Assembly (NCBI RefSeq): GCF_026196735.1
Contig: NZ_JAPHUF010000021.1
Coordinates: 6,744-70,743, forward strand
Direction: 5' to 3'
From: Sulfurimonas sp.
GTDB taxonomy: Bacteria > Campylobacterota > Campylobacteria > Campylobacterales > Sulfurimonadaceae
Length of the DNA stretch: 64,000 bases
The notes under the pieces are model-generated. The model ran no database searches. It had not been told where the DNA came from and saw nothing but the letters and a program-made list of their open reading frames with translations. Positions 1-64,000 of the stretch are shown one piece after another. Positions within the stretch are counted from its first letter, which is position 1. Each line of letters opens with the position of its first letter. The translations under genes and the position numbers were made by a program.

Positions 1-183
1 ACTTTTTTAATAGGATTTTTATTTGTTGTAAATACAATAACTTTAGGTTACATGTATTCAACAGCTGCTAGTGAATCTGTTGTAGACAATCTGGTAGAAA
101 CAACGGATGTTGTAGCTCCATCTACTCCTGCTTCTACTCCAGAAGTACCAGCTGCTGCACCAACAACACCAGCTTCAGAATAA
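1..183 (+). CDS. secG: Preprotein translocase subunit SecG, 3' part (truncated by window edge)
   Basis: Frame 1 reads TFLIGFLFVVNTITLGYMYSTAASESVVD...PASE* (TM helix plus Pro/Ala/Thr-rich tail); secG-frr-pyrE order is typical of Campylobacterota. Confidence 0.8.
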   Translation, partial: TFLIGFLFVVNTITLGYMYSTAASESVVDNLVETTDVVAPSTPASTPEVPAAAPTTPASE

Positions 184-195
184 TCACTCAACATT

Positions 196-220
196 TATAG
201 CTACTAACCATGTAGCTATA
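196..220 (+). terminator. Hairpin after secG
   Basis: TATAGCTAC-7nt-GTAGCTATA perfect 9-bp stem 13 nt after the stop. Confidence 0.45.
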
Positions 221-294
221 TATTTACTACACTTCTTTTTTTAAACATATCTATTGTATAATCCGAATTATTTTTCATATTATAAGGGAATCCA

Positions 295-852
295 ATGCTA
301 AACGAAATATTTAATGAGTGTGAAACAAAAATGAAATCAGGCATAGAACATATGCTTAAAGACTTTAAAACACTTAGAACAGGTAAGGTTACCACAGCGG
401 TTTTAGACAATGTTAAAATCGACTATTACGGTACTCCGACTCCACTTGATCAAGTTGGTTCTGTAATAGCTCAAGATGCTACTACAATCGTTGTAAATCC
501 TTGGGAGAAAAATCTTTTAGCTGATATTGAGAGTGCTATAAGTGCTGCCAATGTCGGAGCAACTCCAAATAACGACGGTGAACAAATCAAATTATTTTTT
601 CCTGCTATGACTGTTGAGCAGAGACAAGAGTCTGCAAAAAAGATGAAGGGCATGGGAGAAAACGCAAAAGTTTCAATCAGAAACGATAGAAAAAATGCGA
701 ATGACCAAATCAAAAAACTTGAAAAAGACAAAGAAGTAACTATTGATGAGTCTAAGTCTGCTCAAGACAATATACAAAAAATAACTGATAAATTTATAGC
801 AGAAATCGATAGTATTTTAAAAACTAAAGAAGCTGAGATACTTAAAGTATAA
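295..852 (+). CDS. frr: Ribosome recycling factor
   Basis: 185 aa; [23 protein letters not shown] motifs. Confidence 0.97.
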
Positions 853-853
853 A

Positions 854-929
854 AGCATCAAGATGCGTGAGCCTTACGCTGAGAAAAACCAAGCGTTAGC
901 GTAAACAAAGGAATTACTTTCTTTGTTGT
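854..929 (+). repeat. Dispersed 76-nt structured intergenic repeat, copy 1
   Basis: Ungapped 61/76 match to 33233..33308; identical blocks AGCATCAAGATGCG and ACCAAGCGTTAGCGTA; terminal 10-bp stem with TTAC loop. Confidence 0.85.
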
Positions 930-984
930 GATTAATAAATAGGAGGGTTTCCTTCGTTTTATGTAATAAAATAAGGGTAAATTA

Positions 985-1593
985 ATGAATGTAAAACAAA
1001 TTTATATGGATGCAGATGCTCTTTTAGAAGGGCATTTTAAACTAAGCAGTGGCAATCACTCACAGTTTTATCTGCAATCTGCAAAAGTCTTAGAAGACCC
1101 AAGAACAGCTCAACTGCTCGCACGGGCTCTTGCAGACGAGATTAAAGCAAGTGGCTTGGAAATTGATACAGTTTGTGCTCCGGCCATTGGAGGACTTATT
1201 GCCGGTTTTGCTTTAGCTCAAGCTCTTGATGTTCGTTATATCTTTGCTGAAAGAGTTGATGGCGTGATGAGCATCCGTCGTGGCTTTGAAATAAGCAAAG
1301 GCGAAAAAGTTTTAATGTGTGAAGACATTATTACAACTGGCGGTTCTGCTATGGAAGCGGCGGCTGCTATTAAAGAACTTGGCGGTAAGATAGTAGGTGT
1401 AGCGGCTCTGGCAAACCGTGGTTTTTGTAAACGCCAAAACAGTGACATAACAACAAAACCAAATTGTAAACTTCCTCAAAACATCCCGTTTTTTGCACTT
1501 GAAGATTTTACATTTGAGATGTACTCTCCTGAGGAGTGCCCGCTTTGTAAAGATGGAAGCCAAGCTATAAAACCAGGTTCTAGAGGTAACTAG
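985..1593 (+). CDS. pyrE: Orotate phosphoribosyltransferase
   Basis: [11 protein letters not shown] and PRPP-binding [10 protein letters not shown] motifs. Confidence 0.96.
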
Positions 1594-1625
1594 CTGATGT
1601 TATGCATTAAAGCTGCTTCATTAAA

Positions 1626-2729
1626 ATGAAGAGATTTTTTGCACTGCTTATCGGCATTGTACTAACCCTTAGTGCAACACAACACCAAAATCTTCCTAAT
1701 GATGAAAAACTCAAAAAGATGATTGGAAGAATGCTTCTTGTCGGATTTCCAAATGAAGACATAGACAAAAACAGTGAGATAACAAGACACATAAAACAGT
1801 ATGAGCTTGGCGGTGTCATCCTTTTTGACCGTTTTTATGATGACAGAAGTAAAACAAAAAATATAAGCTCACCAAAACAACTTCAACTTTTAACTTCAAA
1901 ACTAAAATCATTCTCCAACAAAGCACTTTTAATATCCATAGACCAAGAGGGTGGAAAAGTTGCAAGACTAAAGCCCTCCTATGGTTTTGCTGAAATTCCA
2001 TCGGCAAAGCAGATTTCCACTCTACATGTAGATAAGGCAAAAGAGATATACAAGACTCAAGCGCAGATGCTTCAAAGTGCTGGAATCAACTGTGATTTTG
2101 CACCTGTAGTTGACCTGGCTGTTAACCCTGATAACAAAGTTATCTATGGGCTTGAACGCTCATATGGAAACAACTCCAAAGAAGTAGTCAAATACGCAAA
2201 AATATTTATGGACTCACTAAAAGATAAAAATATTATCAGTGTACTGAAGCACTTTCCCGGACACGGCTCATCACTTGGAGATTCTCATAAAGGTTTTGTA
2301 GATATAAGCAACACTTGGAGCGAAGCTGAACTTCAACCGTACAAAGAGCTTATAAAATCTGGCGAAGTTTCCATGATAATGACAGCACATGTCTTTAACT
2401 CAAAACTAGATAAAAAATATCCGGCAACACTCTCATACAATGTAAACACAAAGCTTTTACGAAATGAGCTAAACTACAAAGGCGTAGTTATCAGTGATGA
2501 CTTACAGATGAAAGCCATCTCGCAACACTACACATTGGAGCAGACAGTTACTCTGGCTATAAACTCAGGAGTTGACATGTTGCTTTTTGGAAATCAGCTC
2601 TCAGAGCAAAACATAGATGAACTTGTAGATGTTATTATTAAACAGGTTAAAAACGGTGCAATTTCTATGAGTAGAATCATCGAGTCAAACAAAAGATTAG
2701 AACTACTGCATAAAAAAAGACAAATATAA
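1626..2729 (+). CDS. nagZ: GH3 beta-N-acetylglucosaminidase (NagZ-like), with N-terminal signal peptide
   Basis: DQEGGKVARL, KHFPGHG..GDSH (Asp-His dyad) and SDDLQM motifs; hydrophobic N-terminus. Confidence 0.85.
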   Translation: MKRFFALLIGIVLTLSATQHQNLPNDEKLKKMIGRMLLVGFPNEDIDKNSEITRHIKQYELGGVILFDRFYDDRSKTKNISSPKQLQLLTSKLKSFSNKALLISIDQEGGKVARLKPSYGFAEIPSAKQISTLHVDKAKEIYKTQAQMLQSAGINCDFAPVVDLAVNPDNKVIYGLERSYGNNSKEVVKYAKIFMDSLKDKNIISVLKHFPGHGSSLGDSHKGFVDISNTWSEAELQPYKELIKSGEVSMIMTAHVFNSKLDKKYPATLSYNVNTKLLRNELNYKGVVISDDLQMKAISQHYTLEQTVTLAINSGVDMLLFGNQLSEQNIDELVDVIIKQVKNGAISMSRIIESNKRLELLHKKRQI

Positions 2730-2731
2730 TC

Positions 2732-4213
2732 ATGCAGAGTGCCTTTTCAAATCTTGACTGGTTAGTATTTGGCTCTTACTTTGTTATACTCGCATTCACA
2801 TCTTTTATACTAAGTCGCGTTAAAATCACAAATTCAAGAGACTATTTTCTTGGCTCAAATACTATGCCTATGTTTGCCGTTGCAATTTCAGTTCTTGCAA
2901 CAAGTCAATCTGCCGCTACATTTTTAGGCGCCCCTGAATTTTCATATGTTCATGACTTTACATTTATAGGCTTTTATTTCTCAGCTTTGCTTGCTGTAAT
3001 TTTTGTAGCCTATGTACTGATTCCGAAATTTTATGAGATGAAAGCCGTTACAGTCTATGAACTGCTAGAGGTTAGGTATGGAGAGAGTGCTAAAAAGCAG
3101 GCTGGTATCATGTTTCTTGTAGGTCGTGTTTTGGCTAGTGGAGCACGACTTTATATCGGAGCACTTGCTATAAGCATGATACTCTTTGGCAATATTATAT
3201 TTGTACATGTAGCTGTCTCGATTTTGATTTTAATGTTTGGAGCACTTGCTTATACATACTTTGGCGGTGTTCGCTCAGTAATTTTGAGTGATGTCATCCA
3301 AGCGCTTACTTACATTGGCGCAGGTGTTGCGGTTTTGGTTTTTCTTTACTACTCTTTAGAGAATATCGACATTATAAGCAAGCTCCAAGAGCATAACAAA
3401 CTAAAGTTTGTAGATACATCCATAGACGGTAAATTTAGTCTTGTAGGTCTTTTAAGCGGTTGGTTGCTTTTAAACATCGCAGCCTTTGGACTAGACCAAG
3501 ATATGACCCAAAGAGTTCTCTCATGTAAGAACAAAAATGAAGCTGCAAAGTCACTGATAATCTCTATACTTCTGACTATTCCCTTTGTTCTTCTATTTTT
3601 AGCTATCGGCGCACTTTTGTTTGTCTTTTATCTGCAAAGTGATGTGACTCAGAGTTTTGAGGGTGAAAAAATTACTATCTTTATGTACTACATCCTAAAC
3701 GAGATGCCCGAGGGCCTGCGAGGTCTAGTGACCGTTGGAGCAATTGCCGCAGCACTCTCAAGTACAAACTCAGTATTGGGCGCTATGGCATCTGTAGCAG
3801 TTGAAGATATATACAGACCATGGAGATTAAAACGCACAGATACTGATGAGATGCACTTTGTAAAAGCTTCAAGAGTTGCGGTTCTTTTATTTGCCGTTGT
3901 TTTATCTCTTATGGCGATGCTCAGTTACTTCTGGCAACGCTACAGTGACCTCTCTCTTATCAGTTTTGCTCTGGGTGTAATGGCTTTTGCATATACCGGT
4001 CTTTTAGGCGTTTACTTCTCTGCCATCTTTACATCTCGCGGAAACAAAACGACTGTTCTTTTTGCATTGATTGGCGGATTTATGACTGTTTTGGCGCTTC
4101 AGCCATACACTTTTGGTATCAGCATCGGCTTTTCATGGCAGATAGTCATTGGAACTTTTGTTTCATTTTTTATAATGCAGCTCAAAAAAACAGACACAAA
4201 AATAAGTTTATAG
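2732..4213 (+). CDS. Sodium:solute symporter (SSS family)
   Basis: 493 aa multi-TM; YFLG, SAATFLG, YTYFGGVRSVILSDVIQ, DQDMTQRVL and AAALSSTNS motifs. Confidence 0.9.
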   Translation: MQSAFSNLDWLVFGSYFVILAFTSFILSRVKITNSRDYFLGSNTMPMFAVAISVLATSQSAATFLGAPEFSYVHDFTFIGFYFSALLAVIFVAYVLIPKFYEMKAVTVYELLEVRYGESAKKQAGIMFLVGRVLASGARLYIGALAISMILFGNIIFVHVAVSILILMFGALAYTYFGGVRSVILSDVIQALTYIGAGVAVLVFLYYSLENIDIISKLQEHNKLKFVDTSIDGKFSLVGLLSGWLLLNIAAFGLDQDMTQRVLSCKNKNEAAKSLIISILLTIPFVLLFLAIGALLFVFYLQSDVTQSFEGEKITIFMYYILNEMPEGLRGLVTVGAIAAALSSTNSVLGAMASVAVEDIYRPWRLKRTDTDEMHFVKASRVAVLLFAVVLSLMAMLSYFWQRYSDLSLISFALGVMAFAYTGLLGVYFSAIFTSRGNKTTVLFALIGGFMTVLALQPYTFGISIGFSWQIVIGTFVSFFIMQLKKTDTKISL

Positions 4214-4230
4214 GCAAATAACAAAAAGAT

Positions 4231-4239
4231 TGCTATAAT
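4231..4239 (+). promoter_or_regulatory. Extended -10 promoter element for the M15 peptidase/anmK genes
   Basis: TGCTATAAT (TGnTATAAT) 33 nt upstream of ATG 4273. Confidence 0.5.
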
Positions 4240-4272
4240 CATAAGGACAAAAATAAGAAAAAAGATTCAGAT

Positions 4273-5016
4273 ATGACAAGACGAAATTTTTTATTATACT
4301 CATCTGCACTAGCGTTAACCACACTTAATGCCGAGCAATTATATAAAAGTGATGTGTTTTTATCTGCAAACGAATACACAGCCTTACTTTCGCTGGACTA
4401 TAGATTAACTCAGATAAGAAGACATGTAGGATTTGGAAATTTTAATTTGATTTCCTATGGCGACTCTTTACAAATAGCAAAAATGAACCCTAAAATAGGA
4501 GCATTCACAAATGAAGAGATATCACTTATCGATAGATTTTTTTATGATGAGCCAAGCAAATACGGTTTTTACGGCGAAAGAACATGTTACAACTTAGACA
4601 ATAAAATCTCTAAAAAAGATGTTGTTAAAATTCCTCGTACCGGACATTATATATTTAAAGGAAAGCCTACTCAGGACTATGAGAGGATTATTGGTGATAT
4701 CGGACATACTCTCTACCTAACATCAGGTGTAAGAAACACCATTAAACAGCTAAGTCTCTACTGTTCTAAACTAAGAAGAGTAAAAGGAAATATTACTCAA
4801 GCCTCAAAAGACATAGCCCCGCCGTCTCACTCTTTTCATACTATCGGCGATTTTGATGTCGGCAAGATGGGGCTTGGCAGCAGAAACTTTACACTGGATT
4901 TTGCTAAAACATCAGAGTTTGAGCAGATGACAAAACTTGAATATATTAATATCAGATACTCTCCAAACAACTTGGATGGCGTTAGATATGAACCATGGCA
5001 TGTAAAGATTATATGA
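4273..5016 (+). CDS. M15 family D-Ala-D-Ala carboxypeptidase (VanY-like), Tat-like signal
   Basis: MTRRNFL leader; SGVR, SFHTIGDFD and C-terminal EPWH zinc-peptidase motifs. Confidence 0.85.
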   Translation: MTRRNFLLYSSALALTTLNAEQLYKSDVFLSANEYTALLSLDYRLTQIRRHVGFGNFNLISYGDSLQIAKMNPKIGAFTNEEISLIDRFFYDEPSKYGFYGERTCYNLDNKISKKDVVKIPRTGHYIFKGKPTQDYERIIGDIGHTLYLTSGVRNTIKQLSLYCSKLRRVKGNITQASKDIAPPSHSFHTIGDFDVGKMGLGSRNFTLDFAKTSEFEQMTKLEYINIRYSPNNLDGVRYEPWHVKII

Positions 5017-5588
5017 TGAAAAAACTAATATATATAATAGCTATCCTTTTTATATCATCACTCGCTCAAGCAAAGGAAGGTGTTTTAGTCAAGATTTTTG
5101 ATGGAGATACCTTATATTTTAAAACAGAAAATAAAATTGACAAATGTAAAATAGCATACATTGACACTCCGGAAAACAGTTACAACGACAAACTAAAACA
5201 AGAGATTGAAATATGTAAAGATATACCTACTAAGGTTATGTTAAATGCTGGAGATAGTGCGACAAAACATGCTAATAAATTACTAAAAATTGGAAATAAC
5301 TACAGCTATAGCACCTACATTAAAAACAGTGAACAAATTTGTGAGGTTTCGCTCGGTAACGGTATTACATTTAGTGAGAAGATGCTGCTTGATGGGTATG
5401 CTGTAGTGTGGAAGGTTGACAAAAAACAAAAAGAGGAACAAAACTTCAGTAGTATTTTAACCTATGCAAAAAATAAAAATAATGGTCTTTGGGGAGACAA
5501 CTCTCAAAGAGGCGAAGTTATTAAGTGCTTGGAAAAAATAAGTTCTCAAGATAGCAAGACAGATAAATCTAGCTATGAATCAAAGTAA
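5013..5588 (+). CDS. Thermonuclease (SNase) family exported protein, possibly degenerate
   Basis: Signal peptide; DGDT and IDTPE motifs; C-terminal AKNKNNGLW; start placed at ATG 5013, overlapping the upstream stop (ATGA). Confidence 0.75.
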   Translation: MMKKLIYIIAILFISSLAQAKEGVLVKIFDGDTLYFKTENKIDKCKIAYIDTPENSYNDKLKQEIEICKDIPTKVMLNAGDSATKHANKLLKIGNNYSYSTYIKNSEQICEVSLGNGITFSEKMLLDGYAVVWKVDKKQKEEQNFSSILTYAKNKNNGLWGDNSQRGEVIKCLEKISSQDSKTDKSSYESK

Positions 5589-5593
5589 ATCAG

Positions 5594-6679
5594 ATGGATG
5601 AGCTTTACATTGGTGTGATGTCAGGCACAAGCCTTGATGGAGTTGATATAGCTCTATGCAAGATAAATTCCGGCTCTTGTGAGCTTGTGTTTTATGCGGA
5701 ATACCCTTTTGATACAAACTTGAAAAATGATATTTTAACTGCTATAAATGGACCGACTACTCTAAAAACCATAGGTGAACTTGACACTCGTTTAGGCAAA
5801 ATCTATGCCGAGTATATTACTGCTTTTATGCGCCATAACAATTTACAAAAAAAAGATATAAGTGCCATTGGACTACACGGTCAAACACTCTGGCATGAAC
5901 CAGACGGTGAGTTTCCTTTTTCAATGCAGCTTGGAAATGCCAACATTATAACAGCACAAACAGGCATTAGTGTTGTCAGTGATTTTAGACAAAAAGATAT
6001 AGCACTTGGCGGTCAAGGAGCACCTTTTGCGCCTGCCTTTCATAAGCAGATGTTCTCAAAACTAAATCGTAATATTGCAGTTGTTAATATTGGCGGCATC
6101 GCAAATCTTAGCATATTGGGAAATCAACTACTTGGCTACGATACGGGAGCTGGAAATGTTTTAATGGATTTTTGGATATCAAAGAAAAAAGGCCTCACTT
6201 ACGACAAAAATGGAGAGTGGGCAAGGTCCGGTCATGTCAGTGCAGAATTATTGGACACAATGCTCCGTGATCCATACTTCTCGAAAAAAGCTCCAAAAAG
6301 TACCGGTCGTGAATATTTCAACGAAAAATGGATAGAGAAGCAACTAGAAGAGTTTGGATATGTTATAGACAAAGATGTTCAAGCAACACTTCTGGAATTT
6401 ACCGCAGTAACTATCGCAAATGAAGTAAAAAAAAGCTCCGTTGAGCTTCTTTTAGTTTGTGGCGGTGGTGCAAAAAACGGTGCTCTTATGGAAAAGCTTC
6501 GCAGAGAGTTCAAAGATATTGAAGTATCTATCAGCGATTATTATGGTTTAAACGGCGACTTTATGGAAGCTATGGCTTTTGCATGGCTTGCGTATAAACG
6601 GATCAACAAAGAAAAAGTAGAGCTTTCATCGGTTACCGGTGCGAGAGAAAATTCTGTTTTGGGTTGTATATATGAATAA
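5594..6679 (+). CDS. anmK: Anhydro-N-acetylmuramic acid kinase
   Basis: GVMSGTSLDGVD, HGQTLWH, DFRQKDIALGGQGAP, NIGGIAN, DTGAGN and PKSTGRE motifs. Confidence 0.95.
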   Translation: MDELYIGVMSGTSLDGVDIALCKINSGSCELVFYAEYPFDTNLKNDILTAINGPTTLKTIGELDTRLGKIYAEYITAFMRHNNLQKKDISAIGLHGQTLWHEPDGEFPFSMQLGNANIITAQTGISVVSDFRQKDIALGGQGAPFAPAFHKQMFSKLNRNIAVVNIGGIANLSILGNQLLGYDTGAGNVLMDFWISKKKGLTYDKNGEWARSGHVSAELLDTMLRDPYFSKKAPKSTGREYFNEKWIEKQLEEFGYVIDKDVQATLLEFTAVTIANEVKKSSVELLLVCGGGAKNGALMEKLRREFKDIEVSISDYYGLNGDFMEAMAFAWLAYKRINKEKVELSSVTGARENSVLGCIYE

Positions 6680-7610
6680 AATAAAAGAGTGGCTACAAAC
6701 AACAAAATACAAAAATCACTCTTTAGAAATTGCTTCTGCTGATGCAAGTTTTAGAAAATACTACAGACTTACAAGTGGAGATGAAACTGTTTTACTTATG
6801 GACTCATCACTTGAAAAAGAATCTCTCACTTCATTTTTGGATGTGACTCAAAGACTTTTGGATGTACATGTCAATGCTCCTTGTATTTTAGAACAGAACC
6901 TGCAAGACGGCTTTTTGATTATCAAAGATTTTGGAAACACTCACTATCTGGATGTTTTAGACAATCAAAACTATAAGAGCCTTTATTTAAAAGCGATAAA
7001 TACCATTTTAAAGATGCAAAAAGCAGATACTTCAGGCCTTCCAATTTATGATAAAAAATTTCTACATGTAGAGATGGATTTGATGAAAGAGTGGTATTTG
7101 CAAAAGAAGCTAAACCTAACACTAGATGAGTCTCAAAAAGAGCTCATAACAAAGACTCTTGATGCTATATCAACTGTTGTGCTTGAGCAGCCCCAAGATG
7201 TTTTTGTTCACAGAGATTTTCACTCACGCAATATTATGATTGCAAACGAGCATGATATAGGTGTTATAGATTATCAAGATGCAATGAACGGAGCAATCAC
7301 TTACGACTTGGTCTCTTTATTAAAAGATTGCTATGTCGCTTATGACCGCAAAGAGATAAAAAACCTTGCCTTAGCATTTCGTGATAAAATCGATCTACAT
7401 GTAGATGATGAGACATTCTTAAAATGGTTTGATTTTATGGGTATGCAAAGACATATAAAAGTGCTTGGTATTTTTTCTCGTCTATATCTTCGTGATGGCA
7501 AAGATGGTTACTTAAAAGACATACCTCTCACTCTAAAATATGTACTTGATACTGCAAGCAGATATGATGAGACTAAAGAGTTGGCAGAGTTTTTAAAAGC
7601 GAAATGCTAG
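6672..7610 (+). CDS. amgK: Anomeric MurNAc/GlcNAc kinase (AmgK-like phosphotransferase)
   Basis: ADASFRKYYR, HRDFHSRN, DYQDA, YDLVSLLKD and QRHIKVLGIFSRL motifs; start ATG 6672; murU nearby. Confidence 0.85.
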   Translation: MNKIKEWLQTTKYKNHSLEIASADASFRKYYRLTSGDETVLLMDSSLEKESLTSFLDVTQRLLDVHVNAPCILEQNLQDGFLIIKDFGNTHYLDVLDNQNYKSLYLKAINTILKMQKADTSGLPIYDKKFLHVEMDLMKEWYLQKKLNLTLDESQKELITKTLDAISTVVLEQPQDVFVHRDFHSRNIMIANEHDIGVIDYQDAMNGAITYDLVSLLKDCYVAYDRKEIKNLALAFRDKIDLHVDDETFLKWFDFMGMQRHIKVLGIFSRLYLRDGKDGYLKDIPLTLKYVLDTASRYDETKELAEFLKAKC

Positions 7611-8482
7611 AGTATTCATACCCGTTATTTCGTCCGCCGGCAGAAGCTAACAACCTCATCCTACAAGTCACATTAGGTTGCAGCTACAACAACTGCAGCT
7701 TCTGTTCTATGTACAAAACTAAGAATTATGAGGTACGAGAGCTAGAAGATGTGTTCAAGGAGATAGATACTCTCGCGCATCATTACCCAAACGCAACTAA
7801 AATCTTTTTGGCTGACGGTGATGCTCTTTCTTTGCCTTGTGAACAGTTGTTAATATTACTAGATAAACTAAACAGCACATTTACTAAACTGCGAAGAGTA
7901 TCAACTTATGCTTCTACTCAAAATATACTTGGTAAATCAAACAAAGAGCTAGAACTTCTTTGTAAATCCAAACTAAATCTATTTTATTATGGTATCGAGA
8001 CAGGCAGTGATGTTGTGCTAAAGAAGATTACAAAGAGTGTAAATCAAGCAGAGATAATCACCTCACTGACTAAAGCGACTGACGCAGGTGTAAAGATATC
8101 TGCAACGGTCATTTTAGGCATTGGCGGAAGTAAATACTCCGACTTACATGTACAAGAGACTGCCAAAATTATCAATGCTACAAAAGTCAACTATCTCTCA
8201 ACTCTTCAACTAGGAATTGAAGAAGAAGCGAAAGAAAATTTCTACAGATACTTTGATGATTTTACAATGGCAGATGATGAGCAGATACTCTCTGAGCAAA
8301 AAAGGTTTTTAGAACTACTAGAGCCGACTAACAAAATCATTTTTCGCTCTAACCACGCTTCAAATGCTCTTCATCTAGCAGGCACTCTGCCAAAAGACAG
8401 AGACAGACTTGTTCAAGAGCTAAAAATGGCTCTAGATGTCGGAAAATCTGCTTTTGTTCCTAACTACTTTAGAGGATTTTAG
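7604..8482 (+). CDS. Radical SAM protein, function unknown
   Basis: CSYNNCSFC (CxxxCxxC); FRPPAEA and FRSNHASN segments. Confidence 0.85.
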   Translation: MLEYSYPLFRPPAEANNLILQVTLGCSYNNCSFCSMYKTKNYEVRELEDVFKEIDTLAHHYPNATKIFLADGDALSLPCEQLLILLDKLNSTFTKLRRVSTYASTQNILGKSNKELELLCKSKLNLFYYGIETGSDVVLKKITKSVNQAEIITSLTKATDAGVKISATVILGIGGSKYSDLHVQETAKIINATKVNYLSTLQLGIEEEAKENFYRYFDDFTMADDEQILSEQKRFLELLEPTNKIIFRSNHASNALHLAGTLPKDRDRLVQELKMALDVGKSAFVPNYFRGF

Positions 8483-8490
8483 GCAAATTT

Positions 8491-9150
8491 CTACTTTTTA
8501 GAATTCAGCCTTGACTGATACTCTTGTGGATGTTTACACACCGGACAGACTTTTAGCGCTTTTTTGCCATAATGGATATGACCGCAGACTTCGCATATCC
8601 AAGCCTCATTCTCATCTTCACTTACAAACTCTGCTTCTTCTTCGAGTCTATCCAAGAGCATTTTAAACATTTTTTCATGTTCGACTTCTATCTTGCCGAT
8701 TCCGGTAAATAGTTTTTCCGCTTCTTTGTGTCCCTCTTCTTTTGCAATAGCTGCAAACTCAGGATACATCTTCGTGTGTTCATAACGCTCACCGTCAATA
8801 GCTTCTTGAAGATTATATTCAGTATCTCCAAAGCTATCTTCACTCTCGTTTAGCATTCTGTTGTGAAGAGCAAGCTCCATTTTAGCATGTTGTTTTTCAT
8901 TGTCAGCAGCTCTTTGAAAGTGTTCTGCGATATCTCTAAAACCCTCTTTTTGAGCAACTTTAGCAAAGTACTCATACTTGTTTCTCGCTTGTGACTCACC
9001 GGCGAATGCTTTAAGCAGGTTTACCAGAGTCAAGTCATCAGTGACCATTTCCATATCTTGTCCACAACAAGAAAGAGTTCCGCCACCTACAGCTTGTACC
9101 TCAACAGCATTCCCACACTTTTTACATTTATATGATTCGTACTTTCTCAC
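8491..9150 (-). CDS. rrc: Desulforedoxin-rubrerythrin fusion (Rrc-type peroxide defence protein)
   Basis: N-terminal CKKCGN...SCCG, di-iron AFAGESQARNKY/NEKQH/EVEH, C-terminal CEVCG...CPVC. Confidence 0.85.
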   Translation of the reverse strand: MRKYESYKCKKCGNAVEVQAVGGGTLSCCGQDMEMVTDDLTLVNLLKAFAGESQARNKYEYFAKVAQKEGFRDIAEHFQRAADNEKQHAKMELALHNRMLNESEDSFGDTEYNLQEAIDGERYEHTKMYPEFAAIAKEEGHKEAEKLFTGIGKIEVEHEKMFKMLLDRLEEEAEFVSEDENEAWICEVCGHIHYGKKALKVCPVCKHPQEYQSRLNSKK

Positions 9151-9238
9151 AGCTTATCCTTTGATAATAAAATGGTATCTTTTAAAAAGTTTACTCTATT
9201 TAAACTTATTTTACTGTTAGACAAACTTATTTACATTT

Positions 9239-9247
9239 TGTTATAAT
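9239..9247 (+). promoter_or_regulatory. Extended -10 element upstream of murU
   Basis: TGTTATAAT 7 nt before ATG 9255, which would imply a leaderless or near-leaderless mRNA; no clear SD. Confidence 0.45.
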
Positions 9248-9254
9248 CAATCTA

Positions 9255-9914
9255 ATGAAAGCAATGATTTTAGCAGCCGGTCGGGGCGAGAGAATGCGAC
9301 CACTTACAGACCACACTCCAAAGCCATTATTAAAAGTTCACGGCAAGGCTCTTATTGTACATCACATTGAAAAACTCTCTTGTCTTGGATTTGATGAAAT
9401 AGTGATAAACATCGCGCATTTGGGCTATAAAATACCTGAGACTTTAGGTGACGGCTCAAAATGGGGAGTAAACCTAGTCTACTCTGATGAGCAAAATAGC
9501 GGAGCATTAGAGAGTGCCGGCGGAATCATAAAAGCACTTGCATTTTTTGGAAATGACACCTTTTTAGTTGTAAACGGAGATATCTTTTGCGACTATGAAT
9601 TTGATTCTAGTTTTGAGCTTGGCGATAATTTGGCTCATCTTATCTTGGTGCCAAACCCAAAGCACAATCCTGACGGCGACTTTGCTTTAAAAGATGAAAG
9701 AGTTTTAAACAATGGTGAAGAAAAATTCACCTTTTCAGGCATAGGCTATTACTCGCCTAAACTTTTTGAAGGTTTAAGAGCTGAAAAAAGTGCATTGGCT
9801 CCACTTCTTCGCTTGGCAATAGACAAAAGCAGTGTCAGCGGAAATCTACATGTAGGTATCTGGTATGACATCGGAACTCCGCAGAGGCTCGAAGCTGCGA
9901 ACAGATTAAAATAA
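9255..9914 (+). CDS. murU: N-acetylmuramate alpha-1-phosphate uridylyltransferase
   Basis: MILAAGRGERMRPLTDHTPKPLL, LESAGGI, VNGDI, FSGIG and WYDIGTPQRL motifs; 219 aa single domain. Confidence 0.85.
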   Translation: MKAMILAAGRGERMRPLTDHTPKPLLKVHGKALIVHHIEKLSCLGFDEIVINIAHLGYKIPETLGDGSKWGVNLVYSDEQNSGALESAGGIIKALAFFGNDTFLVVNGDIFCDYEFDSSFELGDNLAHLILVPNPKHNPDGDFALKDERVLNNGEEKFTFSGIGYYSPKLFEGLRAEKSALAPLLRLAIDKSSVSGNLHVGIWYDIGTPQRLEAANRLK

Positions 9915-9926
9915 AAGGATTTATAC

Positions 9927-10355
9927 ATGTCATGGCCTCCGAAAACTCCATATTTAGCAACAGACGGCATAGTTGAAATATATGATGAGTCATATAAATT
10001 TATGGGTATTGTCTTGATAGAGCGAAAAAATGAACCTCTTGGACTTGCTCTTCCCGGCGGATTTGTTGATATTGGAGAGAGTGTCGAAGATGCTGTTGTA
10101 AGGGAAATGAAAGAAGAAATATCACTTGATGTACATGTAGATGAACTGCTTGGTATCTATTCGGACCCTGCAAGAGATAGCAGGTTTCATGTTGCATCTG
10201 CTGTTTATATCTGCAAAGCTATCGGCACTCCTAAAGGAGCAGATGATGCAAAAGAGGCAAGAGTTTTTGCCTTAGATAAGCTACCTTTGGATGATTTGGT
10301 GTTTGATCACAAAAAGATACTGCTTGAGTATCTGCAATACTCTACTTCTGTATAA
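9927..10355 (+). CDS. NUDIX hydrolase (ADP-ribose/nucleotide-sugar pyrophosphatase-like)
   Basis: Nudix box GGFVDIGESVEDAVVREMKEEISL; YSDPARD. Confidence 0.9.
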   Translation: MSWPPKTPYLATDGIVEIYDESYKFMGIVLIERKNEPLGLALPGGFVDIGESVEDAVVREMKEEISLDVHVDELLGIYSDPARDSRFHVASAVYICKAIGTPKGADDAKEARVFALDKLPLDDLVFDHKKILLEYLQYSTSV

Positions 10356-10485
10356 ACTGTCCGCACCCTTTTTGCTCATTACCTTTAAAAGTCTTATAAT
10401 CCTGATTGCCATTTAACCAAGAAGCGTAACGGGCACACTCTTCACTTTTCATACATGTTTTATTGTCGCAGGCTTTATCTACCAT
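10342..10485 (-). CDS. 47-aa four-cysteine microprotein (below ORF-track cutoff)
   Basis: MVDKACDNKTCMKSEECARYASWLNGNQDYKTFKGNEQKGCGQFIQK; AGGA SD upstream and TGTTATAAT -10 at 10512..10520 on the minus strand. Confidence 0.7.
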   Translation of the reverse strand: MVDKACDNKTCMKSEECARYASWLNGNQDYKTFKGNEQKGCGQFIQK

Positions 10486-10689
10486 CTATATTCCTATCTT
10501 TTATTTATGGAATTATAACAGATATGAGTGTAATAGGCGATATTTATTATAAATTTAAAATACCAAGAGTTTATTAAAATATAAAATAATAAAAATAAAT
10601 ATTATTTTTATATTGAAACAACTATACTCTTATAAACACATAATAATAAAAATTAATATTAATTTGATATTAAGTGGTTATACTAATGC

Positions 10690-11904
10690 ATGAATACTTA
10701 TAAAAACTTTGTAAAATATTTTACTACTGGCATGATTTCAAGTGTAGCTTTTTTTAGCAATAACATGTCCTCAAACGATTATAATACACAAAAAATAAAA
10801 GAAAATGCCCTTGTACTCATCCCTATTTACCTTATACCTTTTGCGATTATCTGGGGATTGTTTTATATTTATTTAGACCACTCGGTTCCCGCAATAATTC
10901 CGTTTAGCTATTCACTAATATCTCTACTGAATCTATGGTCTTTTAAAAAGACAAAAAACATAGCTCTTTTTCAAAATATACAAACTACTCTTATACTTCT
11001 GTTTCCATTTTTTCTTATGTGGGTTCTAGGCGGTTTTGCGCTGGGAAGTTTTGTTTTTATATGGGCTTTTTTTGCACCGATTTCAGCCTTGATTTACAAT
11101 AGCAAAAACGAAGCACTCTACTGGTTTTACGCATTTATTGCTCTTATAGTTTTTTCAACTATTATAGACGAGAGTCTTTTAAGTTCTCATACAACCTTTA
11201 TGCCTCAAATAGCGGTGGAGATGTTTTTTCTTTTAAATATTACACTAGGGCTGTCAGGTATTTACTTTTTAATTCGATATTATATAAATGAAAATGAAAG
11301 AAGTACGCATGAAGCTCTTAAAAAAGAGCATATAGAGTTACAAAAACGCTCGCAAGAACTACATGAGGCAAATAAAAAACTAGAGTACCACGCCAATCAT
11401 GATTCACTTACAGCTTTACCAAACAGATATTACCTAAGAGAACATCTCGGCCACAAGTTAGCACACGCAAAAAGAAATAAATACAGCGTTGCTCTTTTAT
11501 TTATGGACTTGGACGGTTTTAAAGGGGTAAATGATAATTTAGGACATGCTACGGGAGACCAAGTACTCAAAGATGTTTCTTTTAGACTAAAATCTCTGCT
11601 TAGAGAAGAGGATGAAATCTCAAGATTAGGCGGTGATGAGTTTGCGATTGTTATAGGTGACCTTAAAGATATAAGCTATGTTGAGATGATTGCAAAGCGT
11701 ATCATAGATGAAATTAACCGTGATTACGATTACCTACCAAATAGTTCACAAATAGGTGTAAGTATCGGCATTAGTCTTTTTCCAAAAAATGCAGATGATA
11801 TTGACACTCTGATAAACAATGCGGATAAAGCTATGTACGAGGTAAAACAAGCTTCTAAAAATGCTTATTTGTTTTATAATAAAGCTATGCATAGCAGCAG
11901 TTAA
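10690..11904 (+). CDS. Membrane-bound diguanylate cyclase (GGDEF)
   Basis: About 6 TM helices, coiled coil, HDSLTALPNR, REED I-site and RLGGDEF active site. Confidence 0.9.
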   Translation: MNTYKNFVKYFTTGMISSVAFFSNNMSSNDYNTQKIKENALVLIPIYLIPFAIIWGLFYIYLDHSVPAIIPFSYSLISLLNLWSFKKTKNIALFQNIQTTLILLFPFFLMWVLGGFALGSFVFIWAFFAPISALIYNSKNEALYWFYAFIALIVFSTIIDESLLSSHTTFMPQIAVEMFFLLNITLGLSGIYFLIRYYINENERSTHEALKKEHIELQKRSQELHEANKKLEYHANHDSLTALPNRYYLREHLGHKLAHAKRNKYSVALLFMDLDGFKGVNDNLGHATGDQVLKDVSFRLKSLLREEDEISRLGGDEFAIVIGDLKDISYVEMIAKRIIDEINRDYDYLPNSSQIGVSIGISLFPKNADDIDTLINNADKAMYEVKQASKNAYLFYNKAMHSSS

Positions 11905-11954
11905 CACAAGTATAGTATACTTTAGACAAAATTATATACTATCAAGGAAATGAA

Positions 11955-12929
11955 GTGTTAAAGTCAATCTTACTAATATCTCTAAGCACTCTGCTTTTTG
12001 CAAAATACACAAACTGCGAATTTAAAAATGAAAACTATACAGAAATATGCCAAAAAGCGGTAAAAAACGGTGTCTCATATAAATATGCCAATGAATTTTT
12101 ACTCTCATATTTTAAGACGAAAAAATTTGATGAGGTAAGTTATAAATATCTTCAACCGAGATTTATCAAAGCTCATAAAAAAAATGAGAAAAAAGCCAAC
12201 AATGTACTTGTCAAATATATACCCGATATGGTAACTCATCTAAAAAAATATAAAGAGGTGTATGATTATGCGGAGAAAAAATACGGTGTAAACCGCGAGA
12301 TAATAGCTGCTATCTTAATAAAAGAGACCAGACTCGGCAAGATAAAACCTACTCATGATGCCTTTATAGTATTTAACACTTTAGTCGTACGAACCAAACC
12401 AAATTCTAGCCGTGAAAAGTGGCTGCTAAATATGGGTAAGACAAATATGACCTCTATCATCGTCCACTGTTATAAAAAGGGGGTAACTCCTGAGCAATGT
12501 AATCTGCCAAGCTCTTATGCAGGAGCTGTAGGGATACCGCAGTTTATGCCAAACAGTTTTGTTTATGCGGAGGGCTATAAAACAGAAGTGGCAGATCTAA
12601 CAAAGATGGAAGATGCCATTGTGTCAGCAAGCAAATTCTTACATAAAAAAGCAAATTTCTCAGTGTTGATTGATTGGAGTATTATGCCTGATATTCCAAG
12701 CATAGAATCTGAGTGGTATGATTATGAGTTCGAAAATGACGACGCTTCATTCGTTTATGCCCAAAGTAAAAAATCAAACAAAGTCTATGATTGTTTTACA
12801 TGTGAAAAACCGGAATTAACATACCTTAGGGAATATAGCAAAAAACTTATGCGTTATAACAACTCATCTAACTATGCTGTGGGCGTAATGCGTCTGGCAT
12901 ACGATGCACATAAAAGTCTCAATAAGTAA
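11955..12929 (+). CDS. Lytic murein transglycosylase (MltB/SLT_2-like)
   Basis: IKETRLG (catalytic Glu), SSYAGAVGIPQFMPNS and YNNSSNYA motifs; signal peptide. Confidence 0.85.
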   Translation: MLKSILLISLSTLLFAKYTNCEFKNENYTEICQKAVKNGVSYKYANEFLLSYFKTKKFDEVSYKYLQPRFIKAHKKNEKKANNVLVKYIPDMVTHLKKYKEVYDYAEKKYGVNREIIAAILIKETRLGKIKPTHDAFIVFNTLVVRTKPNSSREKWLLNMGKTNMTSIIVHCYKKGVTPEQCNLPSSYAGAVGIPQFMPNSFVYAEGYKTEVADLTKMEDAIVSASKFLHKKANFSVLIDWSIMPDIPSIESEWYDYEFENDDASFVYAQSKKSNKVYDCFTCEKPELTYLREYSKKLMRYNNSSNYAVGVMRLAYDAHKSLNK

Positions 12930-12935
12930 ATAAGT

Positions 12936-13190
12936 TTATTTTTTTGCTACATACTTATAATACAATAAACACCAGCCATTAGGATCGATAGAGCCTTCCA
13001 CTAATTTACATTCATTGGTTTCTGGGAGAAAATGTATACAATCAATGCACTTTTGCGAATCTTTTGGTGTATCTTGATAAGCTATCTTATTTTGAGCAAT
13101 TTTAGCCAGTAGTGGAGTAGTACCCCAAGTAACTAAACCGAGTAAAGCCATATATTTAAAAAACGCTCTTCTTGTAGAAATTCTCATCAC
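12936..13190 (-). CDS. High-potential iron-sulfur protein (HiPIP, small Iro-like type), Tat-exported
   Basis: STRRAFF Tat motif; YQDTP..CIDC-F..C..V.G.IDPNGWC four-Cys pattern. Confidence 0.85.
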   Translation of the reverse strand: MMRISTRRAFFKYMALLGLVTWGTTPLLAKIAQNKIAYQDTPKDSQKCIDCIHFLPETNECKLVEGSIDPNGWCLLYYKYVAKK

Positions 13191-13269
13191 AACTCCTTTT
13201 TAAAATAATTCGTATTACTATACTCTAGTGGATTTTACTTAAGCATATAATAAATTATTATAATTAGTC

Positions 13270-14133
13270 TTAGTTAATCATGGCTTTTAAAGTGTGTGAT
13301 TCATTTGGTTTAATTATTCTGGCATCATCAAAAGCATTTGCAGATTCTATGCAGACCATACCTTCATAAGAACTAGGTTTCATAGCGCTCATTCTCTTGC
13401 ATTTGTCTACCCATGGATTCCAAACAACTACAGAAGATGAACCTTCATTTTGTATCTTGATTGTTCTATTTTTGTCTATTAGCAATATTTTTCCATAGAC
13501 ATCTTGATAAACTCTATCAATCTCTCTATTAAAAATTATATCTCCGTCTTGTATTTTTTCTTTCATACTCAAAGCATCAAAATACGGCTTTTTATCAAGA
13601 CCTTTTACTCTGACATGTGAAATATGCGAAATATCAAAATAGGTGTGCAGAGCCTGCGTAATAAGAAATGCTTTATCATCAAGATTTGTAGTTTTTAACT
13701 CCACAGTAAGAGTATCTGAAACTATTACATGTAACTCCAGCTCAAATCTATGCGGCCACAGTTTTAAACTCTCAGGTGTGTGAGAAAGTGAAAAAGTAAC
13801 TTCTGTTGAGTTGGCATCTGTCTCATTGGTATTTTTTAGCTTCCACATAGCAGTTCTTGCAAAACCATGCTGAGGCAGGCTTTCATCTTTAGGCATACGC
13901 CCTGAAGGAAGTGCCCTTGGGGTACCAAACCATGGCCAACAAACCGGAATACCACCGCGAATAGACTTCATATGCTCAAAGTCGCTACTCTCGCTAAGCC
14001 ACAAAACAGGGTTGCCGTAATGTCTTTTATACTCAAAAATATGTGCGCCTTGAAGTGCTATCTTGGCTGTCGCTGAAGTGTTTTTTATTTCTATGTACTC
14101 AAAACCGTTAATGAGCTTTTTGTGCTCTATCAC
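13270..14133 (-). CDS. D-hexose-6-phosphate mutarotase (aldose 1-epimerase family)
   Basis: IRGGIPVCWPWFG, HGFAR, ALHTYF and VVWNPW motifs; start moved to GTG 14133, overlapping the upstream TGA. Confidence 0.85.
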   Translation of the reverse strand: MIEHKKLINGFEYIEIKNTSATAKIALQGAHIFEYKRHYGNPVLWLSESSDFEHMKSIRGGIPVCWPWFGTPRALPSGRMPKDESLPQHGFARTAMWKLKNTNETDANSTEVTFSLSHTPESLKLWPHRFELELHVIVSDTLTVELKTTNLDDKAFLITQALHTYFDISHISHVRVKGLDKKPYFDALSMKEKIQDGDIIFNREIDRVYQDVYGKILLIDKNRTIKIQNEGSSSVVVWNPWVDKCKRMSAMKPSSYEGMVCIESANAFDDARIIKPNESHTLKAMIN

Positions 14134-15398
14134 CACTTTTGCCAAACTGTAATTTTGTGCCATTTAAAAGCATAAAAGAGTATAAAGACATAAGAGATTA
14201 TACCTAGTAAGTATGTTGATTGCATATCGCCGCTTACAGATGAGATCTTACCAAAAATAAGAGGCATTATCGCTCCACCTGCAATACCCATAATAAGCAG
14301 AGCGCTCCCTTGTGCTGTATACTTTCCAAGACCTTCCAATGCAAGCGGCCAGATGGTAGGCCACACAAGAGCATTTGCAAAGCCTAAAAGCGCAACAAAG
14401 GTTACGGTATTTGGAAGTGTCGGTATGCCCATCCATCCCCATAATATTTCTGAGATAAAGAAGCTGTCTGCCGATGAAGATACAACACCAATCAAAAACA
14501 AAATCCCAAAAAGAGCAGAGCCTATAAGTGCTTTTTCTTGTGAAAGATACTTAGGTATAAAAGCTACACCGACCAAGTAGCCCGCAACCATAAATACCAT
14601 AGTGTAAGAGGTAAGTGCAGTGGAGTTACCCACACCAAGATACTGTCCATAAAGCCCTATGGTATCTCCGGCTATAACTTCAATACCAACATAAAAGAAA
14701 AGTGCGACAGCACCTAAAACAACGCGAGGAAACTGGAAAATACTATTTTTATCCAAAAGAACTTCTTTTTCAAATTCTAGTTCAGGGAGCGATGAAAACT
14801 TAACAAGAGCTACAAGTCCCGCTAAAACAATAGCCATAATAATATAAGGAGTTATGAGTCTAGATGAGAGAGCCTCTTTTTCAAACGCCGATAGATTTTC
14901 TAAAGAACCAATATCTGAAAGGATAAGAGCTGTAAAAAGAAGAGGCACGATTACTCCTGCACCTTTATTTATAAGTCCCATTATACTTATTCTCATGGCA
15001 GCGCTCTCTATGGGTCCTATACAAACCACATAAGGATTTGATGCGGTTTGAAGTATGGTTAGTCCTGTTCCAAGTGTAAAAAGTGCAAGTAAAAACAGCA
15101 TGAAGCTTGCGCTTATTGCAGCCGGTATAAAAAGAAGACTACCAACAACCATAACAGCCAAACCAAGAGCCATGCCATCTTTGTAGCCTGTTTTCTCCAG
15201 CACATAAGACATTGGCAGCGCCATAACGGTATATGCTATATAAAAAACGAAAGTTACAAAAAGAGCTTGAAAGTCGTTAAGATCACATATAACTTTCAAA
15301 AAAGGTATAAGTGATCCATTTAACCATGTTACAAATCCAAATATAAAGAACAAGATTCCTATAATTACCATAGGTAACATCGTTGTCTTAGTGTCCAT
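14130..15398 (-). CDS. MFS sugar transporter, FucP/GluP (glucose/galactose/GlcNAc) family
   Basis: LFFIFGFVTWLNG, LQTASNPYV, YVGIE and GIAGGA motifs; 12 TM. Confidence 0.9.
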   Translation of the reverse strand: MDTKTTMLPMVIIGILFFIFGFVTWLNGSLIPFLKVICDLNDFQALFVTFVFYIAYTVMALPMSYVLEKTGYKDGMALGLAVMVVGSLLFIPAAISASFMLFLLALFTLGTGLTILQTASNPYVVCIGPIESAAMRISIMGLINKGAGVIVPLLFTALILSDIGSLENLSAFEKEALSSRLITPYIIMAIVLAGLVALVKFSSLPELEFEKEVLLDKNSIFQFPRVVLGAVALFFYVGIEVIAGDTIGLYGQYLGVGNSTALTSYTMVFMVAGYLVGVAFIPKYLSQEKALIGSALFGILFLIGVVSSSADSFFISEILWGWMGIPTLPNTVTFVALLGFANALVWPTIWPLALEGLGKYTAQGSALLIMGIAGGAIMPLIFGKISSVSGDMQSTYLLGIISYVFILFYAFKWHKITVWQKW

Positions 15399-16218
15399 TA
15401 CTTATGCCCTTTAAATATTTCGCAACTGCATCTTCATCGTTAGTATGTGGCAGTATTATATCCGCAGCTTTTTTTACGCTCTCTTGAGCATTTGCAACTG
15501 CAATAGCGTTGCCTGCAAGTTCAAACATTCCTAAATCGTTAAAATTATCACCAAACACACTAAGGTTTGAGAGGTCAAAATCGGCATATTCACTTATGCT
15601 TTTAATCCCGTGAGATTTATCTGCATCTTTATGTAAGACAGTTAAAAAGTAGCAGCCTGCGTAAACTTCCGGTGCTAAAATATACTTCAATATATCTCCA
15701 AAAGTCTTTTTGAAATGCTCAGCAATTTCGCTTAATTGTTTTTGCTCTGCAAAATACACAATTTTAAAGTTTTCATCCATTGTACGAAGATTTTTATGTT
15801 GATGGTGGTGATTGTCATTTTTATAATTTTTAATAATCTCTTTTTGATATGAATTTAAAGTAGTAGAGTATAAAAAAGACTCACTTAAGTCCTTATCAGC
15901 CAAAGAGAGTACAAAAGGGTATATGCCAAATTTTGCACCTTCATCTATGATAGCATCGCCTAGTTCTTTGTTTATAAACTTTGTGTCAATTATCTTCTTA
16001 TCCATAGTTGCTATCAGGGCACCGTCAAGAAGTATCATCGGTGCATTGATATGAATATCTTTTAAAAATTGTGCTGTTTTTTTGTATGTTCTTGCCGTTG
16101 CAACACTTACAATAGAATCAATTCCGACACTGTTCCAAACTTCTCTAGTAAAGGAGCTTACCGATAAATCTGTTCGCAGAAATGTGTGGTCAAGATCTGT
16201 TATATATACTTTTTTCAT
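15388..16218 (-). CDS. Cof-type HAD hydrolase (sugar phosphatase family)
   Basis: DLDHT motif I, ATAR motif II, K..G and FGDNFND motif IV. Confidence 0.85.
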   Translation of the reverse strand: MKKVYITDLDHTFLRTDLSVSSFTREVWNSVGIDSIVSVATARTYKKTAQFLKDIHINAPMILLDGALIATMDKKIIDTKFINKELGDAIIDEGAKFGIYPFVLSLADKDLSESFLYSTTLNSYQKEIIKNYKNDNHHHQHKNLRTMDENFKIVYFAEQKQLSEIAEHFKKTFGDILKYILAPEVYAGCYFLTVLHKDADKSHGIKSISEYADFDLSNLSVFGDNFNDLGMFELAGNAIAVANAQESVKKAADIILPHTNDEDAVAKYLKGISNGH

Positions 16219-16219
16219 T

Positions 16220-17836
16220 TTATTTCAACTTACATGTCATCATTTTCTCGACCAAAATTCGCCCAATTTCGACCTTAGTATCAACTACAGATGTAATATT
16301 TAAATCTTCTAAATTCTTTTTATCTTCTAAAGTCGCTACTTTTACAATAAGGTTAACATTTTTAGTATGTTTAAGTACCGCTTCACAAACTGCTCTTTTT
16401 TTATCAATATTGTCCAAAGTCACTATTACGGCAGCTGAGGCACTTGCATGAATGGCTTCTAAAAGAGAGAGCTTGGACATATCTCCCAGATATGCCTCTT
16501 TACCCTCATGCAAAGCTTCTTGAACATGTTTTGGTGAATTATCGATTATCACATATGGAGCATTTATCGTATCTAAGTTTTTTGCTACAAACTTACCTAT
16601 AATACTATACCCGCACACAATCACATGATTCTTTCTTGAAATAAAATCCGAAGTGTCTAAGCCCAGATATTCATGATGTGTTATACGGCTGACAAACTTG
16701 TTTATCTTAGAGATAAAAAATGGTGTAACGACCATAGATAAAATAACTATAAGAACAAACAGAGACTCTAGCTCTTTATCAAGCAATCCTCCCATGCTTG
16801 CAACTGCAAATATAACAAAAGAGAACTCTCCTACCTGAGAAAGTGCCAGAGCTGTTTTAAGTGATAGCATATGCGAAGATGTAATTCTGAGTAAAAGATA
16901 TATGATTATGGTTTTGAGTATTAAAACAAGTACAAATATCCCTACTATTGCTCCAATGTTGTTTACAAGAAAAAGAATATCTACTTTCATTCCCACAACA
17001 ATAAAAAATGTACCTAGAAGTATGTCTTTAAATGGTGCAATATCCGATTCCACCTTATGATGGTACTTTGTCTCGGCTATAATCATACCAGCTACAAAAG
17101 CACCGAGCGAATATGTAAAGCCCATTACCGAAGCCAATAGTGAAGCACTAATAACGATAAACAAAACGGAGGCCATAAAAAGTTCATCGACTTCACTTGA
17201 AGCTGAGAAGTGCAATAACCAAGTCATAACTCTTTTACCAACGACAAACATCAGTAAAATAATTATGACAGCACTTACAAAAGTGTCTCTTAAAATCATT
17301 CCAACTGAGCTATCGCCATTGCTGGTTAAAAACCCCAAAAGAATTAAAATCGGGATAACCGCAATATCCTGAAATATGAGTATTCCTGTCGCACGCTGAC
17401 CGTAAGGGTTGTATATCTCTTTTGAACTTTTGAGATAACTTAGCACAACTGCCGTGGAAGAGAGGGCAAAAGCCAAAGAGAGTATAAGAGCCGAGATAGA
17501 CTCAAGGTCAAAAATATAATGACTAATAGCATAAACAACCAAAGCTGTAAAACCAACCTGCATAAAGCCGTTAAAAAATATCTCCGTTTTCATGCTGTTC
17601 ATTTTTGCCAGAGATATCTCAAGTCCAATAGTAAACATTAAAAAGACTATACCAAACTCGCCAATATGCTCAAGCATTGATGAATCAGTCATATCTCTTA
17701 AATCAAATGCATAGACTATGATGGTACCAGTCAAGATATAGCCTATGATCTGCGAAACACCAAGACGCTTTAAAAAAAGGTTTAATACTGTCGAGACACC
17801 TAGTGCCATAACTATATAAAGAAGTGCAGAATCCAT
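16220..17836 (-). CDS. KefB/KefC-type K+/H+ antiporter (CPA2) with TrkA-N domain
   Basis: GIVFLMFTIGLE, LSSTAVV, LSQVGEFSFV and VIVCGY motifs; start placed at MDSALL (17836). Confidence 0.9.
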   Translation of the reverse strand: MDSALLYIVMALGVSTVLNLFLKRLGVSQIIGYILTGTIIVYAFDLRDMTDSSMLEHIGEFGIVFLMFTIGLEISLAKMNSMKTEIFFNGFMQVGFTALVVYAISHYIFDLESISALILSLAFALSSTAVVLSYLKSSKEIYNPYGQRATGILIFQDIAVIPILILLGFLTSNGDSSVGMILRDTFVSAVIIILLMFVVGKRVMTWLLHFSASSEVDELFMASVLFIVISASLLASVMGFTYSLGAFVAGMIIAETKYHHKVESDIAPFKDILLGTFFIVVGMKVDILFLVNNIGAIVGIFVLVLILKTIIIYLLLRITSSHMLSLKTALALSQVGEFSFVIFAVASMGGLLDKELESLFVLIVILSMVVTPFFISKINKFVSRITHHEYLGLDTSDFISRKNHVIVCGYSIIGKFVAKNLDTINAPYVIIDNSPKHVQEALHEGKEAYLGDMSKLSLLEAIHASASAAVIVTLDNIDKKRAVCEAVLKHTKNVNLIVKVATLEDKKNLEDLNITSVVDTKVEIGRILVEKMMTCKLK

Positions 17837-17934
17837 TAATATACTTTCCGTAAACAATTTAATTAAAGTATTATATACTATTAAGCTTATCAAAAAGTCA
17901 AGTTATATTTATTATATTGATGTACAATAAGTGT

Positions 17935-19053
17935 ATGATAAATTTTCTTGTTAATTGCACAAAATCATTTACATTGAAATTAATGCTACTTATGTCAACT
18001 ATTACTTTGGTTGTTGCTTTAATGATTACCCACAACTTTCACATTGGCTACGACATGACATCAAAGTATACTCCGCTCATTGAAGCAGCCGCAGAAATCA
18101 AACTAGAAACTACAACAGCTCATCTTCGGCTTGAGGAGATATTAAACGCAGAGAAGCAAAAAGACATCGACAAGGTCATAAAAAATATCGATAATGCAAT
18201 CTGGTACACAAATGCCATTATCCATGGTGGAGACAATCATGAGAGAACATTTTTAGCCATAGACAATAAAGTACTGGAAATAAAACCAAAATCTATTTTA
18301 GATAAACTTAAAAAATTTCAAAAATTCACGAAGCTAAGATATGAAAACCTTAACGATTTTCATGCCGACAGTGAAATACTCAAAGAGTATGATACTGTGT
18401 TTAAAGAGCTTATCGCAGAAGTATACACTATAGAAAATGAACTGCAAAAAACTATACTTTCCGAGCTCAAAGCATATAAAATAACATACTTTCTCACTCT
18501 GCTTGCTCTTCTTGTTTTTCTATTTATAATCTCATTACTGTTGACCCGTTATGAAAAAAGACTTCAAGAGATGTCTGTAACTGACCCATTAACAAAGCTT
18601 TACAATCGTTTATACATGGAAAATATTTTTGAGGCTGAATTACAAAGAGCAAAAAGATACCAACAAACTTTTTCAATAATATTCATGGATATTGATCACT
18701 TCAAACTGGTTAACGACGATTTTGGCCATGATGTGGGCGATATTGTTCTAGTTGAAGTTGCCAATATTATCAAATCAAACATTAGAAGTACAGATATTAT
18801 GGCTAGATGGGGAGGAGAAGAGTTCATCATACTATGTCCTGAGACAGACTTGCAATCAGCAAAAATCTTATCAGAAAAATTACGAAAAACCGTAGAGTCA
18901 CATGCTATAAAACCTGTTGGTCATAAGACATGCAGCTTCGGTGTTTCACAGTATTCTACTCAAGATGACTCTATTAAACGCACCATAAAACGGGCTGATG
19001 ACGCACTTTACGAGGCCAAAGAGAGTGGACGAAACAAAGTTGTTGCCAAATAG
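17935..19053 (+). CDS. Diguanylate cyclase with periplasmic sensor domain
   Basis: Two TM segments; TDPLTKLYNR, RSTD I-site and RWGGEEF; start uncertain (17917-17982). Confidence 0.88.
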   Translation: MINFLVNCTKSFTLKLMLLMSTITLVVALMITHNFHIGYDMTSKYTPLIEAAAEIKLETTTAHLRLEEILNAEKQKDIDKVIKNIDNAIWYTNAIIHGGDNHERTFLAIDNKVLEIKPKSILDKLKKFQKFTKLRYENLNDFHADSEILKEYDTVFKELIAEVYTIENELQKTILSELKAYKITYFLTLLALLVFLFIISLLLTRYEKRLQEMSVTDPLTKLYNRLYMENIFEAELQRAKRYQQTFSIIFMDIDHFKLVNDDFGHDVGDIVLVEVANIIKSNIRSTDIMARWGGEEFIILCPETDLQSAKILSEKLRKTVESHAIKPVGHKTCSFGVSQYSTQDDSIKRTIKRADDALYEAKESGRNKVVAK

Positions 19054-19156
19054 TTTTTGACAATAATAAAAGATAGCTCTTTGTAACTTACAGGGCTATA
19101 CAGATTTTAAGAGATTCTATATTATAATCGCGTCATTATTTATATATGGAGTCAAA

Positions 19157-20776
19157 ATGACCAAATACATTTTTGTTACCGGTGGGGTTTTAAGTTCTCT
19201 TGGAAAAGGGATTACAGCTGCTAGTGTTGGTACTCTTCTTAAGCACTCTGGTAAAAAAGTGGGCATGCTGAAAATAGATCCATATATCAATGTCGACCCA
19301 GGAACTATGAGTCCACTGGAACATGGTGAAGTCTTTGTTACAAAAGATGGCGCAGAGACTGACCTTGACATCGGAAACTATGAGAGATTTTTAGACTCTT
19401 CTTACTTAAAGTCAAGTAACTTTACTACCGGCCAGGTTTACTCAAGCGTTATCGAGCGTGAACGAAGCGGCGGCTATCTTGGACAGACTATTCAGGTTGT
19501 TCCACATATCGTTGGCGAGATTGTAAACCGCATAAAACTCGCGGGTAAAGGTCATGAGATACTTGTTGTTGAGCTTGGCGGAACTGTCGGAGACATAGAA
19601 GGTCTTCCTTTCATGGAAGCAATTCGTCAAATGAAACATGATGAAGAAGTTGCCGGAACATTTTTTATACATGTAACTCTTATCCCGTTCATAAAAGCCG
19701 CAGGTGAGCTTAAATCTAAGCCGACTCAGCACTCTGTCCAAGAACTTCGCCGTATCGGTATCACTCCTCAGATGATAATTGCAAGAAGCGAGAATGCACT
19801 TCCAAAAACATTCAAAAAGAAACTTGCGATGAGCTGTGATGTTTCACAAGACTCGGTAATAGAAGCACTTGATGCAGCGACTATTTATGATATCCCTGTT
19901 ACATTTTTAAGACAAAACATTTTAACTCCTATATCAAAAGCCCTAGAGCTTGGTGAACTTAATCCAGATATGGAAGAGTGGGATTCTCTGGTTAAAAAAA
20001 TTGTTCAACCCAAGAACAAGATAGTTGTCGGCTTTGTTGGAAAATATCTTGAACTTAAAGAGGCTTACAAATCTTTAACTGAATCACTTATTCATTGTGG
20101 TGCTCACTTGGATACTCGGGTTGAAATCAATTGGGTAGACTCTGAAGAGATAGAAGAAAGAGGTGCCGAGGCGCTTCTTGGTGACTGTGATTCTGTTTTA
20201 GTTGCCGGAGGTTTTGGTTCTCGCGGTGTTGAGGGAAAAATACAAGCTATTGAGTATGCCCGTGTAAATAAAGTTCCATATCTAGGTATCTGCCTTGGTA
20301 TGCAGCTTACGCTTGTTGAATATGCAAGAAATGTACTTGGCTTAGAGGGTGCTAACTCTATTGAGTTTGACGAAAATACTCCTCATCCAATGGTCTATCT
20401 AATCGACAACTTCCTTGACCAAAGCGGAGGGGTGCAATTAAGAACTCATACTTCTCCTATGGGTGGAACTTTAAGACTTGGAGAATATCCGTGTGATACA
20501 AAAGAGGGTTCAATAATCAGAAAAGCATACAACGGCGAGAAAACTATATATGAGAGACACCGCCACCGCTATGAAGCCAACCCTGCTTACCGTGAACAGT
20601 TAGAAAAAGCTGGAATGATAGTAACAGGCGAATCTAATGGACTTATAGAAACTGTTGAGATAAAAGATCATCCTTGGTTTTTAGGTGTTCAGTTTCACCC
20701 TGAGTTTACATCAAGACTTCAAACTCCAAACCCATCTATACTAGCTTTCGTAAAAGCATCATTGTGTGCTGAATAA
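19157..20776 (+). CDS. pyrG: CTP synthase
   Basis: [31 protein letters not shown] and QFHPEF motifs. Confidence 0.98.
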
Positions 20777-22379
20777 TATAAACATTTTAAACAAGGCAGC
20801 TCTCTTTGAGCTGCTCTCTCTTAGATTTGACGGCGAAAACGGTGTGCCCTTTGGGTACAAAAAGCTCTCTCAGATCCCTAACCCTGCCCTGCTTCAAGAT
20901 GCTGACAAAGCTGCCAAAAAAATAGCCGATGCTATAAAACAAAACAAAAAGATAACCCTTGTCGGTGATTATGATGTAGATGGCGTTAGTTCAACTGCAA
21001 TAATGGTTGATTTTTTTAGACAAATTCCCTATCCGCTTGAAGCTATCATCCCAAATCGTTTCAATGACGGCTACGGTGTAAGCCCTACAGTTTTACAAAG
21101 AGTTGATGCTGATTTAGTCATTACTGTTGACAATGGCATATCTGCTGTTGAGGCTGCTGAGATATGCAAGCAAAAAGGGATAGAGTTAATCATAACAGAC
21201 CATCATACTCCATCAGAAGTTTTGCCTGAAGCTTATGCGATAGTTGATCCAAAGCTTTCTACATGTAGTTATCCTTTTAAAGAGATTTGTGGGGCGCAGG
21301 TCGCTTGGTTGCTTCTGGGACTTGTAAAAAAAGAACTGAAACTCTCTATTGATATGAAACAGTTTTTAGACATACTGGCTATAGCTATAATTGCAGATAT
21401 TATGCCTCTCATAGATATTAACAGAACTCTTGTAATAGAAGGTTTGAAAGTTTTGATGAGTTCAAGCAGACCTGCTTGTGTAGTCATAAGAGACTTTTTA
21501 AATAAATCTATTATCACCTCAGAAGATATAGGTTTTCAGATTGCACCTCGCATAAATGCAGCAGGAAGACTTGAAGATGCCGGCATCGCTTTAGAGTTTT
21601 TTACAGCTGCAGATATGCACCAAGCATATAAACAGTTTGAAAAACTAAACTCTCTTAATGAGCTTAGACGTGAAACCGAAGCTGATACAACTGCACAAGC
21701 GCTCTCTTGTGGAAATGAAAATGACACCGTAATTGTTGTAGCTAATGAAGATTGGCATGAAGGTGTAGTCGGTATTGTAGCGGCAAGATTGGTAGATCAT
21801 TTTTGTAAACCGGCAATTGTACTTAGCTGTGAAAACGGTGTAGCCAAAGGCAGTGCTAGAAGTATTGGAAATGTAAGTATTTATAAACTTATAAAAGAAA
21901 ATGAAAAATATCTGACAAAATTTGGCGGTCATAAAATGGCAGCCGGACTTGGTCTCTTAGAAGAAGATATTGATGCTTTTAGAGCCGCTATAAACAAATC
22001 TGCATCTGCACTGCATCCGGATGATTTTATGCCATCAGAAGAAATAATCGGCGTAATGCCAAGTGATGAAATAGATTTGGAACTTTTAAATATACTGGAT
22101 AGCTTTGAGCCTTACGGTGAAGCAAACTCTCGACCTCTTTTTTTAATACAAGATGCTAATATAATTGAAATAAAACTATTTGGAAAAGATAAATCTCATA
22201 CCAAAATTATTGTTAGACAATTTACTCACGAAAGAAAAACTATAGAATTGATTTTGTTTAAAAAAGTTCTACAAATGCCTAAAAACAAAAAACTAACATG
22301 TAGTTATAGGGTCACTAAAAATGAATTCAACAATAGAGTATCAGCTCAACTTATTATAAATAAAATATACAATTATTAA
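20766..22379 (+). CDS. recJ: Single-stranded-DNA exonuclease RecJ
   Basis: [27 protein letters not shown] and GGHKMAAG motifs. Confidence 0.95.
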
Positions 22380-22525
22380 ATAAAGACTTTTCTACTAAAA
22401 TCAAGCTTCAACTAACCAACAATATAGATAAAATAGCATATAACACCCAAAAACAGTAATGTTTAAAACTTTCTTAAGCCACAAAGATGTAAAATTGATA
22501 ACTTTATCACAAAAAAAGGGAAATC

Positions 22526-24028
22526 ATGAAAAAAAATGAGATTTTAGAAGAGATTTTAAATGAAGTTGATAAGCATCCGGAGATTATGTCTCGTCGTGAC
22601 GCTTTAAAGTATTTAACAATATCTCCATTAGCAGCATCTGTTTTAGCAAGTGCTACGGTAGGCGCATCTTCTGCAAGTGCAGCATCTGCAGATGTTAGCG
22701 GTAAAATTGTTATTGTAGGTGGTGGTTTAGCTGGTATGAGTACAGCAGCTCGTCTTAACAACTCTATCAGCAATGCTGACATTACTGTAATTGAGCCGGA
22801 TCCAATATCTGTTTCTTACCAGCCTGGTCAAACTTTAATCGGTGCCGGTGTTTGGGAACTGTCAGATATTATATACAAAAGAGATGAGTTCGTACCAAAA
22901 GGTGTTAAACTAATCAAAGGTACAGTTACTAATATTGATGCTAAAAACAACAAGGTTACTGTTGATGGAAGTCAAGAAGTTTCTTATGACCAACTAGTTG
23001 TTGCAACTGGTATCAACCTTAACTACGGAGCTATCAAAGGTCTTGAGGGTGAAATCACTTCAGCTGGTACAGACAATGCAGCTACTAAGAAAACTATCAC
23101 TCAAGATGGTCTTCACTCAATTTACTTCCAAGATGGTGCTGTTGCAACATGGAAAGGTATCCAAGAGTTAATTGAAAAAGCAAAATCTCATAAAGGTCCG
23201 GGAAAACTTCAAGCAATATTTACTCACCCAAGAGGACCATTAAAATGTGGTGGTGCTCCTAAGAAAATCATGTATTTAACTCATGCTCGTTTAGAAGAAG
23301 CCGGTGTTCGTGACAAAGTTGAACTGACTTTCTATCCAAATGGCGGCGGTATGTTTGGTATCAAAGATTACCACACGGCAATTCTTAAACAGTTTGAAGC
23401 AAGAGATTTCAAATGGAACTATCAACATAATCTGGTTGCAGTAGATACAGCTACTAAAACTGCTACTTTCGACAAATGGAAAATGGTAGAAAAAGAGTTC
23501 TTAGATGAGATGGATGAGCCTTATATGAAAAAAGTGGAGGTTTCTGAGCCTGTAGAAGTTAAGTATGATTTCATGCATGTAACACCTCCAATGAAAGCTC
23601 CGGATGTTGTCGGTAAATCAGAAATCGGTTCTCAAGGTCCAGGCTGGGTAACAGTTAACAAAGAGACTCTACAATCATCTTTCTTCCCTAATGTATGGTC
23701 TCTAGGTGATGTTGCCGGTGTTCCAATGGGTAAAACCGGTGGTTCTGCTCGTAAACAATACAAAGTTGTTGTTGATAACATGATTTCAGTAATGAGCGGT
23801 AAAGAGCCTACTGCTAAATATGATGGATATACAGTTTGTCCACTTATTACAAGTATCGGTACTGTTATGCTAGCTGAGTTTAACTGGGCTTCTAAAGAGC
23901 CAGGTTCTGGTGAAAATGCTGCGTCATTCCCACTTGACCCGACTCAAGAGAGATGGATTTGGTGGTTATTAAAAGTTTACGCTCTTAAACCAATGACAAT
24001 CCACGGTATGCTTTCAGGTAAAGCATAA
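22526..24028 (+). CDS. sqr: Sulfide:quinone oxidoreductase-like flavoprotein (type II-like), Tat-exported
   Basis: SRRDALK Tat leader; VGGGLAG FAD motif; KCGGAPKK and YTVCPLITS catalytic Cys motifs; GKTGG. Confidence 0.75.
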   Translation: MKKNEILEEILNEVDKHPEIMSRRDALKYLTISPLAASVLASATVGASSASAASADVSGKIVIVGGGLAGMSTAARLNNSISNADITVIEPDPISVSYQPGQTLIGAGVWELSDIIYKRDEFVPKGVKLIKGTVTNIDAKNNKVTVDGSQEVSYDQLVVATGINLNYGAIKGLEGEITSAGTDNAATKKTITQDGLHSIYFQDGAVATWKGIQELIEKAKSHKGPGKLQAIFTHPRGPLKCGGAPKKIMYLTHARLEEAGVRDKVELTFYPNGGGMFGIKDYHTAILKQFEARDFKWNYQHNLVAVDTATKTATFDKWKMVEKEFLDEMDEPYMKKVEVSEPVEVKYDFMHVTPPMKAPDVVGKSEIGSQGPGWVTVNKETLQSSFFPNVWSLGDVAGVPMGKTGGSARKQYKVVVDNMISVMSGKEPTAKYDGYTVCPLITSIGTVMLAEFNWASKEPGSGENAASFPLDPTQERWIWWLLKVYALKPMTIHGMLSGKA

Positions 24029-24036
24029 TATATCTC

Positions 24037-24085
24037 GTAGAATCTGAATTTATTTAGATTCTACTTAGTCACGCTTTTTGACTAA
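24037..24085 (+). terminator. Tandem hairpins after sqr
   Basis: GTAGAATCT...AGATTCTAC followed by TTAGTCA...TGACTAA. Confidence 0.5.
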
Positions 24086-24124
24086 ATTTACATTCCCCTT
24101 TATAAACTACAAATAGGAAACAAA

Positions 24125-25099
24125 ATGAAAAAAATCACTCTTTTAATCACAATGGCAATGCTATTTTCTTTATCGCTAAACGCATGGACTTTAGGCAAAC
24201 TTGGAGATTTTAAATTTGAAAAAGTAAATGCTAATGTTTGGGTAATGCACGGTCCTGTAATGATGCCCAATAAAGAAAATGGTGGATTTATGAATAATCC
24301 TGCACTTATTGAAAGCGAAAACGGCCTTATAATAGTAGATCCGGGCGGTAACTATAATGTAGGCAAGGAAATACTTAAAGAAGTAGAAAAAGTAAGTAAA
24401 AAACCGGTTATTGCTATATTTAATACACACAAGCACGGCGACCACTGGTTTGCAAACAAAAACTTTCAAGAAAAATATCCTGATGTTAAGATTTATGCAT
24501 TAGCATATATGATAGAAAAAGTTAAAGAAAGCTCAGCAGACCTATGGTACGGAATCCTTGACAGACTGACAGGTAACTTAGCTGGAACGAACAATCCTTT
24601 TGCTTTTCCAAATACCGGTGTTGACCATAAAGAGACTGTTGTAGTTGACGGTCAAACTTTTATTATGCGTCATCCGGCACGCGGTCATACAGATACGGAC
24701 CTTTTAATAGAGCATGTTAACTCTAAAACACTTTTCTTAGGTGATAACCTCATGAAAGGTCGCTTTGGTGCTTTTGATGAATCGTCAAGCATTTACGCCA
24801 ACATAGAGATACTTGAAAATGTTATAAATAAAAAAGACGGTTACGGTGATTATAAACTATATGTTCCTGGTCATGGTCCTTCAGGTGCTCTACATGAAAC
24901 TCTAGACCCATTCTTAAAGTACATGAAGATAGTTGTACAAGGAGCTGAAAAAGCTTATGAAGAAGGGATGGAGAGTTATGAGATTAAACCCGAAGTTATG
25001 GAGAATTTAAAAGATTTTCACAGCTGGGATGATATCGAAGGTCAGATGGGTAAACACCTGATGAAAGCTTACTCTGAAGTTGAAGCCAGAGATATGTAA
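24125..25099 (+). CDS. Periplasmic MBL-fold metallo-hydrolase (SoxH-like)
   Basis: Sec signal; NTHKHGDHW, GHTDTD, GDN and VPGHG motifs. Confidence 0.8.
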   Translation: MKKITLLITMAMLFSLSLNAWTLGKLGDFKFEKVNANVWVMHGPVMMPNKENGGFMNNPALIESENGLIIVDPGGNYNVGKEILKEVEKVSKKPVIAIFNTHKHGDHWFANKNFQEKYPDVKIYALAYMIEKVKESSADLWYGILDRLTGNLAGTNNPFAFPNTGVDHKETVVVDGQTFIMRHPARGHTDTDLLIEHVNSKTLFLGDNLMKGRFGAFDESSSIYANIEILENVINKKDGYGDYKLYVPGHGPSGALHETLDPFLKYMKIVVQGAEKAYEEGMESYEIKPEVMENLKDFHSWDDIEGQMGKHLMKAYSEVEARDM

Positions 25100-25106
25100 C
25101 ACCATT

Positions 25107-25129
25107 TTGAGTCACGATTCGTGGCTCAA
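25107..25129 (+). terminator. Hairpin terminator after the MBL gene
   Basis: TTGAGTCACG-ATT-CGTGGCTCAA 10-bp stem (one G-U pair). Confidence 0.55.
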
Positions 25130-25190
25130 CCCTCTATTTTCAACACTACAATTTCAGCCAAAATACTAGATTTATTATCTATAATATCCC

Positions 25191-27308
25191 ATGTCTTATA
25201 TACAAAAACATCTTACAGCAAAATCCGATATTGAGCAGTTAAAGGTTATTGATAGCTCTCTTGTTGCATATAGCACAAAAGAACATGGGATTGAGATATT
25301 TAATTGTGACAACAACAGACTTATAAGCAATATTACCCATAAATATTTAAACATAGATGCAAAAGTATCGGCATTTAGTCCAGATGGCAAGATGTTTGCA
25401 TTTGTAAATAATCAAACTATTTATGTATTGGATATACAAACCAGAAATACTATTCAGATGACAGAGACAGATAATGAAGAGATAAGCATTATTGGTTTTG
25501 ACGCATCGTCAAAGTATATTATTGCAGGAACCAAAGATGCAAGAGTGCTTCAATACAGATATGATTCTTCAACTCTCTTAGCGAGACTGTGCTCATTTTC
25601 GTATACAGAGTCTCATGAGAATCAAGTAAATTCCTTTGCCTTTTATGCTCACTATGCTGCGTGTGGCGATAATAATGGGAACATTTGCATAATAGACCTG
25701 CACTTGCAAACAAACATATGTAGCATTGAGCATAGCAAAAGCTCTATATGTGCTTTGTGTTTTTTAGATGAAAACACTATAGTGAGCGCCAATAAAGCTG
25801 GAGAAGTTTACATAACACCTTTGCATGATGTGAAAAATCACAAAAGAGTAAGCACTCCTCTTTCATCAATAAAACAGATTATTATTATGCAAAATCCAGA
25901 CTATGTAATGCTTGTAGGAGATAGCAATATTATCTCTATAGTAGATATAAAAAAATATAAAATTGTACATAGCAAGTACATTGAACTTAAAACGAAGATA
26001 AGCAAAGTAGCTCTCATAGACGACTTTTACTTGATAATTGCCTTGCAAAACAATGAAATTATAAATATAGAACTTCCCAACAATGCAAAACTAAAATCAC
26101 TCATTATCAGCAACTCTATTGAAGAAGCATATCAGCTTGTTGCTCAAGAGCCTATGCTAAACGGTTCAAGTGCTTATATTATGCTTGAAGAGAGGTTTGA
26201 AAATGATTATTTGAGAGCTACAAAGGCACTAATAAATAATAATGAAGCGCAGGCAAGCCTTGTTTTGGAAATCTATAAAAATATAAACTCTAAAAAATCA
26301 CAAATAAAAGATTTATTTGATGCATTTAAAAGCTACCCTAGATTTCAAGAAATAATTTTTGACAAAAAGTATGCTCTTGCATATGCCATGGCATCAAAAT
26401 TTCCAGCTCTAAAGCAGACAAAAGAGTATGAAAAAATAGAATCTCTTTTCAAAACTGCTTTTACAAATGCACAAAAAGCAATTTTAAAAGGTGATATGGA
26501 CAAAGCTAAAGAGTTTCTACATGAATATATGACAGTTATCTCCAAAAAACCAATCATAAAGCTTGTTCTAACGCAAAATAGAGAGTTTATTGATTTTTTA
26601 AAAGCAATACAGAGTAAAGACTTTAAAAAAATATATGAACTCATAGATACTAATGAACTTTTTGCACAATTGCCAAATTATACTTCACTAATGAATGAGA
26701 TAGATACTAAACTAAAAGATATAGAACAAGAGATAAATATGTCTCACACAACAACTACAAGAGAAGAGCTAGCAACATTTAGGGGAGTTCCACATATAAA
26801 AGACAAAATTGAGTATCTATATGGCCAATATAGGCTTATGCAAGAGCTTCGCAATGCTTATAACAAAGATGATTTCAAATCCTGCTACACACTTTTGGAT
26901 TTACACAACTCACTAAAGCTCAGTGAACTAGGAATTCTTTTAGAAAAACACTGGACAAAACTGATGTTAAAATGTGAAGAATACGCGTTAAACGGCAATA
27001 TAAAAAATATTAAAAAAACCCTTGGTGAGCTTATTGACCTGCCTACAAGATATAACAGAACCGGCAATCTAATCAGAACAAGCTTCCATGTCAGAATAAA
27101 GCAACTACTAAAAAAGAAGAACTTTACCGGTGCTGAAGCGATCATATACTCTTATATTGATGTTTTTGGTCTTGACAGCGAGGTGGTAAAATCTATGAAG
27201 AAGTTTGAAAAAAGTTCAACTCGCAAGCTTGCAATAACACAAACTCAGCAAGATAGACCTCCAAGAGACAGCTGGATTGATTCTGATATTATTAAGAGTC
27301 ACTCATAA
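25191..27308 (+). CDS. Hypothetical protein with N-terminal WD40-like beta-propeller and helical C-terminus
   Basis: FSPDGKMFAF, AGTKDARV, CGDNNGNICIID and SANKAGEVYI blade-like repeats in the first ~300 aa. Confidence 0.7.
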   Translation: MSYIQKHLTAKSDIEQLKVIDSSLVAYSTKEHGIEIFNCDNNRLISNITHKYLNIDAKVSAFSPDGKMFAFVNNQTIYVLDIQTRNTIQMTETDNEEISIIGFDASSKYIIAGTKDARVLQYRYDSSTLLARLCSFSYTESHENQVNSFAFYAHYAACGDNNGNICIIDLHLQTNICSIEHSKSSICALCFLDENTIVSANKAGEVYITPLHDVKNHKRVSTPLSSIKQIIIMQNPDYVMLVGDSNIISIVDIKKYKIVHSKYIELKTKISKVALIDDFYLIIALQNNEIINIELPNNAKLKSLIISNSIEEAYQLVAQEPMLNGSSAYIMLEERFENDYLRATKALINNNEAQASLVLEIYKNINSKKSQIKDLFDAFKSYPRFQEIIFDKKYALAYAMASKFPALKQTKEYEKIESLFKTAFTNAQKAILKGDMDKAKEFLHEYMTVISKKPIIKLVLTQNREFIDFLKAIQSKDFKKIYELIDTNELFAQLPNYTSLMNEIDTKLKDIEQEINMSHTTTTREELATFRGVPHIKDKIEYLYGQYRLMQELRNAYNKDDFKSCYTLLDLHNSLKLSELGILLEKHWTKLMLKCEEYALNGNIKNIKKTLGELIDLPTRYNRTGNLIRTSFHVRIKQLLKKKNFTGAEAIIYSYIDVFGLDSEVVKSMKKFEKSSTRKLAITQTQQDRPPRDSWIDSDIIKSHS

Positions 27309-28602
27309 GACTTATAAGAGTCTCTGAAGTCTCTTCAAATGGGCTTATAAATGTAGAGCCTTGAATCAAAAACCTCTCCATCTTTTCTTTTTTATCCATA
27401 GCTTCGTCCAACTGAGAATCACTGCCTTTTGAGTAAGCACCGATGCGTATAAGAACTTCATTCTCTTTTAGAAGTGTATAGAGCCTTCTAAATTTCATTA
27501 CAGCTTTAAACTGATCGATTGAGATTATATCGTTCATAACCCTAGAGGCAGAATTTAATATGTGAACGGGAGGATATATGCCAAAGTCAGTCAGCTCGCG
27601 TGAAAGTACAATATGCCCATCTAAAATGGAACGGGATTGATCAGCGATAGGGTCACTCATGTCGTCACCCTCGATAAGAACCGTAAAAAAGGCTGTAATA
27701 GAACCTTTGCCTTTTTCTTTTCCGGCACGCTCCATAAGTTGCGGCAGAAGTGTCAGAGATGATGGCGGATAACCTTTTGAAGTCGGCGGCTCACCAAGAG
27801 CCAGACCTATCTCTCTTTGAGCCATAGCAAACCTTGTAACCGAGTCCATGATAAAAAGCACATCTAAGCCTTGGTCTTTAAAAAACTCAGCAACACTCAT
27901 GGCCGCGAATGCGCCATACTTTCTCATCAAAGGAGAATCATCCGAAGTCGCTACGATTATTACAGTATTAGTCAAATCTCCTCCAAGATTTTTCTCTATG
28001 AATTCCGGAACCTCGCGACCACGCTCACCAATAAGTGCTACAACTTTAATGGGTGCATCAGAGCCTCTTACAATCATGCCCATAAGAGTAGACTTCCCTA
28101 CTCCGCTTCCTGCGAAAATGCCTAACTTTTGACCTTTTCCACATGTCAAAAGTCCATCAATACTTTTAACGCCCACGCTAAAGACTTCATCTATCATTCC
28201 GCGCTTCATTGCGGCAATAGGAGCTTTTATGATTGGTAAAATTGTTGTGTTGTTTATGTTGCCTTTGCCATCTATAGGTCTCATAAATGGGTCAACAACC
28301 CGTCCGAGCAGCGATTCGCCTACTGGTATGTTTAGACCCGTCTGATCCAAAAAAACTTTATCGCCAGAACAAAAACCCTCAACAAAACTAAAAGGGGTTA
28401 TAAAAAATGTAGGTCCGTCTATCTCTGTAACCATCCCCATTGTCTCTTGGTTAGTTGCATTTGAAACAATTTTCACCATATCGCTTATACTGACTTTTAA
28501 ACCATTTGCAGTGATGACCGTAGCATTTATCTTAACAACTTCACCAAATGCCAGTGAGTGGTTTTTAGCTGAGATTCTTTCTTTTAATGATGCAAAAGGC
28601 AT
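27292..28602 (-). CDS. fliI: Flagellar export ATPase FliI
   Basis: GQKLGIFAGSGVGKST Walker A, ALIGERGREV and DSVTRFAMAQRE motifs. Confidence 0.95.
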   Translation of the reverse strand: MPFASLKERISAKNHSLAFGEVVKINATVITANGLKVSISDMVKIVSNATNQETMGMVTEIDGPTFFITPFSFVEGFCSGDKVFLDQTGLNIPVGESLLGRVVDPFMRPIDGKGNINNTTILPIIKAPIAAMKRGMIDEVFSVGVKSIDGLLTCGKGQKLGIFAGSGVGKSTLMGMIVRGSDAPIKVVALIGERGREVPEFIEKNLGGDLTNTVIIVATSDDSPLMRKYGAFAAMSVAEFFKDQGLDVLFIMDSVTRFAMAQREIGLALGEPPTSKGYPPSSLTLLPQLMERAGKEKGKGSITAFFTVLIEGDDMSDPIADQSRSILDGHIVLSRELTDFGIYPPVHILNSASRVMNDIISIDQFKAVMKFRRLYTLLKENEVLIRIGAYSKGSDSQLDEAMDKKEKMERFLIQGSTFISPFEETSETLISLMSDS

Positions 28603-28608
28603 GATGGT

Positions 28609-29193
28609 TTAGTAGCGTGTGCCGGTAGGGGAGTTGATAAGAGAGAAAAACTCACTTCTTGTTTTCTCATCTTTTTTAAACAGACCACGAAGAGCTGATG
28701 ATGTTGTAGTAGAGTTTATCTTCTCTACACCTCTCATCTCCATGCACATGTGGCGAGCCTGAATTACAACTGCTACACCCTTTGGTTCGATAGTATCCAT
28801 GATGGCATCAGCTATCTGTTCGGTTAACTGTTCTTGAATCTGCATACGGCGCGCAAAAACATTTACAACACGAGGAATTTTAGAAAGACCTACAACTTTC
28901 CCATCCGGAATATAAGCTACATGTACTCTTCCGATAATGGGTAAAAGATGATGTTCACATGTAGAGTAGAATTCTATGTCTTTTAAAAGCACCATCTCAT
29001 CATTTGAGCTAGTAAATAGTGCAGATTTAAGAATCTCTCTTGGGTCTTCTTTGTATCCGCCAAAAATAAATTCATGAGCTTTTCTAACTCTTTGTGGAGT
29101 TTTTAAAAGTCCTTCTCTGCTTGGGTCTTCCCCGACATGAAGCATCATGTTTTTTACAGCATTTTCAAATTCTAAATCTTTATTTTGTGACAA
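28609..29193 (-). CDS. folE: GTP cyclohydrolase I
   Basis: [27 protein letters not shown] and HMCMEMRG motifs. Confidence 0.97.
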
Positions 29194-29264
29194 TTTTTTG
29201 CCTTTTAGAGTTTTTATAGTGATAGAGTATCAATAAATAGCTGAGAGGTTTATATATGGAAGAA

Positions 29265-29294
29265 ATTAACATGTAGAAAATTCTACATGTTAAT
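29265..29294 (-). terminator. Perfect hairpin after rnj
   Basis: ATTAACATGTAGAA-AA-TTCTACATGTTAAT 14-bp stem. Confidence 0.65.
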
Positions 29295-29311
29295 GCATTT
29301 TGACATTTTAC

Positions 29312-31258
29312 CTACTGTACAAATACATGTGGAACAATAAGTGGATATTTTTTCATTTTTCTATAGATATGTTTTCTTACAACTTGGCGAAGATCATTCT
29401 CTAAAGCTCTTGGGTTTTCTATTAGCCCGTCTTTTATATGTAATAAAAAGTGTTCTATAACATCTTCAATCTCTTTTGCAAAGAATTTATCTTGCTTATC
29501 GGCCACCAAACCAAATGTAGTAACTAGCGGCTTAGATAACATTTTAGAGTGTTGTCCATCAACTTGGGCAACAATCATAACAATACCGTCAGTAGCCAGT
29601 TTCTGTCTATCTATAACGATATCATCATCTATTTTATGATTGTTTTGATTATCAATATATGTCTTACCGGTTCTTACCGACTTAACTTTTCTCATATATT
29701 TTGGAGCCACTTCTACAGTATCGCCATCATTCATAATATAAATATTACGCTCAGGAACACCACAAATCATACCCGTCTCTTTATGTCTCATTACATGATT
29801 ATACTCACCGTGGATAGGTAAAAAGAATTTAGGATTAACAAGGCGAAGCATAAGCTTTTGCTCTTCTATAGAAGCGTGACCTGATACATGTATATCTTTT
29901 TCTCTAGAAATACTAGCACCGGCACGCTGTAAGTGGTTTAACATTCCTGAGATTGAACCCTCATTTCCTGGAATAGCACGAGATGAAAGAACAATTAAAT
30001 CTGTTGGCTTAATCTTTACATGCCTGTGTTCACCGATTGACATTCTAAATAGTGCTGAACTAGGCTCACCTTGTGAACCTGTAGTAACTATAAGAACATC
30101 TTTATCGTTCATACCAGAGATCTGATCCGGTTCGACAAAAATAGTTTTTGGCAGCTTTATATAGTCATACTGCATAGCGATTTCAATGTTTCTTTCCATC
30201 GAACGACCAATTACACAAACTTTACGATTATATTTTACACCATACTGAATAGCTTGAAAAACACGATGTATGTTAGACGAGAAAGTAGATAAGATTACTC
30301 TACCTTCAGCTTTTGCAAATACTCTGTCAAGTGCCGGTGCAACACTTAACTCAGATGGAGTAGGTTGTGGATTGTAAGAGTTAGTAGAGTCACTTAAAAG
30401 AGCGAGAACACCTTTGTCACCATAGTAAGCGAGTCTATGTAAGTCTGCCGTATAGCCATCTACCGGAGAATGGTCAATCTTAAAGTCACCCGTGTGGATA
30501 ATTGTACCGGCATCAGTAGTAATTGCTAAAGAAGAACTATCTAAAATAGAGTGAGTCATATGCATCCACTCAATTTTAAAGTCATTTCCTATCTCATAAA
30601 TCTTTCTTTTTACAATTGGATTAAAATGCTTTCTAGCCTCTTTGATATGATGCTCGTCAAACTTGTTACCAATCATTGCAAGCGGCAGAGGTGAAGCATA
30701 TATAGGAAATTGCATCTCTTTATAAAGATATGGCATTGCACCGATATGATCTTCATGTGAGTGAGTAATTACTACCGCTTTAATCTTATCTTTAATCTCT
30801 CTGATATAAGTAAAATCAGGTACCAGTATATCAACACCGTGCATATCTTCATCTGGAAAACTCATACCGACATCAACTAAAATTGCTTCATTTTCTGTTT
30901 CAAATACTGTAATGTTTCCACCGATTTCACCAAGCCCGCCAAGCGGTGTGATACGGATTTTTGCTTTTGAGTTTAAATCTAATTTATAGTGAGGATTTAG
31001 TCTTTGTTTCTGTGCTTCTTGGTTGATACCAACAAATTTTTTAAGATTTTCATCTACCGGTGTACTTTGACGACGACGCCCTCTTCCTCCACCTTTATTT
31101 TTGTTAGGGTTATTGCCGCCCTGAGGCTTGCCACTGTTGTTGTTACGATTCTGATTATTATTTGGTCTACGATTTTGATTAGGTCTTGTTTCTTCTTTTT
31201 TATTACCGTTTACTGCTGGTTTAACACCTTCTTGAGTGTTACCTTTATTGTCTTGCAT
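29312..31258 (-). CDS. rnj: Ribonuclease J with N-terminal low-complexity extension
   Basis: PLGGLGEIG, THSHEDHIG, HTGDFK, GSQGEP and HVSGHA motifs. Confidence 0.96.
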   Translation of the reverse strand: MQDNKGNTQEGVKPAVNGNKKEETRPNQNRRPNNNQNRNNNSGKPQGGNNPNKNKGGGRGRRRQSTPVDENLKKFVGINQEAQKQRLNPHYKLDLNSKAKIRITPLGGLGEIGGNITVFETENEAILVDVGMSFPDEDMHGVDILVPDFTYIREIKDKIKAVVITHSHEDHIGAMPYLYKEMQFPIYASPLPLAMIGNKFDEHHIKEARKHFNPIVKRKIYEIGNDFKIEWMHMTHSILDSSSLAITTDAGTIIHTGDFKIDHSPVDGYTADLHRLAYYGDKGVLALLSDSTNSYNPQPTPSELSVAPALDRVFAKAEGRVILSTFSSNIHRVFQAIQYGVKYNRKVCVIGRSMERNIEIAMQYDYIKLPKTIFVEPDQISGMNDKDVLIVTTGSQGEPSSALFRMSIGEHRHVKIKPTDLIVLSSRAIPGNEGSISGMLNHLQRAGASISREKDIHVSGHASIEEQKLMLRLVNPKFFLPIHGEYNHVMRHKETGMICGVPERNIYIMNDGDTVEVAPKYMRKVKSVRTGKTYIDNQNNHKIDDDIVIDRQKLATDGIVMIVAQVDGQHSKMLSKPLVTTFGLVADKQDKFFAKEIEDVIEHFLLHIKDGLIENPRALENDLRQVVRKHIYRKMKKYPLIVPHVFVQ

Positions 31259-31278
31259 CCAAACTCCTTGTTTATCTT

Positions 31279-32049
31279 TTATATTATTTTTTTATAGAGT
31301 TGGTGATAGTCACTAGTTGAGAGTTGATGAGGACGAATTGTCTGTGTAAATTCTAGTTCATTAAAAACTTCTTGAAGTATCTCTTTATCATAAATCACCG
31401 ATAGATTTTTCATAAGAGTTTTGCGAGGCTGCTTAAATGCAACTCTAAGCATGCCCTCAAAATTCTCATCACTTCTATCAGTTCTTTTTTCAATCAAGAA
31501 TACAGCTGAGTCTATTTTTGGCGGTGGTTCAAAAGCGGTTGGTGGAACCTGCACAACAATATGCGCCTCTCCTACACTTTGAGTTATTACACCCAAAGAC
31601 CCAAATACCTTTTCACCCTCTGTTGCACAAAATTTCTCTGCCACTTCAAGCTGTACCATTACAAGTATATTTTTACATTTTGGATCTGCGAGTGCTTTTA
31701 AGATTATATTTGTTGCGATGTAGTAAGGCAAGTTTGCCACTAAATCGTAATCTTCATCTACTAAACTACTCTGCCAAGTTTCAAGAACATCGCCGCAATT
31801 TATATGCAGCTGCTTGGTTGCGATCTCTTTATCAAATTTTTTTTGTAACAGTTTACACAAATCGGTATCGACCTCAAAAGCTTCTACACTTTTGACATCT
31901 ACTAAATATTTAGTTAAATCACCTAAGCCAGGCCCAATTTCAACGATTTTATTATCATTATTGGGCATCGCTTCGACGATTTTTTGTAAAACAGTCTCAT
32001 CTTTTAAGAAATTTTGTCCAAACTTCTTTTTTGCTACAATTTTATCCAT
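31279..32049 (-). CDS. rsmA: 16S rRNA m6,2A dimethyltransferase
   Basis: KKKFGQNFL, VEIGPGLG and ANLPYYI motifs. Confidence 0.96.
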   Translation of the reverse strand: MDKIVAKKKFGQNFLKDETVLQKIVEAMPNNDNKIVEIGPGLGDLTKYLVDVKSVEAFEVDTDLCKLLQKKFDKEIATKQLHINCGDVLETWQSSLVDEDYDLVANLPYYIATNIILKALADPKCKNILVMVQLEVAEKFCATEGEKVFGSLGVITQSVGEAHIVVQVPPTAFEPPPKIDSAVFLIEKRTDRSDENFEGMLRVAFKQPRKTLMKNLSVIYDKEILQEVFNELEFTQTIRPHQLSTSDYHQLYKKII

Positions 32050-32226
32050 TAGCGGACAGTGTATTATAATTTTGCTTATAATTAGTTAATATCAATAAGA
32101 AATATTAATATTTATATCACATCTTGAGCTTTATTATTTCAAAATATCTATGATTATAACAATAGATAATAATAATTATTGATACTACAATAAATATCAC
32201 ATTACTTTTTTTAATGTAGCTAAAAT

Positions 32227-32246
32227 GATATTTCATTTGAAATATC
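32227..32246. promoter_or_regulatory. 20-bp palindrome (parS-variant-like), copy 1
   Basis: GATATTTCA-TT-TGAAATATC; identical at 35951..35970. Confidence 0.6.
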
Positions 32247-32279
32247 TATCTTGTTTGCAAAAACTAAAATGAAAATATT

Positions 32280-32295
32280 TGTTTCACATGAAACA
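32280..32295. other. parS: parS centromere-like site
   Basis: TGTTTCACATGAAACA, 15/16 match to consensus TGTTTCACGTGAAACA; origin-proximal. Confidence 0.88.
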
Positions 32296-32473
32296 TTTAA
32301 TTTCTTTTATAGCAACTAATATGAAAATACTTATGAAACAAGTGTTTTCATTATTATTCCGTTTTAGCTGCATTAAATAAACTTACATGTAAATAGGCAC
32401 AATAAAAACAATAACCTAAATATAAGCCGCAAAGTGTATAATTGCACTAAATTATAAGAGGCTCTCAACTACC

Positions 32474-33232
32474 ATGAACTATTTTGCTAAAAGAATTATC
32501 CCTTGTCTAGATGTTAAAGATGGTCGTGTTGTAAAAGGGGTAAACTTTGTCGGGCTTAGAGATGCCGGTGATCCTGTTGAAGTTGCAAAGAGATACAACC
32601 AAGAGGGTGCGGATGAACTTACTTTTTTGGATATTACAGCTTCAAGCGATAACCGTGATACAATTGTAGATATCGTAGCTCAAGTGGCGAAAGAAGTTTT
32701 TATACCTCTTACAGTCGGTGGCGGCATTAGAAAGCTTGATGACATATATAAACTCTTAAATGTAGGCTGTGACAAAGTAAGCGTTAACTCTGCAGCGATA
32801 AAAAGACCCGAGCTAATAGACGAGGGTGCAAAACGCTTTGGTTCACAGTGTATTGTCACTGCGATTGATGTTAAAAAAACCGGTGACAGATACAATGTTT
32901 ACTTAAATGGCGGACGAGTTGACACCGGTATAGATGCCGTAGAATGGGCTAAAGAAGTCGTAGAAAGAGGAAGCGGTGAAATACTTCTGACTTCAATGGA
33001 TGCAGATGGTACAAAAGCAGGGTTTGAGCTAAATATTACTCAGCAGATAAGTAGAGCTGTAAATGTTCCCGTTATCGCAAGTGGCGGAGCAGGGACAATG
33101 CAACATATTAAAGAAGCCTTTGAACACGGTGCCGATGCTGCACTTGCCGCGAGTATTTTTCACTATAAAGAGATAGATATTATGGATTTAAAACATTATC
33201 TTCATGACAACAACATACCTGTAAGACTTTAG
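32474..33232 (+). CDS. hisF: Imidazole glycerol phosphate synthase cyclase subunit
   Basis: [36 protein letters not shown] and ALAASIFH motifs. Confidence 0.97.
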
Positions 33233-33308
33233 AGCATCAAGATGCGAGGGCTCTCTGCCGAAGAGAACCAAGCGTTAGCGTAGATAAAGGAATTACTTCC
33301 TTTATCGT
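33233..33308 (+). repeat. Dispersed 76-nt structured intergenic repeat, copy 2
   Basis: 61/76 ungapped identity to 854..929; perfect stem GATAAAGGAA-TTAC-TTCCTTTATC. Confidence 0.85.
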
Positions 33309-33362
33309 TAGAAAAGGGATAAATGGTTCCCTTAAATTTATAAAATAAATTAAAGGAGAAAT

Positions 33363-33908
33363 ATGATTATTTGCGCCGGAAATAATGAAACTTTTGATTT
33401 TGCACAACCAACAGGGGTTGGCTTAATCGAAACAGCAATGAACCTTACAAGACTTTGTCTCTTTGACAAACCTGAGTTTTTACTGTTTGTCGGTTCTGCA
33501 GGTAGTTATGGCAGTTCACAAATATTTGACATTGTTGAGTCAAAAACAGCTTCAAATATTGAACTTGGATTTTTAAATAATGACGCTTACACTCCTTTGG
33601 ATAATGTAATTTCCACTAACATAGATAGCCAAAAAAAAGATGTTATAGTCAATTCTTCGAACTATGTTTCCACAAATGAGGAGCTAACAAAAAAGTTTTT
33701 AAAACTTGGTGTAGGCATAGAAAACATGGAATTTTTCGCGGTTTTGAAAATAGCGCAAGAGTTTGATATTCCTGCTGGGGGTGTATTTTGTATAACTAAC
33801 TATACTAACAAAGATGCTCATGATGATTTTATGAAAAATCATGAAAAGGCAAAAGAACTTTTAACTCTACATGTTAAAAAAAGAATCAAGGAATTGACAG
33901 CAAAATGA
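33363..33908 (+). CDS. Purine nucleoside phosphorylase/MTA nucleosidase family protein
   Basis: GVG, GSAGS, ENMEFFAV and CITNY motifs; position before rlmN is typical of Campylobacterota. Confidence 0.75.
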   Translation: MIICAGNNETFDFAQPTGVGLIETAMNLTRLCLFDKPEFLLFVGSAGSYGSSQIFDIVESKTASNIELGFLNNDAYTPLDNVISTNIDSQKKDVIVNSSNYVSTNEELTKKFLKLGVGIENMEFFAVLKIAQEFDIPAGGVFCITNYTNKDAHDDFMKNHEKAKELLTLHVKKRIKELTAK

Positions 33909-34978
33909 AGCCATCACTTCTAGACTTTACGCAGAAAGAACTTTTGTCTCAAATAAAACCTGCTTTTAGAGTAAAACAGATATTTGGCTGGCTTTATCAT
34001 AACTATGCATCTGACTTTGATGATATGAAAAATATTCCCAAAGCTCTCAAAGAAGAACTTTCTCAAAAATATATAGTAGACCCTCTAAAAATAGTAAATA
34101 AAGAAGAATCAAGTGATGGGACCATAAAGTACCTATTTGAGCTTCAAGATGGCAAAACAATGGAAGCTGTATGGCTTAAAATGAAAGAAACGCAGTTAGA
34201 TGATAAGGGCGAAGTGATTCAAGAAGCAAAATACACTATCTGTGTTTCTACTCAAGTAGGATGTAAAGTAGGGTGTACATTCTGTTTAACTGCAAAAGGT
34301 GGCTTTACAAGAGACTTGACTGCCGGAGAGATAGTAGCTCAAGTTGTTGCACTAAAACGAGATAACGACCATAAACACAATAGAAAAATCAACATTGTCT
34401 ATATGGGCATGGGCGAACCGCTAGACAACCTAGATAATCTTGCAAAAGCTATAGAGATATATAAAGAAGAAGAGGGCTTATGTATATCCGGTAAACGACA
34501 AACAGTCTCTACAAGTGGTTTGAGCAATAAAATAGACCAATTAGGCAAGATGGACTTAGGTGTTCATATCGCTATATCGCTACATGCTGTTGATGATGAG
34601 CTACGCACTGAGCTTATACCTATGAATAAAGCCCACAATATTTCTTCTATTATAGAAGCGGTTAAACGCTTTCCAATTGATACCAGAAAAAGAGTTATGT
34701 TTGAATACTTAGTCATTAAAGATAAAAATGATGATATAGCCTCTGCTAAGAAGCTCGTAAAGCTACTAACAGATATCAAGGCGAAGGTTAACCTCATATA
34801 CTTCAATCCTTATCCTGGTACGACTTACGATAGACCTACAAGAGCTGATATGGTAGCTTTCCAAGAGTATTTAGTCAATCATGGCTTATTATGTACTATA
34901 AGAGACTCTAAAGGCATAGATATCAGTGCAGCATGCGGTCAATTAAAAGAACAAACAGAACAAGGTGAAATAAAATGA
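33905..34978 (+). CDS. rlmN: 23S rRNA m2A2503 methyltransferase
   Basis: CVSTQVGCKVGCTFC, MGMGEP, ISLHA and AACGQL motifs. Confidence 0.97.
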   Translation: MKPSLLDFTQKELLSQIKPAFRVKQIFGWLYHNYASDFDDMKNIPKALKEELSQKYIVDPLKIVNKEESSDGTIKYLFELQDGKTMEAVWLKMKETQLDDKGEVIQEAKYTICVSTQVGCKVGCTFCLTAKGGFTRDLTAGEIVAQVVALKRDNDHKHNRKINIVYMGMGEPLDNLDNLAKAIEIYKEEEGLCISGKRQTVSTSGLSNKIDQLGKMDLGVHIAISLHAVDDELRTELIPMNKAHNISSIIEAVKRFPIDTRKRVMFEYLVIKDKNDDIASAKKLVKLLTDIKAKVNLIYFNPYPGTTYDRPTRADMVAFQEYLVNHGLLCTIRDSKGIDISAACGQLKEQTEQGEIK

Positions 34979-35091
34979 GCTATATAGAGATATTTCAAAT
35001 AGTTTTTTTAATAGTTGTATTTGCAGTTGGCTTGATTGGTTTTATAAAAGCTGCTACAAATGATGATACAGGTGATGACAAGAAACAGTAG
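34975..35091 (+). CDS. 38-aa single-TM microprotein
   Basis: MSYIEIFQIVFLIVVFAVGLIGFIKAATNDDTGDDKKQ; ATGA overlap with the rlmN stop. Confidence 0.6.
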   Translation: MSYIEIFQIVFLIVVFAVGLIGFIKAATNDDTGDDKKQ

Positions 35092-35164
35092 TACAATCTG
35101 TAATCATTTTGAAATTAAAAAAATGATATTATATTGAAAGCGATTTAATTTAAAGGATATAACT

Positions 35165-35404
35165 ATGGCTGTAAAGAAAACAAACACTGATAGAATTAAA
35201 AGAATATATGATTTGTGTGAAGAACATTTTGGTGATATTCGTTTTGTAGGGATTAAATATCATAAAAAAATTGGTTGGATTGCAAAAGCACAGTTTGATG
35301 ATGGATTTGAGAACCTAACTGCTGATGGTGAAACAAGCGTAGAAGCTCTTCGTAATTTAAAAAATCGTGTTAAAAAAATCATCAAGAGATATAACGCGGT
35401 TTAA
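35165..35404 (+). CDS. Hypothetical 79-aa basic protein
   Basis: AAGGA SD, normal codon usage, downstream hairpin. Confidence 0.75.
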   Translation: MAVKKTNTDRIKRIYDLCEEHFGDIRFVGIKYHKKIGWIAKAQFDDGFENLTADGETSVEALRNLKNRVKKIIKRYNAV

Positions 35405-35430
35405 TAAGTGATTTAGTTCACAAATAAGTA

Positions 35431-35459
35431 AAACGACCAACACACCAGGGAGGTCGTTT
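35431..35459 (+). terminator. Hairpin after the 79-aa ORF
   Basis: AAACGACC-13nt-GGTCGTTT. Confidence 0.45.
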
Positions 35460-35901
35460 ATAAGTGTAATAATACCCTACTTTTCTTATAAGAAAATAAT
35501 CTTCGTCATCTTCTACAATAAACTTAAATATAATTTTAGCATTAAAATAATTAATATATTTATTCAAAGTGTGCAGTATTCACACATTGTTCTAAGGTGT
35601 GAATACTGTGAGTTGCTGTCATGTACAAATTTTCAAATTTTCTTATTATTTAAGAACAAATTTATATAAAATTATCCTGAAATCAATATACTTTGAGATA
35701 GCTTAAATGCCTATAATTAGGGGCTTATAGGGATTTAGTTATTTGTAGTTATAATTATATATACTTTGTCTCTATATAATACAATAAGTTATTCACACCT
35801 CATATATTTATACATGAAAACATCTAGCGAAGTAACTAATAATTAAAATAAATATTTTATATATAGTTGTAAATATTCACTAAATTGATTAGTAATAACA
35901 A

Positions 35902-35917
35902 TGTTTCATGTGAAACA
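35902..35917. other. parS: parS site
   Basis: TGTTTCATGTGAAACA, 15/16 to consensus; exact reverse complement of 32280..32295. Confidence 0.88.
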
Positions 35918-35950
35918 AATGTTCTCACTACAGTTCAAATAAACAAGATA

Positions 35951-35970
35951 GATATTTCATTTGAAATATC
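35951..35970. promoter_or_regulatory. 20-bp palindrome (parS-variant-like), copy 2
   Basis: GATATTTCATTTGAAATATC, identical to 32227..32246. Confidence 0.6.
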
Positions 35971-36026
35971 GTTCTAATTACATTAAGCAAACTTTTTTAT
36001 TATAATTCGATAAAGTAACATGTCAT

Positions 36027-36938
36027 TTAGATACTCATACTCTCAAAACATATTTTTTCAAAATCTACATCACTTTTAATATGAAACTTTTCGTTGTAAA
36101 GATCAAACTCCAATTCATTTGCATGCAAAAGTAATCTTGAAGCACCGCTAAGATTAATACGATCTTCTATGCTTAACTCTTTATCTAAAAACCTGACTAT
36201 GTCTTTTTCACTTTGTCCATAAATTGGATCTCCGACTATTGGATGTTTCACATGAAACAAATGTACTCTTATTTGATGTTGTCTTCCGGTAAGTGGCGAA
36301 CACTCTACCAATGTAATATCTTTATCTGCAAAATACTTTAAAGGCTTTATATCAGTTTTGGAGCTTTTACCATCTACATGTACTTTTACTACCATTCTAA
36401 CAATTGCACTCTCATCTTCTTTTCTGAGAAGCGGAGCCTCTATAGATATATCATCTTTTAATTCACCGTGAACCATAGCAAGATACTTCTTTTTCATATC
36501 TCTGTGTTCAAACATCATCTTGATATCTCTTTCACTGTTTTTGTTTTTAGAGCACAACACTAAGCCGCTTGTCTCTTGATCTATTCTATGAGCTATATTG
36601 GCATCTCTACCATACTGATATTTCAATTCATCTATTAAAGAGTAGGGTGTGTTTTTATTTTGCGGATGGATTAACACTCCGCTTGGTTTATCAAATACTA
36701 CAAACTGATCGTATTCTACATGCACATTCAATCCTCTAGTGATTGGCTCAAAATATATATACTCAATTTCTCCTTGAATCTTCTGCGAAGACTTATCCAT
36801 AACTTCGCCATTTATAAGCAAGCGACCTCTGGCTATAAAACGCTGAGCTTCTTTTTGTGTATAGTTCAACTCTTTTATAAAAAAAAGGAAAGCTCTCTGC
36901 TTTTTTTCAACATACATCTTCTTAATTACAAATGGCAA
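36027..36938 (-). CDS. RluA-family pseudouridine synthase
   Basis: DKPSG, HRIDQETSG (catalytic Asp), KYLA and TGRQHQIRVH motifs. Confidence 0.92.
   Translation of the reverse strand: MPFVIKKMYVEKKQRAFLFFIKELNYTQKEAQRFIARGRLLINGEVMDKSSQKIQGEIEYIYFEPITRGLNVHVEYDQFVVFDKPSGVLIHPQNKNTPYSLIDELKYQYGRDANIAHRIDQETSGLVLCSKNKNSERDIKMMFEHRDMKKKYLAMVHGELKDDISIEAPLLRKEDESAIVRMVVKVHVDGKSSKTDIKPLKYFADKDITLVECSPLTGRQHQIRVHLFHVKHPIVGDPIYGQSEKDIVRFLDKELSIEDRINLSGASRLLLHANELEFDLYNEKFHIKSDVDFEKICFESMSI
36244..36259. other. parS: parS site inside a coding sequence
   Basis: TGTTTCACATGAAACA, encoding (L)FHVK(H) on the minus strand. Confidence 0.75.
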
Positions 36939-37040
36939 ATCAATCCCTTTTAATCATTCTCTTACTATAAGTTTAGTAGAATAAACAACTTAATTATGTG
37001 CGAATTTTAGCATAAACAATAATCATTAAAGGCAATAAAT

Positions 37041-38369
37041 ATGATCGATAGATATTCACGAGAAGAGATGGCATCAAAATGGACACAGCATGCAAGATAT
37101 GCTGCGTGGCTAGAAGTAGAAAAAGCTGCAGTAAAAGCTTGGGCAAAACTTGGAAAAATTCCTCAAGATGATGCAGACAAAATTGTAAAAAATGCAACAT
37201 TCTCTGTAGAACGAATAGAAGAGATTGAGGCAGTTACTAAACATGATCTTATTGCTTTTAACACAAGTGTTTCAGAGAGCTTAGGTGAAGAGTCAAGATG
37301 GTTTCATTATGGAATGACTAGTTCTGATGCGGTTGATACCGGTGTAGCGCTTCAAATGAGAGACTCTTTAAACATTATCATTGATGATGTAAAGATGTTG
37401 ATGGAATCTATCAAAAAGCGTGCAGAGGAGCACAAGATGACTCTTATGGTTGGGCGTAGTCATGGAATCCACGGCGAGCCTATAACTTTTGGTCTGACTT
37501 TAGCTGTATGGTATGATGAAGTAGCTCGTCACCTTCTAAATCTTGAGCAAACTATGGAGGTTATTGCAGTGGGACAAATCTCCGGAGCTATGGGTAACTT
37601 TGCTCATGCACCACTTGAGTTGGAAGAGTATGCAATGGCTGAACTTGGATTAAAACCAGAGCCTTGTTCAAACCAGGTTGTGCATCGTGATCGCTATGCA
37701 AGACTTGCTACTGCTTTAGCACTACTTGCTTCCTCGGTTGAAAAGTTTGCAGTTCAAGTTAGACACCTACAAAGAACAGAAGTATATGAGGCTGAAGAGT
37801 TTTTTGCAAAAGGTCAAAAAGGCTCATCCGCAATGCCTCACAAAAGAAACCCTATACTTACTGAAAACATCACAGGTTTAGCAAGAATTATTAGAGCTTA
37901 CGCAGCACCGGCTATGGAAAATGTAGCACTGTGGCATGAGCGCGATATCTCTCACTCATCTACTGAAAGATTTTGGTTACCGGATGCATTTATTACAATG
38001 GATTTTATGCTTCACCGCATGAACAATGTAATTGCTAACCTAACAGTATTTCCAGATAATATGATGAAAAATCTAAACCTTACCGGAGGATTAGTTTTCT
38101 CTCAAAGAGTTTTACTTGAACTTCCTCTACAAGGTGTAAGCCGTGAAGATGCTTACAAAATTGTACAGAGAAACGCTATGAAAGTTTGGCAAGAGATACA
38201 ACAAGGCAAGCCAACTACAAATGAAAAAGGCGAGAGTTTGTATCTTAACCATTTGTTAGCGGATGAAGAATTGAGAAATTCTTTGAATGAAGAACAGATT
38301 CGTGAGTGTTTTAACTATGATTACTATACAAAAAATGTAGACAACATTTTCAAAAGAGTTTTTAAATAA
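37041..38369 (+). CDS. purB: Adenylosuccinate lyase
   Basis: TKHD, GRSHGIH and GSSAMPHKRNP motifs. Confidence 0.97.
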   Translation: MIDRYSREEMASKWTQHARYAAWLEVEKAAVKAWAKLGKIPQDDADKIVKNATFSVERIEEIEAVTKHDLIAFNTSVSESLGEESRWFHYGMTSSDAVDTGVALQMRDSLNIIIDDVKMLMESIKKRAEEHKMTLMVGRSHGIHGEPITFGLTLAVWYDEVARHLLNLEQTMEVIAVGQISGAMGNFAHAPLELEEYAMAELGLKPEPCSNQVVHRDRYARLATALALLASSVEKFAVQVRHLQRTEVYEAEEFFAKGQKGSSAMPHKRNPILTENITGLARIIRAYAAPAMENVALWHERDISHSSTERFWLPDAFITMDFMLHRMNNVIANLTVFPDNMMKNLNLTGGLVFSQRVLLELPLQGVSREDAYKIVQRNAMKVWQEIQQGKPTTNEKGESLYLNHLLADEELRNSLNEEQIRECFNYDYYTKNVDNIFKRVFK

Positions 38370-38375
38370 TCATAT

Positions 38376-38429
38376 TTAGTATAGCCTTCTGGTTATGCTA
38401 ATTATTAGTATATTTTATACTAATAATTA
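38376..38429 (+). terminator. Tandem hairpins after purB
   Basis: TTAGTATAGCC/GGTTATGCTAA, then perfect TAATTATTAGTAT/ATACTAATAATTA. Confidence 0.5.
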
Positions 38430-38583
38430 TGTGTTAAATATATAGCTTATTTTTCAAAAATCTCTTCATAATTTAATCTACAAATCAACTACTCTTAGAT
38501 AAAATCAATATTAATTAAATGTTTTTTAGAGAAAAATTCTGACAATATTTGTCTAAAAATTACTAATCTGATTAGGACAATAA

Positions 38584-40950
38584 ATGATAACAATTATAAA
38601 AAGAAACGGTAGAACAGAAACATTAGATATTACAAAAATACAGAAATACACTTCTGCAGCGGTAAAGGGCTTAGACAATGTATCTCAAAGTGAGCTGGAA
38701 GTTGATGCTCAGATTCACTTTCGTGACGGCATAACTTCAAAAGAGATACAAGAGACTCTTATTAAGACTGCTGTTGATAAAATAGATATAGACGCTCCCA
38801 ATTGGACATTTGTTGCTTCACGCCTATTTTTATTTAACATGTATCATCAGGTTAATGGTTTTACAGGTTACGGCTCACTTGAGGAGTACTTTGTCAGAGG
38901 AGAAAAAGAGGGCAGACTTCTTTTAGGTCTAAAAGAGATGTATGACTTAGACAAATTGGAAAAACACATCAAACCTGAGAGAGATATGCTATTTAACTAT
39001 CTAGGTGTTAAAACACTGTACGACAGATATCTAATCAAAGATAGCAAAGCCAATCCCATAGAGCTTCCACAGCACATGTTTATGGCTATAGCAATGTTCT
39101 TGGCTCAAAGAGAAGAAAACAAGCATGAATGGGCTGTAAAGTTCTATGACATGATTTCTCAATTTGAAGTAATGCTTGCAACACCGACTCTAAGTAATGC
39201 CAGAACAACAAGACATCAGCTAAGTTCTTGTTATATTGGTTCTACTCCTGATAATATCGAAGGTATCTTTGACTCTTACCAAGAGATGGCTATGCTGTCT
39301 AAGTTTGGTGGAGGTATCGGATGGGATTGGACAAATGTTCGTTCGATGGGTTCGTTTATTGATGGCCACAAAAATGCAGCAGGTGGTACAGTGCCATTTC
39401 TTAAAATCACAAATGACATTGCAATAGCTGTTGACCAGCTAGGAACAAGAAAAGGTGCAATCGCCGTTTATCTTGAACCTTGGCACATAGATGTAAATGA
39501 CTTTTTAGACCTGAAGAAAAATTCTGGTGAAGAGCGCCGTCGTGCTCATGACCTTTTCCCTTCCATGTGGCTCAATGATTTGTTTATGCAAAGAGTTGAA
39601 GAAGATGGTATTTGGACTCTTTTTGATCCTTATGATGTGAGGGAGTTAACTACACTTTATGGTGAAGAGTTTAACAAAAGATACAAAGAGCTCGAAGAAG
39701 ACGAAAGTATTGTAAAAGAAAAAATCAAAGCTAAAAATCTTTGGAAAAAGATACTAACATCTTACTTTGAAACAGGTTCACCGTTTTTATGTTTTAAAGA
39801 TAACGCTAACAGAGCTAACCCAAACAGTCATGCCGGCACCATAAGAAGTTCAAACCTTTGTACAGAAATATTTCAAAATACAAACCCTAACCATTACAAG
39901 ATAAAGTTTATTTTTGAAAATGGAGAGAGTATCTCTTATGAAGAAGAAGAGATAATAAAAGTTGACAGCGGAATAGAAAAACCTGCTAAAAAAGTTACAG
40001 CTCTTGACTCTATCGGCGGTATGCCAATCTATGTTGTTGAGAAAGAAAAAATAAACGGTGATACGGCTGTTTGTAATCTTGCTTCTGTAAACTTGTCTCG
40101 CATTAACACTAAAGAGGACATAGATAGAATCGTTCCTGTTGCTGTTAGATGTTTGGACAATGTTATTGACCTTAACTTCTACCCTGTTGAAAAAGTAAAA
40201 CGCACTAACATGAAAAGTCGCTCTATTGGTTTAGGTGTAATGGGTGAAGCGCAGATGTTAGCTGAGCAAGGTATAGCTTGGGGCTCACAAGAACATTTTG
40301 ATAAGATAGATGAGATTATGGAAGCTGTTAGCTATAACACTATCTCTGCATCTTCTGATTTAGCAGCAGAAAAAGGTATTTATCCTCAGTATGAAGGCTC
40401 TAAATGGAGTCAAGGTATCATGCCGATGGATCACGCAAATGCTCAAGTTTTAAACCTTGTTGACCGTGGTGGACTTTTTGCATCTTCTTATGAGTGGGAT
40501 GACTTAAGAGCTAAAGTAAAAAAACAAGGTATGAGAAATGGTTACTTGATGGCTGTCGCTCCTACAAGTTCTATATCTATTCTTACCGGAACAACTCAAG
40601 CAATTGAGCCGGTATATAAAAGAAAATGGTATGAGGAGAACCTCTCTGGTTTGATTCCGGTAGTTGTTCCTAACCTCTCTCCTGATACATGGTCTTACTA
40701 TACCCCAGCTTACGAGTTAAACCAAACACTTCTTATCAAAGCGGCTGCGATTCGTCAAAAATGGTTAGACCAAGGCCAATCACTAAACATATTTATTACA
40801 CTTGATAAAGCAAGTGGACGATACCTAAATGAGATATACATGTTAGCTTGGAAACTAGGTTTGAAATCTACTTATTACCTTCGTTCACAATCTCCAGAAG
40901 TTGCAAACGATGTAGAAGATAGAAGTATGGAGTGTGCAGGTTGTCAATAA
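38584..40950 (+). CDS. nrdA: Class Ia ribonucleotide reductase alpha subunit
   Basis: N-terminal ATP cone; SSCY, SNLCTE, APTSSIS, KSTYY and C-terminal CAGCQ motifs. Confidence 0.96.
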   Translation: MITIIKRNGRTETLDITKIQKYTSAAVKGLDNVSQSELEVDAQIHFRDGITSKEIQETLIKTAVDKIDIDAPNWTFVASRLFLFNMYHQVNGFTGYGSLEEYFVRGEKEGRLLLGLKEMYDLDKLEKHIKPERDMLFNYLGVKTLYDRYLIKDSKANPIELPQHMFMAIAMFLAQREENKHEWAVKFYDMISQFEVMLATPTLSNARTTRHQLSSCYIGSTPDNIEGIFDSYQEMAMLSKFGGGIGWDWTNVRSMGSFIDGHKNAAGGTVPFLKITNDIAIAVDQLGTRKGAIAVYLEPWHIDVNDFLDLKKNSGEERRRAHDLFPSMWLNDLFMQRVEEDGIWTLFDPYDVRELTTLYGEEFNKRYKELEEDESIVKEKIKAKNLWKKILTSYFETGSPFLCFKDNANRANPNSHAGTIRSSNLCTEIFQNTNPNHYKIKFIFENGESISYEEEEIIKVDSGIEKPAKKVTALDSIGGMPIYVVEKEKINGDTAVCNLASVNLSRINTKEDIDRIVPVAVRCLDNVIDLNFYPVEKVKRTNMKSRSIGLGVMGEAQMLAEQGIAWGSQEHFDKIDEIMEAVSYNTISASSDLAAEKGIYPQYEGSKWSQGIMPMDHANAQVLNLVDRGGLFASSYEWDDLRAKVKKQGMRNGYLMAVAPTSSISILTGTTQAIEPVYKRKWYEENLSGLIPVVVPNLSPDTWSYYTPAYELNQTLLIKAAAIRQKWLDQGQSLNIFITLDKASGRYLNEIYMLAWKLGLKSTYYLRSQSPEVANDVEDRSMECAGCQ

Positions 40951-40951
40951 A

Positions 40952-41317
40952 ATGAAGCCACTTCTAAAAAAAGATTTACCGACTTTCTTAAAAAGATTTG
41001 GTAATTTTGTTGACTGTGAATTTCGTTCCATAGATATAACTTCACCAACAACAATGTTAGTGACCTTGGCTGCTCAAGACAGTGCCAGAGGCTTTGACTG
41101 GTTAAGTATAAAACTAGAGTTTAGTGGTGTTAGCGATGCGAGAGTACTCGAAAATTCTAAACTCTCCCTTATAGATACGGATGAGGGCATAAATATTATC
41201 TATGAAGATGACAAATATGTATTTGGCATTGGAAACTACACAAACTTATCGAGCATACAAAACTCTACATGTTATATAACATCATCTACTCTTAAATATG
41301 AAGAAGGCGCTTTTTAA
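40952..41317 (+). CDS. Hypothetical protein
   Basis: Open frame starting 1 nt after the nrdA stop; start placed at ATG 40952. Confidence 0.7.
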   Translation: MKPLLKKDLPTFLKRFGNFVDCEFRSIDITSPTTMLVTLAAQDSARGFDWLSIKLEFSGVSDARVLENSKLSLIDTDEGINIIYEDDKYVFGIGNYTNLSSIQNSTCYITSSTLKYEEGAF

Positions 41318-41414
41318 ACTTTTTATTATTAACTTTTTATTATCCATTCATTAGCACTCTGTAAACAATTTAGTTATAAACTTAAACAATAAATATCAAG
41401 ACAGGGGAATACAA

Positions 41415-42797
41415 ATGAAAAATCTGATTTTAATATGTGTAGTTGCTCTAACAATGCTTTATGCAGGAGATAGTGTAGAATTCAAATATGCTGATACTGA
41501 TACACAAAGAAAACATCCAACAGCTCAAGACCATATACTGTCATATAACAATATATTAGAGACCGTAAGAACAACTGTTGTAAATATCTCAACAACTAAA
41601 ACTGTAAAAAACGGTGGCTATGCAAACCCTTTTATGGATGATCCTTTTTTTAGAGAGTTTTTTAGAGGACAAGGAAGAATTCCTCAAGAGAGAATCCAAA
41701 GTGCCTTAGGTTCAGGTGTTATAATCTCTGAAAATGGCTATATAGTTACTAACAACCATGTGGTTGAAGGTGCTGATAAAATCAAAGTAACTATTGCCGG
41801 AAATAAAAAAGAGTATGAAGCGAAGATAATAGGTAAAGATAAAAAGAGTGATCTAGCAATCATAAAAATAGAAGCTAAAGATTTAAATGCTGTAACCTTT
41901 TACAACTCTGACAAAGTAAAAGTTGGCGATGTTGTATTTGCTCTTGGCAATCCGTTTGGAGTTGGTGAGACTATAACTCAGGGCATAGTATCTGCAACAG
42001 GACGAAGCGGTGTCGGAATTGTTGAATATGAAGATTTTATACAGACTGACGCCTCTATAAATCCAGGAAATTCAGGTGGTGCACTTATAAATTCTGCAGG
42101 ACATCTTATAGGAATAAACTCAGCAATAATCTCAAAATCCGGTGGAAATGTAGGGATAGGATTTGCAATCCCATCAAATATGGTTACTTCAATAGCAACT
42201 CAACTGATAGACAAAGGCGAATTTACGAGAGCTTATCTAGGTGTAACGATTTCAGATGTTAGTGATGACATGAGTAGTTTTTATAACAATAAATATGGAG
42301 CATTGATAACAGGAGTAGAAGAGAACTCTCCAGCTGAAAAATCCGGTCTAAAGCGTGGAGATTTAATTATCTCTGTCAATAGTAAAAAAATTAAAAGTGC
42401 AAGTGATTTAAAAAACACTATAGGCTCTTACGAACCATCAAAAATTGTAAATATTAAATTTCTACGAGATAAAAAAATAAAAACATTAAATGTAAAACTA
42501 GCCTCACTTGATAACAAATCTGTAACAGGAGAAACTACATATAAAGGAATGAATCTATCAGAACTGGTTACAACTGACAGACAAAAATTGCGCAGCAATG
42601 TAAACGGTGTGATAGTTACAGATGTAGAAAATGGCAGTGAAGCGTATAATAGCGGAGTAAGAGAGGGCGATGTAATAATCCAAATAGAAAACATAGAGAT
42701 TAACTCGCTGAAAGATTTCAAAAGAGCAACAGCTTCAAAAAATAAAAAAAGGTTTTTTGTTTATCGCAGAGGCTCTATTTTCGCGATAGTTTTATAA
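41415..42797 (+). CDS. htrA: HtrA/DegP (Do) periplasmic serine protease, two PDZ domains
   Basis: GSGVI, TNNHVV, SDLA and QTDASINPGNSGG motifs. Confidence 0.95.
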   Translation: MKNLILICVVALTMLYAGDSVEFKYADTDTQRKHPTAQDHILSYNNILETVRTTVVNISTTKTVKNGGYANPFMDDPFFREFFRGQGRIPQERIQSALGSGVIISENGYIVTNNHVVEGADKIKVTIAGNKKEYEAKIIGKDKKSDLAIIKIEAKDLNAVTFYNSDKVKVGDVVFALGNPFGVGETITQGIVSATGRSGVGIVEYEDFIQTDASINPGNSGGALINSAGHLIGINSAIISKSGGNVGIGFAIPSNMVTSIATQLIDKGEFTRAYLGVTISDVSDDMSSFYNNKYGALITGVEENSPAEKSGLKRGDLIISVNSKKIKSASDLKNTIGSYEPSKIVNIKFLRDKKIKTLNVKLASLDNKSVTGETTYKGMNLSELVTTDRQKLRSNVNGVIVTDVENGSEAYNSGVREGDVIIQIENIEINSLKDFKRATASKNKKRFFVYRRGSIFAIVL

Positions 42798-42812
42798 CAA
42801 TTAGGAGAAAAA

Positions 42813-43235
42813 ATGAGAATTGTCTGTCCACATTGTAAAAGTGTCAATAATGTTGCACAAAAAGATTCATACAAAAAAGCCAATTGCGGTAAATGTAAAG
42901 AGTCTCTTTTGGATACAAAACCTATAGAGTTAACAACTGATAATTTTGATGAAGTTGTTGTTAACAGTGATATACCTGTAATAGTTGACTTTTGGGCTCC
43001 ATGGTGTGGTCCATGCAAGATGATGGGACCAAACTTTGAAAAAAGTGCAAAAAACTTTCCCTTAAAAACACTTTTTACAAAAGTAAACACTGAAAATGAA
43101 CAAAATCTTGGTGCCAGATTTGGCATAAGAAGTATACCTACTCTTATAATATTTAAAAACGGCAAAGAGGCTCACAGGGTATCTGGCGCTTTGGATGAAA
43201 ACAGCTTAAATAATTTAGTATCACAATTTATGTAA
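42813..43235 (+). CDS. trxC: Thioredoxin 2 (Zn-binding)
   Basis: CPHC...CGKC zinc motifs plus WCGPC. Confidence 0.93.
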   Translation: MRIVCPHCKSVNNVAQKDSYKKANCGKCKESLLDTKPIELTTDNFDEVVVNSDIPVIVDFWAPWCGPCKMMGPNFEKSAKNFPLKTLFTKVNTENEQNLGARFGIRSIPTLIIFKNGKEAHRVSGALDENSLNNLVSQFM

Positions 43236-43286
43236 CAATTAAGAACTATTGCAATAGTATTTTATTATATTACAAAAGGATATATT

Positions 43287-44567
43287 GTGAATAAAGATAC
43301 TATAACACTAACAAACAATCGTGATGCTAAAAGTTATGAATTTCCAATACTCAACGCAACTGTTGGTCCATCTGTAGTTGATATATCAACATTCTACAAA
43401 GAGACCGATATGTTCACTTATGATGAAGGTTATACATCTACCGCTTCTTGTCGTTCGTCTATAACATATATTGATGGCGAAAAAGGCAAGCTTATGTATC
43501 GTGGTTATGATATCGCATATCTAGCCAAGAAAAAAACTTTTTTAGATACAGCTTACCTTCTTTTAAATGGTGAATTACCAAACAAAGAAGAGTTGGACAA
43601 CTTTTCATTTGAGATGCAAAAGCGCTCATTTGTTAATGAAGGTGTAAAAAACCTTTTTGATGCTTTTCCAGACCATGCTCACCCTATGGCAATACTCTCA
43701 GCAGGTGTTTCAGCTCTCTCTGCATTCTATTACAAGCATTTAGAGATAAATACTAAAGAAGAGTATAAAGAGATGGCAAATAGAATAGTGGCAAAGATTC
43801 CTACTCTAGCAGCATTTTCACATAGATACTCTAATGGTTTACCCATTATATATCCTGATATGAACAGAGGTTTTACAGAAAACTTTCTTTACATGTTAAG
43901 ATCATACCCTCACAACTATGTAGAACTAAAAGAGATAGAAATAAAAGCACTCGACACAATCTTTACTCTTCACGCCGACCATGAACAAAATGCCTCTACT
44001 ACGGCTGTAAGAAATCTGGCATCAACCAATGCTCACCCTTATGCAGCTATAAGTGCCGGTATTGGTGCTTTATGGGGGAAAAGTCATGGTGGAGCTAATG
44101 AGAGTGTTATTCGTCAACTAGAGATGATAGGAAGTGTTGATAGAGTGGATGAGTTTATTGCAAAAGCTAAAGACAAAGAAGATCCATTTAGACTTATGGG
44201 ATTTGGACATCGCGTATATAAAAACTTTGACCCGCGAGCGACTATACTAAAAGATATTCGTAATGAACTAATGCATGAGCTGGGAATCAGCAGCGAGCTT
44301 GTAGATGTAGCAAATAAAATAGAAGAGATTGCTCTAAGCGATGAATATTTTATAAGTCGTAATTTATACCCAAATATTGATTTTTATTCGGGATTAATTC
44401 TTCAAGCGCTTAAAATTCCAAAAGAGATGTTTGCGGTTATTTTTGTAATCGGCAGAACACCTGGCTGGATTGCTCAGTGGAGTGAGTTGAATAAACAAAA
44501 AACTATAAAAATCGCCCGTCCTCGTCAACTCTACACAGGTCCAAATGACAGAACTCCAGAGTATTAA
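43287..44567 (+). CDS. gltA: Citrate synthase
   Basis: IDGEKGKLMYRG, HADHEQNAST, GFGHRVYK and PNIDFYSG motifs. Confidence 0.95.
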   Translation: MNKDTITLTNNRDAKSYEFPILNATVGPSVVDISTFYKETDMFTYDEGYTSTASCRSSITYIDGEKGKLMYRGYDIAYLAKKKTFLDTAYLLLNGELPNKEELDNFSFEMQKRSFVNEGVKNLFDAFPDHAHPMAILSAGVSALSAFYYKHLEINTKEEYKEMANRIVAKIPTLAAFSHRYSNGLPIIYPDMNRGFTENFLYMLRSYPHNYVELKEIEIKALDTIFTLHADHEQNASTTAVRNLASTNAHPYAAISAGIGALWGKSHGGANESVIRQLEMIGSVDRVDEFIAKAKDKEDPFRLMGFGHRVYKNFDPRATILKDIRNELMHELGISSELVDVANKIEEIALSDEYFISRNLYPNIDFYSGLILQALKIPKEMFAVIFVIGRTPGWIAQWSELNKQKTIKIARPRQLYTGPNDRTPEY

Positions 44568-44579
44568 CAACTCTGGAGT
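44553..44579. terminator. Hairpin between convergent gltA and ppnP
   Basis: ACTCCAGAGT-7nt-ACTCTGGAGT perfect 10-bp stem. Confidence 0.55.
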
Positions 44580-44606
44580 ATATTATTATAAAAAAATTGT
44601 ATTTTA

Positions 44607-44918
44607 CTATTTAATGTATGAGCAGCAGTAGTCTGTTACCGTTTTGATTTTAACATCAAAAGATGAATTGGCAGGCACATTAAAACTCTCCGGCGTATTT
44701 AAAGTTTTCCAATCTTCTCCGGGAAGTTTTACATTTAGCTCTCCGCTTTGCATCTCCATTATTTCAGCATCGTTGGTACCAAATGTGTAATCACCAGGCA
44801 ACATAATTCCAAGAGATTTTATAGAGCCATCAGCAAATTCAACTGTTCTACTTGTAACTTTTCCATCATAATAGATATTTGCTTCTTTTACTACACTAAC
44901 ATTTTCAAGTTTTGACAT
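44607..44918 (-). CDS. ppnP: Pyrimidine/purine nucleoside phosphorylase (YaiE/PpnP)
   Basis: ANIYYDGKVTSR, GIMLPGDYTFGT and YCCSY motifs. Confidence 0.9.
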   Translation of the reverse strand: MSKLENVSVVKEANIYYDGKVTSRTVEFADGSIKSLGIMLPGDYTFGTNDAEIMEMQSGELNVKLPGEDWKTLNTPESFNVPANSSFDVKIKTVTDYCCSYIK

Positions 44919-44950
44919 GTCTAACCTTTTTTTGTCTTATTATAACTAAA

Positions 44951-45907
44951 CTATTCCCAATCAAGCAGTCTTTGCTGACCTTCAAGACCTCTAATGTGAG
45001 TAACATCTTGAGAAACTTCTATAACACCTTTATAATTACCCTCATCATCTCTAATTGCAAAATAACGGATGTGAATAAATTTACCTTTAAAAGTTATCCA
45101 AAATTCAGCTTCATCTCTGCGACCGGCTTTAAATTCACGAAGAATCATCAATACTTGGTCAACAGATTTTGGAGGATGACAGAACTTAACTTCACGGCCG
45201 ATAATCCCTGCACTTCTTGGGAAAACTCTATCTTCACCGCGATTATAAAATATTACAATGTCATTTTCATCAACATAAGTGATATCAACAGGCATAAACT
45301 TAAGTAGCCAGTTAATCTGTTCAGGAAGCATATGACCTTGTTCTAAATCTATCCTGCCATCAAGTGAAAATGGAAGTTTTCTTTTTTTGGTATCTTGTGA
45401 TGGATGAACATATTCATCAGAAGTGTGTGCCGGATAAGGAACTGGTGCTTCGTCAAACATCCAACCTATCTCCTCATCTCCATCACGCATCTCTTTCCAG
45501 TCATCTTCTTGAAGCATCTCTAAAGCTCTTGGAAGAAGCCTGCCTTCCTCAACCTGCATGATATGCTCTAAATTGTGAAAAAGATTTTGTAGTGCCATAC
45601 TCAGTGATTGAATTTCGTTAGCCTCTACTAAATTTCTTGTTTGTTTGATTATCGCACGAATATCATCATGAAATGCCCACATATTTTGTGAAGGTGATGT
45701 CCATCCGTACTGCTCTAAATATGGAAATAATTGATTTTCTTTTCTTGCAAAATGTTTTTCTACCAGACATAGTCTTGCAAATTTTTCTTTAAACTCTTCA
45801 TTGTTATCTTGAATATTAATGCTGTTAATACTAGCCATCAATCCGCGAATAAGTTGATTTTCTTCTAAATATACTCTTACTGGGTGACCCTCAGGTAAAT
45901 TATTCAT
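44951..45907 (-). CDS. DUF438 hemerythrin-like plus PAS domain protein
   Basis: GHPV, HFARKENQLFP, H..HIMQVEE; C-terminal ITYVDEND..FYN..FPR..CHPPKS. Confidence 0.8.
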   Translation of the reverse strand: MNNLPEGHPVRVYLEENQLIRGLMASINSINIQDNNEEFKEKFARLCLVEKHFARKENQLFPYLEQYGWTSPSQNMWAFHDDIRAIIKQTRNLVEANEIQSLSMALQNLFHNLEHIMQVEEGRLLPRALEMLQEDDWKEMRDGDEEIGWMFDEAPVPYPAHTSDEYVHPSQDTKKRKLPFSLDGRIDLEQGHMLPEQINWLLKFMPVDITYVDENDIVIFYNRGEDRVFPRSAGIIGREVKFCHPPKSVDQVLMILREFKAGRRDEAEFWITFKGKFIHIRYFAIRDDEGNYKGVIEVSQDVTHIRGLEGQQRLLDWE

Positions 45908-45988
45908 TTATTGCCTTAGTGATTTAATTGAGGGATTATACTCTGTTTATAATTTTTAGCGTTTGATATGAAACAAGATAAAAAGTTA

Positions 45989-46465
45989 TTATTGCTTTAG
46001 TTTTACTCTTTGTGAGTGAGTTATAGCAACTGCTATGGCATCAGTGATATCAAGCGGTTTTATCTCTTTTTTTATATTTAAAAGTCTCTTTACCATAAAT
46101 GAAACTTGTTCTTTTGTAGCTTTACCGTTTCCAGTTAATGCCTGCTTAACTTGAAGTGCCGTATATTCACTAAACTGTCCAAACTGCTGAAGTACTGTAA
46201 GCATAATCGCTCCGCGAAATTGAGCTAATTTTATAGTTGTTTTTGGATTATGCGCATAAAAGATATCTTCTATGGCAACTTCATCAATTTTATGATTTTT
46301 AAATATACTCTCAAAAGCTTCAACCATTTGTGGAATTTGAAATTGTAATTCATCCGCTTTTATTTTGATAAGACCTGCTTCAAGAAGTGATATTTTACCC
46401 TTATCTAAAAATATAAGAGCATAACCCATATTTCTCGTTCCTGGATCTATTCCAAGAATTATCAT
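45989..46465 (-). CDS. ruvC: Holliday junction resolvase
   Basis: [22 protein letters not shown] and DAIAVAITH motifs. Confidence 0.96.
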
Positions 46466-46800
46466 TAAGCGTATTCTTTTGCATCTTCATATTTAGTAAA
46501 TACTGAAATTATTATAAGAAATATAATTCCTAAAAGCGTTGATACTAAATACACATTTACCGATCCATACATTTCTATATTGGCAAAAAGTGCAAAAATA
46601 GCCAGTATAAAAAGCATATTTTTAAATATTGTTTCTATTTCTAACAGTTTCATAACTGAGTAAACAGCTATAAAGACTAAAGCCAATACAGTTATTAATG
46701 ATTCAACATCAGTTGTTGAAGTCAGCATCTGTAACAAACCAAACATCGCATACAGTGTGCTAACAATAAAATCTATACCAAAATAAATACTTTCATGCAT
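46465..46800 (-). CDS. Hypothetical small membrane protein (about 4 TM)
   Basis: 111 aa, hydrophobic; AGGA SD; stop overlaps the ruvC start. Confidence 0.7.
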
Positions 46801-47054
46801 TTAGGAATCCTTTTTTATTTATTAAAATACTAATAGCAAGCTTGATACCATATTTTAGTTTCATAATATTATTCACACTTAATAAAATTAGTTATTCACA
46901 TTAAAATGCTCAAGCAAACAAGGGTTTTTTGTTGCTTATAAGTTCACAGCTATAGGCATTGTCATAATGTGACCAGTGATGACTTAACAATACTTTATGT
47001 TATAAAAAGATATTATTCACATTTAATTAACTTTACGAGGTTTTGTGTGAATAT
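46801..47054. other. oriC1: DnaA-box cluster upstream of dnaA
   Basis: TTATTCACA at 46869, 46892 and 47013; AAGTTCACA at about 46940; reverse TGTGAATAT at 47046..47054. Confidence 0.8.
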
Positions 47055-48357
47055 AGGTCAAAAGATATTATTACTATTAAAAGAAGAGATAACAGAAGTT
47101 GAATATAACAGATATATAAAACATCTAACATATGATACAAAAAAATCTACTGCCGATTTAGCCATCTTTTATGCTCCAAACAACCTAGTTTCAAACTGGA
47201 TAAGAAATAAATACACAATAAAAATAGAACATCTGTTTGAAGTAAACACTAACAGAAAGGTTACTGTTAATATTACACTGAAAAATTTTGTTGATAAAAG
47301 AAAAACTAAACAAGCAGTTGAACAAAAACCTTCTATACACTCTCTTTTAAACCCTTCACATACTTTTGATAACTTTATGGTTGGTGGCTCCAACCAATTT
47401 GCATACTCAGCAGTGAAAAGTGTTAGTGAAAAAGCTGGAGAACTTTATAATCCTCTTTTTATCCACGGTGGTGTTGGTCTTGGTAAAACTCACCTTATGC
47501 AGGCAGCCGGTAATGTTTTTCAAAATCAAGGAAAAATTGTTATTTACACAACAGTAGAACAATTTTTAAATGACTTTATTAGACACATAAGAAACAAGAC
47601 TATGGATAGATTTCAAGAGAAATATCGTAAATGTGATGTTCTTCTTATTGATGATATTCAATTTTTAAGCAACAAAGAAAATATACAAGAGGAATTCTTT
47701 CACACTTTTGAAGCTCTAAAAGGTACCGGAAAGCAGATTATTCTTACAGCAGATAAACATCCTAAAAAAATCGGTGGTTTAGAAAAACGACTTCAAAGCC
47801 GTTTTGAACATGGTCTTGTTGCTGATATACAACCTCCAGAACTTGAAACAAAAATTGCTATTATTAAAAATAAATGTGAAATCAATAAAGTCGTACTTAC
47901 AAACGATATTATAAACTATATTGCTACTGTTATAGAGAGTAATGTGCGTGAAATAGAAGGAATACTTTCAAAACTGCATGCTTATTCTCAACTAATGCAT
48001 GTTGATATAGATCTGCCATTTACAAAAAATATATTAAAAGACCAGATGCAAGAAAATCGTGCAAATCTAACTCTGGATAATATCACTAAAAGTGTTGCAA
48101 AAGATTTAAATATAAAACCTAGTGAACTTCGTTCAAAAGGCAGAAGTAAAAATCTTGTTTATGCAAGAAGAATCGCTATATATTTATGCCGTGAATTAAC
48201 TCAAAACACTATGCCTCAACTAGCTCAATACTTTGGTATGAAAGACCACACAGCTATTAGTCATACTTTAAAAAAGATAAATGAACTACTTGAAAACGAT
48301 GAAGATTTCAAAGTTAAAATAGAAGAATTGACAAATAAAATTACTTCATCTTCTTAA
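47047..48357 (+). CDS. dnaA: Chromosomal replication initiator
   Basis: YNPLFIHGGVGLGKTHL, LLIDDIQ, RLQSRF and GMKDHTAI motifs; real start probably GTG 47047 behind GAGG rather than 46969. Confidence 0.97.
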   Translation: MNIGQKILLLLKEEITEVEYNRYIKHLTYDTKKSTADLAIFYAPNNLVSNWIRNKYTIKIEHLFEVNTNRKVTVNITLKNFVDKRKTKQAVEQKPSIHSLLNPSHTFDNFMVGGSNQFAYSAVKSVSEKAGELYNPLFIHGGVGLGKTHLMQAAGNVFQNQGKIVIYTTVEQFLNDFIRHIRNKTMDRFQEKYRKCDVLLIDDIQFLSNKENIQEEFFHTFEALKGTGKQIILTADKHPKKIGGLEKRLQSRFEHGLVADIQPPELETKIAIIKNKCEINKVVLTNDIINYIATVIESNVREIEGILSKLHAYSQLMHVDIDLPFTKNILKDQMQENRANLTLDNITKSVAKDLNIKPSELRSKGRSKNLVYARRIAIYLCRELTQNTMPQLAQYFGMKDHTAISHTLKKINELLENDEDFKVKIEELTNKITSSS

Positions 48358-48536
48358 AAAATAAAAAAAGTAGTAAAAAAAAGATATAATTCTCTATGTG
48401 AACAATTGTGAAAAGAGTTAGATATGTTCGTCACATCTAAAGAACTCTTAAAGTAGGGACTCTATAGTGTTTTTCACATATTCACTATCCCCTACTACTA
48501 ATACTATAATTTATATATAATAAATAGGAAATTCAT
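48358..48536. other. oriC2: DnaA boxes, DnaA-trios and AT-rich unwinding element
   Basis: Boxes TGTGAACAA 48397, TGTGAAAAG 48407, TTTTTCACA 48470, ATATTCACT 48478; C-run, then CTA CTA CTA ATA CTA trios 48492..48506 and an AT-rich tract; by eye the + strand becomes G-rich downstream. Confidence 0.85.
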
Positions 48537-49604
48537 ATGAAAATAACATTGCAAAAATCTATTATTGAAAACATCTTAGTCCATGCTCAACCGTTCTTAG
48601 AAAAAAAAGATACTTCACAAATTACATCTCATGTATTTTTAGATGTGTCTAATTCTAAATTAACTGTTAAAGCTACAGATTATGAAATAGGCTTTTTAGT
48701 ATCAACAGATAATGTAAATATTATTGGAAATGGTAGTGTTACTGCTAATGGTAAAAAATTATTAGACATTGTAAGAATCTTAAAAGAAGGTGATATTAAT
48801 TTAGAAGTTAAAAATGATATATTATATATTTCTCAAGCTCACTCAAATTTTAAATTACCTACATTTGCTTATAATGAATTTCCAGAATTTCCAACTTATG
48901 AAGGTAAACCTCGTATTTCCATAGATTCTCATTCACTTATAGAGTCTCTAAAAAAAATAACACCTTCAATAGATACCAATAATCCCAAATTTGAATTAAA
49001 TGGTGCTTTGATTGATATTAAACAAGATAGTATAAATTTTGCCTCAACTGATACAAGAAGATTAGCAGTTGTTAATATACCTAATCACAACAGCTCTGAG
49101 TTATCAATAATTGTTCCAAAAAAAGCAATTATTGAAATTCAAAAACTGTTTTTTGATGATATAGAGTTATATTACGATGAAACAAGTCTTATAATACACT
49201 CAAACCAATATACTTTTTTTACAAAACTAATAAACGGTAAATTTCCTGAATATTCTAGAATTATTCCAAAAGAGATAGCAAATAATTTAATATTGCCAAA
49301 AGCAATAATGATAGAATCTCTAAAGCAGATTACAACTATTTCTACAGATGTAAAAATTACTTTTTTAAATGATTTGATTACTTTTGAATCGCTTAGTGAT
49401 GATAATATAGAAGCAAAGACAGAAATTAACTGTCAAACAGGTTTTTCATCTCCTTTTGTTATTGCAATAAATTCTAAATATCTTTTAGATTTTTTAAATA
49501 GTATTAACAGTTCTGAATTTACCATTGGACTAAATGAAGGTAACCTTCCATTTATATTAAGTGATGAAAATTTTAGAACAGTAGTAATGCCAATAGTAAT
49601 ATAA
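48537..49604 (+). CDS. dnaN: DNA polymerase III beta sliding clamp
   Basis: ATDYEIG, ASTDTRRL, KLINGKFPEY and VVMPI motifs; follows dnaA. Confidence 0.96.
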   Translation: MKITLQKSIIENILVHAQPFLEKKDTSQITSHVFLDVSNSKLTVKATDYEIGFLVSTDNVNIIGNGSVTANGKKLLDIVRILKEGDINLEVKNDILYISQAHSNFKLPTFAYNEFPEFPTYEGKPRISIDSHSLIESLKKITPSIDTNNPKFELNGALIDIKQDSINFASTDTRRLAVVNIPNHNSSELSIIVPKKAIIEIQKLFFDDIELYYDETSLIIHSNQYTFFTKLINGKFPEYSRIIPKEIANNLILPKAIMIESLKQITTISTDVKITFLNDLITFESLSDDNIEAKTEINCQTGFSSPFVIAINSKYLLDFLNSINSSEFTIGLNEGNLPFILSDENFRTVVMPIVI

Positions 49605-49710
49605 ATCTTCATTTTTAATTTCTTCTTGATATATAGTTGAGAAGAAAGCCATTTAATAATAAAAACAAATACCAAACCCCGATTAACCGGTTTATAAAAC
49701 TTTCTTTTAG

Positions 49711-52077
<2,367 letters not shown>

Positions 52078-52085
52078 AGATTAAC

Positions 52086-53489
52086 ATGTTACTGCCGGAG
52101 ATAAAAGAGAGGGAGTATCGTTTTAAGTTAGCACTTAGAATGGTACTGCCTATTTTTGCTTTGGTTTTTTCACTTATTCTTCGTGCTTACACTTCAGGTG
52201 ATGATGCAAACGGCAGTCCTCTTGTTATTGAATCGATTTTAATTTTAGCATTTAGTATCTATTTTATATTTTATCTCATATATGAAGGTTTTGATACTAA
52301 GATAACTGATAGTGTTTCAAGCGTTTTTACCAGAGACTATTTTTACAAATATATAAAAAAAGAGTTAAAAAAGTCCAATGAATATACACTTATACTTGTC
52401 AGTGTAGATAATTTAAATGAAATAAACTCCCGCTATGGTATAAAAAATGGTGATAAAGTACTCTTAGAAACTGTTCATTGGATAAGTGAATACTTAAAAC
52501 AAAAACAGATAACTAATTATCCTATTGGGCATATTAAAGCCGGAGATTTTATAATAGGACTTAAAGGTACCAAAAGCGAATATAAAACAATTGTTGAACT
52601 AATGTTTTTAAAATGTGAAGAACTTAAAATAGATGATATTGAAGTAAAAGTATCCGGAGCTATAAATGATATAACTCTCTCAAAAGATATTGATTATCTT
52701 ATTGAAAATCTTTTTGAACTACAAACTAAAACTAAAAACTCTAAATATGTTGGAAATATTGATGATGAGATGGACCCAAGTGAGCTAGAGTCTTATGTTA
52801 TAAATGCAATAAAAAGAAGAGATTTATTAATAAAAACACAGGATGTATTTGAACAAGATTTAGTAGTAATAAAAGAGTGTTCTATTAAATTAAAAACACA
52901 AGACAATAAAATACTTCATCAAAAATCCTATATGAAAGTTTTAGATAAACTTAGACTTATGATGGACTATGATTTAATAGTTTTAGAAAAAATAATAGGT
53001 AAATGTAGTGACTCAAATGAAGAAAGCTTTGCTATATCTATATCACCTACTTCTGTAAGAAATCCACATTTTTTAAGTAGTGTAAGAGAGCTGTTTTCTA
53101 AAAATAAAAATGCTAAAAATAGAATAATATTTTTGTTAAGTGAGAGTGAATATTATCCGAGAATTGAAAGATACAATACAACATTAAAAGAATTAAGAGA
53201 TATTGGAGTTTGTATAGCAATAGACCGATTAGGCTCTATTCACGCAAGTTTTTTATATTTTAGAGATTTGGATATTGATATTGTAAGGTTTGATAGTTAT
53301 TATACTAAAGATATTATCGATAATAAAAACAAAAGCATTATAAATGGTTTTAATGCGATGGCACATCAAAAAGATGTTAAAACATGGATAAGAATGATTG
53401 AAAATAAAGATGTATATAGTATATCTAAAGAGTTAGATATTGATTATTTACAGGGTAAATATTTAGCACAATTAGAAAAAGATAAATAA
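52086..53489 (+). CDS. Membrane-anchored GGDEF-EAL protein with both signature motifs degenerate
   Basis: 2 TM; DNLNEINSRYG..GD GGDEF scaffold but HIKAGDF at the active site; EAL position reads ECS; AIDRLG and YLQG retained. Confidence 0.75.
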   Translation: MLLPEIKEREYRFKLALRMVLPIFALVFSLILRAYTSGDDANGSPLVIESILILAFSIYFIFYLIYEGFDTKITDSVSSVFTRDYFYKYIKKELKKSNEYTLILVSVDNLNEINSRYGIKNGDKVLLETVHWISEYLKQKQITNYPIGHIKAGDFIIGLKGTKSEYKTIVELMFLKCEELKIDDIEVKVSGAINDITLSKDIDYLIENLFELQTKTKNSKYVGNIDDEMDPSELESYVINAIKRRDLLIKTQDVFEQDLVVIKECSIKLKTQDNKILHQKSYMKVLDKLRLMMDYDLIVLEKIIGKCSDSNEESFAISISPTSVRNPHFLSSVRELFSKNKNAKNRIIFLLSESEYYPRIERYNTTLKELRDIGVCIAIDRLGSIHASFLYFRDLDIDIVRFDSYYTKDIIDNKNKSIINGFNAMAHQKDVKTWIRMIENKDVYSISKELDIDYLQGKYLAQLEKDK

Positions 53490-53504
53490 GTTTAAGGACC
53501 AATA

Positions 53505-53888
53505 ATGAAATATGGGGAAAAAATAGTTAGTGAGTTTGATGTAGACAAAGATTTGGAAATTTGGCCAAATGAGCATAAAAGAGATTATCTTATAAAGATG
53601 ACACTTCCAGAATTTTCATGTCTTTGTCCTAGAAGCGGGTATCCTGATTATGCAACTATATATTTAGAATACACACCTGATGAGTGGGTAGTAGAGTTAA
53701 AAGCAATCAAATTATATATTAACTCATTTAGAGATAAGCATGTATCTCACGAAAACTCTGCAAATGAGATTTATGAACTATTGGAGAAAAAATTAAAACC
53801 AAAATATATGAAAATTGTAGCTGATTATAACCCTCGTGGAAATGTTCACACCGTTATAGAGATAGACAGCTCAAGAATGAGTAAGTAA
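53505..53888 (+). CDS. queF: PreQ0 reductase (7-cyano-7-deazaguanine reductase)
   Basis: EFSCLCPRSGYPD, VELKAIKLY, SHE and NPRG motifs. Confidence 0.93.
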   Translation: MKYGEKIVSEFDVDKDLEIWPNEHKRDYLIKMTLPEFSCLCPRSGYPDYATIYLEYTPDEWVVELKAIKLYINSFRDKHVSHENSANEIYELLEKKLKPKYMKIVADYNPRGNVHTVIEIDSSRMSK

Positions 53889-55112
53889 ATACTTTTTTAA
53901 CCATTTAACGGCCATCTCACGGCTGTTAAATTCACTCTTCATTTGAGCTTCGTAAGCTAAGTTTAAAATCTCAGAAAATTTAGGTGATGGCTCAAGATCG
54001 CAAGCTAAAATATCTTTACCTTTTAGAAGAGGAGCTAGCTTTTTATCTAATACATGTAACTCCAATGCTCTTTTGCGAACTGCGTCACCTGCTTCATATA
54101 TATTAGAGCCACTCTTTGTAGAGTGAATAGCTTTAGCTAAAATTAAAAGCTCCTCTATTTTCACCTTTGAAGAGAGTTTATAAAGTGAATAATCATCAAG
54201 CCCGTCAAAATATATTTTATTTATATTATCGTGGTTCATAACTAAAGGTAAAACCCTTTTAAGCACTTCCTTTTCATCGCTTAGTTTTAATATAAATTTT
54301 TCTGTTGAAGTCTCATCAAAGTCATAACATAAAGCAGCTAACATTAAAACAATGTTTGTGTTTGTATCACTTGTCAGTTGAGAAGTTATTTCATCAAGTA
54401 CATGTATATTTTTAGTATATATGTCGCTGCCAAATTTTTTTAAAAGCTCAAATCCGATAGATGGTTTTTTTGATTTTAAAAGTAGTTTTTTTATCTCTTC
54501 GAATATTCTCTCTTTAGCAAGCTCTTTTAACATACCTTTTTGTACCATCTCTTTACATAAAACAGCCAGTTCTTTATCTATTTTAAGCTCAAACCTAGCG
54601 TAAAACTGGGCAGCTCTAAAGACTCTTAGGGGGTCTTGTATAAAAGTATTTTTATCTACCGCGCGAAGAGTTTTGTTTTTTAAATCATCTATGCCGCCAA
54701 AAGGATCTAGGAATTTTTTCTCTTTTACATCATACCCTATAGCATTGATTGTAAAATCTCGTCTTGATGCTGCTGTTTTAAAGTCTAGATTTGGGTTGAT
54801 TTTTACATCAAAACCAGTGTGACCGGATGATATCTTTGAGTCCACTCTTGGAAGTGAAAAATCTAAATCATAATCAGCATATTGCAATTTGCATACGCCA
54901 AAACTCTTTCCAACACTATTTACATCACCAAACTTTTGTAAAATATTTTCCAACTCCACAAATGAAGAGATGCCATATACTTCGATATCGATATCCTTTG
55001 AGTCAATGCCCAGTAGTTTATCTCTAACAAAACCACCAACAAGAATAGCAGTAGCTTTATGTTCACTCAGTTTATTAAATATTATATTTAATTGCTCGGG
55101 ATAATCAATCAT
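53871..55112 (-). CDS. cca: CCA tRNA nucleotidyltransferase
   Basis: VGGFVRD, DIDIE, RRDFTINA and DPLRVFR motifs. Confidence 0.9.
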   Translation of the reverse strand: MIDYPEQLNIIFNKLSEHKATAILVGGFVRDKLLGIDSKDIDIEVYGISSFVELENILQKFGDVNSVGKSFGVCKLQYADYDLDFSLPRVDSKISSGHTGFDVKINPNLDFKTAASRRDFTINAIGYDVKEKKFLDPFGGIDDLKNKTLRAVDKNTFIQDPLRVFRAAQFYARFELKIDKELAVLCKEMVQKGMLKELAKERIFEEIKKLLLKSKKPSIGFELLKKFGSDIYTKNIHVLDEITSQLTSDTNTNIVLMLAALCYDFDETSTEKFILKLSDEKEVLKRVLPLVMNHDNINKIYFDGLDDYSLYKLSSKVKIEELLILAKAIHSTKSGSNIYEAGDAVRKRALELHVLDKKLAPLLKGKDILACDLEPSPKFSEILNLAYEAQMKSEFNSREMAVKWLKKYLLTHS

Positions 55113-55275
55113 TTCTTTACTTTATAACCAGATATATAATTTAACTACAAGTATATCATTACTTTTACTTCTATATAACATTTAATTGGGTATAATCGCG
55201 AAAAATTTTCCCATTTTAAGGAAGTACTTATTTAGTTCTTCCTTAAAGTTAGGGAAGCATCTTTGGAGAAAATTT

Positions 55276-57078
55276 ATGCAAAAGATTAGAAATATTGCCG
55301 TTATCGCACACGTTGACCACGGTAAAACTACATTGGTTGATGGGTTGTTAGAGCAGTCTGGGACATATGGCGCTCATGAGCAACACGACGAAAGAGCAAT
55401 GGATAGCAATGATTTAGAAAAAGAGCGTGGAATCACGATTCTTTCTAAAAATACAGCGATTCGTTATAAGGACCATAAGATTAATATTATTGACACTCCG
55501 GGTCACGCTGATTTCGGTGGTGAAGTTGAGCGTGTTTTAAAGATGGTTGATGGTGTATTGGTACTTGTTGATGCCTACGAAGGTGTTATGCCTCAAACAA
55601 AGTTTGTTGTTAAAAAGATGCTTGCACTTGGTAAAAAACCAATCGTTGTAATCAACAAGATTGATAAACCTTCCGCTGATCCAGAGCGTGTTGTTGATGA
55701 GATGTTTGATCTTTTTGCTGCAATGGGTGCTACTGATGATCAACAAGATTTCCCGGTTATCTATGCTGCTGCTCGTGATGGTATGGCTAAAATGGACATG
55801 AGTGATCCTGATGGAGACTTTCAGTGTATTTTTGATGCTATTTTAGAGCATGTTCCTGAGCCAGAGGGCGATAGAGAAAACCATACTCAAGCACAAGTAT
55901 TTACGCTTGATTATGATAACTATGTCGGTAAGATAGGTATTTCTCGTATCTTCAACGGTACAGTAAAAAAAGGTGACAATATCATGCTTGCAAAAGCTGA
56001 TGGTGAGTTAGTTAAGGGTAAAATTTCTAAACTTATTGGTTTTCTTGGTCTTAACCGTATGGAAATTCAAGAGGCTGAAGCTGGAGATATTGTTGCATTT
56101 GCAGGAATGGAAACTGTTGATGTTGGTGATACTATCTGTGATCCGCTTAATCCAATGCCACTTGACCCTATGCACATCGAAGAGCCGACTTTAACGGTTG
56201 TTTTTGCTGTTAATGATTCTCCTTTAGCCGGTAAAGAGGGTAAACATGTAACAAGTAACAAACTTAGAGAGAGACTTGAGTTTGAAATGAATACAAATGT
56301 TGCGATGAAGCTTGAAGTTGTCGGTGAGGGTAAATTTAAAGTATCTGGTCGTGGTGAGCTTCAGATTACTGTTCTTGCAGAAAATATGCGTCGTGAAGAC
56401 TTTGAGTTTAGTATCTCTCGCCCGGAAGTAATCGTTAAAGAGATAGACGGTGTTAAATGTGAGCCATTTGAACACTTGGTTATTGATGTTCCTGAAGAGT
56501 TATCAGGTGGTGTTATTGAGCGTCTTGGTAAAAGAAAAGCTGAGATGAAATCAATGTTACCGATGGGTCAAGGTTTCCAAAGAATAGAGTTTGAAATCCC
56601 AGCTCGTGCACTTATTGGTTTTCGTGGACAATTTTTAACGGACACTAAAGGTGAAGGTATTATGAATCACTCTTTTATGGATTTCCGTCCATATACCGGT
56701 AGTGTTGAATCAAGATCTTACGGTGCTTTAATCTCCATGACTGCTGGTTCTACTTTAGCGTTTTCTCTATTTGGTATTCAAGACCGCGGTGTACTTTTCA
56801 TTGGCGTTCAAACTGAAGTTTATGAAGGTATGATTATCGGTGAGCATTCACGCTCAAACGATTTGGTTGTTAACCCTATTAAAGGTAAAGCTCAATCAAA
56901 TGTTCGTAGTTCTGGTGCTGATGAGGCAATTAAACTTGTTCCGCCTCGTGACATGTCATTAGAGCGTGCTCTAGAGTGGATTGAAGATGATGAACTTCTT
57001 GAAGTAACTCCTAAAGCTGTTCGTATTCGTAAAAAATTCTTAACTGAAAACGAAAGAAAACGAAACTCTCGCAAATAA
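55276..57078 (+). CDS. typA: Translational GTPase TypA/BipA
   Basis: [24 protein letters not shown] and [10 protein letters not shown] motifs; start placed at MQKIRN (55276). Confidence 0.97.
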
Positions 57079-57084
57079 TTCTTA

Positions 57085-57110
57085 TTCACGCATGCTTAGG
57101 TATGTGTGAA
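57085..57110 (+). terminator. Hairpin after typA
   Basis: TTCACGCATGC-TTAG-GTATGTGTGAA 11-bp stem with G-U pairs. Confidence 0.55.
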
Positions 57111-57184
57111 ATATCTTCTTTAAATATAGAATCCTTATTTTAAAATTATGTTATACTGTTAATAAATAATCATAAGGATTAATT

Positions 57185-57445
57185 ATGGATGGATTTTTGT
57201 ATCCTGTTTCATTACTTGTTGTTGCTCTATTGGTTTTTTCTTTTTATAGAACTCACAACAATATTCTTGCACTTATTGTTTTATTTGTTGGCATTTACAT
57301 TGTTTACACTCATGAAACAGGCAGCACCGCGACAGACTGGAAAAATGATATAGTTGAGTCTGTGGATAAATCAGTTGGAAAGTATAACTCAGAGCGCGGA
57401 ATAAGCAAGTATGACGAGAAAAAGTTAAAAGAAGAAATTAAATAA
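57185..57445 (+). CDS. Hypothetical small membrane protein
   Basis: 86 aa, two N-terminal hydrophobic helices, AAGGA SD. Confidence 0.7.
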   Translation: MDGFLYPVSLLVVALLVFSFYRTHNNILALIVLFVGIYIVYTHETGSTATDWKNDIVESVDKSVGKYNSERGISKYDEKKLKEEIK

Positions 57446-57454
57446 CTCCACTCT

Positions 57455-58381
57455 TTAAAATCTTTTTGTATATCCGTGACAATAGGGTTTTGAACCTTTT
57501 TTAGTATAATATTTTTGATGGTCTTCATCTGCTTTGTAAAACTCTCGTTTTGGAAGTATTTGCGTAGCCACTTTGTAACCATTCGCCTCAAGCTGACTTA
57601 TTAATTCGCGTACAGTATTTGTCTCATTTTCATTATTGGTAAATACCGCAGATAAGTATTGCGGACCTATATCTGGACCTTGACCATTAGTCTGAGTCGG
57701 GTCATGAATCTCAAAAAATGTCCGTGCAAGTTGTTTAAAAGAGACTTTACTTGGATCATAAATAACTTCAACGGTTTCAAGATGTCCGGTATCTGTTCTT
57801 ACAACTTCATAGTAGCTAGGATTTTTTACATGTCCGCCCATAAAACCCGACCAAACATCTTTAACGCCGTCAAGTTGTCTTAGGTAATACTCTACACCCC
57901 AAAAACAGCCACCTGCAAAATATGCGCGTGATAGTTTGTCATCCACTATATCAGGTTTTTTTTCTAGTTTTAATGAAATAGAGTTTACACAATGTCTAGT
58001 GTTTTTTGGTGTAAAACCCTCTCCTTCAAAAACATGACCTAGATGACCTCCGCATGTGGCACATACAATCTCCACTCGTCTACCGTCTGCATCAGGAACT
58101 CTTTTAACTGCTCCGGGGATTGTGTCATCAAAACTTGGCCATCCGCAAGATGAGTTGAACTTGTCCGATGAATCATAAAGTGGTGTCCCACACAGTTTAC
58201 ATGTATAAATGCCACTAGATTTTTCGTCAGTGTATTTGCCTGTAAAAGGTCTCTCTGTGCCTTTATTGATTATTACATACTTCTCTTCATCACTCAGTTG
58301 TTCTATTTTCCCAGCCCAAGGCTTTAAGTCCATTGCATTCATTGTTAATATTGTCAGCATGATAAGTAAAATATACTTCAT
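57455..58381 (-). CDS. msrB: Exported bifunctional methionine sulfoxide reductase, MsrB-MsrA order
   Basis: Signal peptide; GTERPF, CGWPSF and RHCVNS (MsrB); GGCFWG and QYLSA (MsrA). Confidence 0.93.
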   Translation of the reverse strand: MKYILLIMLTILTMNAMDLKPWAGKIEQLSDEEKYVIINKGTERPFTGKYTDEKSSGIYTCKLCGTPLYDSSDKFNSSCGWPSFDDTIPGAVKRVPDADGRRVEIVCATCGGHLGHVFEGEGFTPKNTRHCVNSISLKLEKKPDIVDDKLSRAYFAGGCFWGVEYYLRQLDGVKDVWSGFMGGHVKNPSYYEVVRTDTGHLETVEVIYDPSKVSFKQLARTFFEIHDPTQTNGQGPDIGPQYLSAVFTNNENETNTVRELISQLEANGYKVATQILPKREFYKADEDHQKYYTKKGSKPYCHGYTKRF

Positions 58382-58485
58382 ACTTTCTCCTTTGTATTAT
58401 ATTCGTATTATAGAGAATGAAATTTTATACAAGGAGTGTGTATTGTATGTGCAGTAATTTTATAAAGTTAGTTTTATATTAGAGA

Positions 58486-59580
58486 TTAATCCTTATCATG
58501 AAGTATTTTATCGAGTATTTCAAATACTTCATCGCTGCCTTTTTCCATTTCACAAAAAGCTTTGACTAATGCATCAATATCTACATTTTCTTCAACCATC
58601 AACTCAAAGACTTTATGTGTACCGTTATGTACAACAGCATGAGGAGCTTCAAGTTTTGCATAATTTGGAGTATTTGAGAAGTTGGCTTTCCCCTCACCTG
58701 AATCGTACCATTTACCTAAACGACAATTATGGTGATCAACAAACTTGAACTGCTCTTCTTTTGTAGATGCTGAATAGTAAGTATTTACTTTCCATAATAC
58801 ATGATCGAGTTTAGCAAGTGACATAAAAACTCTATCTGCAGTAAAATGCATACTTAAAAAAGAGTCTTTCATCTCAGATGAATCATGTTCTAAACAAGAG
58901 TTTAATTCGCTGATTAAGCTATTTGAATCTGTAATACCATTTTGTATCTCTTTAAATTGATCAGACATACTATTTACATCTTGTTTCATTGATTGAAGTG
59001 AAATATTTATTTCACTTACAGCTTTGTCTGTTCTATCTGCAAGCTTTCTTACTTCATCGGCAACAACGGCAAAACCGCGACCGTGCTCACCTGCTCTTGC
59101 TGCTTCAATAGCCGCATTTAAAGCAAGTAGATTAGTCTGGTCACTAATATCTTTTATAAGCGATAAAATACTTGTAATTTCATTTGTTCTCTCAGATAGA
59201 CCGTGTACCGTTGAGACAGAATCATTGGAGAGTTCGTTTAGGTTATCAAGATTTGATACAATAGCTGTTGTTTTATCTGTAATTCTCTCAATGCTGGCAA
59301 CTAATTCATCTGTTTTATCTAAACTATTTTTAGATGCACTTACCGACTCAGCCATGTTGCTCTGAATATCTATGATATTTGTTTTAAGATGCTCGTTTTG
59401 CATTTTCATAAGGATATCTGCAGCACCCTCAACCTCTTGAGTAGAACTCTCAGACTCTGTTGTTTCAAGCTCACTAATTTTCTTGTGAAGCTCTTGATTT
59501 TCTATAACTAACCGCTCATTATGTGCCTTTAGTTCGTCGAATTCATCTTTTGATATTGGAAATTTACTAAAGAAGCTCAT
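58486..59580 (-). CDS. Soluble methyl-accepting chemotaxis protein with C-terminal CZB zinc-binding domain
   Basis: [31 protein letters not shown]; [16 protein letters not shown] and HAVVH CZB motifs; no TM. Confidence 0.92.
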
Positions 59581-59698
59581 AACTCCCCTTTTAAGTCAGT
59601 TAATATTATCTGACTATTGTAGCAAATTATTTATAAATTTATGTAATTAAAATATTCATAAAGATATAATCGACAATTAAAAAGTTTTGGAGTAGATT

Positions 59699-60721
59699 AT
59701 GAACAGAAAAAAGATATACAATCCAGAGTCAAAAGAAAATGTTAACGACAGAAAAGTCTTTGGCGGTAATCCAACAGGTATTTTCGAATTAAATAATATT
59801 AAATATCAATGGGCATATAATCTTTGGGAAGTAATGCTAAATAATACTTGGTTTCCAAAAGAAGTTGATATGACTCGTGATGTAAATGACTACAAAAATA
59901 TTACACAATCTGAAAAAGATGCTTATGACAAAGCACTTTCACAGTTAATCTTTATGGATTCACTTCAAACAAACAATCTTATAGATAATGTTAACCCTTA
60001 TGTTACGGCTGCTGAGATAAATCTAATCTTGGTTCGTCAGTCTTTTGAAGAGGCTCTTCACTCACAATCTTATGCCGTAATGGTTGACAGTATCTCAACC
60101 AACTCTGAAGAAATTTATGATCTTTGGCGTACAGATATGATGTTAAAGACAAAAAATGATGCAATCTTTCGTACATATGATGAACTTTCTAAAAATCCGA
60201 CTGAACATAACTTTGTAAAAGCTTGTTTTGCAAATCAAATTTTAGAAGGTATCTATTTTTACAGTGGTTTTGCATATATCTACACGCTTGCTCGTTCTGG
60301 TAAAATGCTTGGTTCTGCTCAGATGATTAGATTTATTCAAAGAGATGAAGTGACACATCTAATTCTCTTTAAAAACCTTATAAACACTCTTAGAAAAGAG
60401 AGACCAGACTTATTTACAGATAAGTTAAAAGAAGAAGTTATAGCAATGTTTAAAGAAGCTGTTGAACTTGAGATACAATGGGGCAAATATATTACTCAGG
60501 GGCAGATTTTAGGTCTTACTGACGATATAGTTGAGCAGTATATCCAATATCTTGCAGATGACCGTCTTACATCAGTCGGTTTTGAAAAACTTTATAATGT
60601 AACAAATCCAATAAAGTGGGTTGATGACTTTTCAAAATTTAATGATCAAAAGACTAACTTTTTTGAAGGAACAGTTGCTAACTACTCAAAAGGAAGCCTT
60701 AGCTTTGATGATGATTTTTAG
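59699..60721 (+). CDS. nrdB: Class Ia ribonucleotide reductase beta subunit
   Basis: [31 protein letters not shown] and NFFE motifs. Confidence 0.96.
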
Positions 60722-60791
60722 AGATGATGCCTGATATTCAAGAAAAAGCGCGACCAATTTTGAAAAAAATAACAAAACTAGGAAAACAATT

Positions 60792-61241
60792 ATGAAATAT
60801 ATGCTATTAATGCTATTAGTTCTGTCTGGAGTCACTCAAGCAAAAGAGTACAAGGCCGTTTTTGACTGTAGCTCAAAAAACAGCGGTTATGTTGCAAGTC
60901 GTATGTTTTTGATTGAAAGAACAATCGATATGATAGAAAAAAATGGAGATAGTGCTAAATTCGTTCTGACTATTCACGGCAGTTGTGCTCCAATCGTATC
61001 AAGAAACTTTGATGAAGTTATAACTGATGATAGTGACCTTGATAATATTCAAAAAGCTCAAACCCAACTTGCGAGGCTAGCAAATAAAAAAGATGTTGAA
61101 GTTGTTGTTTGTGCTATGAGTCTAAATGCTAACACAATTGAAGAAGAAGATGTACTTCCATTTGTGAAAATATCCAAAAACAGTTTCATAGAGACTATTG
61201 GATACCAAAATGACGGTTATGCACTAATGACATTTAAATAA
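60792..61241 (+). CDS. DsrE-family exported protein
   Basis: Signal peptide; AVFD, TIHG and VVVCAMS segments; GYALM C-terminus. Confidence 0.7.
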   Translation: MKYMLLMLLVLSGVTQAKEYKAVFDCSSKNSGYVASRMFLIERTIDMIEKNGDSAKFVLTIHGSCAPIVSRNFDEVITDDSDLDNIQKAQTQLARLANKKDVEVVVCAMSLNANTIEEEDVLPFVKISKNSFIETIGYQNDGYALMTFK

Positions 61242-61279
61242 GGATATAATAATAAATTAAATTCTTATCGGAGAACATT

Positions 61280-62032
61280 ATTATTAAGCACAATATTCCT
61301 AATACGAGTGAGTACAAGCTTTGCTCACTTCTTTTTGACACCACTACGAAAGACTATAATGCCAATCTACAAACACTTTTAAAGCTTATAGAAAAAAGAC
61401 CCGCTAAATCTTTAATCGTTGCACCTGAAGTGTGTTTGACTTCTTTTGATTATGATAATTTTGATGAAGTATTAGAGTTTGCACAAACTGCAAACAAAGC
61501 GCTAAAGAGAGCTTCAAAAGATAAGATTATTATACTAACCATGATGGAGAAAAGAGATGGTGAAGTTTTTAACTTTGCAAAAATCTTTCACAATGGTGAG
61601 ATTGTTTATGAACGCGCCAAAGCTAGACTTTTTCATTTTGGTGAAGAGCATAAGCATATGAGCGAAGGTTCGGATGAAGGCATTAAGATAGTTGAAATTG
61701 ACGACATTAAAATAGGAATACTTATCTGTTTTGAGCTTCGTTTTAAAGAGTTATGGCAAAAATTAGAAGGCTGTGATGTTATTGCGGTTCCATCTTGGTG
61801 GGGAGTTTTAAGAACTGAGCACTTCAAAGCGCTAACGCATTCTCTGGCAATAATAAACCAGTGTTATGTAGTTGCAAGTGACTCACTTAATGAAGAGTGT
61901 ACAAAGATGAGTGGGATAATAAGACCGCATGGCGAGGACGAAAGAAACGGGAATAAGCCTTGCTTGGAAGTGCCATATGACAAAAAAGAGATTATTAAAA
62001 TGAGACGATATATGGATGTAGGTATTGGATAG
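61280..62032 (+). CDS. Carbon-nitrogen hydrolase (nitrilase) family protein; start non-canonical or uncertain
   Basis: IVAPEVC (catalytic Glu), RAKARLF (Lys), ICFELRF (Cys); frame open from 61256 with no ATG/GTG/TTG before 61430. Confidence 0.75.
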   Translation: MIKHNIPNTSEYKLCSLLFDTTTKDYNANLQTLLKLIEKRPAKSLIVAPEVCLTSFDYDNFDEVLEFAQTANKALKRASKDKIIILTMMEKRDGEVFNFAKIFHNGEIVYERAKARLFHFGEEHKHMSEGSDEGIKIVEIDDIKIGILICFELRFKELWQKLEGCDVIAVPSWWGVLRTEHFKALTHSLAIINQCYVVASDSLNEECTKMSGIIRPHGEDERNGNKPCLEVPYDKKEIIKMRRYMDVGIG

Positions 62033-62663
62033 AATAACAGCAACAAAAACAGCACGACTTGCAGACGACTGCCATAAAATATTTTCACTTACCAAAGAAA
62101 TTAAAGATGCAATTTCTAAAACAAGAAGAGAAGAGTTTGTTCCTGCCGGTTTTAGACACAATGCATATAAGCTGGATGCTTTGCCTCTAAGTTCAGCTCA
62201 GTGGATTAGTTCTCCGCTTACAGTTGCTAAAATGACGCATTATTTAGAACCACAGGGTGCTGACCGAGTTTTAGAAGTCGGTTGTGGAAGCGGTTACCAA
62301 GCAGCCGTGCTTTCACATCTTTTTCGCGGTGTGTTTACTATTGAGAGAATTGAGTCACTTATGATTCAAGCAAAAAATAAATTTAAAAAACTTGGAATTC
62401 ATAATATTCATACAAGAACTGACGATGGACAAAACGGCTGGGTTCAATACGCTCCTTATGATAGAATTTTATTTTCGGCAACGGCAAAAGAGATACCGCA
62501 AAAACTTTTTGAGCAGTTGAGCGATGGAGGAATTTTAGTAGCCCCTATGCAAAAAGGAACGAAGCAGATAATAACTCGTTTTAGAAAAAGCGGAGATTCC
62601 TTGACAGAAGAAGAGTTAGAAGAGTGTGATTTTGTTCCTGTTTTGGACGGTGTTCAAAAGTGA
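62025..62663 (+). CDS. pcm: Protein-L-isoaspartate O-methyltransferase
   Basis: REEFVP, ISSPLTVA, VLEVGCGSGYQAAVL, APYDRI and FVPVL motifs. Confidence 0.95.
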   Translation: MDRITATKTARLADDCHKIFSLTKEIKDAISKTRREEFVPAGFRHNAYKLDALPLSSAQWISSPLTVAKMTHYLEPQGADRVLEVGCGSGYQAAVLSHLFRGVFTIERIESLMIQAKNKFKKLGIHNIHTRTDDGQNGWVQYAPYDRILFSATAKEIPQKLFEQLSDGGILVAPMQKGTKQIITRFRKSGDSLTEEELEECDFVPVLDGVQK

Positions 62664-63745
62664 AACAGATAAAACTGTTTCTTTTAACTCTTCTTATAAT
62701 TACAAGGCTTGAAGCTTCCTCAAACTTCGCAGAAGCCAATACCCTATACAAAGCCGGTAACTACAAAGAATCATTTAAAATATTTCAAGAGTTAGCAAAA
62801 GATGACCCAGATGCTGCTTATATGCTGGCATACATGTATGAGCATGGCGAAGGTTGCGAAATAGATAAAGAAGAAGCTTCAAAGTGGTATAAAATATCAG
62901 CTCAAGGTTATCATGAGCAGGGAATATATAACTCCAGCAAAGAGGTAGAAAAAAAAACAAAAAAAATATACTCATCATTGGATAGACTAGAAGATAGTCA
63001 AACGCAAGAGACAATAAGACAATATGTACAGTCTCTTTATAATTTTAAAGCCCACAATGCCAATTATTTTTTACCGATAAGCCATCGTTATGGCGGTGAT
63101 TACGCGGATACAAACGGACATGAAGCAAAAAATACAGAAACAGAGTTTCAATTTAGCGTAAAGTATGATTTTATTACAGATATTTTTCATTTTGGTGAGA
63201 TATATTCAGTAGCTTATACTCAAAAATCATTTTGGCAGTTTTACTCAAATTCTGCTTTTTTTAGAGAATCAAACTATAACCCTGAGTTTTTTGTTACATT
63301 TCCAACTTCGGAGCTTAGTGATGGAAGACTTATAAAAGCTGTGCGTGTAGGAATAGCGCATGAGTCAAACGGGCGGGGTTTAGATGAAGAGCGTTCATGG
63401 AACTATATCAGCGGCAGTTTATTTATGCAGTATAAAATGTTATTTGCAGAGTTGAAGCTTTGGGCGAGACTACCTGATATAACTGATTATAATCATGATT
63501 TGATAGACTATATGGGCCACGGTTATCTTAAATTTAGACTGCCGTATAAAAAACATTTTGCAGATTTGAAGTTGAGGCATAACTTTAAAAACAAAGGATC
63601 GGCAGAACTAAACTACAGCTATCCTGTTTTTGGTGGTGACAATCTTTTTTTATATGTAAAATTATTTAATGGATATGGCGAAAGTTTGATTGATTATGAC
63701 AATCACATAAAAAAGTTTGGTATAGGATTTAGTATATCTAGATAA
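62660..63745 (+). CDS. pldA: Outer-membrane phospholipase A with N-terminal Sel1-like repeat
   Basis: NYFLP, EFQFSVK, YTQKSFWQ, FRESNYNPE, HESNG catalytic motif, RSWN, GYGESLIDY; N-terminal LAYMYEHGEG..D.EEASKWY. Confidence 0.88.
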   Translation: MKQIKLFLLTLLIITRLEASSNFAEANTLYKAGNYKESFKIFQELAKDDPDAAYMLAYMYEHGEGCEIDKEEASKWYKISAQGYHEQGIYNSSKEVEKKTKKIYSSLDRLEDSQTQETIRQYVQSLYNFKAHNANYFLPISHRYGGDYADTNGHEAKNTETEFQFSVKYDFITDIFHFGEIYSVAYTQKSFWQFYSNSAFFRESNYNPEFFVTFPTSELSDGRLIKAVRVGIAHESNGRGLDEERSWNYISGSLFMQYKMLFAELKLWARLPDITDYNHDLIDYMGHGYLKFRLPYKKHFADLKLRHNFKNKGSAELNYSYPVFGGDNLFLYVKLFNGYGESLIDYDNHIKKFGIGFSISR

Positions 63746-63802
63746 TGGCTATTAATAAGCTTTTTATTGTAAAATAACATTAATATAAAGTAGGATAAGT
63801 TT

Positions 63803-64000
63803 ATGGAAGAGATTTACGGCATAAAATATTCAAAACCTGAAGTAGTCTTAATGCAAGATACCGGCATAGGTGTGGCAGAAGCGGCGGCTAGAACCTGTTA
63901 TGACTCATTTGAAAATAGCGAAAATGAATCGATAAAGCATATTGAAAACTATATGCCTGATAGTTCTACATGTCAAAAGATAAACTCTATAGAGGAGTCT
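63803..64000 (+). CDS. thyX: Probable FAD-dependent thymidylate synthase, 5' part (truncated by window edge)
   Basis: ...GVAEAAARTCYDS... resembles the ThyX N-terminal ARTCY motif; AGGA SD. Confidence 0.65.
   Translation, partial: MEEIYGIKYSKPEVVLMQDTGIGVAEAAARTCYDSFENSENESIKHIENYMPDSSTCQKINSIEES

Follow-up and report, generated by a model that had tools for sequence, protein, structure and literature searches.

A 76-nt intergenic element that occurs twice in a stretch of Sulfurimonas DNA, each time just behind a stop codon and with compensatory base changes between the two copies, raises the question of whether such a sequence is a regulatory or processing RNA of the operons in which it lies or a resident copy of a mobile repeat. 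The stretch analysed here, referred to as the window, is 64 kb long (C10:6744-70743 of a 2.19-Mb assembly in 25 contigs). Pairwise comparison of positions 854-929 (copy 1) with 33233-33308 (copy 2) reproduces the gapless identity at 61 of 76 positions that was reported in a first-pass annotation made from the sequence alone. Copy 1 starts 1 nt downstream of the frr stop codon (TAA, 850-852) and copy 2 directly (0 nt) downstream of that of hisF (TAG, 33230-33232), both on the sense strand and in spacers of co-directional ORFs, so that the placement in operon spacers described in that annotation is borne out as well. The 3' stem reads AACAAAGGAA-TTAC-TTTCTTTGTT in copy 1 and GATAAAGGAA-TTAC-TTCCTTTATC in copy 2, and all five differences were confirmed to preserve pairing, as had been claimed; they comprise two compensatory pairs (A-T to G-C and C-G to T-A) and one change from G.T to G-C. 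The copies do not differ in the GCATC-AA-GATGC hairpin or in the ACCAAGCGTTAGCGTA stretch, both of which had been called invariant. The likeness continues past 929 and 33308 to the next start codon, over ~130 nt, and takes in the further GG..CC hairpin that had been noted in both spacers. One feature did not hold up in both copies: an alternative GCGTGA/TTACGC stem proposed for the 5' end is found in copy 1 only, and the conserved pairing at this place is that of RGC with GCY, which forms a pseudoknot with the P2 hairpin. Covariation in this pairing is already visible within the window, as GAGC...GCTGA in copy 1 versus GGGC...GCCGA in copy 2. The likeness of the two copies is not due to chance, since a covariance model built from other copies gives them 84 and 94 bits (E ~1e-17 to 1e-19), and they are the sole matches to the family model (R2) within the 64-kb window.

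Architecture and distribution of the family

The first-pass annotation had called for a search of the genome, and nhmmer and BLAST searches of the whole assembly recovered ~10 more full-length copies and several partial ones, the two window copies thus belonging to a family. A covariance model built from six copies (R1) gave 16 matches in the source genome, where family members total ~28-30; a second model (R2) was built from 41 copies. Two types can be told apart. Type A, represented by 10 copies in the source genome including both window copies, has the order P1 (a palindrome of variable sequence), G-R-G-C, P2 (4-5 bp, loop GCYGA), AAC-YWAGY-GTTARCG-TAG, P3 and CGT. P3 is a 10-bp hairpin and often has GGAATTACTTCC or GGGCTTTGCTC at its apex. 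In type B, GRGC-P2 is replaced by AGCTTTAGT and the remainder is retained, leaving these copies without the first pseudoknot. At least 18 type-B copies were found in the source genome by a motif-plus-hairpin scan that counted only stems of at least 10 bp with a loop of 3-4 nt (longer in one copy with a nested hairpin) and an upstream CTTTAGT/AGCGG context; a loose regular-expression scan for the GTAG-hairpin module returned predominantly false positives. Four copies carry an extra nested hairpin of ~20 nt (GYGCCCC...GGGTA) within P2 or within the loop of P3. The parts of the two window copies are collected in Table 1.

Table 1. Parts of the element and of its 3' module in the two window copies (positions are those of the window).
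Feature	Position	Strand	Description and basis
Copy 1, type-A core, frr-pyrE spacer	854..930	+	model R2, 84.2 bits, E 4.6e-18
Copy 1, P1	855..866	+	palindromic hairpin GCATC-AA-GATGC; pair counts, 105 copies
Copy 1, pseudoknot domain	870..887	+	AGC (870-872) with GCT (878-880); pair counts, 105 copies
Copy 1, P2	874-877 with 883-886	+	TTAC with GAAA, one A.A mismatch; loop GCTGA
Copy 1, second small pseudoknot	888..903	+	AC (888-889) with GT (895-896), crossing GC (893-894) with GC (899-900)
Copy 1, P3	904..927	+	10-bp hairpin, loop TTAC, then tail GTG (928-930)
Copy 1, module 2	931..984	+	GGAGGGTTTCCTTC hairpin (942-955), T-run, AT hairpin TTTTAT-GTA-ATAAAA (957-971), Shine-Dalgarno AAGGG (973-977)
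Copy 2, type-A core, spacer between hisF and gene for 181-aa nucleosidase-like protein	33233..33309	+	model R2, 93.8 bits, E 2.6e-20
Copy 2, P1	33234..33245	+	hairpin GCATC-AA-GATGC; sequence, pair counts
Copy 2, pseudoknot domain	33249..33266	+	GGC (33249-51) with GCC (33257-59)
Copy 2, P2	33252-56 with 33262-66	+	TCTCT with AGAGA; loop GCCGA; present in minimum-free-energy fold
Copy 2, second small pseudoknot	33267..33283	+	AC (33267-68) with GT (33274-75); GC (33272-73) with GC (33278-79)
Copy 2, GTAG tag	33280-33283	+	after second pseudoknot
Copy 2, P3	33283..33306	+	10-bp hairpin GATAAAGGAA-TTAC-TTCCTTTATC, then tail GTT (33307-09); fold and pair counts
Copy 2, module 2	33310..33362	+	AAGGGA/TCCCTT hairpin (33314-33333), AT hairpin AATTTAT-AAA-ATAAATT (33335-33351), Shine-Dalgarno AAAGGAG (33352-33358); predicted fold

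The unit inserted in Sulfurimonas consists of the 76-nt core together with another two hairpins and a tail next to the Shine-Dalgarno, and a nearly identical 3' module lies behind copies at other loci and in other Sulfurimonas species. This module comprises an (A)TGAAGG-GTTT-CCTTCA-type hairpin, a T-run, an AT hairpin (TTTTATGAAATAAAAT) and AAGGA ~8 nt before the ATG. In copy 1, where one terminator-like site was found against 0.1 expected, the pyrE ATG at 985 follows the module directly; the gene behind copy 2 has its ATG at 33363. The junctions frr|pyrE and hisF|next gene leave no room for a ribosome-binding site, and from its sequence the 3' module appears to supply one, which would allow translation of the downstream gene. 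The native AAAGGAAAATATT of nifS-nifU is kept downstream of the insert. Two complete genomes, 3.18 and 3.03 Mb in size, have 36 and 46 copies, respectively, and in the 3-Mb genomes the core is set between other hairpins, in a composite that starts with TAGAGTTCTTGC, ends with GCAAGAACTCTA and has inverted termini (TAGAGTTCT...AGAACTCTA) of 9-12 nt with TA at both ends. The core is therefore constant while the flanks are genus-specific.

Model R2 detects the family in 101 of 301 sampled Campylobacterales genomes and in 29 of 89 genera, with copy numbers per genome of 1 to 46. It is present in 27 of 41 relatives; the same-genus sample has it in 21 of 24 genomes (1-18 copies) and the first sample of other genera in five of 16. 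All genomes with a match in a phylum-wide draw of 251 genomes carried the label of the same order. An exact-pattern scan of named genomes, the pattern being too strict to describe distribution, gave 10 loci (Sulfuricurvum, Sulfurimonas and Sulfurimonadaceae, plus three on probably mis-binned MAG contigs). Among plasmid records one Sulfurovum mangrovi replicon matched (NZ_CP087125.1), with no annotation beneath the match, and the phage records searched gave no match to the element. The first-pass annotation had recognised no known family, and in agreement with this Rfam 15 gave no match over the whole window at gathering thresholds; at E up to 10, three copies gave only unrelated matches of 12-22 bits, none of them recurrent and none to a ribozyme family. 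Literature searches by sequence words, and by genus combined with repeat terms, found no description of the repeat family.

Insertions at operon junctions

The pyrE locus was taken from 30 same-genus genomes, 28 of which have frr and pyrE on one contig. In ~20 of these 28 the frr-pyrE spacer measures 2-9 nt (e.g., ...GTT TAA TG ATG...); it measures 132 nt in the source genome and 128 nt in a second genome (G014), and both of these contain the element. The two genomes whose Frr is closest (86-89% identity) have an empty site. The hisF spacer measures 133 nt in the source genome versus 0-13 nt in at least 20 genomes, the closest relative included (TAAA|ATG), and is occupied in three genomes, namely the source genome, G045 and G020. 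The whole 133-nt insert of copy 2 is missing from at least 20 same-genus genomes and the 132-nt insert of copy 1 from relatives, and at least 10 copies in relatives sit between genes whose source-genome orthologues abut. Both window copies are insertions, and the polymorphism of presence and absence at orthologous sites (frr-pyrE, hisF, nifS-nifU and other junctions) supports the REP/MITE-like mobile repeat that the first-pass annotation had listed first among its readings. The window stretches are probably resident copies of a non-autonomous, modular family of Campylobacterales mobile elements of this REP/MITE-like kind, one that is not in Rfam. An element of this sort would insert behind the stop codon of one gene, ahead of the start codon or ribosome-binding site of its neighbour, and would be transcribed as part of the operon, in most cases in sense. 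Translation of the downstream gene would then start from the Shine-Dalgarno at the 3' end of the element or from a retained native one. The element may be copied by a trans-acting enzyme that recognises its top strand in folded form, be it RNA or single-stranded DNA, and occupied alleles may also move between species through recombination.

The same junctions are used recurrently, in both orientations and by two element types. The frr-pyrE junction holds a sense copy in the source genome and in G014 and an antisense copy in a further genome (G047). The nifS-nifU junction, empty (17-60 nt) in ~17 of 29 genomes, is occupied by type A in sense in five genomes, by type B in sense in two and in antisense in one, and by a decayed copy in one, while a junction that is empty in the source genome (C7:450030) is occupied in three species, once in sense and twice in antisense. 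Such recurrence could stem from a target preference (just after TAA/TAG, in A-rich sequence before the Shine-Dalgarno) or from a strong tolerance filter, and the recurrent occupancy of one junction could in part come from an occupied allele that spread laterally and not from a choice of target. Left junctions, compared among the Sulfurimonas copies, follow TAA/TAG stop codons and A-rich sequence and have no fixed motif in common. Comparison of occupied with empty sites gave neither a target-site duplication nor a terminal inverted repeat in the Sulfurimonas copies, window copies included; two copies without module 2 (L041 and L032) have instead a second, diverged copy of the old junction of ~15 nt.

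Copies within the source genome have a median identity to one another of 61% and a maximum of 81%; they are old, and mobility in the source lineage is historical rather than demonstrated. In the 3-Mb genomes copies are up to 96% identical to one another, and copying there is recent. The hisF-junction insert differs between G045 and G020 at five of 132 positions, the two genomes differing at 54% of 4-fold sites in hisF and at 55% in the downstream gene, with flanking coding DNA ~80% identical. At the same species distance (58% at 4-fold sites) the source genome and G020 differ at 15 of 76 core positions (20%), so that the near-identity of the G045 and G020 inserts goes beyond constraint alone; this insert is therefore younger than the species split or was laterally exchanged. 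Copy 1 and its counterpart in G014 are near-identical in the 5' half and diverged, with compensatory changes, in the 3' half, a pattern that looks like a recombination mosaic.

With a terminator-like hairpin and a ribosome-binding site behind a structured element, the arrangement could also be read as a riboswitch or leader regulating pyrE and the nucleosidase-like gene, both of which, as the downstream genes of the window copies, touch nucleotide metabolism. The neighbours of the source-genome copies include frr/pyrE, hisF/nucleosidase-like gene, nifS/nifU, tpiA/fabI, nusG/rplK, nadB/guaA, rimP/ribD, uvrB/dedA, pyrH/spoT, flagellar genes and nuoN, and the genes downstream of other copies are mixed and unrelated (pgpA, nifU, fabI, rplK, guaA, ribD, flgE, dedA and others). 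No consistent functional class was found among the downstream genes of the source-genome copies, which are unrelated housekeeping genes. The riboswitch or leader reading was rejected on the unrelated neighbours of all source-genome copies, and with the element absent from the same junctions in most relatives, and antisense in some copies, it is extremely improbable. A gene-specific cis-regulatory RNA, offered as an alternative in the first-pass annotation, is likewise unsupported with such flanks.

The fold and its orientation

Pairs were counted over an alignment of 105 copies from ~50 genomes, for three hairpins and for three extra helices spotted by eye. Pair cells are paired in 96.7% of cases, whereas shuffling gives 72% and sliding of the partners at most 54%; such counts are somewhat favoured because the alignments were fitted to the model; strand and register are fixed by the asymmetric unpaired consensus. 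Changes on both sides occur in 24 of 27 pairs, and the covariation score is 0.704, versus 0.224 after shuffling and at most 0.126 with slid partners. P1 is 98.3% paired over the 105 copies, with changes on both sides in all five of its pairs, and P3 has 96.4% of its cells paired and changes on both sides in all 10 pairs. Selection on structure, which the first-pass annotation had inferred from two copies, is thus upheld by strong covariation over 105.

What stands out are the extra helices. Between the R of GRGC and the Y in the GCYGA loop the pair is G-C in 63 copies and A-U in 41, with none unpaired; between the Y of AGYG and the R of TARCG it is C-G in 58 copies, U-A in 42 and U.G in 5, again with none unpaired. 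Both helices of the second small pseudoknot are 100% paired in the 105 copies, AC being paired with GT in all of them, and in type B the AC/GT stem covaries freely (GCC/GGC, CGCC/GGCG, AGCC/GGCT and GAC/GTC). Each extra helix crosses a neighbouring helix, so that the core contains either two H-type pseudoknots or two pairs of states that exclude each other. In 34 of 104 copies the first P2 pair is left unpaired, which would give the one-nucleotide linker needed by such a pseudoknot.

The fold is conserved on one strand. Pairs of the G.U type outnumber those of the A.C type by 100 to 35 (29 of the 35 being C.A), which identifies the modelled strand as the strand that folds. By ORF-based flank calls over the 105 copies, 50 are sense and 16 antisense between co-directional genes, 10 lie between divergent and 4 between convergent genes, counts that are not fully independent since some of the copies are orthologous. 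The complete genome with 36 copies has 20 on the plus and 16 on the minus strand without a replichore pattern, which argues against a purely replication-linked bias. A known Rfam or REP family, a lack of covariation and a lack of orientation bias had been named at the outset as outcomes that would tell against the first-pass reading; no such family was matched, pairing covaries, and copies between co-directional genes are mostly in sense.

This top-strand-specific folding, with its excess of G.U over A.C, and the sense bias of 50:16 would also be expected of an intercistronic RNA module that serves the host, either as a processing site or by blocking exonucleases that act 5'-3' (RNase J) or 3'-5', so that neighbouring cistrons would differ in stability; mobility would then explain its arrival only. 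Copies at the same junction differ by compensation, as would suit such a module: P2 at nifS-nifU reads TCTCT/AGAGA, TTCCT/AGGAA or TCCAC/GTGGA across species, and GGGC..GCCGA at the hisF site of one species is GAGC..GCTGA elsewhere. The core differs by 20% versus 58% at 4-fold sites, although such slow divergence is also obtainable by recent arrival or gene conversion, and one core is found on different flanking modules in each genus. Most same-genus genomes, however, have the same junctions without the element, and a quarter of the copies between co-directional genes are antisense; a host-serving module is unlikely as the main explanation.

Across several bacterial families ~30 near-invariant unpaired nucleotides and two pseudoknots are conserved. 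These exceed the known needs of REP or MITE ends and fit a functional RNA at least equally well; the intricate, knot-like fold hints at a role beyond selfish DNA, and a function as RNA would be compatible with the conserved pseudoknotted core. It is conceivable, if unlikely, that the double-pseudoknot core (GRGC-P2-GCYGA + AAC-YWAGY-GTTARCG-TAG-P3) is an autonomous functional RNA hitch-hiking on genus-varying mobile backbones, either a small self-cleaving ribozyme of a new kind or a module for nuclease blocking or processing by which operon insertion is rendered harmless. Were this so, selection would preserve the fold rather than the mobile backbone. A conserved core with variable hairpins is the pattern by which the twister, pistol and hatchet ribozymes were recognised, and the size of ~45-76 nt, the two perfectly covarying pseudoknots and the invariant junction nucleotides form a suggestive architecture for a small self-cleaving ribozyme of a new class that would cut the polycistronic transcript at the junction. 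Multi-copy, scattered occurrence with no link to gene function would be in keeping with this. Yet no ribozyme family of Rfam is similar, even at E up to 10, type-B copies persist without the first pseudoknot, and most new motifs of such a look prove otherwise, and a ribozyme of this kind appears very unlikely.

Relation to known intergenic repeats

The reading preferred here, a non-autonomous mobile element family, invites comparison with GTAG-tagged REP and REPIN sequences of E. coli and Pseudomonas, which are likewise intergenic hairpins that carry GTAG at the 5' foot and have a short conserved tail on the opposite side. Shared with these are compensatory changes in the stem, G.T pairs suggesting the transcribed strand, a location mostly between co-directional or convergent genes and near stop codons, and the occurrence of some head-to-head doublets. 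In their work on the GTAG superfamily of REPs, Di Nocera et al. (2013; PMC3733652) list Sulfurovum sp. NBC37-1 as GTAG-positive, and the repeats meant there may include part of the present family. In the present family most copies have GTAG directly 5' of the 10-bp hairpin and a 3-nt tail on its far side; the 105-copy consensus is ...CGTAg followed by the 10-bp stem, with g as the first stem base, and copy 2 has GTAG at this place, while in copy 1 GTA(A), that is GTAA, follows the second pseudoknot. All of this might suggest an ordinary REP or REPIN in which the GTAG-tagged P3 is the substrate of the RAYT-like Y1 transposase of the genome, and the product of the one Y1 gene in the source genome (C20:38898-39677) reaches 79.9 bits for 'REP-associated tyrosine transposase', where the cut-off is 80. 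That gene, however, is flanked by a different repeat (CCCCAGGGGTTGAATCTYCACTTTT) with only three copies, all of them local, and the element was found within 1.5 kb of none of 30 Y1 loci in relatives. Of the 27 genomes with the element 15 have Y1 genes, as do 5 of the 14 that lack it; no Y1 match was obtained in four genomes with 13, 12, 18 and 7 copies (draft assemblies), and in three complete genomes the Y1 gene is distant from all copies. Y1 presence thus follows neither element presence nor copy number, and a RAYT link was rejected on the flanks of the source genome's own gene, on the 30 Y1 loci and on co-occurrence across genomes; the RAYT/TnpA(Y1) gene flanked by copies that the first-pass annotation had suggested was looked for and not found. 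An ordinary REP or REPIN is quite unlikely. The searches found no mobilising enzyme for the element, and no parent IS with its ends was seen near the Y1 genes.

Differences from GTAG-tagged REP and REPIN sequences extend to the architecture. Here the hairpin makes up only the 3' third of a 76-nt unit that also has a separate palindrome and two pseudoknots. Copies number tens per genome rather than hundreds, no RAYT gene has them on its flanks, and the presence of RAYT genes does not follow that of the element. Inverted doublets are few (G017, G020, G027 and G202, those of G202 lying in rrn spacers) and singletons dominate. The family is absent from Rfam and differs from described families in its pseudoknotted, very conserved core, its interchangeable flanks and its lack of a RAYT link; it is repeated among genes that share no function.

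Palindrome-associated transposable elements (PATEs) are derived from IS200/IS605 insertion sequences. Like the Sulfurimonas copies, they have no terminal inverted repeats and no duplication, their hairpins are strand-specific, and sequence next to the hairpin pairs with a distant short sequence. The present family differs in that no parent IS with its ends was seen near the Y1 genes and the left junctions have no conserved tetranucleotide, and the replication-linked strand bias expected of an IS200/IS605-type element was not seen in the complete 36-copy genome.

The Correia elements of Neisseria are MITEs with a TA target (PMC10969869). Like them, the present elements are non-autonomous insertions of 100-150 bp that are polymorphic between relatives and that would be co-transcribed and able to supply expression signals to the neighbouring gene, and inverted termini with TA ends are shared by the composite of the 3-Mb genomes only. 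The Sulfurimonas copies differ in having neither terminal inverted repeats nor a detectable duplication, and the conserved part is here internal, not terminal.

Repeats such as REP, BIME, BOX, ERIC and Correia are mostly known from Gamma- and Betaproteobacteria and Firmicutes, and to our knowledge the way in which many small structured intergenic repeats are copied is still unclear. The present family adds a well-defined case from environmentally dominant Campylobacterales that oxidise sulfur or respire organohalides. Its unusual features are a pseudoknotted core with ~30 near-invariant nucleotides, the presence of the same core on genus-specific flanks, insertion between translationally close genes whose junctions measure 0-10 nt, a ribosome-binding site being supplied or kept at the 3' end of the element, and the repeated occupation of the same junctions. 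Annotators gain a model for a feature that is presently unannotated, for example in RefSeq NZ_CP087125.1, and experimenters a compact RNA or single-stranded-DNA fold in which a partner protein or catalysis may be sought.

BOX of Streptococcus pneumoniae and the BIMEs of E. coli are mosaic, modular intergenic repeats, and we know of no transposase for BOX. The present family is like them, by description rather than by sequence, in being assembled from interchangeable modules (P1, the type-A or type-B body, module 2 and the nested hairpins) and in lying in transcribed spacers with predicted folding of the mRNA. It differs from them in a core that is pseudoknotted and that is conserved across several bacterial families while the flanks change.

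Head-to-head doublets

Two copies of the repeat may be joined head to head. In the relative G202, the halves of such a doublet (L115/L116) have a single palindromic P1 hairpin in common. The doublet is present at four loci in all, with identical scores, adjoining in the case of L115/L116 what we take, by eye, to be the 5' end of a 23S rRNA gene; the four loci are taken to be the rRNA operons of that genome. A mixed doublet occupies the nifS-nifU spacer of another relative (L179, G021), with an antisense type-B body (shorter, lacking the first pseudoknot) and a sense type-A body (full core) around one common P1 palindrome, whereas at nifS-nifU in the Sulfurimonas sp. genome itself the B half is reduced to a 16-nt remnant, GCTAAGGCGACTAAAG.

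Possible insertions within the repeat and at the hisF junction

In four family members of this genome, the P2 strand or the P3 loop contains a nested hairpin (GYGCCCC-N3-5-GGGTA; about 20 nt). This hairpin represents either a very small secondary insertion or an expansion segment that the element tolerates. The function of the 181-aa gene after hisF is uncertain because its matches to futalosine hydrolase and MTA/SAH nucleosidase models are weak (37 bits; cut-off, 124.7). In two relatives (L210 of G011 and L228 of G004) the junction between hisF and the next gene, the site of the element in our genome, holds about 630 nt that look like an extra small gene, a further sign that this junction accepts insertions.

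Coordinates of the features discussed
Feature	Location	Relation to window
Y1 transposase (259 aa) with flanking repeats	own genome C20:37361-39710	outside
L115/L116 doublet	G202:C1:762793-762934 and three more G202 loci	
Family members with nested ~20-nt hairpin	C7:414917-415020, C7:389706-389802, C7:303358-303458, C7:154919	outside
181-aa gene after hisF	33363-33908	within

Transposase locus and composite elements

Three copies of CCCCAGGGGTTGAATCTYCACTTTT, a sequence absent from the rest of the genome, bracket the Y1 transposase gene, whose product scores 79.9 bits with the 'REP-associated tyrosine transposase' model (cut-off, 80). The core of the repeat family lies between genus-specific hairpins in three 3-Mb genomes (L117-L132; G217, G250, and G053). 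These composites start with TAGAGTTCTTGC and finish with GCAAGAACTCTA, with TA at each terminus, and resemble a MITE backbone that targets TA sites and has the core as its cargo.

Follow-up and report, generated by a model that had tools for sequence, protein, structure and literature searches.

The anabolic recycling route of Pseudomonas runs through AmpG, NagZ, AmpD, AnmK, MupP, AmgK and MurU (Gisin 2013; Borisova 2017, PMC5371407; Fumeaux and Bernhardt 2017, PMC5371409). The murTKQ genes of T. forsythia encode the MurT transporter, the MurK 6-kinase and the MurQ etherase (Ruscitto 2016; Hottmann 2018, PMC5790795), and a Vibrio-type cluster is made up of an SSS transporter, a kinase, AnmK and MurQ. 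Both clusters include a 6-kinase and end catabolically in MurQ, and both place a sodium-symporter-type importer of a free MurNAc-type monosaccharide beside the first cytoplasmic kinase. Extracellular muropeptide rescue was reportedly described in B. subtilis by Litzinger in 2010. In this organism, secreted NagZ, AmiE and NamZ act ahead of MurP and MurQ (Mueller 2021, PMC8054146).

Here we describe a gene module on a 64,000-nt stretch of DNA from Sulfurimonas sp. (the window; all positions are counted from its first nucleotide) that combines features of these systems. The module shares the AnmK/AmgK-family kinase/MurU end with the Pseudomonas route, is likewise predicted to form UDP-MurNAc without MurA and MurB, and likewise has no MurQ. 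In contrast to that route, AmpG and a MupP ortholog are lacking, the linked importer is an SSS symporter, and NagZ and the amidase of the AmpD family are exported rather than cytoplasmic. The original prediction of a Pseudomonas-type cluster thus holds for the AnmK/AmgK/MurU end but not for the front half, where the NagZ, amidase and MltB proteins begin with signal peptides and the SSS transporter stands in AmpG's place. The recycling genes of Pseudomonas are scattered, whereas those of Sulfurimonas are clustered.

The importer beside the first cytoplasmic kinase is common to the module and the T. forsythia and Vibrio clusters; the transporter of the Vibrio cluster and that of the window fall into one SSS subfamily, and MurT is likened to them through cluster context and description. 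Unlike these clusters, the Sulfurimonas module ends in AmgK and MurU and would be anabolic only. As in B. subtilis, an exported NagZ and a MurNAc-L-Ala amidase, with NamZ in two loci, are predicted to yield a monosaccharide before import, but the amidase belongs to the Amidase_2 (AmpD/AmiD) family and is often fused to NagZ, an SSS symporter replaces the PTS, the probable substrate is the anhydro sugar, and the route ends anabolically. By analogy, the module is a variant of a known pathway, in which Bacillus-like extracytoplasmic processing and MurT-like import would feed a Pseudomonas-like AnmK/AmgK/MurU end. We found no description of the pathway in this phylum (Campylobacterota) in the literature consulted, in keeping with the original prediction that it is uncharacterised in the lineage.

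A conserved module in Sulfurimonas, Sulfurovum and kin

The gene order is conserved across 97 loci of Sulfurimonas, Sulfurovum and kin: an exported NagZ, NagZ-Amidase_2 fusion, Amidase_2 or NamZ is followed by SSS, AnmK, AmgK, MurU and often MltB. All 85 loci with enough upstream DNA carry an exported cell-wall hydrolase immediately 5′ of the SSS gene (NagZ+Amidase_2 in 37, NagZ in 30, Amidase_2 in 16 and NamZ in 2). Downstream of SSS, AnmK follows in 78 of 81 loci and the full set of AnmK, AmgK and MurU in 63 of 67. Of 66 relatives' loci, 42 have MltB no more than 1 kb downstream of MurU, and 7 more have it farther off.

In a sample of 301 genomes from the phylum, the 18 that carry the SSS ortholog are also those that carry AnmK and MurU, and no other genome has any of the three (Fisher p = 3e-29, uncorrected for phylogeny, in a set that spans only five genera and two families). 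Amidase_2 is present in 18/18 module-bearing genomes and in 17/283 others (p = 1e-19). The cluster is therefore not ubiquitous; the original prediction had named a cluster already described and ubiquitous in the order as an outcome that would count against it.

We consider it probable, judging from the encoded proteins, that this is a periplasm-first module for recycling peptidoglycan sugar that converts anhMurNAc to UDP-MurNAc. Lytic transglycosylases, among them the linked MltB-like enzyme, would release GlcNAc-1,6-anhydro-MurNAc-peptides in the periplasm, where the exported AmpD/AmiD-family amidase (a separate gene in this genome) would take off the stem peptide and exported NagZ would then remove GlcNAc. 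The Na+-coupled SSS symporter would import the free anhMurNAc, and also any MurNAc set free by NamZ or other muramidases. In the cytoplasm, AnmK would convert anhMurNAc to MurNAc-6P and a putative phosphatase would release MurNAc, from which the AmgK-like kinase would form MurNAc-alpha-1P and MurU UDP-MurNAc, joining wall synthesis downstream of MurA and MurB.

Absent genes and the fate of the sugar

The original prediction had noted that murQ, ampG and mupP are missing from the cluster, and profile searches extend this to the genome. AmpG (TIGR00901) gives no hit in the genome, which is 100% complete, and exceeds the cut-off in 0/301 genomes of the phylum; MurQ is equally absent from the genome and over cut-off in 0/301; and no MupP ortholog is found in the genome, where NF009696 reaches at most 88 bits (cut-off 359). 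Three HAD phosphatases, candidates for the MurNAc-6P step, occur irrespective of the module; together with the lack of a MupP ortholog, this leaves the putative phosphatase step with no gene placed. NagA, NagB, NagK and LdcA were not found in the genome, and only one MurC/Mpl-family ligase is present. Re-ligation of the tripeptide is unlikely given the lack of LdcA and the single ligase of this family. A gain of carbon from scavenged sugar, raised in the original prediction, is likewise unlikely because MurQ, NagA, NagB and NagK are absent.

These absences also bear on whether the module mainly takes up MurNAc or anhMurNAc that neighbouring bacteria release, in the manner of T. forsythia, rather than sugar from the cell's own wall. 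MurT of T. forsythia imports exogenous MurNAc (PMC5790795), the SSS subfamily is found in MurNAc-utilisation clusters elsewhere, and the exo-muramidase NamZ of two loci would give free MurNAc as its product. However, the cell has no MurQ, NagA or NagB with which to burn the sugar, and probably no auxotrophy that uptake would relieve, since the genome encodes MurA and a MurB-like gene gives a weak match. The conserved cluster has no outer-membrane uptake gene, and the close association with AnmK and a lytic transglycosylase suggests that the sugar comes from anhydro products of the cell's own wall turnover. We therefore regard scavenging as an unlikely main role, although the two sources of sugar are not mutually exclusive.

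The cytoplasmic anabolic end

The three enzymes assigned to the cytoplasm carry no export signals. AnmK (5594..6679, plus strand) exceeds both the Pfam and the NCBIfam cut-offs (PF03702, E = 1e-139, 466 bits; NF007139, 474 bits, cut-off 367) and is confined to the 18 module-bearing genomes. Its gene overlaps the next at ATGAATAA, where the likely amgK start, ATG 6672, gives an 8-nt overlap with the end of anmK; the open frame begins at 6639, and relatives align from its residue 12. The AmgK-like anomeric MurNAc/GlcNAc kinase encoded there (6672..7610, plus strand) has the APH fold (PF01636) with an intact catalytic loop (motifs HRDFHSRN and DYQD). Its best match is the AmgK family (NF045759), over profile positions 5-319 of 324, with a score of 251.8 bits that falls below the equivalog cut-off of 550 and is more than 10-fold above that of any non-AmgK family.

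MurU (9255..9914, plus strand) is a single-domain nucleotidyltransferase of 219 aa, in the minimal form of ~220 aa, and scores 294.8 bits against NF045761 (equivalog cut-off 250; positions 1-225 of 226). Its best PDB matches are MurU of P. putida (4Y7T, E = 2.8e-58, full length) and of P. aeruginosa (8HHD, E = 2.7e-52), with the next match at 1e-18. We identify this protein as MurU from its sequence, with predicted uridylyl transfer to MurNAc-alpha-1-P. As for whether the two proteins would group with AmgK and MurU at all, the original prediction is borne out for MurU; the kinase has AmgK as its best full-length match but stays under the cut-off.

Pseudomonas putida AmgK accepts GlcNAc as well. 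The kinase and MurU could accordingly activate another sugar, such as GlcNAc or GalNAc for surface glycans, with AnmK, SSS and NagZ as neighbours that form no MurNAc pathway, and the breadth of AmgK-family kinases and the low equivalog score would both suit such a role. It is nevertheless very improbable: MurU passes its equivalog cut-off and has two characterised Pseudomonas MurU enzymes as its closest structural relatives, and it co-occurs perfectly with AnmK, for which no product other than MurNAc-6P is known, and no MurQ is available to use that product up. The family assignments support AnmK, the AmgK-like kinase and MurU as a genuine anabolic core for MurNAc salvage, as originally predicted, with the corresponding predicted activities.

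Exported hydrolases and the SSS symporter

NagZ (1626..2729, plus strand) is a single-domain GH3 beta-N-acetylglucosaminidase (PF00933, E = 9e-67) whose N-terminal domain contains the signature KH[FI]PG[HL]Gx4D[ST]H as KHFPGHGSSLGDSH at residue 208; it scores 189 bits against NF003740, slightly below the cut-off of 207. In many relatives it is fused to Amidase_2. The N-terminus is hydrophobic (MKRFFALLIGIVLTLSA), and signal-peptide-like N-termini were seen in 11/11 NagZ orthologs inspected. Export signals, judged by eye and by hydropathy, are present on NagZ, the amidase fusions, the stand-alone amidases, NamZ and MltB. The exported NagZ is the only protein of the genome that matches E. coli NagZ, and the only Amidase_2 is an AmpD-family protein with a signal-peptide N-terminus, encoded outside the cluster (G000:C7:341236-341898). 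The original prediction was correct that the cluster holds no ampD, but the genome does hold an exported amidase of this family, so that its sole NagZ and its sole Amidase_2 both carry signal peptides rather than being of the cytoplasmic kind. The MltB-like SLT_2 lytic transglycosylase (11955..12929, plus strand; PF13406, E = 8e-32), which also has a signal peptide, is the likely source of the 1,6-anhydro-MurNAc ends.

The SSS-family sodium:solute symporter (2732..4213, plus strand; PF00474) begins 2 nt after nagZ. Among proteins of solved structure, it is closest to SiaT, a sialic-acid Na+ symporter from Proteus mirabilis (PDB 5NV9, E = 5e-38; PMC5931594). The two share the Na2 site (SiaT Ser342/Ser343 correspond to Ser343/Ser344, and Ala56 is retained), Ser60 and Thr63 of TM1, which contact the carboxylate, and the Na3 aspartate. 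They differ in context, cell-wall recycling as against sialic acid, and at SiaT Gln82, which is Tyr in the window's protein, and Arg135, the substrate salt bridge, which is Ala. An argument for carboxylate binding consequently rests on neighbouring arginines, and two of these in TM3, Arg132 and Arg139, are invariant.

The neighbourhoods of SSS homologs point in the same direction as the module. In Vibrio pomeroyi, the cluster reads NagZ, MurR-like regulator, SSS, BadF-type kinase, AnmK and MurQ, and in another lineage MurQ-AnmK is divergent from the SSS homolog; by analogy, these arrangements connect the subfamily with (anh)MurNAc. For T. forsythia MurT, PMC5790795 reports membership of the sodium symporter superfamily but elsewhere calls it an MFS protein. 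Because SSS homologs adjoin AnmK and MurQ in these two lineages and MurT is reported as a sodium symporter, this type of transporter probably has a precedent, though only in catabolic clusters. Sequence and context together suggest that the SSS symporter, not AmpG, most likely brings anhMurNAc or MurNAc into the cell.

That the symporter might instead import the disaccharide or whole anhydromuropeptides as an AmpG analogue, with NagZ and the amidase acting after import, would supply the substitute that the absence of AmpG calls for and gains from signal peptides having been judged by eye and hydropathy only, but it is highly improbable, since hydrophobic extensions precede the start of the catalytic domain in all versions of NagZ, amidase and NamZ, some stand-alone amidases have lipoprotein-like N-termini, and the matching SSS transporters of solved structure all carry small solutes.

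Within periplasm-first recycling, a more far-reaching form is possible and is put forward tentatively: Sulfurimonas, Sulfurovum and kin may have a self-contained recycling pathway without AmpG, cytoplasmic NagZ and AmpD, or MupP, in which an exported NagZ-amidase, often encoded as one fusion, would process muropeptides in the periplasm, the SSS protein may be the first dedicated anhMurNAc importer, and MurNAc-6P may reach AmgK and MurU through a non-orthologous phosphatase or through a 6P-to-1P mutase that bypasses free MurNAc.

Insertions in the window's copy

Open reading frames lie where the original prediction placed its genes between 1626 and 10355, and all the listed genes are present, but the SNase-like, radical-SAM, rubrerythrin and NUDIX genes had been omitted. 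The module had also been described as compact, whereas the window holds its least compact version, interrupted at three junctions by M15 and SNase genes, by radical-SAM and rubrerythrin genes, and by NUDIX and GGDEF genes.

The first insertion consists of a VanY/M15-type peptidase with a twin-arginine signal (4273..5016, plus strand; PF02557, E = 2e-9; N-terminus MTRRNFLL) and an exported SNase-like nuclease (5016..5588, open from 4995, plus strand; PF00565, E = 4e-7; signal peptide MKKLIYIIAILFISSLAQA), whose reading frames overlap, followed after 5 nt by anmK. The peptidase weakly matches 4MPH, a protein of the D-Ala-D-Ala carboxypeptidase family. In the second, a radical-SAM protein (7604..8482, plus strand; PF04055, E = 1e-16) overlaps amgK by 7 nt and is followed by a rubrerythrin with an N-terminal desulfoferrodoxin-type domain (8491..9150, minus strand; PF02915, PF06397, PF21349). 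The third consists of a NUDIX hydrolase (9927..10355, plus strand; PF00293, E = 7e-19) and a GGDEF gene (10690-11904) between it and MltB.

Among the 97 relatives' loci, the M15 peptidase and the rubrerythrin gene each occur in 3, the SNase-like and the radical-SAM genes each in 1, and the NUDIX gene has no tblastn match. Beyond the window, the extra genes are found in no more than a few close relatives, and the M15 carboxypeptidase, originally counted as a member of the cluster, is a lineage-specific insertion and not part of the core. In most relatives' loci amgK abuts murU; in the window they are 1.6 kb apart, and coordinated expression of the two is uncertain there because a gene on the opposite strand separates them. 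The strongest promoter-like match of the region (9218-9247) lies ahead of murU, and all core reading frames of the window's module are intact.

Gene content and conserved core of the cluster

Downstream of frr and pyrE, profile searches assigned families to the genes of the cluster; all activities and locations given here are predicted from sequence. On the plus strand, a NagZ-type GH3 hydrolase (1626-2729, PF00933) is followed by an SSS-family symporter (2732-4213, PF00474), a VanY/M15 peptidase (4273-5016, PF02557), an SNase-like nuclease (4995/5016-5588, PF00565), AnmK (5594-6679, above its equivalog cut-off), an APH-fold kinase (6639/6672-7610) whose top family is AmgK (NF045759, 252 bits against a cut-off of 550), and a radical-SAM protein (7604-8482, PF04055). 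A rubrerythrin on the minus strand (8491-9150, PF02915) precedes plus-strand genes for MurU (9255-9914, NF045761, 295 bits against a cut-off of 250), a NUDIX hydrolase (9927-10355, PF00293), a GGDEF protein (10690-11904, PF00990) and an MltB-like lytic transglycosylase (11955-12929, PF13406). The reading frames that the original prediction listed between 1626 and 12929 are borne out, and it had left several further ones unlisted. Motif checks found the NagZ signature KHFPGHGSSLGDSH, the HRDFHSRN loop and DYQD motif of the AmgK-like kinase, and the MurU nucleotide loop all intact. The amgK start is likely the ATG at 6672, overlapping the anmK stop as ATGAATAA.

To define the conserved core, gene order was read by tblastn and ORF mapping in 20 kb around murU in 17 other genomes and in 80 named loci retrieved by searching with the transporter. 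Some contigs occur in both sets, the named loci are all Sulfurimonas or Sulfurovum among the matches listed, and denominators count loci with enough sequence. Across these 97 loci, among the matches listed, the recurring order is an exported hydrolase, SSS, AnmK, AmgK and MurU, often with MltB. SSS is followed downstream by AnmK in 78/81 loci and by the complete AnmK-AmgK-MurU set in 63/67, and MltB sits within 1 kb of MurU in 42/66. Directly upstream of SSS, all 85 loci among the matches listed carry a predicted exported cell-wall sugar hydrolase, namely a NagZ-Amidase_2 fusion of 550-575 aa (37 loci), NagZ alone (30), a stand-alone Amidase_2 (16) or the exo-muramidase NamZ (2). The fusion, which joins a GH3 NagZ and an AmpD/AmiD-type Amidase_2 in a single protein (e.g. 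L034:7848-9530 and 36 other loci, many from Sulfurimonas relatives), is an architecture of which we know no characterised example, and this natural fusion enzyme is a lead for testing.

The remaining window genes are rare or absent in relatives. Among the matches listed, the M15 peptidase recurs in 3/97 loci, the SNase in 1/97, the radical-SAM gene in 1/97, the rubrerythrin in 3/97 and the NUDIX hydrolase next to murU in 0/97, which removes the last as a pathway member and the peptidase as a core one. The window module is therefore interrupted at three junctions, rather than compact as first proposed, and the M15 carboxypeptidase once counted as part of the system falls outside it. The radical-SAM gene shares 7 nt with the end of amgK, and the rubrerythrin that follows it carries an N-terminal desulfoferrodoxin-type domain; this insertion (7604-9150) recurs in one relative's locus, L051. 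In many Sulfurimonas loci MltB/MurU have a conserved convergent neighbour that encodes an aldose-1-epimerase-family protein of YeaD-like size (window 13270-14163, minus strand, 297 aa). This protein may serve the anomer-specific kinase as a mutarotase, or the genes may simply lie together through synteny.

Distribution in the phylum

Profile searches for AnmK, MurU, AmpG and MurQ covered 301 sampled genomes of the phylum. MurU scores above its cut-off in 18, so the module is not ubiquitous. These comprise 10 of the 14 genomes of the window's genus, three in two sister genera and five in a second family, which the named loci identify as Sulfurovum and its kin. The SSS ortholog (profile A1, E < 1e-60) and AnmK each occur in exactly these 18 genomes and nowhere else among the 301, while AmpG above its cut-off and MurQ are found in 0/301. 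Amidase_2 is present in 18/18 module genomes versus 17/283 others, and the five genomes whose NagZ lacks a fused amidase have a separate gene for a predicted exported amidase. Fisher p values for co-occurrence are very small, but with just five genera represented they exaggerate how independent the genomes are. Within Sulfurimonas the module is all-or-none (4/14 sampled genomes are without it), so the genus lends itself well to studying how much an autotroph gains from recycling.

One Sulfurimonas genome without SSS, AnmK or MurU (G219) has an Amidase_2 domain at G219:C4:133379-133810 in a 598-aa frame, a size that fits a NagZ-amidase fusion; the frame may be a module remnant or have an independent role. 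Frames of ~835-875 aa with an N-terminal sugar-1-phosphate nucleotidyltransferase domain are widespread in the phylum (e.g. G169:C1:454317-455000 and G187:C20:276404-277087). Against the MurU model their nucleotidyltransferase domains reach ~110-123 bits, short of its cut-off, and none occurs in the window's genome at the search threshold of E <= 1e-30.

A predicted anabolic cluster in a genome lacking the catabolic branches

The window corresponds to contig C10 in a 100% complete genome of 2.19 Mb, and among the matches listed the named sequences closest to its genes come from Sulfurimonas. The original prediction had noted that murQ, ampG, mupP and ampD are missing from the cluster. For the first three this extends genome-wide, as profile searches of the complete genome found no AmpG, no MurQ and no MupP above cut-off (generic Gph-like HAD proteins came nearest, at 88 bits against 359). 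The absence of ampD from the cluster also holds, since the single Amidase_2 (AmpD/AmiD family) gene of the genome lies elsewhere (C7:341236-341898, 220 aa, with a signal peptide). Probing with E. coli reference proteins by phmmer recovered MurA, a weak MurB-like match, one MurC/Mpl-family ligase and the window gene as the only NagZ; LdcA, NagA, NagB, NagK and MpaA queries gave no match in the genome. De novo synthesis is thus probably complete, whereas the catabolic branches are missing as judged by these searches; on this combination the cluster can only be anabolic.

Downstream of the amidase gene lie genes for a DUF819 membrane protein and a homolog of the YcjG L-Ala-D/L-Glu epimerase of the enolase superfamily (99 bits to E. 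coli YcjG; span G000:C7:341236-344053). The amidase-DUF819 pair appears again in 4/4 sister genomes, and DUF819 could be an importer of the freed stem peptide or dipeptide.

A putative periplasm-first route

Most of what is known of peptidoglycan recycling comes from Gammaproteobacteria, in which the entry point is AmpG import of whole anhydromuropeptides and, in Pseudomonas, NagZ is cytoplasmic. The window sequences depart from this scheme first in NagZ, which is predicted to be exported. Signal-peptide-like N-termini are found on NagZ, the M15 peptidase (with a twin-arginine motif, MTRRNFLL), the SNase-like nuclease and MltB, whereas AnmK, the AmgK-like kinase and MurU lack them, and relatives show the same split. 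The label "Pseudomonas-type" consequently stands for AnmK and MurU, both above their cut-offs, and fails for NagZ, which is predicted not to be cytoplasmic.

The most economical reading is a periplasm-first route, in which the anhMurNAc-peptide fragment would be dismantled in the periplasm and the sugar alone imported by a sodium symporter. Two considerations favor import as a monosaccharide: NagZ and Amidase_2, each with a single copy in the genome, are both predicted to be exported, and the anhydro sugar has to reach the cytoplasm for AnmK to act on it. The MurNAc-6P made by AnmK would then be dephosphorylated or isomerised before AmgK and MurU act. None of the parts falls outside known families, and the novelty lies in how they are combined and in the lack of MupP. 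The arrangement suggests that free-living chemolithoautotrophs solve recycling differently, by periplasmic dismantling and sodium-symporter import of the sugar. In keeping with the original prediction that the pathway is uncharacterised in this lineage, the literature searched contained nothing substantive linking AmgK/MurU or peptidoglycan recycling to this phylum. Two published distribution figures (PMC5371409 Fig. 8 and PMC8054146 Fig. 6) may show hits in these genera, on which the accompanying text is silent.

The SSS transporter as candidate anhMurNAc importer

The literature reached assigns no dedicated anhMurNAc importer, and the SSS protein is a candidate for this role. Among solved structures its closest match is SiaT (5NV9, E = 5e-38), a symporter for sialic acid, which resembles MurNAc in being an N-acetylated sugar acid. 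The alignment was mapped onto the published SiaT substrate and sodium sites (PMC5931594). The TM1 carboxylate contacts Ser60 and Thr63 are invariant at the same positions, and the Na2 (SiaT Ser342/Ser343, here Ser343/Ser344) and Na3 (SiaT Asp182, here Asp187) sites are kept. The glycerol-tail binder Gln82 is Tyr82 here, and Arg135 of the TM3 salt bridge is Ala135; two nearby TM3 residues, Arg132 and Arg139, are invariant, also across the wider SSS subfamily.

An exhaustive search extends this subfamily at 50-36% identity to Vibrio, Photobacterium, Alteromonas, Rheinheimera, Microbulbifer and Planctomycetota, under the generic database name "sodium:solute symporter" alone. In Vibrio pomeroyi the order is NagZ, a MurR-like regulator, SSS, a BadF-type kinase, AnmK and MurQ; in another lineage SSS is divergent from AnmK-MurQ, and the one Planctomycetota copy examined has no cell-wall genes nearby. 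T. forsythia MurT is called a sodium symporter at one place and an MFS protein at another in the same paper (Hottmann et al., PMC5790795). Given these AnmK-MurQ contexts and the MurT report, an SSS-type MurNAc importer probably has precedent. In the Vibrio-type clusters SSS would feed the catabolic MurQ route, whereas the window SSS would feed AmgK/MurU.

The MurNAc-6P step

Since MurQ is absent, the AnmK product MurNAc-6P must be dephosphorylated or isomerised, and its conversion to MurNAc is the weak point of the proposed route. PF13419 detects seven HAD genes in the genome, three of them Gph-like with <=88 bits to the MupP model, and no phosphatase gene linked to the module was found. Three HAD proteins were rejected as dedicated MupP equivalents: those on contigs C7 and C4 are present in 33/33 and 30/33 genomes tested, module-plus and module-minus alike, and the distribution of a NagD-like protein on C20 follows family taxonomy, not the module. 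The 18 module genomes and the 283 without it form a clean set for finding the missing phosphatase. The Gph-like C7 gene overlaps the 3′ end of its neighbour (within G000:C7:123873-126022), whose N-terminus resembles, by eye only, a family-5 (peptide-type) ABC substrate-binding protein with a signal peptide.

Origin and expression signals

With Vibrio and a further locus (L134) as outgroups, the trees of SSS and of AnmK gather every Campylobacterota copy in a single clade (SSS support 99/98), within which monophyly holds for each of Sulfurimonas, the main Sulfurovum genus and a third genus, g6. The trees thus lend no support to a recent transfer between Sulfurimonas and Sulfurovum, and they fit one early origin with vertical descent within genera and losses. 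The GC content of the cluster (0.37) is close to that of the genome (0.34).

Rfam gave no match in window 1-14500, and promoter and terminator scans were overall not above shuffled expectation. The best sigma-70-like match of the region (9218-9247) consists of TAGACA, an 18-nt spacer, TG and TATAAT. It stops 8 nt short of the murU ATG (9255), in the divergent gap that separates murU from the rubrerythrin gene. Since the insertion, murU may have its own promoter and a leader that is very short or missing.

Follow-up and report, generated by a model that had tools for sequence, protein, structure and literature searches.

What does a sodium:solute symporter (SSS) carry when its gene sits among genes for peptidoglycan recycling in a genome without AmpG? 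Models of Gram-negative peptidoglycan recycling rest on AmpG, and a recent paper (PMC13436218, 2026) argued that a dedicated transporter for 1,6-anhydro-N-acetylmuramic acid (anhMurNAc) must exist and called it unidentified. The window that we analyzed, a stretch of 64,000 nucleotides from Sulfurimonas sp., holds an SSS gene at positions 2732 to 4213 of the forward strand, encoding a protein of 493 amino acids (P0002). A sequence-only reading of this DNA had placed its start 2 nt past the nagZ stop. The open reading frames bear this out, with nagZ running from 1626 to 2729 (TAA stop at 2727 to 2729) and the SSS gene opening with ATG at 2732. The SSS gene is the sole transporter gene within the recycling cluster, and all database entries examined annotate P0002 solely as a generic sodium:solute symporter. 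From its PF00474 match, its likeness to the sialic acid symporter SiaT, and its linkage to AnmK, we consider P0002 to be probably a Na+-coupled inner-membrane symporter for free anhMurNAc, possibly also for MurNAc. We infer its substrate, stoichiometry, and transport direction.

P0002 belongs to the SSS family by a full-length match to the Pfam SSF profile (PF00474, 102.4 bits against a curated cut-off of 22.8, covering profile positions 1 to 406 of 406), and it scored 163 bits against TIGR00813 (sss), under the strict cut-off of 184. The equivalog cut-offs of the PanF, PutP, and YidK subfamilies were not reached. PanF and YidK were rejected as identities at 83 bits (TIGR02119, cut-off 328) and 121 bits (PRK10484, cut-off 401), respectively. 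These scores bear on whether the gene is in the operon merely by chance, with a protein that transports an unrelated solute (a monocarboxylate, vitamin, or amino acid). The generic annotation in every source and the weak NCBIfam similarity to YidK and PanF would fit such a cargo. However, both scores fall far short, and synteny with AnmK, MurQ, or NamZ recurs in at least three phyla, so we regard a chance association as highly improbable.

The genes around the SSS gene describe most of a recycling pathway. Upstream, nagZ (1626 to 2729, forward strand) encodes an exported GH3 beta-N-acetylglucosaminidase of 367 amino acids (PF00933, 226 bits; NF003740, 189 bits with a cut-off of 207). Downstream on the same strand are anmK, for anhydro-N-acetylmuramic acid kinase (5594 to 6679; PF03702, 466 bits; NF007139, 474 bits, exceeding the cut-off of 367); an amgK-like gene for a MurNAc/GlcNAc anomeric kinase of the APH fold (6639 to 7610; PF01636; NF045759, 252 bits, below the cut-off of 550); murU, for MurNAc-alpha-1-P uridylyltransferase (9255 to 9914; NF045761, 294.8 bits, above the cut-off of 250); and a gene for an MltB-like lytic transglycosylase, a source of 1,6-anhydro ends (11955 to 12929; PF13406 SLT_2, 111 bits). 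Among 80 related loci, the amgK-like gene follows AnmK in 49, murU is present in 46, and the MltB-like gene comes after murU in 23. While anmK directly adjoins the SSS gene in most relatives, in the Sulfurimonas window it lies 1.4 kb downstream, behind two lineage-specific inserts on the forward strand. One encodes a Tat-exported M15 (VanY-like) peptidase (4273 to 5016; PF02557, 38 bits; leader MTRRNFLL) and is found in only 2 of the 80 loci; the other encodes an exported staphylococcal-nuclease-like protein with a signal-peptide-like N-terminus (4995 to 5588; PF00565, 30.8 bits) and is found in 1.

Two genes on the reverse strand complete this neighborhood. The first, at 14130 to 15398, encodes a NagP-like MFS permease (NF046060, 500 bits; cut-off 625) that probably imports GlcNAc and rivals P0002 as a candidate sugar importer; it lies near the cluster in 15 of the 80 loci, all labelled Sulfurimonas, Sulfuricurvum, or Helicobacteraceae. 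The second, at 15388 to 16218, encodes a Cof-type HAD phosphatase (PF08282, 148 bits) that accompanies the cluster in 20 of the 80 loci, Sulfurovum included. It is a candidate stand-in for the MurNAc-6-P phosphatase MupP, no orthologue of which was found genome-wide (best NF009696 score, 82 bits against a cut-off of 359). A promoter and terminator scan returned counts close to those of shuffled sequence, so that operon boundaries could not be drawn from it; its sole notable site was a strong promoter-like one ahead of murU at 9218 to 9247.

The earlier reading held that this NagZ has a signal peptide, and that periplasmic cleavage is followed by import of the monosaccharide for AnmK and AmgK through a Na+ symporter. 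The window's GH3 protein contains the motif KHFPGHGSSLGDSH, as given for NagZ in PMC13436218, and its N-terminus MKRFFALLIGIVLTLSATQHQ precedes the GH3 domain, which starts at residue 31. Signal peptides were assigned by a hydrophobicity heuristic together with conservation, rather than by SignalP. The NagZ N-terminus reaches a maximal 10-residue Kyte-Doolittle mean of 3.16, with K and R ahead of that stretch, compared to maxima of only 0.6 to 1.2 for AnmK, AmgK, MurU, and PyrE of the same window. The upstream hydrolases of related loci passed the same heuristic in 53 of 53 complete genes, and NagZ looks exported on both counts.

The same reading had looked to a genome-wide search for ampG as a check on its proposal. 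TIGR00901 gave no match at an E value of ≤0.001 across the 2.19-Mb genome, which is 100% complete. The exported NagZ is the sole GH3 protein in the genome, and the sole Amidase_2 protein, encoded outside the window's cluster, is exported too. Genome-wide, we found no GH20, no MurQ, and neither a cytoplasmic NagZ nor an AmpD-type amidase. Given that there is no AmpG or GH20 and that the only GH3 and Amidase_2 proteins are exported, AnmK, AmgK, and MurU would be fed only by sugar freed outside the cytoplasm. Judged by gene content, periplasmic disassembly followed by monosaccharide import is the sole predicted route feeding AnmK in this Sulfurimonas genome. The proposal of the sequence-only reading is thus supported by the exported NagZ and the missing ampG, as well as by the anmK linkage described below.

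This inventory also makes it very unlikely that the SSS protein is a direct functional analogue of AmpG that imports GlcNAc-anhMurNAc or whole anhydro-muropeptides. With its only GH3 and Amidase_2 proteins exported and no GH20, the cell could not process such a cargo for AnmK. Moreover, characterized SSS proteins transport small substrates, which for the solved relatives are monosaccharides, sialic acid, monocarboxylates, iodide, or vitamins. A disaccharide cargo would make sense in operons of the type found in the relative L100 (anmK-murQ-SSS-nagZ). There, the operon's NagZ has no signal peptide, and the L100 orthologue may therefore import the disaccharide.

Gene neighborhoods of this SSS clade had been suggested as a further check, and they revealed tight linkage to anmK. 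Of 151 Campylobacterales genomes, 8 have the SSS orthologue and exactly these 8 have AnmK; the two genes share a strand and always lie within 3.6 kb of each other. This co-occurrence spans three genera only, whose members are kin and not independent. None of these 8 genomes had an AmpG match. Of the 80 related loci, 61 have AnmK downstream of the SSS gene; among the 43 whose flank extends to at least 5 kb, 41 do. No more than 30 nt separate the two genes in 28 loci. The gene upstream of the SSS gene always codes for a hydrolase of one of four types, namely exported NagZ, NagZ fused to Amidase_2, a lipoprotein amidase, or NamZ.

We considered whether the SSS protein could instead import GlcNAc for AmgK, with anhMurNAc entering through another carrier, such as the NagP-like MFS permease or a DUF819 protein. 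AmgK-type kinases phosphorylate GlcNAc too (according to the NCBIfam name), the NagZ encoded beside the transporter gene liberates GlcNAc, and the gene for a DUF819 membrane protein, which occurs in all 8 AnmK-positive genomes, overlaps that of the exported amidase. Nevertheless, the neighbor that recurs from phylum to phylum is AnmK, whether NagZ or AmgK is there or not, and a NagP-like GlcNAc permease is already nearby in Sulfurimonas. As for the alternative carriers of anhMurNAc, NagP is absent from the Sulfurovum clusters. The DUF819 gene never adjoins AnmK and is also found in roughly 18 of the sampled genomes that have no AnmK, a distribution too wide for an anhMurNAc importer, and we rejected it as such. 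Together with the binding-site residues described below, these data make a GlcNAc cargo unlikely.

Most distant relatives of the SSS protein also lie among MurNAc or anhMurNAc genes. Nine of 10 relatives at 37 to 50% identity (the named ones include Planctomycetota and Chlamydiales) lie in an AnmK/MurQ, NamZ, or MurK-MurQ context. Seven of them, at 37 to 48% identity, adjoin AnmK and MurQ (six in anmK-murQ operons and one divergently adjacent), one adjoins NamZ, one adjoins a MurK::MurQ fusion, and the last is without such context. In a sample of 121 Planctomycetota genomes, all five high-scoring clade members abut AnmK and MurQ. An AmpG-like match was found in none of these five genomes versus 22 of 66 other AnmK-positive genomes; the numbers are too few for statistical meaning, and the absence is consistent with replacement of AmpG. 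The suggestion that this architecture suits a marine cell was not supported. The same gene occurs in metagenome-assembled genomes whose isolate labels we read as pointing to non-marine sources such as creek water, mud, and a cave, and also in Planctomycetota and Chlamydiales.

We define the AnmK-linked SSS clade as a monophyletic group whose members have Ser, Ala, or Thr as residue 58 and AnmK as a neighbor. The clade was recovered as monophyletic with a tree support of 100/98, and P0002 falls within it by tree placement, by the residue at position 58, and by its AnmK neighbor. The clade is distinct from a group with Glu58, whose partners are MurK, MurQ, and NamZ and whose genomes lack AnmK. 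MurK-MurQ synteny is found in this Glu58 sister subgroup (L120 and L121) and in the clade member P0147. Another member, P0131, has no peptidoglycan gene context. Neither P0126 nor P0147 pairs with AnmK; their partners are NamZ or MurK-MurQ (the latter for P0147), implying that the clade may carry MurNAc besides, or instead of, anhMurNAc.

Such members raise the possibility that the system mainly scavenges foreign MurNAc or peptidoglycan debris rather than the cell's own wall, with the SSS protein serving mostly to import MurNAc, in the manner of Tannerella MurT. MurNAc is a direct substrate of AmgK, and some Campylobacterota clusters (L044, L054, and L066) have an exported NamZ exo-muramidase, which releases MurNAc, upstream instead of NagZ. 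In addition, PMC5790795 reports that MurT is a member of the sodium symporter superfamily. However, the most constant neighbor is AnmK, for which a pure MurNAc route has no use, and the cluster is accompanied by a gene for an MltB-like lytic transglycosylase. True MurT-like synteny (MurK-MurQ-NamZ without AnmK) belongs to a separate branch, that of the Planctomycetota L120 to L122 with Glu58, which is 29% identical to P0002. We therefore find it improbable that scavenging is the main role.

The best solved relative of P0002 is SiaT, the Na+/sialic acid symporter of Proteus mirabilis (PDB 5NV9/5NVA; PMC5931594). P0002 has the same length and aligned to it over the full length, with an E value against 5NV9 of 5e-38 for the single sequence and 7.5e-74 for the clade profile. 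The proteins of the five nearest solved structures (SiaT, SMCT1, NIS, and SMVT) all carry anions or carboxylates, and the neutral-sugar SGLTs rank behind them. At the Na2 site, Ala56, Gln59, Ala340, Ser343, and Ser344 of P0002 align to Ala56, Leu59, Ala339, Ser342, and Ser343 of SiaT, in which residue 59 is a main-chain ligand. The Na3 ligands are mostly kept, with Asp187 and Ser347 retained and Asn346 where SiaT has Ser. Since the ligands of both sites are conserved to this extent, Na+ coupling of P0002 is plausible.

The substrate site is more divergent. P0002 keeps the carboxylate-binding Ser60 and Thr63 of SiaT but has Ser58 for Thr58, Tyr82 for Gln82, and Ala135 for Arg135, with arginines at 132 and 139 instead; the SiaT ligand set (Thr58, Ser60, Thr63, Gln82, and Arg135) is thus not reproduced. 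The retained Ser60 and Thr63, along with nearest relatives that carry anions, suit an acidic sugar rather than neutral GlcNAc. The clade has two invariant arginines in TM3. Arg132 and Arg139 were ruled out as a specificity marker since they are also conserved in relatives without peptidoglycan context; one such relative, P0167, has the two arginines and the QD..QR motif as well, so neither feature marks specificity. SiaT carries, and P0002 would carry, an N-acetylated acidic amino sugar. No match to nan-type sialic acid catabolism families was found within 13.5 kb, where the neighbors are nagZ, anmK, amgK, murU, mltB, and unrelated genes.

Our model for the pathway is as follows. Lytic transglycosylases, such as the MltB-like protein encoded at 11955 to 12929, would release GlcNAc-anhMurNAc-peptides into the periplasm, where the exported Amidase_2 protein encoded elsewhere in the genome would strip the peptide and the exported NagZ would take off GlcNAc. 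The Na+ gradient would then drive anhMurNAc inward through the SSS protein. AnmK would make MurNAc-6-P, a phosphatase other than a MupP orthologue would dephosphorylate it, and AmgK and MurU would then produce UDP-MurNAc. GlcNAc would probably enter through the nearby NagP-like MFS permease. We further suggest that a single position in TM1 may split anhMurNAc carriers (Ser or Ala, with AnmK as partner) from MurNAc carriers (Glu, with MurK and NamZ as partners). This position, 58, is homologous to Thr58 of SiaT, which contacts the anomeric hydroxyl. Taken together, P0002 could be the missing dedicated Gram-negative anhMurNAc importer and could define a widespread, AmpG-independent architecture of periplasmic disassembly in Campylobacterota and Planctomycetota, with clade relatives in Chlamydiales and with the TM1 branch split included. 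We hold this joint reading tentatively, at slightly less than even confidence.

The SSS clade is a concrete and testable candidate for the passage of anhMurNAc across the inner membrane. If true, this would explain how AnmK is used in AmpG-less Sulfurimonas, Sulfurovum, and some Planctomycetota, by a diderm route in which fragments are taken apart in the periplasm and the monosaccharides are imported. MurA is bypassed by the AmgK-MurU branch, and in Pseudomonas it is this bypass that underlies intrinsic fosfomycin tolerance (PMC5371407). A validated function would also correct a large block of annotation that now reads generic sodium:solute symporter.

Among known systems, AmpG, the MFS anhydro-muropeptide permease of E. 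coli and Pseudomonas, occupies the same place in the pathway, bringing lytic transglycosylase products inward for AnmK-dependent recycling. The two folds are unrelated, AmpG having the MFS fold and P0002 the LeuT fold of the SSS family, and P0002 matched SSF only. AmpG needs the GlcNAc-anhMurNAc disaccharide, and NagZ and AmpD processing is cytoplasmic, whereas here we propose that processing is periplasmic and the cargo is a monosaccharide. The sequence-only reading called this a different recycling architecture. Periplasmic disassembly and monosaccharide uptake are supported, but the arrangement is not new, as cleavage outside the cytoplasm with monosaccharide import is already known from B. 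subtilis and Tannerella (PMC8054146; 10.1101/2021.12.02.470905). The known extracytoplasmic system with PTS uptake likewise has an exported NagZ and amidase (NamZ in some of the relatives studied here), and the monosaccharides enter separately. However, its uptake is phosphorylating and its route is catabolic through MurQ, while here a Na+ symporter would be followed by AnmK and the anabolic AmgK and MurU, with no MurQ.

Another close parallel is Tannerella forsythia MurT (Tanf_08375), which is encoded in the murT-murK-murQ operon and transports MurNAc independently of a PTS (Ruscitto 2016, cited in PMC5790795 and PMC7670621). MurT and, as a candidate, P0002 are inner-membrane importers of a free muramic acid monosaccharide whose genes sit beside that of a sugar-trapping kinase. 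According to these papers, periplasmic exo-hydrolases feed MurT (NamZ in that case), as we propose for P0002, and the authors of the MurT work regarded anhMurNAc as a possible cargo (PMC7670621). The partners differ: MurT pairs with MurK and MurQ in Tannerella, which has no AnmK, and P0002 is accompanied by AnmK, AmgK, and MurU. The operon of a BadF-type MurK with MurQ that characterizes the MurT family is not found in the window, and we liken P0002 to MurT by its described properties. Finally, YejBEF-YepA of Agrobacterium, as described in PMC9790009, represents another AmpG-less Gram-negative lineage with an alternative transporter for peptidoglycan recycling. In that account it is an ABC importer of muropeptides, whereas P0002 is a secondary carrier and a candidate for monosaccharide import.

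The gene for P0002, a 493-aa protein of the sodium:solute symporter (SSS) family (window 2732-4213), is the only transporter gene inside a peptidoglycan-recycling cluster. The genome holding it, from Sulfurimonas, is 2.19 Mb in 25 contigs and 100% complete. In the cluster, frr and pyrE are followed by nagZ (GH3, 1626-2729), the SSS gene, genes for a VanY-like M15 peptidase with a Tat signal (4273-5016) and an SNase-like exported nuclease (4995-5588), anmK (5594-6679), a gene for an amgK-like kinase (6639-7610), a radical-SAM gene overlapping the amgK end, a rubrerythrin gene, murU (9255-9914, scoring above the equivalog cut-off), a NUDIX and a GGDEF gene, and a gene for an MltB-like lytic transglycosylase (11955-12929). 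All are on the + strand except the rubrerythrin gene, which is on the opposite strand. Two bases separate the nagZ stop (TAA, 2727-2729) from the SSS start (ATG, 2732), as the sequence-only reading had noted. In a set of 80 related loci, all taken from named genome records, the VanY-like gene was found in 2 and the SNase-like gene in 1; these are lineage-specific inserts. The 59-nt gap ahead of the M15 peptidase gene contains a promoter-like site (4211-4239, 10/12 matches, with TG). The radical-SAM and rubrerythrin genes (7604-9150) look like local insertions as well, since just 1 of the 80 loci has rubrerythrin in this position.

We examined linkage to AnmK in an even sample of the order Campylobacterales (151 genomes, 69 genera). 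Using E <= 1e-40 for the SSS orthologue and PF03702 for AnmK, both were confined to exactly the same 8 genomes, which span three genera and two families, including Sulfurimonas and Sulfurovum-type lineages. In each of the 8, the two genes share a strand and are separated by 5 nt to 3.6 kb. AmpG, the usual MFS importer of anhydro-muropeptides, was above the cut-off in 0/151 genomes, with no match whatever in those 8. Of the 80 related loci, 61 have AnmK downstream of SSS in the same orientation, as do 41 of the 43 whose flank reaches 5 kb or more; in 28 the two genes are no more than 30 nt apart. AmgK comes next in 49 and MurU in 46. The proposed tie between this SSS clade and anmK was therefore upheld. 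The SSS orthologue of a complete same-genus genome (G136:C1:2004928-2006397) has one in-frame TAG, which may reflect either a pseudogene or an error in sequencing.

The gene directly 5' of SSS varies among the related loci, yet it always encodes a predicted-exported hydrolase of peptidoglycan fragments: NagZ (~365 aa), a NagZ-Amidase_2 fusion (~555 aa), Amidase_2 (~237 aa, in many cases lipobox-like at the N-terminus) or the exo-muramidase NamZ. All 53 with complete N-termini passed our signal-peptide heuristic. In the window, NagZ carries the GH3 NagZ motif KHFPGHGSSLGDSH, and its N-terminus, MKRFFALLIGIVLTLSATQHQ, precedes the first GH3-domain residue. Its hydrophobic core scored 3.16 (10-residue Kyte-Doolittle window), with K and R ahead of the core, against 0.6-1.2 for the cytoplasmic enzymes of the cluster. 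By this heuristic, the signal peptide previously claimed for NagZ is strongly indicated, and the enzyme is predicted to be exported. Many Sulfurimonas have a single predicted-exported NagZ-Amidase_2 fusion (~555 aa) upstream of SSS (L012:6333-8000, L014:6307-8001 and about 15 others); the lineage of the window has separate genes for these activities, with the amidase gene on another contig.

This NagZ is the only GH3 protein of the genome. There is likewise exactly one Amidase_2 gene, with a signal-peptide-like start (MMKIIFFLMSVCISTFA). A search of the 2.19 Mb with the AmpG profile TIGR00901 gave no match, consistent with the earlier proposal that the symporter stands in for AmpG, and neither GH20 nor MurQ was found in the genome. 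Because the only GH3 and the only Amidase_2 are predicted to be exported, and AmpG and GH20 are missing from the genome, the AnmK substrate would arise only outside the cytoplasm. On this gene content, free 1,6-anhydro-N-acetylmuramic acid (anhMurNAc) could reach AnmK only by crossing the membrane as the monosaccharide. Import of a disaccharide or muropeptide by the SSS protein, possible for orthologues whose NagZ has no signal peptide (as at the related locus L100), is unlikely here, where the genome has no cytoplasmic NagZ or AmpD. A rival candidate importer is DUF819. The sole Amidase_2 gene (220 aa) overlaps by 4 nt the gene for a 378-aa DUF819 membrane protein (both genes at L093:1345-3140, contig C7:341236-343031). 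All 8 sampled Campylobacterales with AnmK have DUF819, but so do about 18 of the sampled genomes that lack AnmK. DUF819 might import the stem peptide once it is released, or some other product of the wall.

P0002 aligned over its full length with the Na+/sialic-acid symporter SiaT (E 5e-38; clade profile 7.5e-74). The next best solved relatives were SMCT1, NIS and SMVT, ahead of the neutral-sugar SGLTs; these three and SiaT all carry anions or carboxylates. We compared P0002 with the SiaT residues described in PMC5931594. The Na2 ligands are kept (Ala56, residue 59, which is a main-chain ligand in SiaT, Ala340, Ser343 and Ser344), and the Na3 ligands mostly so (Asp187 and Ser347, with Asn346 in place of Ser345). 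Ser60 and Thr63, which hold the sialic-acid carboxylate in SiaT (PMC5931594), are invariant across the clade. Import of GlcNAc by the SSS protein is at odds with these carboxylate ligands and with the AnmK linkage, and fits neither. Arg135 of SiaT is Ala in P0002, which has invariant Arg132 and Arg139, at offsets of -3 and +4 from that position; by helix geometry, both probably lie on the same TM3 face as the Arg135 position. We rejected the two arginines as a specificity marker, as they also occur in relatives without peptidoglycan context. At position 58, whose SiaT counterpart contacts the anomeric hydroxyl (PMC5931594), members of the AnmK-linked clade have Ser, Ala or Thr, and the MurK/NamZ-linked group has Glu. 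Because anhMurNAc has no free anomeric hydroxyl, position 58 may be a specificity switch.

An exhaustive HMMER search, with representatives at 50% clustering, gave ten full-length relatives (37-50% identity) that we examined for context. Six are in anmK-murQ operons, with the SSS gene either last (anmK-murQ-SSS) or first (SSS-anmK-murQ) and stop and start codons that often overlap; a seventh neighbors AnmK in divergent orientation, with MurQ beyond. Another overlaps NamZ, with M15 and S13 peptidases close by, and one, on a metagenomic contig (L107:7001-11842) and with Chlamydiales/Simkania as its closest named homologues, has a PIG-L-like deacetylase and then an 803-aa MurK::MurQ fusion downstream. 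With NamZ or MurK partners in these two members, the clade may also take MurNAc. The tenth had no peptidoglycan-recycling neighbors.

One relative belongs, by the names of its close homologues, to Planctomycetota, and we sampled 121 genomes of that phylum. Clade-profile scores split cleanly, with 5 genomes reaching 520 bits or more and the rest staying at 410 bits or below; each of the five high scorers is immediately next to AnmK and MurQ. An AmpG-like match was found in 0/5 of these versus 22/66 other AnmK-positive Planctomycetota, a sample too small to test, which agrees with replacement of AmpG by the clade. In a second subgroup (~290-315 bits, 29% identical to P0002), residue 58 is Glu, and the SSS gene neighbors MurQ in five genomes, all without AnmK. 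Of three such loci fetched, L120 and L121 (5258-11279, Thalassoglobus-like) have MurK next to MurQ, and L121 and L122 have NamZ, encoded by one or two genes. The two subgroups track kinase type, MurK versus AnmK. P0167, a relative from the more distant Glu58 group, had no peptidoglycan context at its locus. In a maximum-likelihood tree, all AnmK-linked proteins formed one clade (100/98), the Glu58 proteins branched below it, and SSS paralogues from the Sulfurimonas genome fell far outside.

In our model, lytic transglycosylases would release anhydro-muropeptides, the exported amidase and NagZ would strip peptide and GlcNAc in the periplasm, and the SSS protein would bring anhMurNAc in with Na+. 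AnmK would make MurNAc-6-P, trapping the sugar, a phosphatase would take the phosphate off, and AmgK and MurU would yield UDP-MurNAc; GlcNAc would probably enter via a NagP-like MFS protein (NF046060, 500 bits). With no MurQ, the sole onward route from AnmK is predicted to be this anabolic one. A Cof-type HAD phosphatase (15388-16218, - strand) accompanies the cluster in 20 of the 80 related loci and is kept in Sulfurovum loci without neighboring NagP and epimerase genes. Since it travels with the cluster in a genome with no MurQ and no MupP equivalog (best score 82 bits, cut-off 359), it is a candidate non-orthologous MurNAc-6-P phosphatase.

The suggestion that this architecture suits a marine cell was not supported: the gene occurs in MAGs whose isolate labels, as we interpret them, suggest creek, mud and cave sources. 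A 2026 study explicitly called the free-anhMurNAc transporter unidentified (PMC13436218), and the source annotations of the clade members examined are all generic. We regard P0002 as a putative sugar-acid symporter of the SSS family that would specifically serve the AnmK route. The principle of disassembly outside followed by monosaccharide uptake is itself already known. Bacillus subtilis does likewise with the PTS transporter MurP (PMC8054146), as does Tannerella with MurT, according to PMC5790795 and PMC7670621, the former reporting MurT as a member of the sodium symporter superfamily. The synteny of the Glu58 subgroup is that of the Tannerella murT-murK-murQ locus with namZ, here seen outside Bacteroidota. 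This subgroup, MurT-like as defined by synteny, is a branch other than that of P0002.

Follow-up and report, generated by a model that had tools for sequence, protein, structure and literature searches.

A three-gene operon adjoins peptidoglycan recycling genes

The locus examined here raises the question of whether three overlapping sugar-metabolism genes, found close to genes for peptidoglycan recycling, take part in that recycling, and in particular whether one of them supplies the step performed in Pseudomonas by MupP (PP_1764 / PA3172), the MurNAc-6P phosphatase of the AnmK-MupP-AmgK-MurU route (PMC5371407, PMC5371409). Judging from sequence, we suggest that the three genes most likely serve the neighboring recycling, as an accessory arm that would hand AmgK both of its free-sugar substrates, with the HAD protein as a candidate MurNAc-6P phosphatase; we give this reading about an even chance of being correct. 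The relevant features of the window (the whole 64,000-nucleotide stretch of Sulfurimonas sp. DNA that was analyzed) are as follows.

1626..2729, plus strand: NagZ, a GH3 beta-N-acetylglucosaminidase with a Sec-type signal peptide (PF00933, 226 bits)
2732..4213, plus strand: SSS-family sodium:solute symporter (PF00474, 102 bits)
5594..6679, plus strand: AnmK, the anhydro-MurNAc kinase that produces MurNAc-6P (NF007139, 474 bits, cut-off 367; PF03702, 466 bits)
6639..7610, plus strand: AmgK-like anomeric MurNAc/GlcNAc kinase (NF045759, 252 bits, below the cut-off of 550; APH fold, PF01636)
9255..9914, plus strand: MurU, MurNAc-alpha-1-P uridylyltransferase (NF045761, 295 bits, cut-off 250)
11955..12929, plus strand: MltB-like lytic transglycosylase, exported, with an N-terminal hydrophobic leader (PF13406, 111 bits)
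13270..14163, minus strand: YeaD/Ymr099c-type hexose-6-phosphate mutarotase, up to 297 aa, start uncertain (Aldose_epim PF01263, 150 bits)
14130..15398, minus strand: NagP-like MFS sugar permease of the FHS family, 422 aa, candidate GlcNAc importer (NF046060 NagP, 500 bits)
15388..16218, minus strand: Cof-type HAD-IIB sugar-phosphate phosphatase, 276 aa, cytoplasmic, candidate MurNAc-6P phosphatase (Hydrolase_3 PF08282, 148 bits)
16220..17893, minus strand: Kef-type CPA2 K+/H+ antiporter with a TrkA-N domain (PF00999, PF02254)

The preliminary description placed three overlapping minus-strand genes next to kef and 3-6 kb from murU, and both the ORF coordinates and the Pfam and NCBIfam matches agree with it. 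In the ORF listing, the mutarotase and permease frames overlap by 34 nt and the permease and HAD frames by 11 nt, and the operon (13270-16218) lies 3.4-6.3 kb from murU. The true start of the mutarotase, and with it the 34-nt overlap, is uncertain because its first 10-20 codons are not conserved in orthologues. Co-transcription of the three genes is read from gene packing and conserved gene order alone; scans of the operon for promoters and terminators gave results at chance level. The kef gene is co-oriented with the HAD gene, ends 1 nt upstream of the HAD start and is found upstream of the HAD gene only in the nearest Sulfurimonas and Sulfuricurvum loci; it probably shares a transcript with the operon and is not part of the salvage function. 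On the other side, the mltB-like gene is convergent on the operon and lies between the mutarotase gene and murU in most Sulfurimonadaceae loci. Lytic transglycosylases of the MltB type produce anhydromuropeptides.

The recycling route lacks a recognizable MupP

The genome is 100% complete, and gene absences were judged genome-wide. AnmK, MurU and NagZ all pass their models, but the full set of the Pseudomonas-type anabolic MurNAc route is not present, since AmpG and MupP are missing and the AmgK homologue scores below its cut-off. MurQ, NagA and AmpG were not found anywhere in the genome. The route appears to work like that of Pseudomonas, although import and, putatively, dephosphorylation are carried out by other parts.

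The gap at MupP, which the preliminary description had proposed to check by a genome-wide search, is borne out: no protein reaches the curated cut-off of 359 bits (NF009696), and the best match, at 88 bits, is not the HAD protein of the operon. Searches with NF009696 and PF13419 identified three HAD-IA proteins in the genome, none of which comes near the MupP cut-off. The best of these, a Gph-like protein encoded after hemH (G000:C4:183001), was considered as a canonical MupP and rejected, as it is far under the cut-off and its distribution is that of a housekeeping gene: 134 of the 151 genomes of the family sample have it, with or without AnmK, and a search at E<=1e-25 did not find it in three AnmK-positive members of genus g2.

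A Cof-type HAD protein is a candidate for the missing step

The HAD protein belongs to the Cof-type HAD-IIB phosphatases, based on its DxDxT, S/T, K and GDxxND motifs and its C2B cap fold. Residues D8, D10, T12, T41, K201, D224, N227 and D228 are each conserved in at least 95% of 136 sequences, and the AF2 model (pLDDT 87.8) matches the folds of TM0651, BT4131, YidA, YbiV/SupH and PfHAD1 with TM scores of 0.72-0.81. The protein passes the broader HAD-SF-IIB model (TIGR01484, 58.8 bits, cut-off 41.8), but falls below the cut-off of the Cof subfamily (TIGR00099, 119.9 bits versus 137) and matches the YigL model weakly (58 bits). It has no match to the MupP model and is not a member of the HAD_2 (C1-cap) group to which MupP belongs. 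Because it is of the Cof-type HAD-IIB class and has no MupP-model match, it would be an analogue of MupP and not an orthologue. Open frames of ∼710 aa that include the HAD in genus g7 were considered as possible fusions and dismissed, as in G083 the HAD has a start of its own and an ORF of 276 aa.

The distribution of the HAD gene depends on that of the anmK cluster, a dependence on which the preliminary description had staked its proposal. The HAD is present in every AnmK-positive genome sampled, 68 of 68 in the family sample (151 genomes) and 21 of 21 in the order sample (251 genomes). It neighbors the recycling cluster in at least three families, and it lies no more than 10 kb from murU, amgK or anmK at 47 clade-A loci, compared to seven loci where the flanks extend for 6 kb or more and no linkage is seen. 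In Arcobacteraceae and in one unclassified Campylobacterota MAG, the HAD gene is directly convergent on murU, with neither permease nor mutarotase, and at one Sulfurovum locus it lies ∼1.3 kb from murU. The recycling-linked HADs all fall into one clade (A), separated from clade B with 99% support. Moreover, the AnmK tree mirrors the HAD tree, with taxonomy-breaking groupings in common and a correlation of r=0.74 over 34 loci. Only six positions tell the two clades apart, and these give no clear indication of the substrate; the clade A proteins have an additional conserved lysine, K80.

The chief alternative, which we regard as unlikely but by no means negligible, is hitch-hiking: the HAD would be a general Campylobacterales sugar-phosphate phosphatase beside which the recycling cluster happened to land, the block then being inherited or transferred, while MurNAc-6P would be handled by the Gph-like HAD-IA or another promiscuous phosphatase. 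Physical linkage and en-bloc transfer could give co-occurrence of HAD and AnmK without a common function, and related genomes are non-independent samples. AnmK is missing from 56 of the 77 HAD-positive order-level genomes, and genera g3 and g6, although they encode the HAD, lack AnmK, AmgK and permease alike; the g6 sequences even bear the full clade-A signature. Few residues are clade-specific, and the HAD gene is convergent to the murU operon or apart from it, never co-transcribed with it. The Gph-like protein does score 88 bits on the MupP model, and in a Caulobacter study MupP was assigned from 33% identity to a phosphoglycolate-phosphatase-like protein (PMC13046382), an assignment that also favors hitch-hiking.

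Against hitch-hiking, the association of the HAD with the cluster outlasts rearrangement: the HAD gene is divergent in G318, 12 kb away in g7, and separated from the recycling genes in Sulfurimonadaceae by an inserted permease-mutarotase-mltB block. Sulfurimonas species in which HAD and anmK are more than 300 kb apart keep both. In Arcobacteraceae, which have one HAD copy per genome, the protein is of clade A in AnmK-positive genera and of clade B in genera without AnmK. The distribution of the Gph-like protein, on the other hand, is not tied to that of AnmK, and three AnmK-positive genomes gave no match to it at the threshold given above.

The proposal that the HAD substitutes for MupP thus stands in part. 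The pathway gap, co-occurrence, neighborhood and co-phylogeny speak for it; against it, the HAD family extends beyond the pathway, the genome encodes a protein with weak homology to MupP (88 bits), and one genome, G081, has lost anmK and murU and kept the operon, with HAD and mutarotase intact, together with NagZ and AmgK. We consider the clade-A HAD the best candidate for the dephosphorylation step that the route is missing. Because the family persists in lineages without the pathway, a more ancient and more general sugar-phosphate role is probable in addition; the neighbors of clade-B HAD genes, a possible clue to the ancestral function, are conserved only within families.

The permease resembles NagP and occurs where NagZ is exported

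Between GlcNAc permeases of the NagP type and glucose permeases, both of which had been put forward, the permease is NagP-like. It matches the NagP model (NF046060) over its full length with 500 bits, under the equivalog cut-off of 625, compared to 230 bits for the gluP subfamily (TIGR01272, cut-off 202.55, which it passes, although this model does not separate NagP from GluP) and 158 bits for fucP. It matches the FucP structure 3O7Q (E 4e-31), and its hydropathy profile has ∼12 transmembrane peaks. The names of its homologues are generic automatic labels and uninformative.

Among the sampled families, the permease is restricted to Sulfurimonadaceae, and wherever present it adjoins the HAD gene; it is absent from five AnmK-positive Arcobacteraceae genomes. 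The N-terminus of the window NagZ (MKRFFALLIGIVLTLSA|TQ) is of the signal-peptide type, as are those at 12 Sulfurimonadaceae-type loci, and none was found at two Arcobacteraceae loci (from genomes other than the five that lack the permease). Since the permease occurs where NagZ is exported and is missing where NagZ is cytoplasmic, re-import of GlcNAc for AmgK fits the pattern; three loci (L067, L078 and L096) have an exported NagZ yet no permease.

We see a rather small chance that the permease instead imports a muramyl sugar (MurNAc, anhMurNAc or GlcNAc-anhMurNAc), the operon then forming a MurNAc-only arm. The absence of a detectable AmpG from the genome, the score below the NagP equivalog cut-off and the adjoining MltB would fit such a role. 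Nevertheless, the closest curated model is that of a GlcNAc permease, and it is the SSS symporter gene, not the permease, that accompanies anmK, including in the Arcobacteraceae and Sulfurovum loci. Furthermore, G081 has kept the permease alongside NagZ and AmgK after the loss of AnmK and MurU; because no SSS gene is found in its locus (L047, the locus only having been searched), no route would be left there for a muramyl sugar.

Uptake of glucose or galactose, which the preliminary description held out as the alternative to recycling, has fared poorly and is very improbable. Here, imported glucose would be phosphorylated and then anomerized by the Glc-6P mutarotase, with the HAD balancing sugar-phosphates; the permease passes the gluP model, its relatives are automatically annotated as glucose/galactose transporters, and YeaD-type enzymes act on Glc-6P (PMC5902678). 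However, glucokinase, ROK kinase and G6PD were all not found in the 100%-complete genome, the NagP score is more than twice the gluP score, and the HAD-permease pair co-occurs with and neighbors peptidoglycan recycling genes across genera. Least probable of all, and hardly credible to us, is relief of sugar-phosphate stress on the logic of E. coli YigL/SetA, which pairs a Cof-type phosphatase with an MFS sugar transporter, the HAD dephosphorylating the surplus and the MFS protein exporting free sugar: the pairing and the weak YigL match are reminiscent of it, but FHS/NagP-family proteins are proton-coupled importers (FucP structure), the tie to NagZ export status and AmgK fits import, and nothing regulatory points to a stress circuit.

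The mutarotase is widespread and loosely linked to recycling

The mutarotase is a member of the YeaD/Ymr099c group, based on its best PDB matches (2HTA, YeaD, E 7e-40; 2CIQ, Ymr099c, E 1e-29) and on the R/H/R and H/E residues retained in alignment to both, which we take to be the phosphate-binding Arg and catalytic His/Glu, the roles reportedly assigned to them in Graille 2006. It is found in 102 of the 151 family genomes, often unlinked to the operon, as in g7 and some Sulfurimonas species, and also in genera without any other of the genes. The mutarotase is widespread and its link to recycling is loose. The three genes do not form one evolutionary unit: across families, the HAD alone stays with the cluster, while the permease is confined to Sulfurimonadaceae and the mutarotase is often unlinked.

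A possible periplasm-first salvage route

If the three genes do serve recycling, Sulfurimonadaceae may possess a periplasm-first, AmpG-free, anabolic route for salvage of peptidoglycan sugars. Lytic transglycosylases of the MltB type, an exported peptidase and the exported NagZ would release GlcNAc and anhMurNAc in the periplasm. The SSS symporter would import anhMurNAc for conversion to MurNAc-6P by AnmK, and the Cof-type HAD, in place of the unrelated C1-cap HAD MupP of Pseudomonas, would strip off the 6-phosphate, so that AmgK and then MurU could yield UDP-MurNAc. The NagP-like permease would bring periplasmic GlcNAc back in; because the genome is without NagK and NagA, this GlcNAc would be usable only via AmgK (as GlcNAc-alpha-1-P) and GlmU. 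In the least certain step, the YeaD-type mutarotase would bring a sugar 6-phosphate, perhaps MurNAc-6P, to anomeric equilibrium before the phosphatase and the anomeric kinase act, an argument that turns on the anomer of the AnmK product. The reading in its fullest form, in which clade-A Campylobacterota HADs are true non-orthologous MurNAc-6P phosphatases, the Sulfurimonadaceae operon feeds AmgK with a GlcNAc permease for the product of exported NagZ, and the mutarotase is the first to act on an amino-sugar-6-phosphate (MurNAc-6P), is improbable as a whole.

Pseudomonas owes its intrinsic resistance to fosfomycin to the anabolic shortcut for MurNAc recycling. To our knowledge, MupP is the single enzyme family known for the MurNAc-6P phosphatase step, and many genomes with AnmK, AmgK and MurU are without a clear MupP. 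If the HAD assignment is true, a second, structurally different phosphatase family would fill the step by non-orthologous replacement, and the pathway would be better annotated in Campylobacterota and in other phyla as well. The phosphatase, the exported NagZ, the SSS symporter and the NagP-like permease would then jointly make up an AmpG-free, periplasm-first design in abundant chemolithoautotrophs, for which reuse of fixed carbon and nitrogen from wall sugars should be valuable. If the mutarotase does act on MurNAc-6P, recycling of peptidoglycan sugars would include a step of anomer control, just as the Leloir pathway does.

Comparison with known systems

The HAD protein resembles MupP in its superfamily, its proposed reaction and its place in the pathway (dephosphorylation of the AnmK product ahead of AmgK), and MupP was likewise identified through co-occurrence with amgK and murU. 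The two differ in that MupP is a Gph-related HAD_2 protein (HAD-IA, C1-cap) whereas the window protein is HAD-IIB (C2-cap, PF08282), and in that the family of the window protein also occurs in genomes without the pathway. BT4131, YidA, YbiV/SupH, PfHAD1 and TM0651 have the same fold and catalytic motifs but are only 16-24% identical to it. Enzymes of this type dephosphorylate hexose and other sugar phosphates, and we know of none with MurNAc-6P activity or a link to peptidoglycan recycling.

The permease, like NagP of Shewanella oneidensis (SO3503) and Xanthomonas, matches NF046060 in full and belongs to the FHS family, as do FucP and GluP, but unlike NagP it scores under the equivalog cut-off. 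NagP of Shewanella feeds the catabolic NagK-NagA-NagB pathway, whereas here AmgK would receive the sugar and channel it straight into anabolic reuse.

Similarly, the mutarotase has its best matches in YeaD of Salmonella and Ymr099c of yeast, with which it has the catalytic His/Glu and the basic residues of the phosphate site in common; what sets it apart is its operon, which also encodes a permease and a phosphatase and lies beside genes for peptidoglycan recycling. A mutarotase dedicated to one pathway and acting on C6-anionic sugars has a precedent in sulfoquinovose mutarotase (PMC5902678). The proposed arrangement is also similar to that of GalM and GalK, in that a mutarotase stands ahead of an anomer-specific C1 kinase and after a glycosidase or transporter step. 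In the Leloir pathway, GalM supplies the right anomer to GalK, an anomeric C1 kinase. The substrate of GalM is an unphosphorylated sugar, whereas the window mutarotase is of the 6-phosphate-binding subfamily, so that the parallel may apply at the MurNAc-6P stage only.

Operon layout and the gap in the recycling pathway

The window (C10:6744-70743, from a source genome of 2.19 Mb that is 100% complete) contains both the recycling cluster and the operon:

1626-2729, nagZ
2732-4213, SSS symporter
4273-5016, VanY-like peptidase
5594-6679, anmK
6639-7610, amgK-like kinase
9255-9914, murU
11955-12929, MltB-like lytic transglycosylase
13270-14163, minus strand, mutarotase (ORF listing, 297 aa)
14130-15398, minus strand, permease (ORF listing, 422 aa)
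15388-16218, minus strand, HAD phosphatase (ORF listing, 276 aa)

The three minus-strand genes with overlapping ends in the preliminary description are borne out by the ORF listing, with overlaps of 34 and 11 nt between neighbouring ORFs, and by Pfam, NCBIfam and PDB searches, from which we identified the three proteins. The phosphatase is a Cof-type HAD-IIB protein (PF08282 at 148 bits) and the permease is an FHS-family MFS transporter that scores 500 bits with the NagP model (cut-off 625), 230 with gluP and 158 with fucP. The mutarotase has an aldose-1-epimerase fold and among solved structures is closest to YeaD (2HTA, E 7e-40) and to Ymr099c, the hexose-6-phosphate mutarotase of yeast (2CIQ, E 1e-29); the alignment with orthologues begins only at residue 10-20, which leaves its exact start uncertain. 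A small HiPIP/Iro-like gene (12936-13190) lies between mltB and the mutarotase gene; few close relatives have one (L050, L051, L059), and it looks like an insertion into this gap, unrelated to the operon. Ahead of the operon lies a Kef-type CPA2 antiporter gene in the same orientation, its end 1 nt short of the HAD start. As called, this gene and a divergent GGDEF gene both begin with TTG, 23 bp apart (17893-17917), a gap too short for two promoters, and thus one or both of the starts are probably wrongly placed.

Among the window proteins, export-type N-termini are found on NagZ, the VanY-like protein, MltB and a nuclease-like protein, and are lacking on the HAD and the mutarotase. Between amgK and murU, which are adjacent in most related loci, lie genes for a radical-SAM protein and for a rubrerythrin with a desulfoferrodoxin domain at its N-terminus (7604-9150), an insertion shared by locus L061.

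The proposed absence of a canonical mupP holds genome-wide: no MupP scores above the cut-off (best match 88 bits versus 359). Genome-wide searches also found no MurQ, NagA or AmpG, and no glucokinase, ROK kinase or G6PD. With neither MupP nor MurQ, the MurNAc-6P made by AnmK has no annotated consumer; with neither glucokinase nor ROK kinase, imported glucose would have no kinase. Given the dual MurNAc/GlcNAc specificity of AmgK (PMC5371407), we infer that imported GlcNAc would be usable only through this anomeric kinase.

The HAD as a candidate MurNAc-6P phosphatase

All four HAD motifs are intact in the window protein and are kept in at least 95% of its family. Its AlphaFold model (pLDDT 87.8) matches TM0651, BT4131, YidA, YbiV/SupH and PfHAD1 with mannose-6-P, which are Cof-type hexose or sugar-phosphate phosphatases; as a hexose-6-phosphate derivative, MurNAc-6P would fit this class. 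The genome has a single MupP-like homologue, a Gph-like HAD-IA adjacent to hemH (G000:C4:183001). It is present in 134 of 151 genomes whether or not AnmK is present, and among the AnmK-positive genomes three of genus g2 (G002, G025, G051) gave no match to it at E<=1e-25.

In the family-level sample of 151 genomes, we found matches to the HAD in 86, AnmK in 68, AmgK in 69, the permease in 66 and the mutarotase in 102, with the HAD in every AnmK-positive genome; at order level (251 genomes), the HAD is in 21/21 AnmK-positive genomes, but 56 further HAD-positive genomes, from four other families, lack AnmK. Genera g3 and g6 keep the HAD, and no permease, AnmK or AmgK was found in them.

A tree of 136 HAD sequences has two clades. 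Clade A includes every recycling-linked HAD; of its loci with long enough flanks, 47 are linked and 7 are not. Clade B (99% support) comprises families f4, f14, f17 and f19 (order-level examples L146-L156), two Arcobacteraceae genera and g3; its HADs all lie away from recycling genes, and their neighbours are conserved only within single families. In several small-genome Campylobacterales families that lack AnmK, nearly every genome carries the clade-B HAD. The taxonomy-breaking groupings of the HAD tree, one Arcobacteraceae group beside Sulfurimonas and another beside Sulfurovum, recur in the AnmK tree (patristic r=0.74, 34 loci), and thus the HAD was inherited, and apparently transferred, with the cluster.

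In the main rival reading, the HAD does housekeeping work as a phosphatase and has merely travelled with the recycling cluster. From clade B, g3 and g6 it is clear that the HAD family arose before the pathway or has survived its loss. The two clades are told apart by just six positions (H11, K80, L111, P183, E184, L234), and the HADs of g6, a genus without the pathway, have the clade-A residue at all six. The HAD and murU are never co-transcribed, and among related genomes the co-occurrence of physically linked genes makes functional coupling look stronger than it is. G081, too, keeps the HAD after the loss of anmK and murU. We therefore put the candidate HAD's being a MupP analogue at an even chance, and regard the rival as less likely.

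Gene order in related loci

Using the window's proteins, we mapped 80 related loci, all in species-representative genomes. The usual order in Sulfurimonas and Sulfuricurvum is HAD > permease > mutarotase > < mltB < murU < amgK < anmK < SSS < nagZ. The HAD converges directly on murU-amgK-anmK-SSS(-nagZ), without permease or mutarotase, in Arcobacteraceae and in an unclassified Campylobacterota MAG. The distance from murU to the HAD is ~1.3 kb in one Sulfurovum locus; in G318 HAD and cluster diverge, in genus g7 12 kb separates them, and in some Sulfurimonas they are >300 kb apart or on different contigs. Wherever the permease is found in the family, it is directly downstream of the HAD. At G117:C28:13284-14777, one 517-aa open frame joins HAD residues 1-267 to permease residues 222-420; this looks like an internal deletion that has joined the HAD to the permease's C-terminal half, and the permease is therefore probably inactivated in that species.

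Roles of the permease and mutarotase

The NagZ N-terminus is signal-peptide-like in 12 Sulfurimonadaceae-type loci (L047, L050-L052, L060, L065, L068, L078, L081, L086, L089, L128), and in two Arcobacteraceae loci (L122, L126) the first residues of NagZ already belong to the mature domain. The cluster thus seems to run with periplasmic NagZ in one family and cytoplasmic NagZ in another, so that the SSS symporter would import different substrates. The permease was not found in five AnmK-positive Arcobacteraceae genomes. In the Sulfurimonas genome G081, L047 (G081:C4:120000-138000) retains an intact HAD-permease-mutarotase operon beside mltB-amgK-nagZ (nagZ called at 563 aa); anmK and murU are lost and no SSS gene is within the locus, which resembles either the remnant of a system that salvages only GlcNAc or a recently decayed MurNAc branch. 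Taken together, the NagP-like score, the Arcobacteraceae absence, the NagZ N-termini and the retention in G081 fit a permease that takes up GlcNAc set free in the periplasm and hands it to AmgK. The GlcNAc importer proposed in the preliminary description is supported in that the permease is NagP-like and follows exported NagZ, but is weakened by exported-NagZ loci without it (L067, L078, L096) and by the few independent lineages behind the correlation.

The mutarotase falls in the 6-phosphate-binding subfamily and retains the aligned Arg/His/Arg and the catalytic His/Glu. Among the enzymes found here, AnmK alone turns a salvaged sugar into a hexose-6-phosphate, so MurNAc-6P is a conceivable mutarotase substrate. 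The family tolerates variation at C2 (PMC5902678). The mutarotase's part in the operon is our weakest inference: the gene is widespread, also occurring in genera g17 and g21 with none of the other genes, and often unlinked, as in g7 and several Sulfurimonas species.

Comparison with the known pathway

Our literature search found no paper linking a Cof-type HAD to MurNAc-6P and none describing a HAD-permease-mutarotase operon. MupP, which came to light through a phylogenetic profile matched to amgK and murU, belongs to the HAD_2 (C1-cap) enzymes (PMC5371407); compared with it, the window HAD would be an analogue from outside MupP's family. The system would then be the known pathway with a non-orthologous phosphatase, which is probable, and an added arm for GlcNAc re-import.
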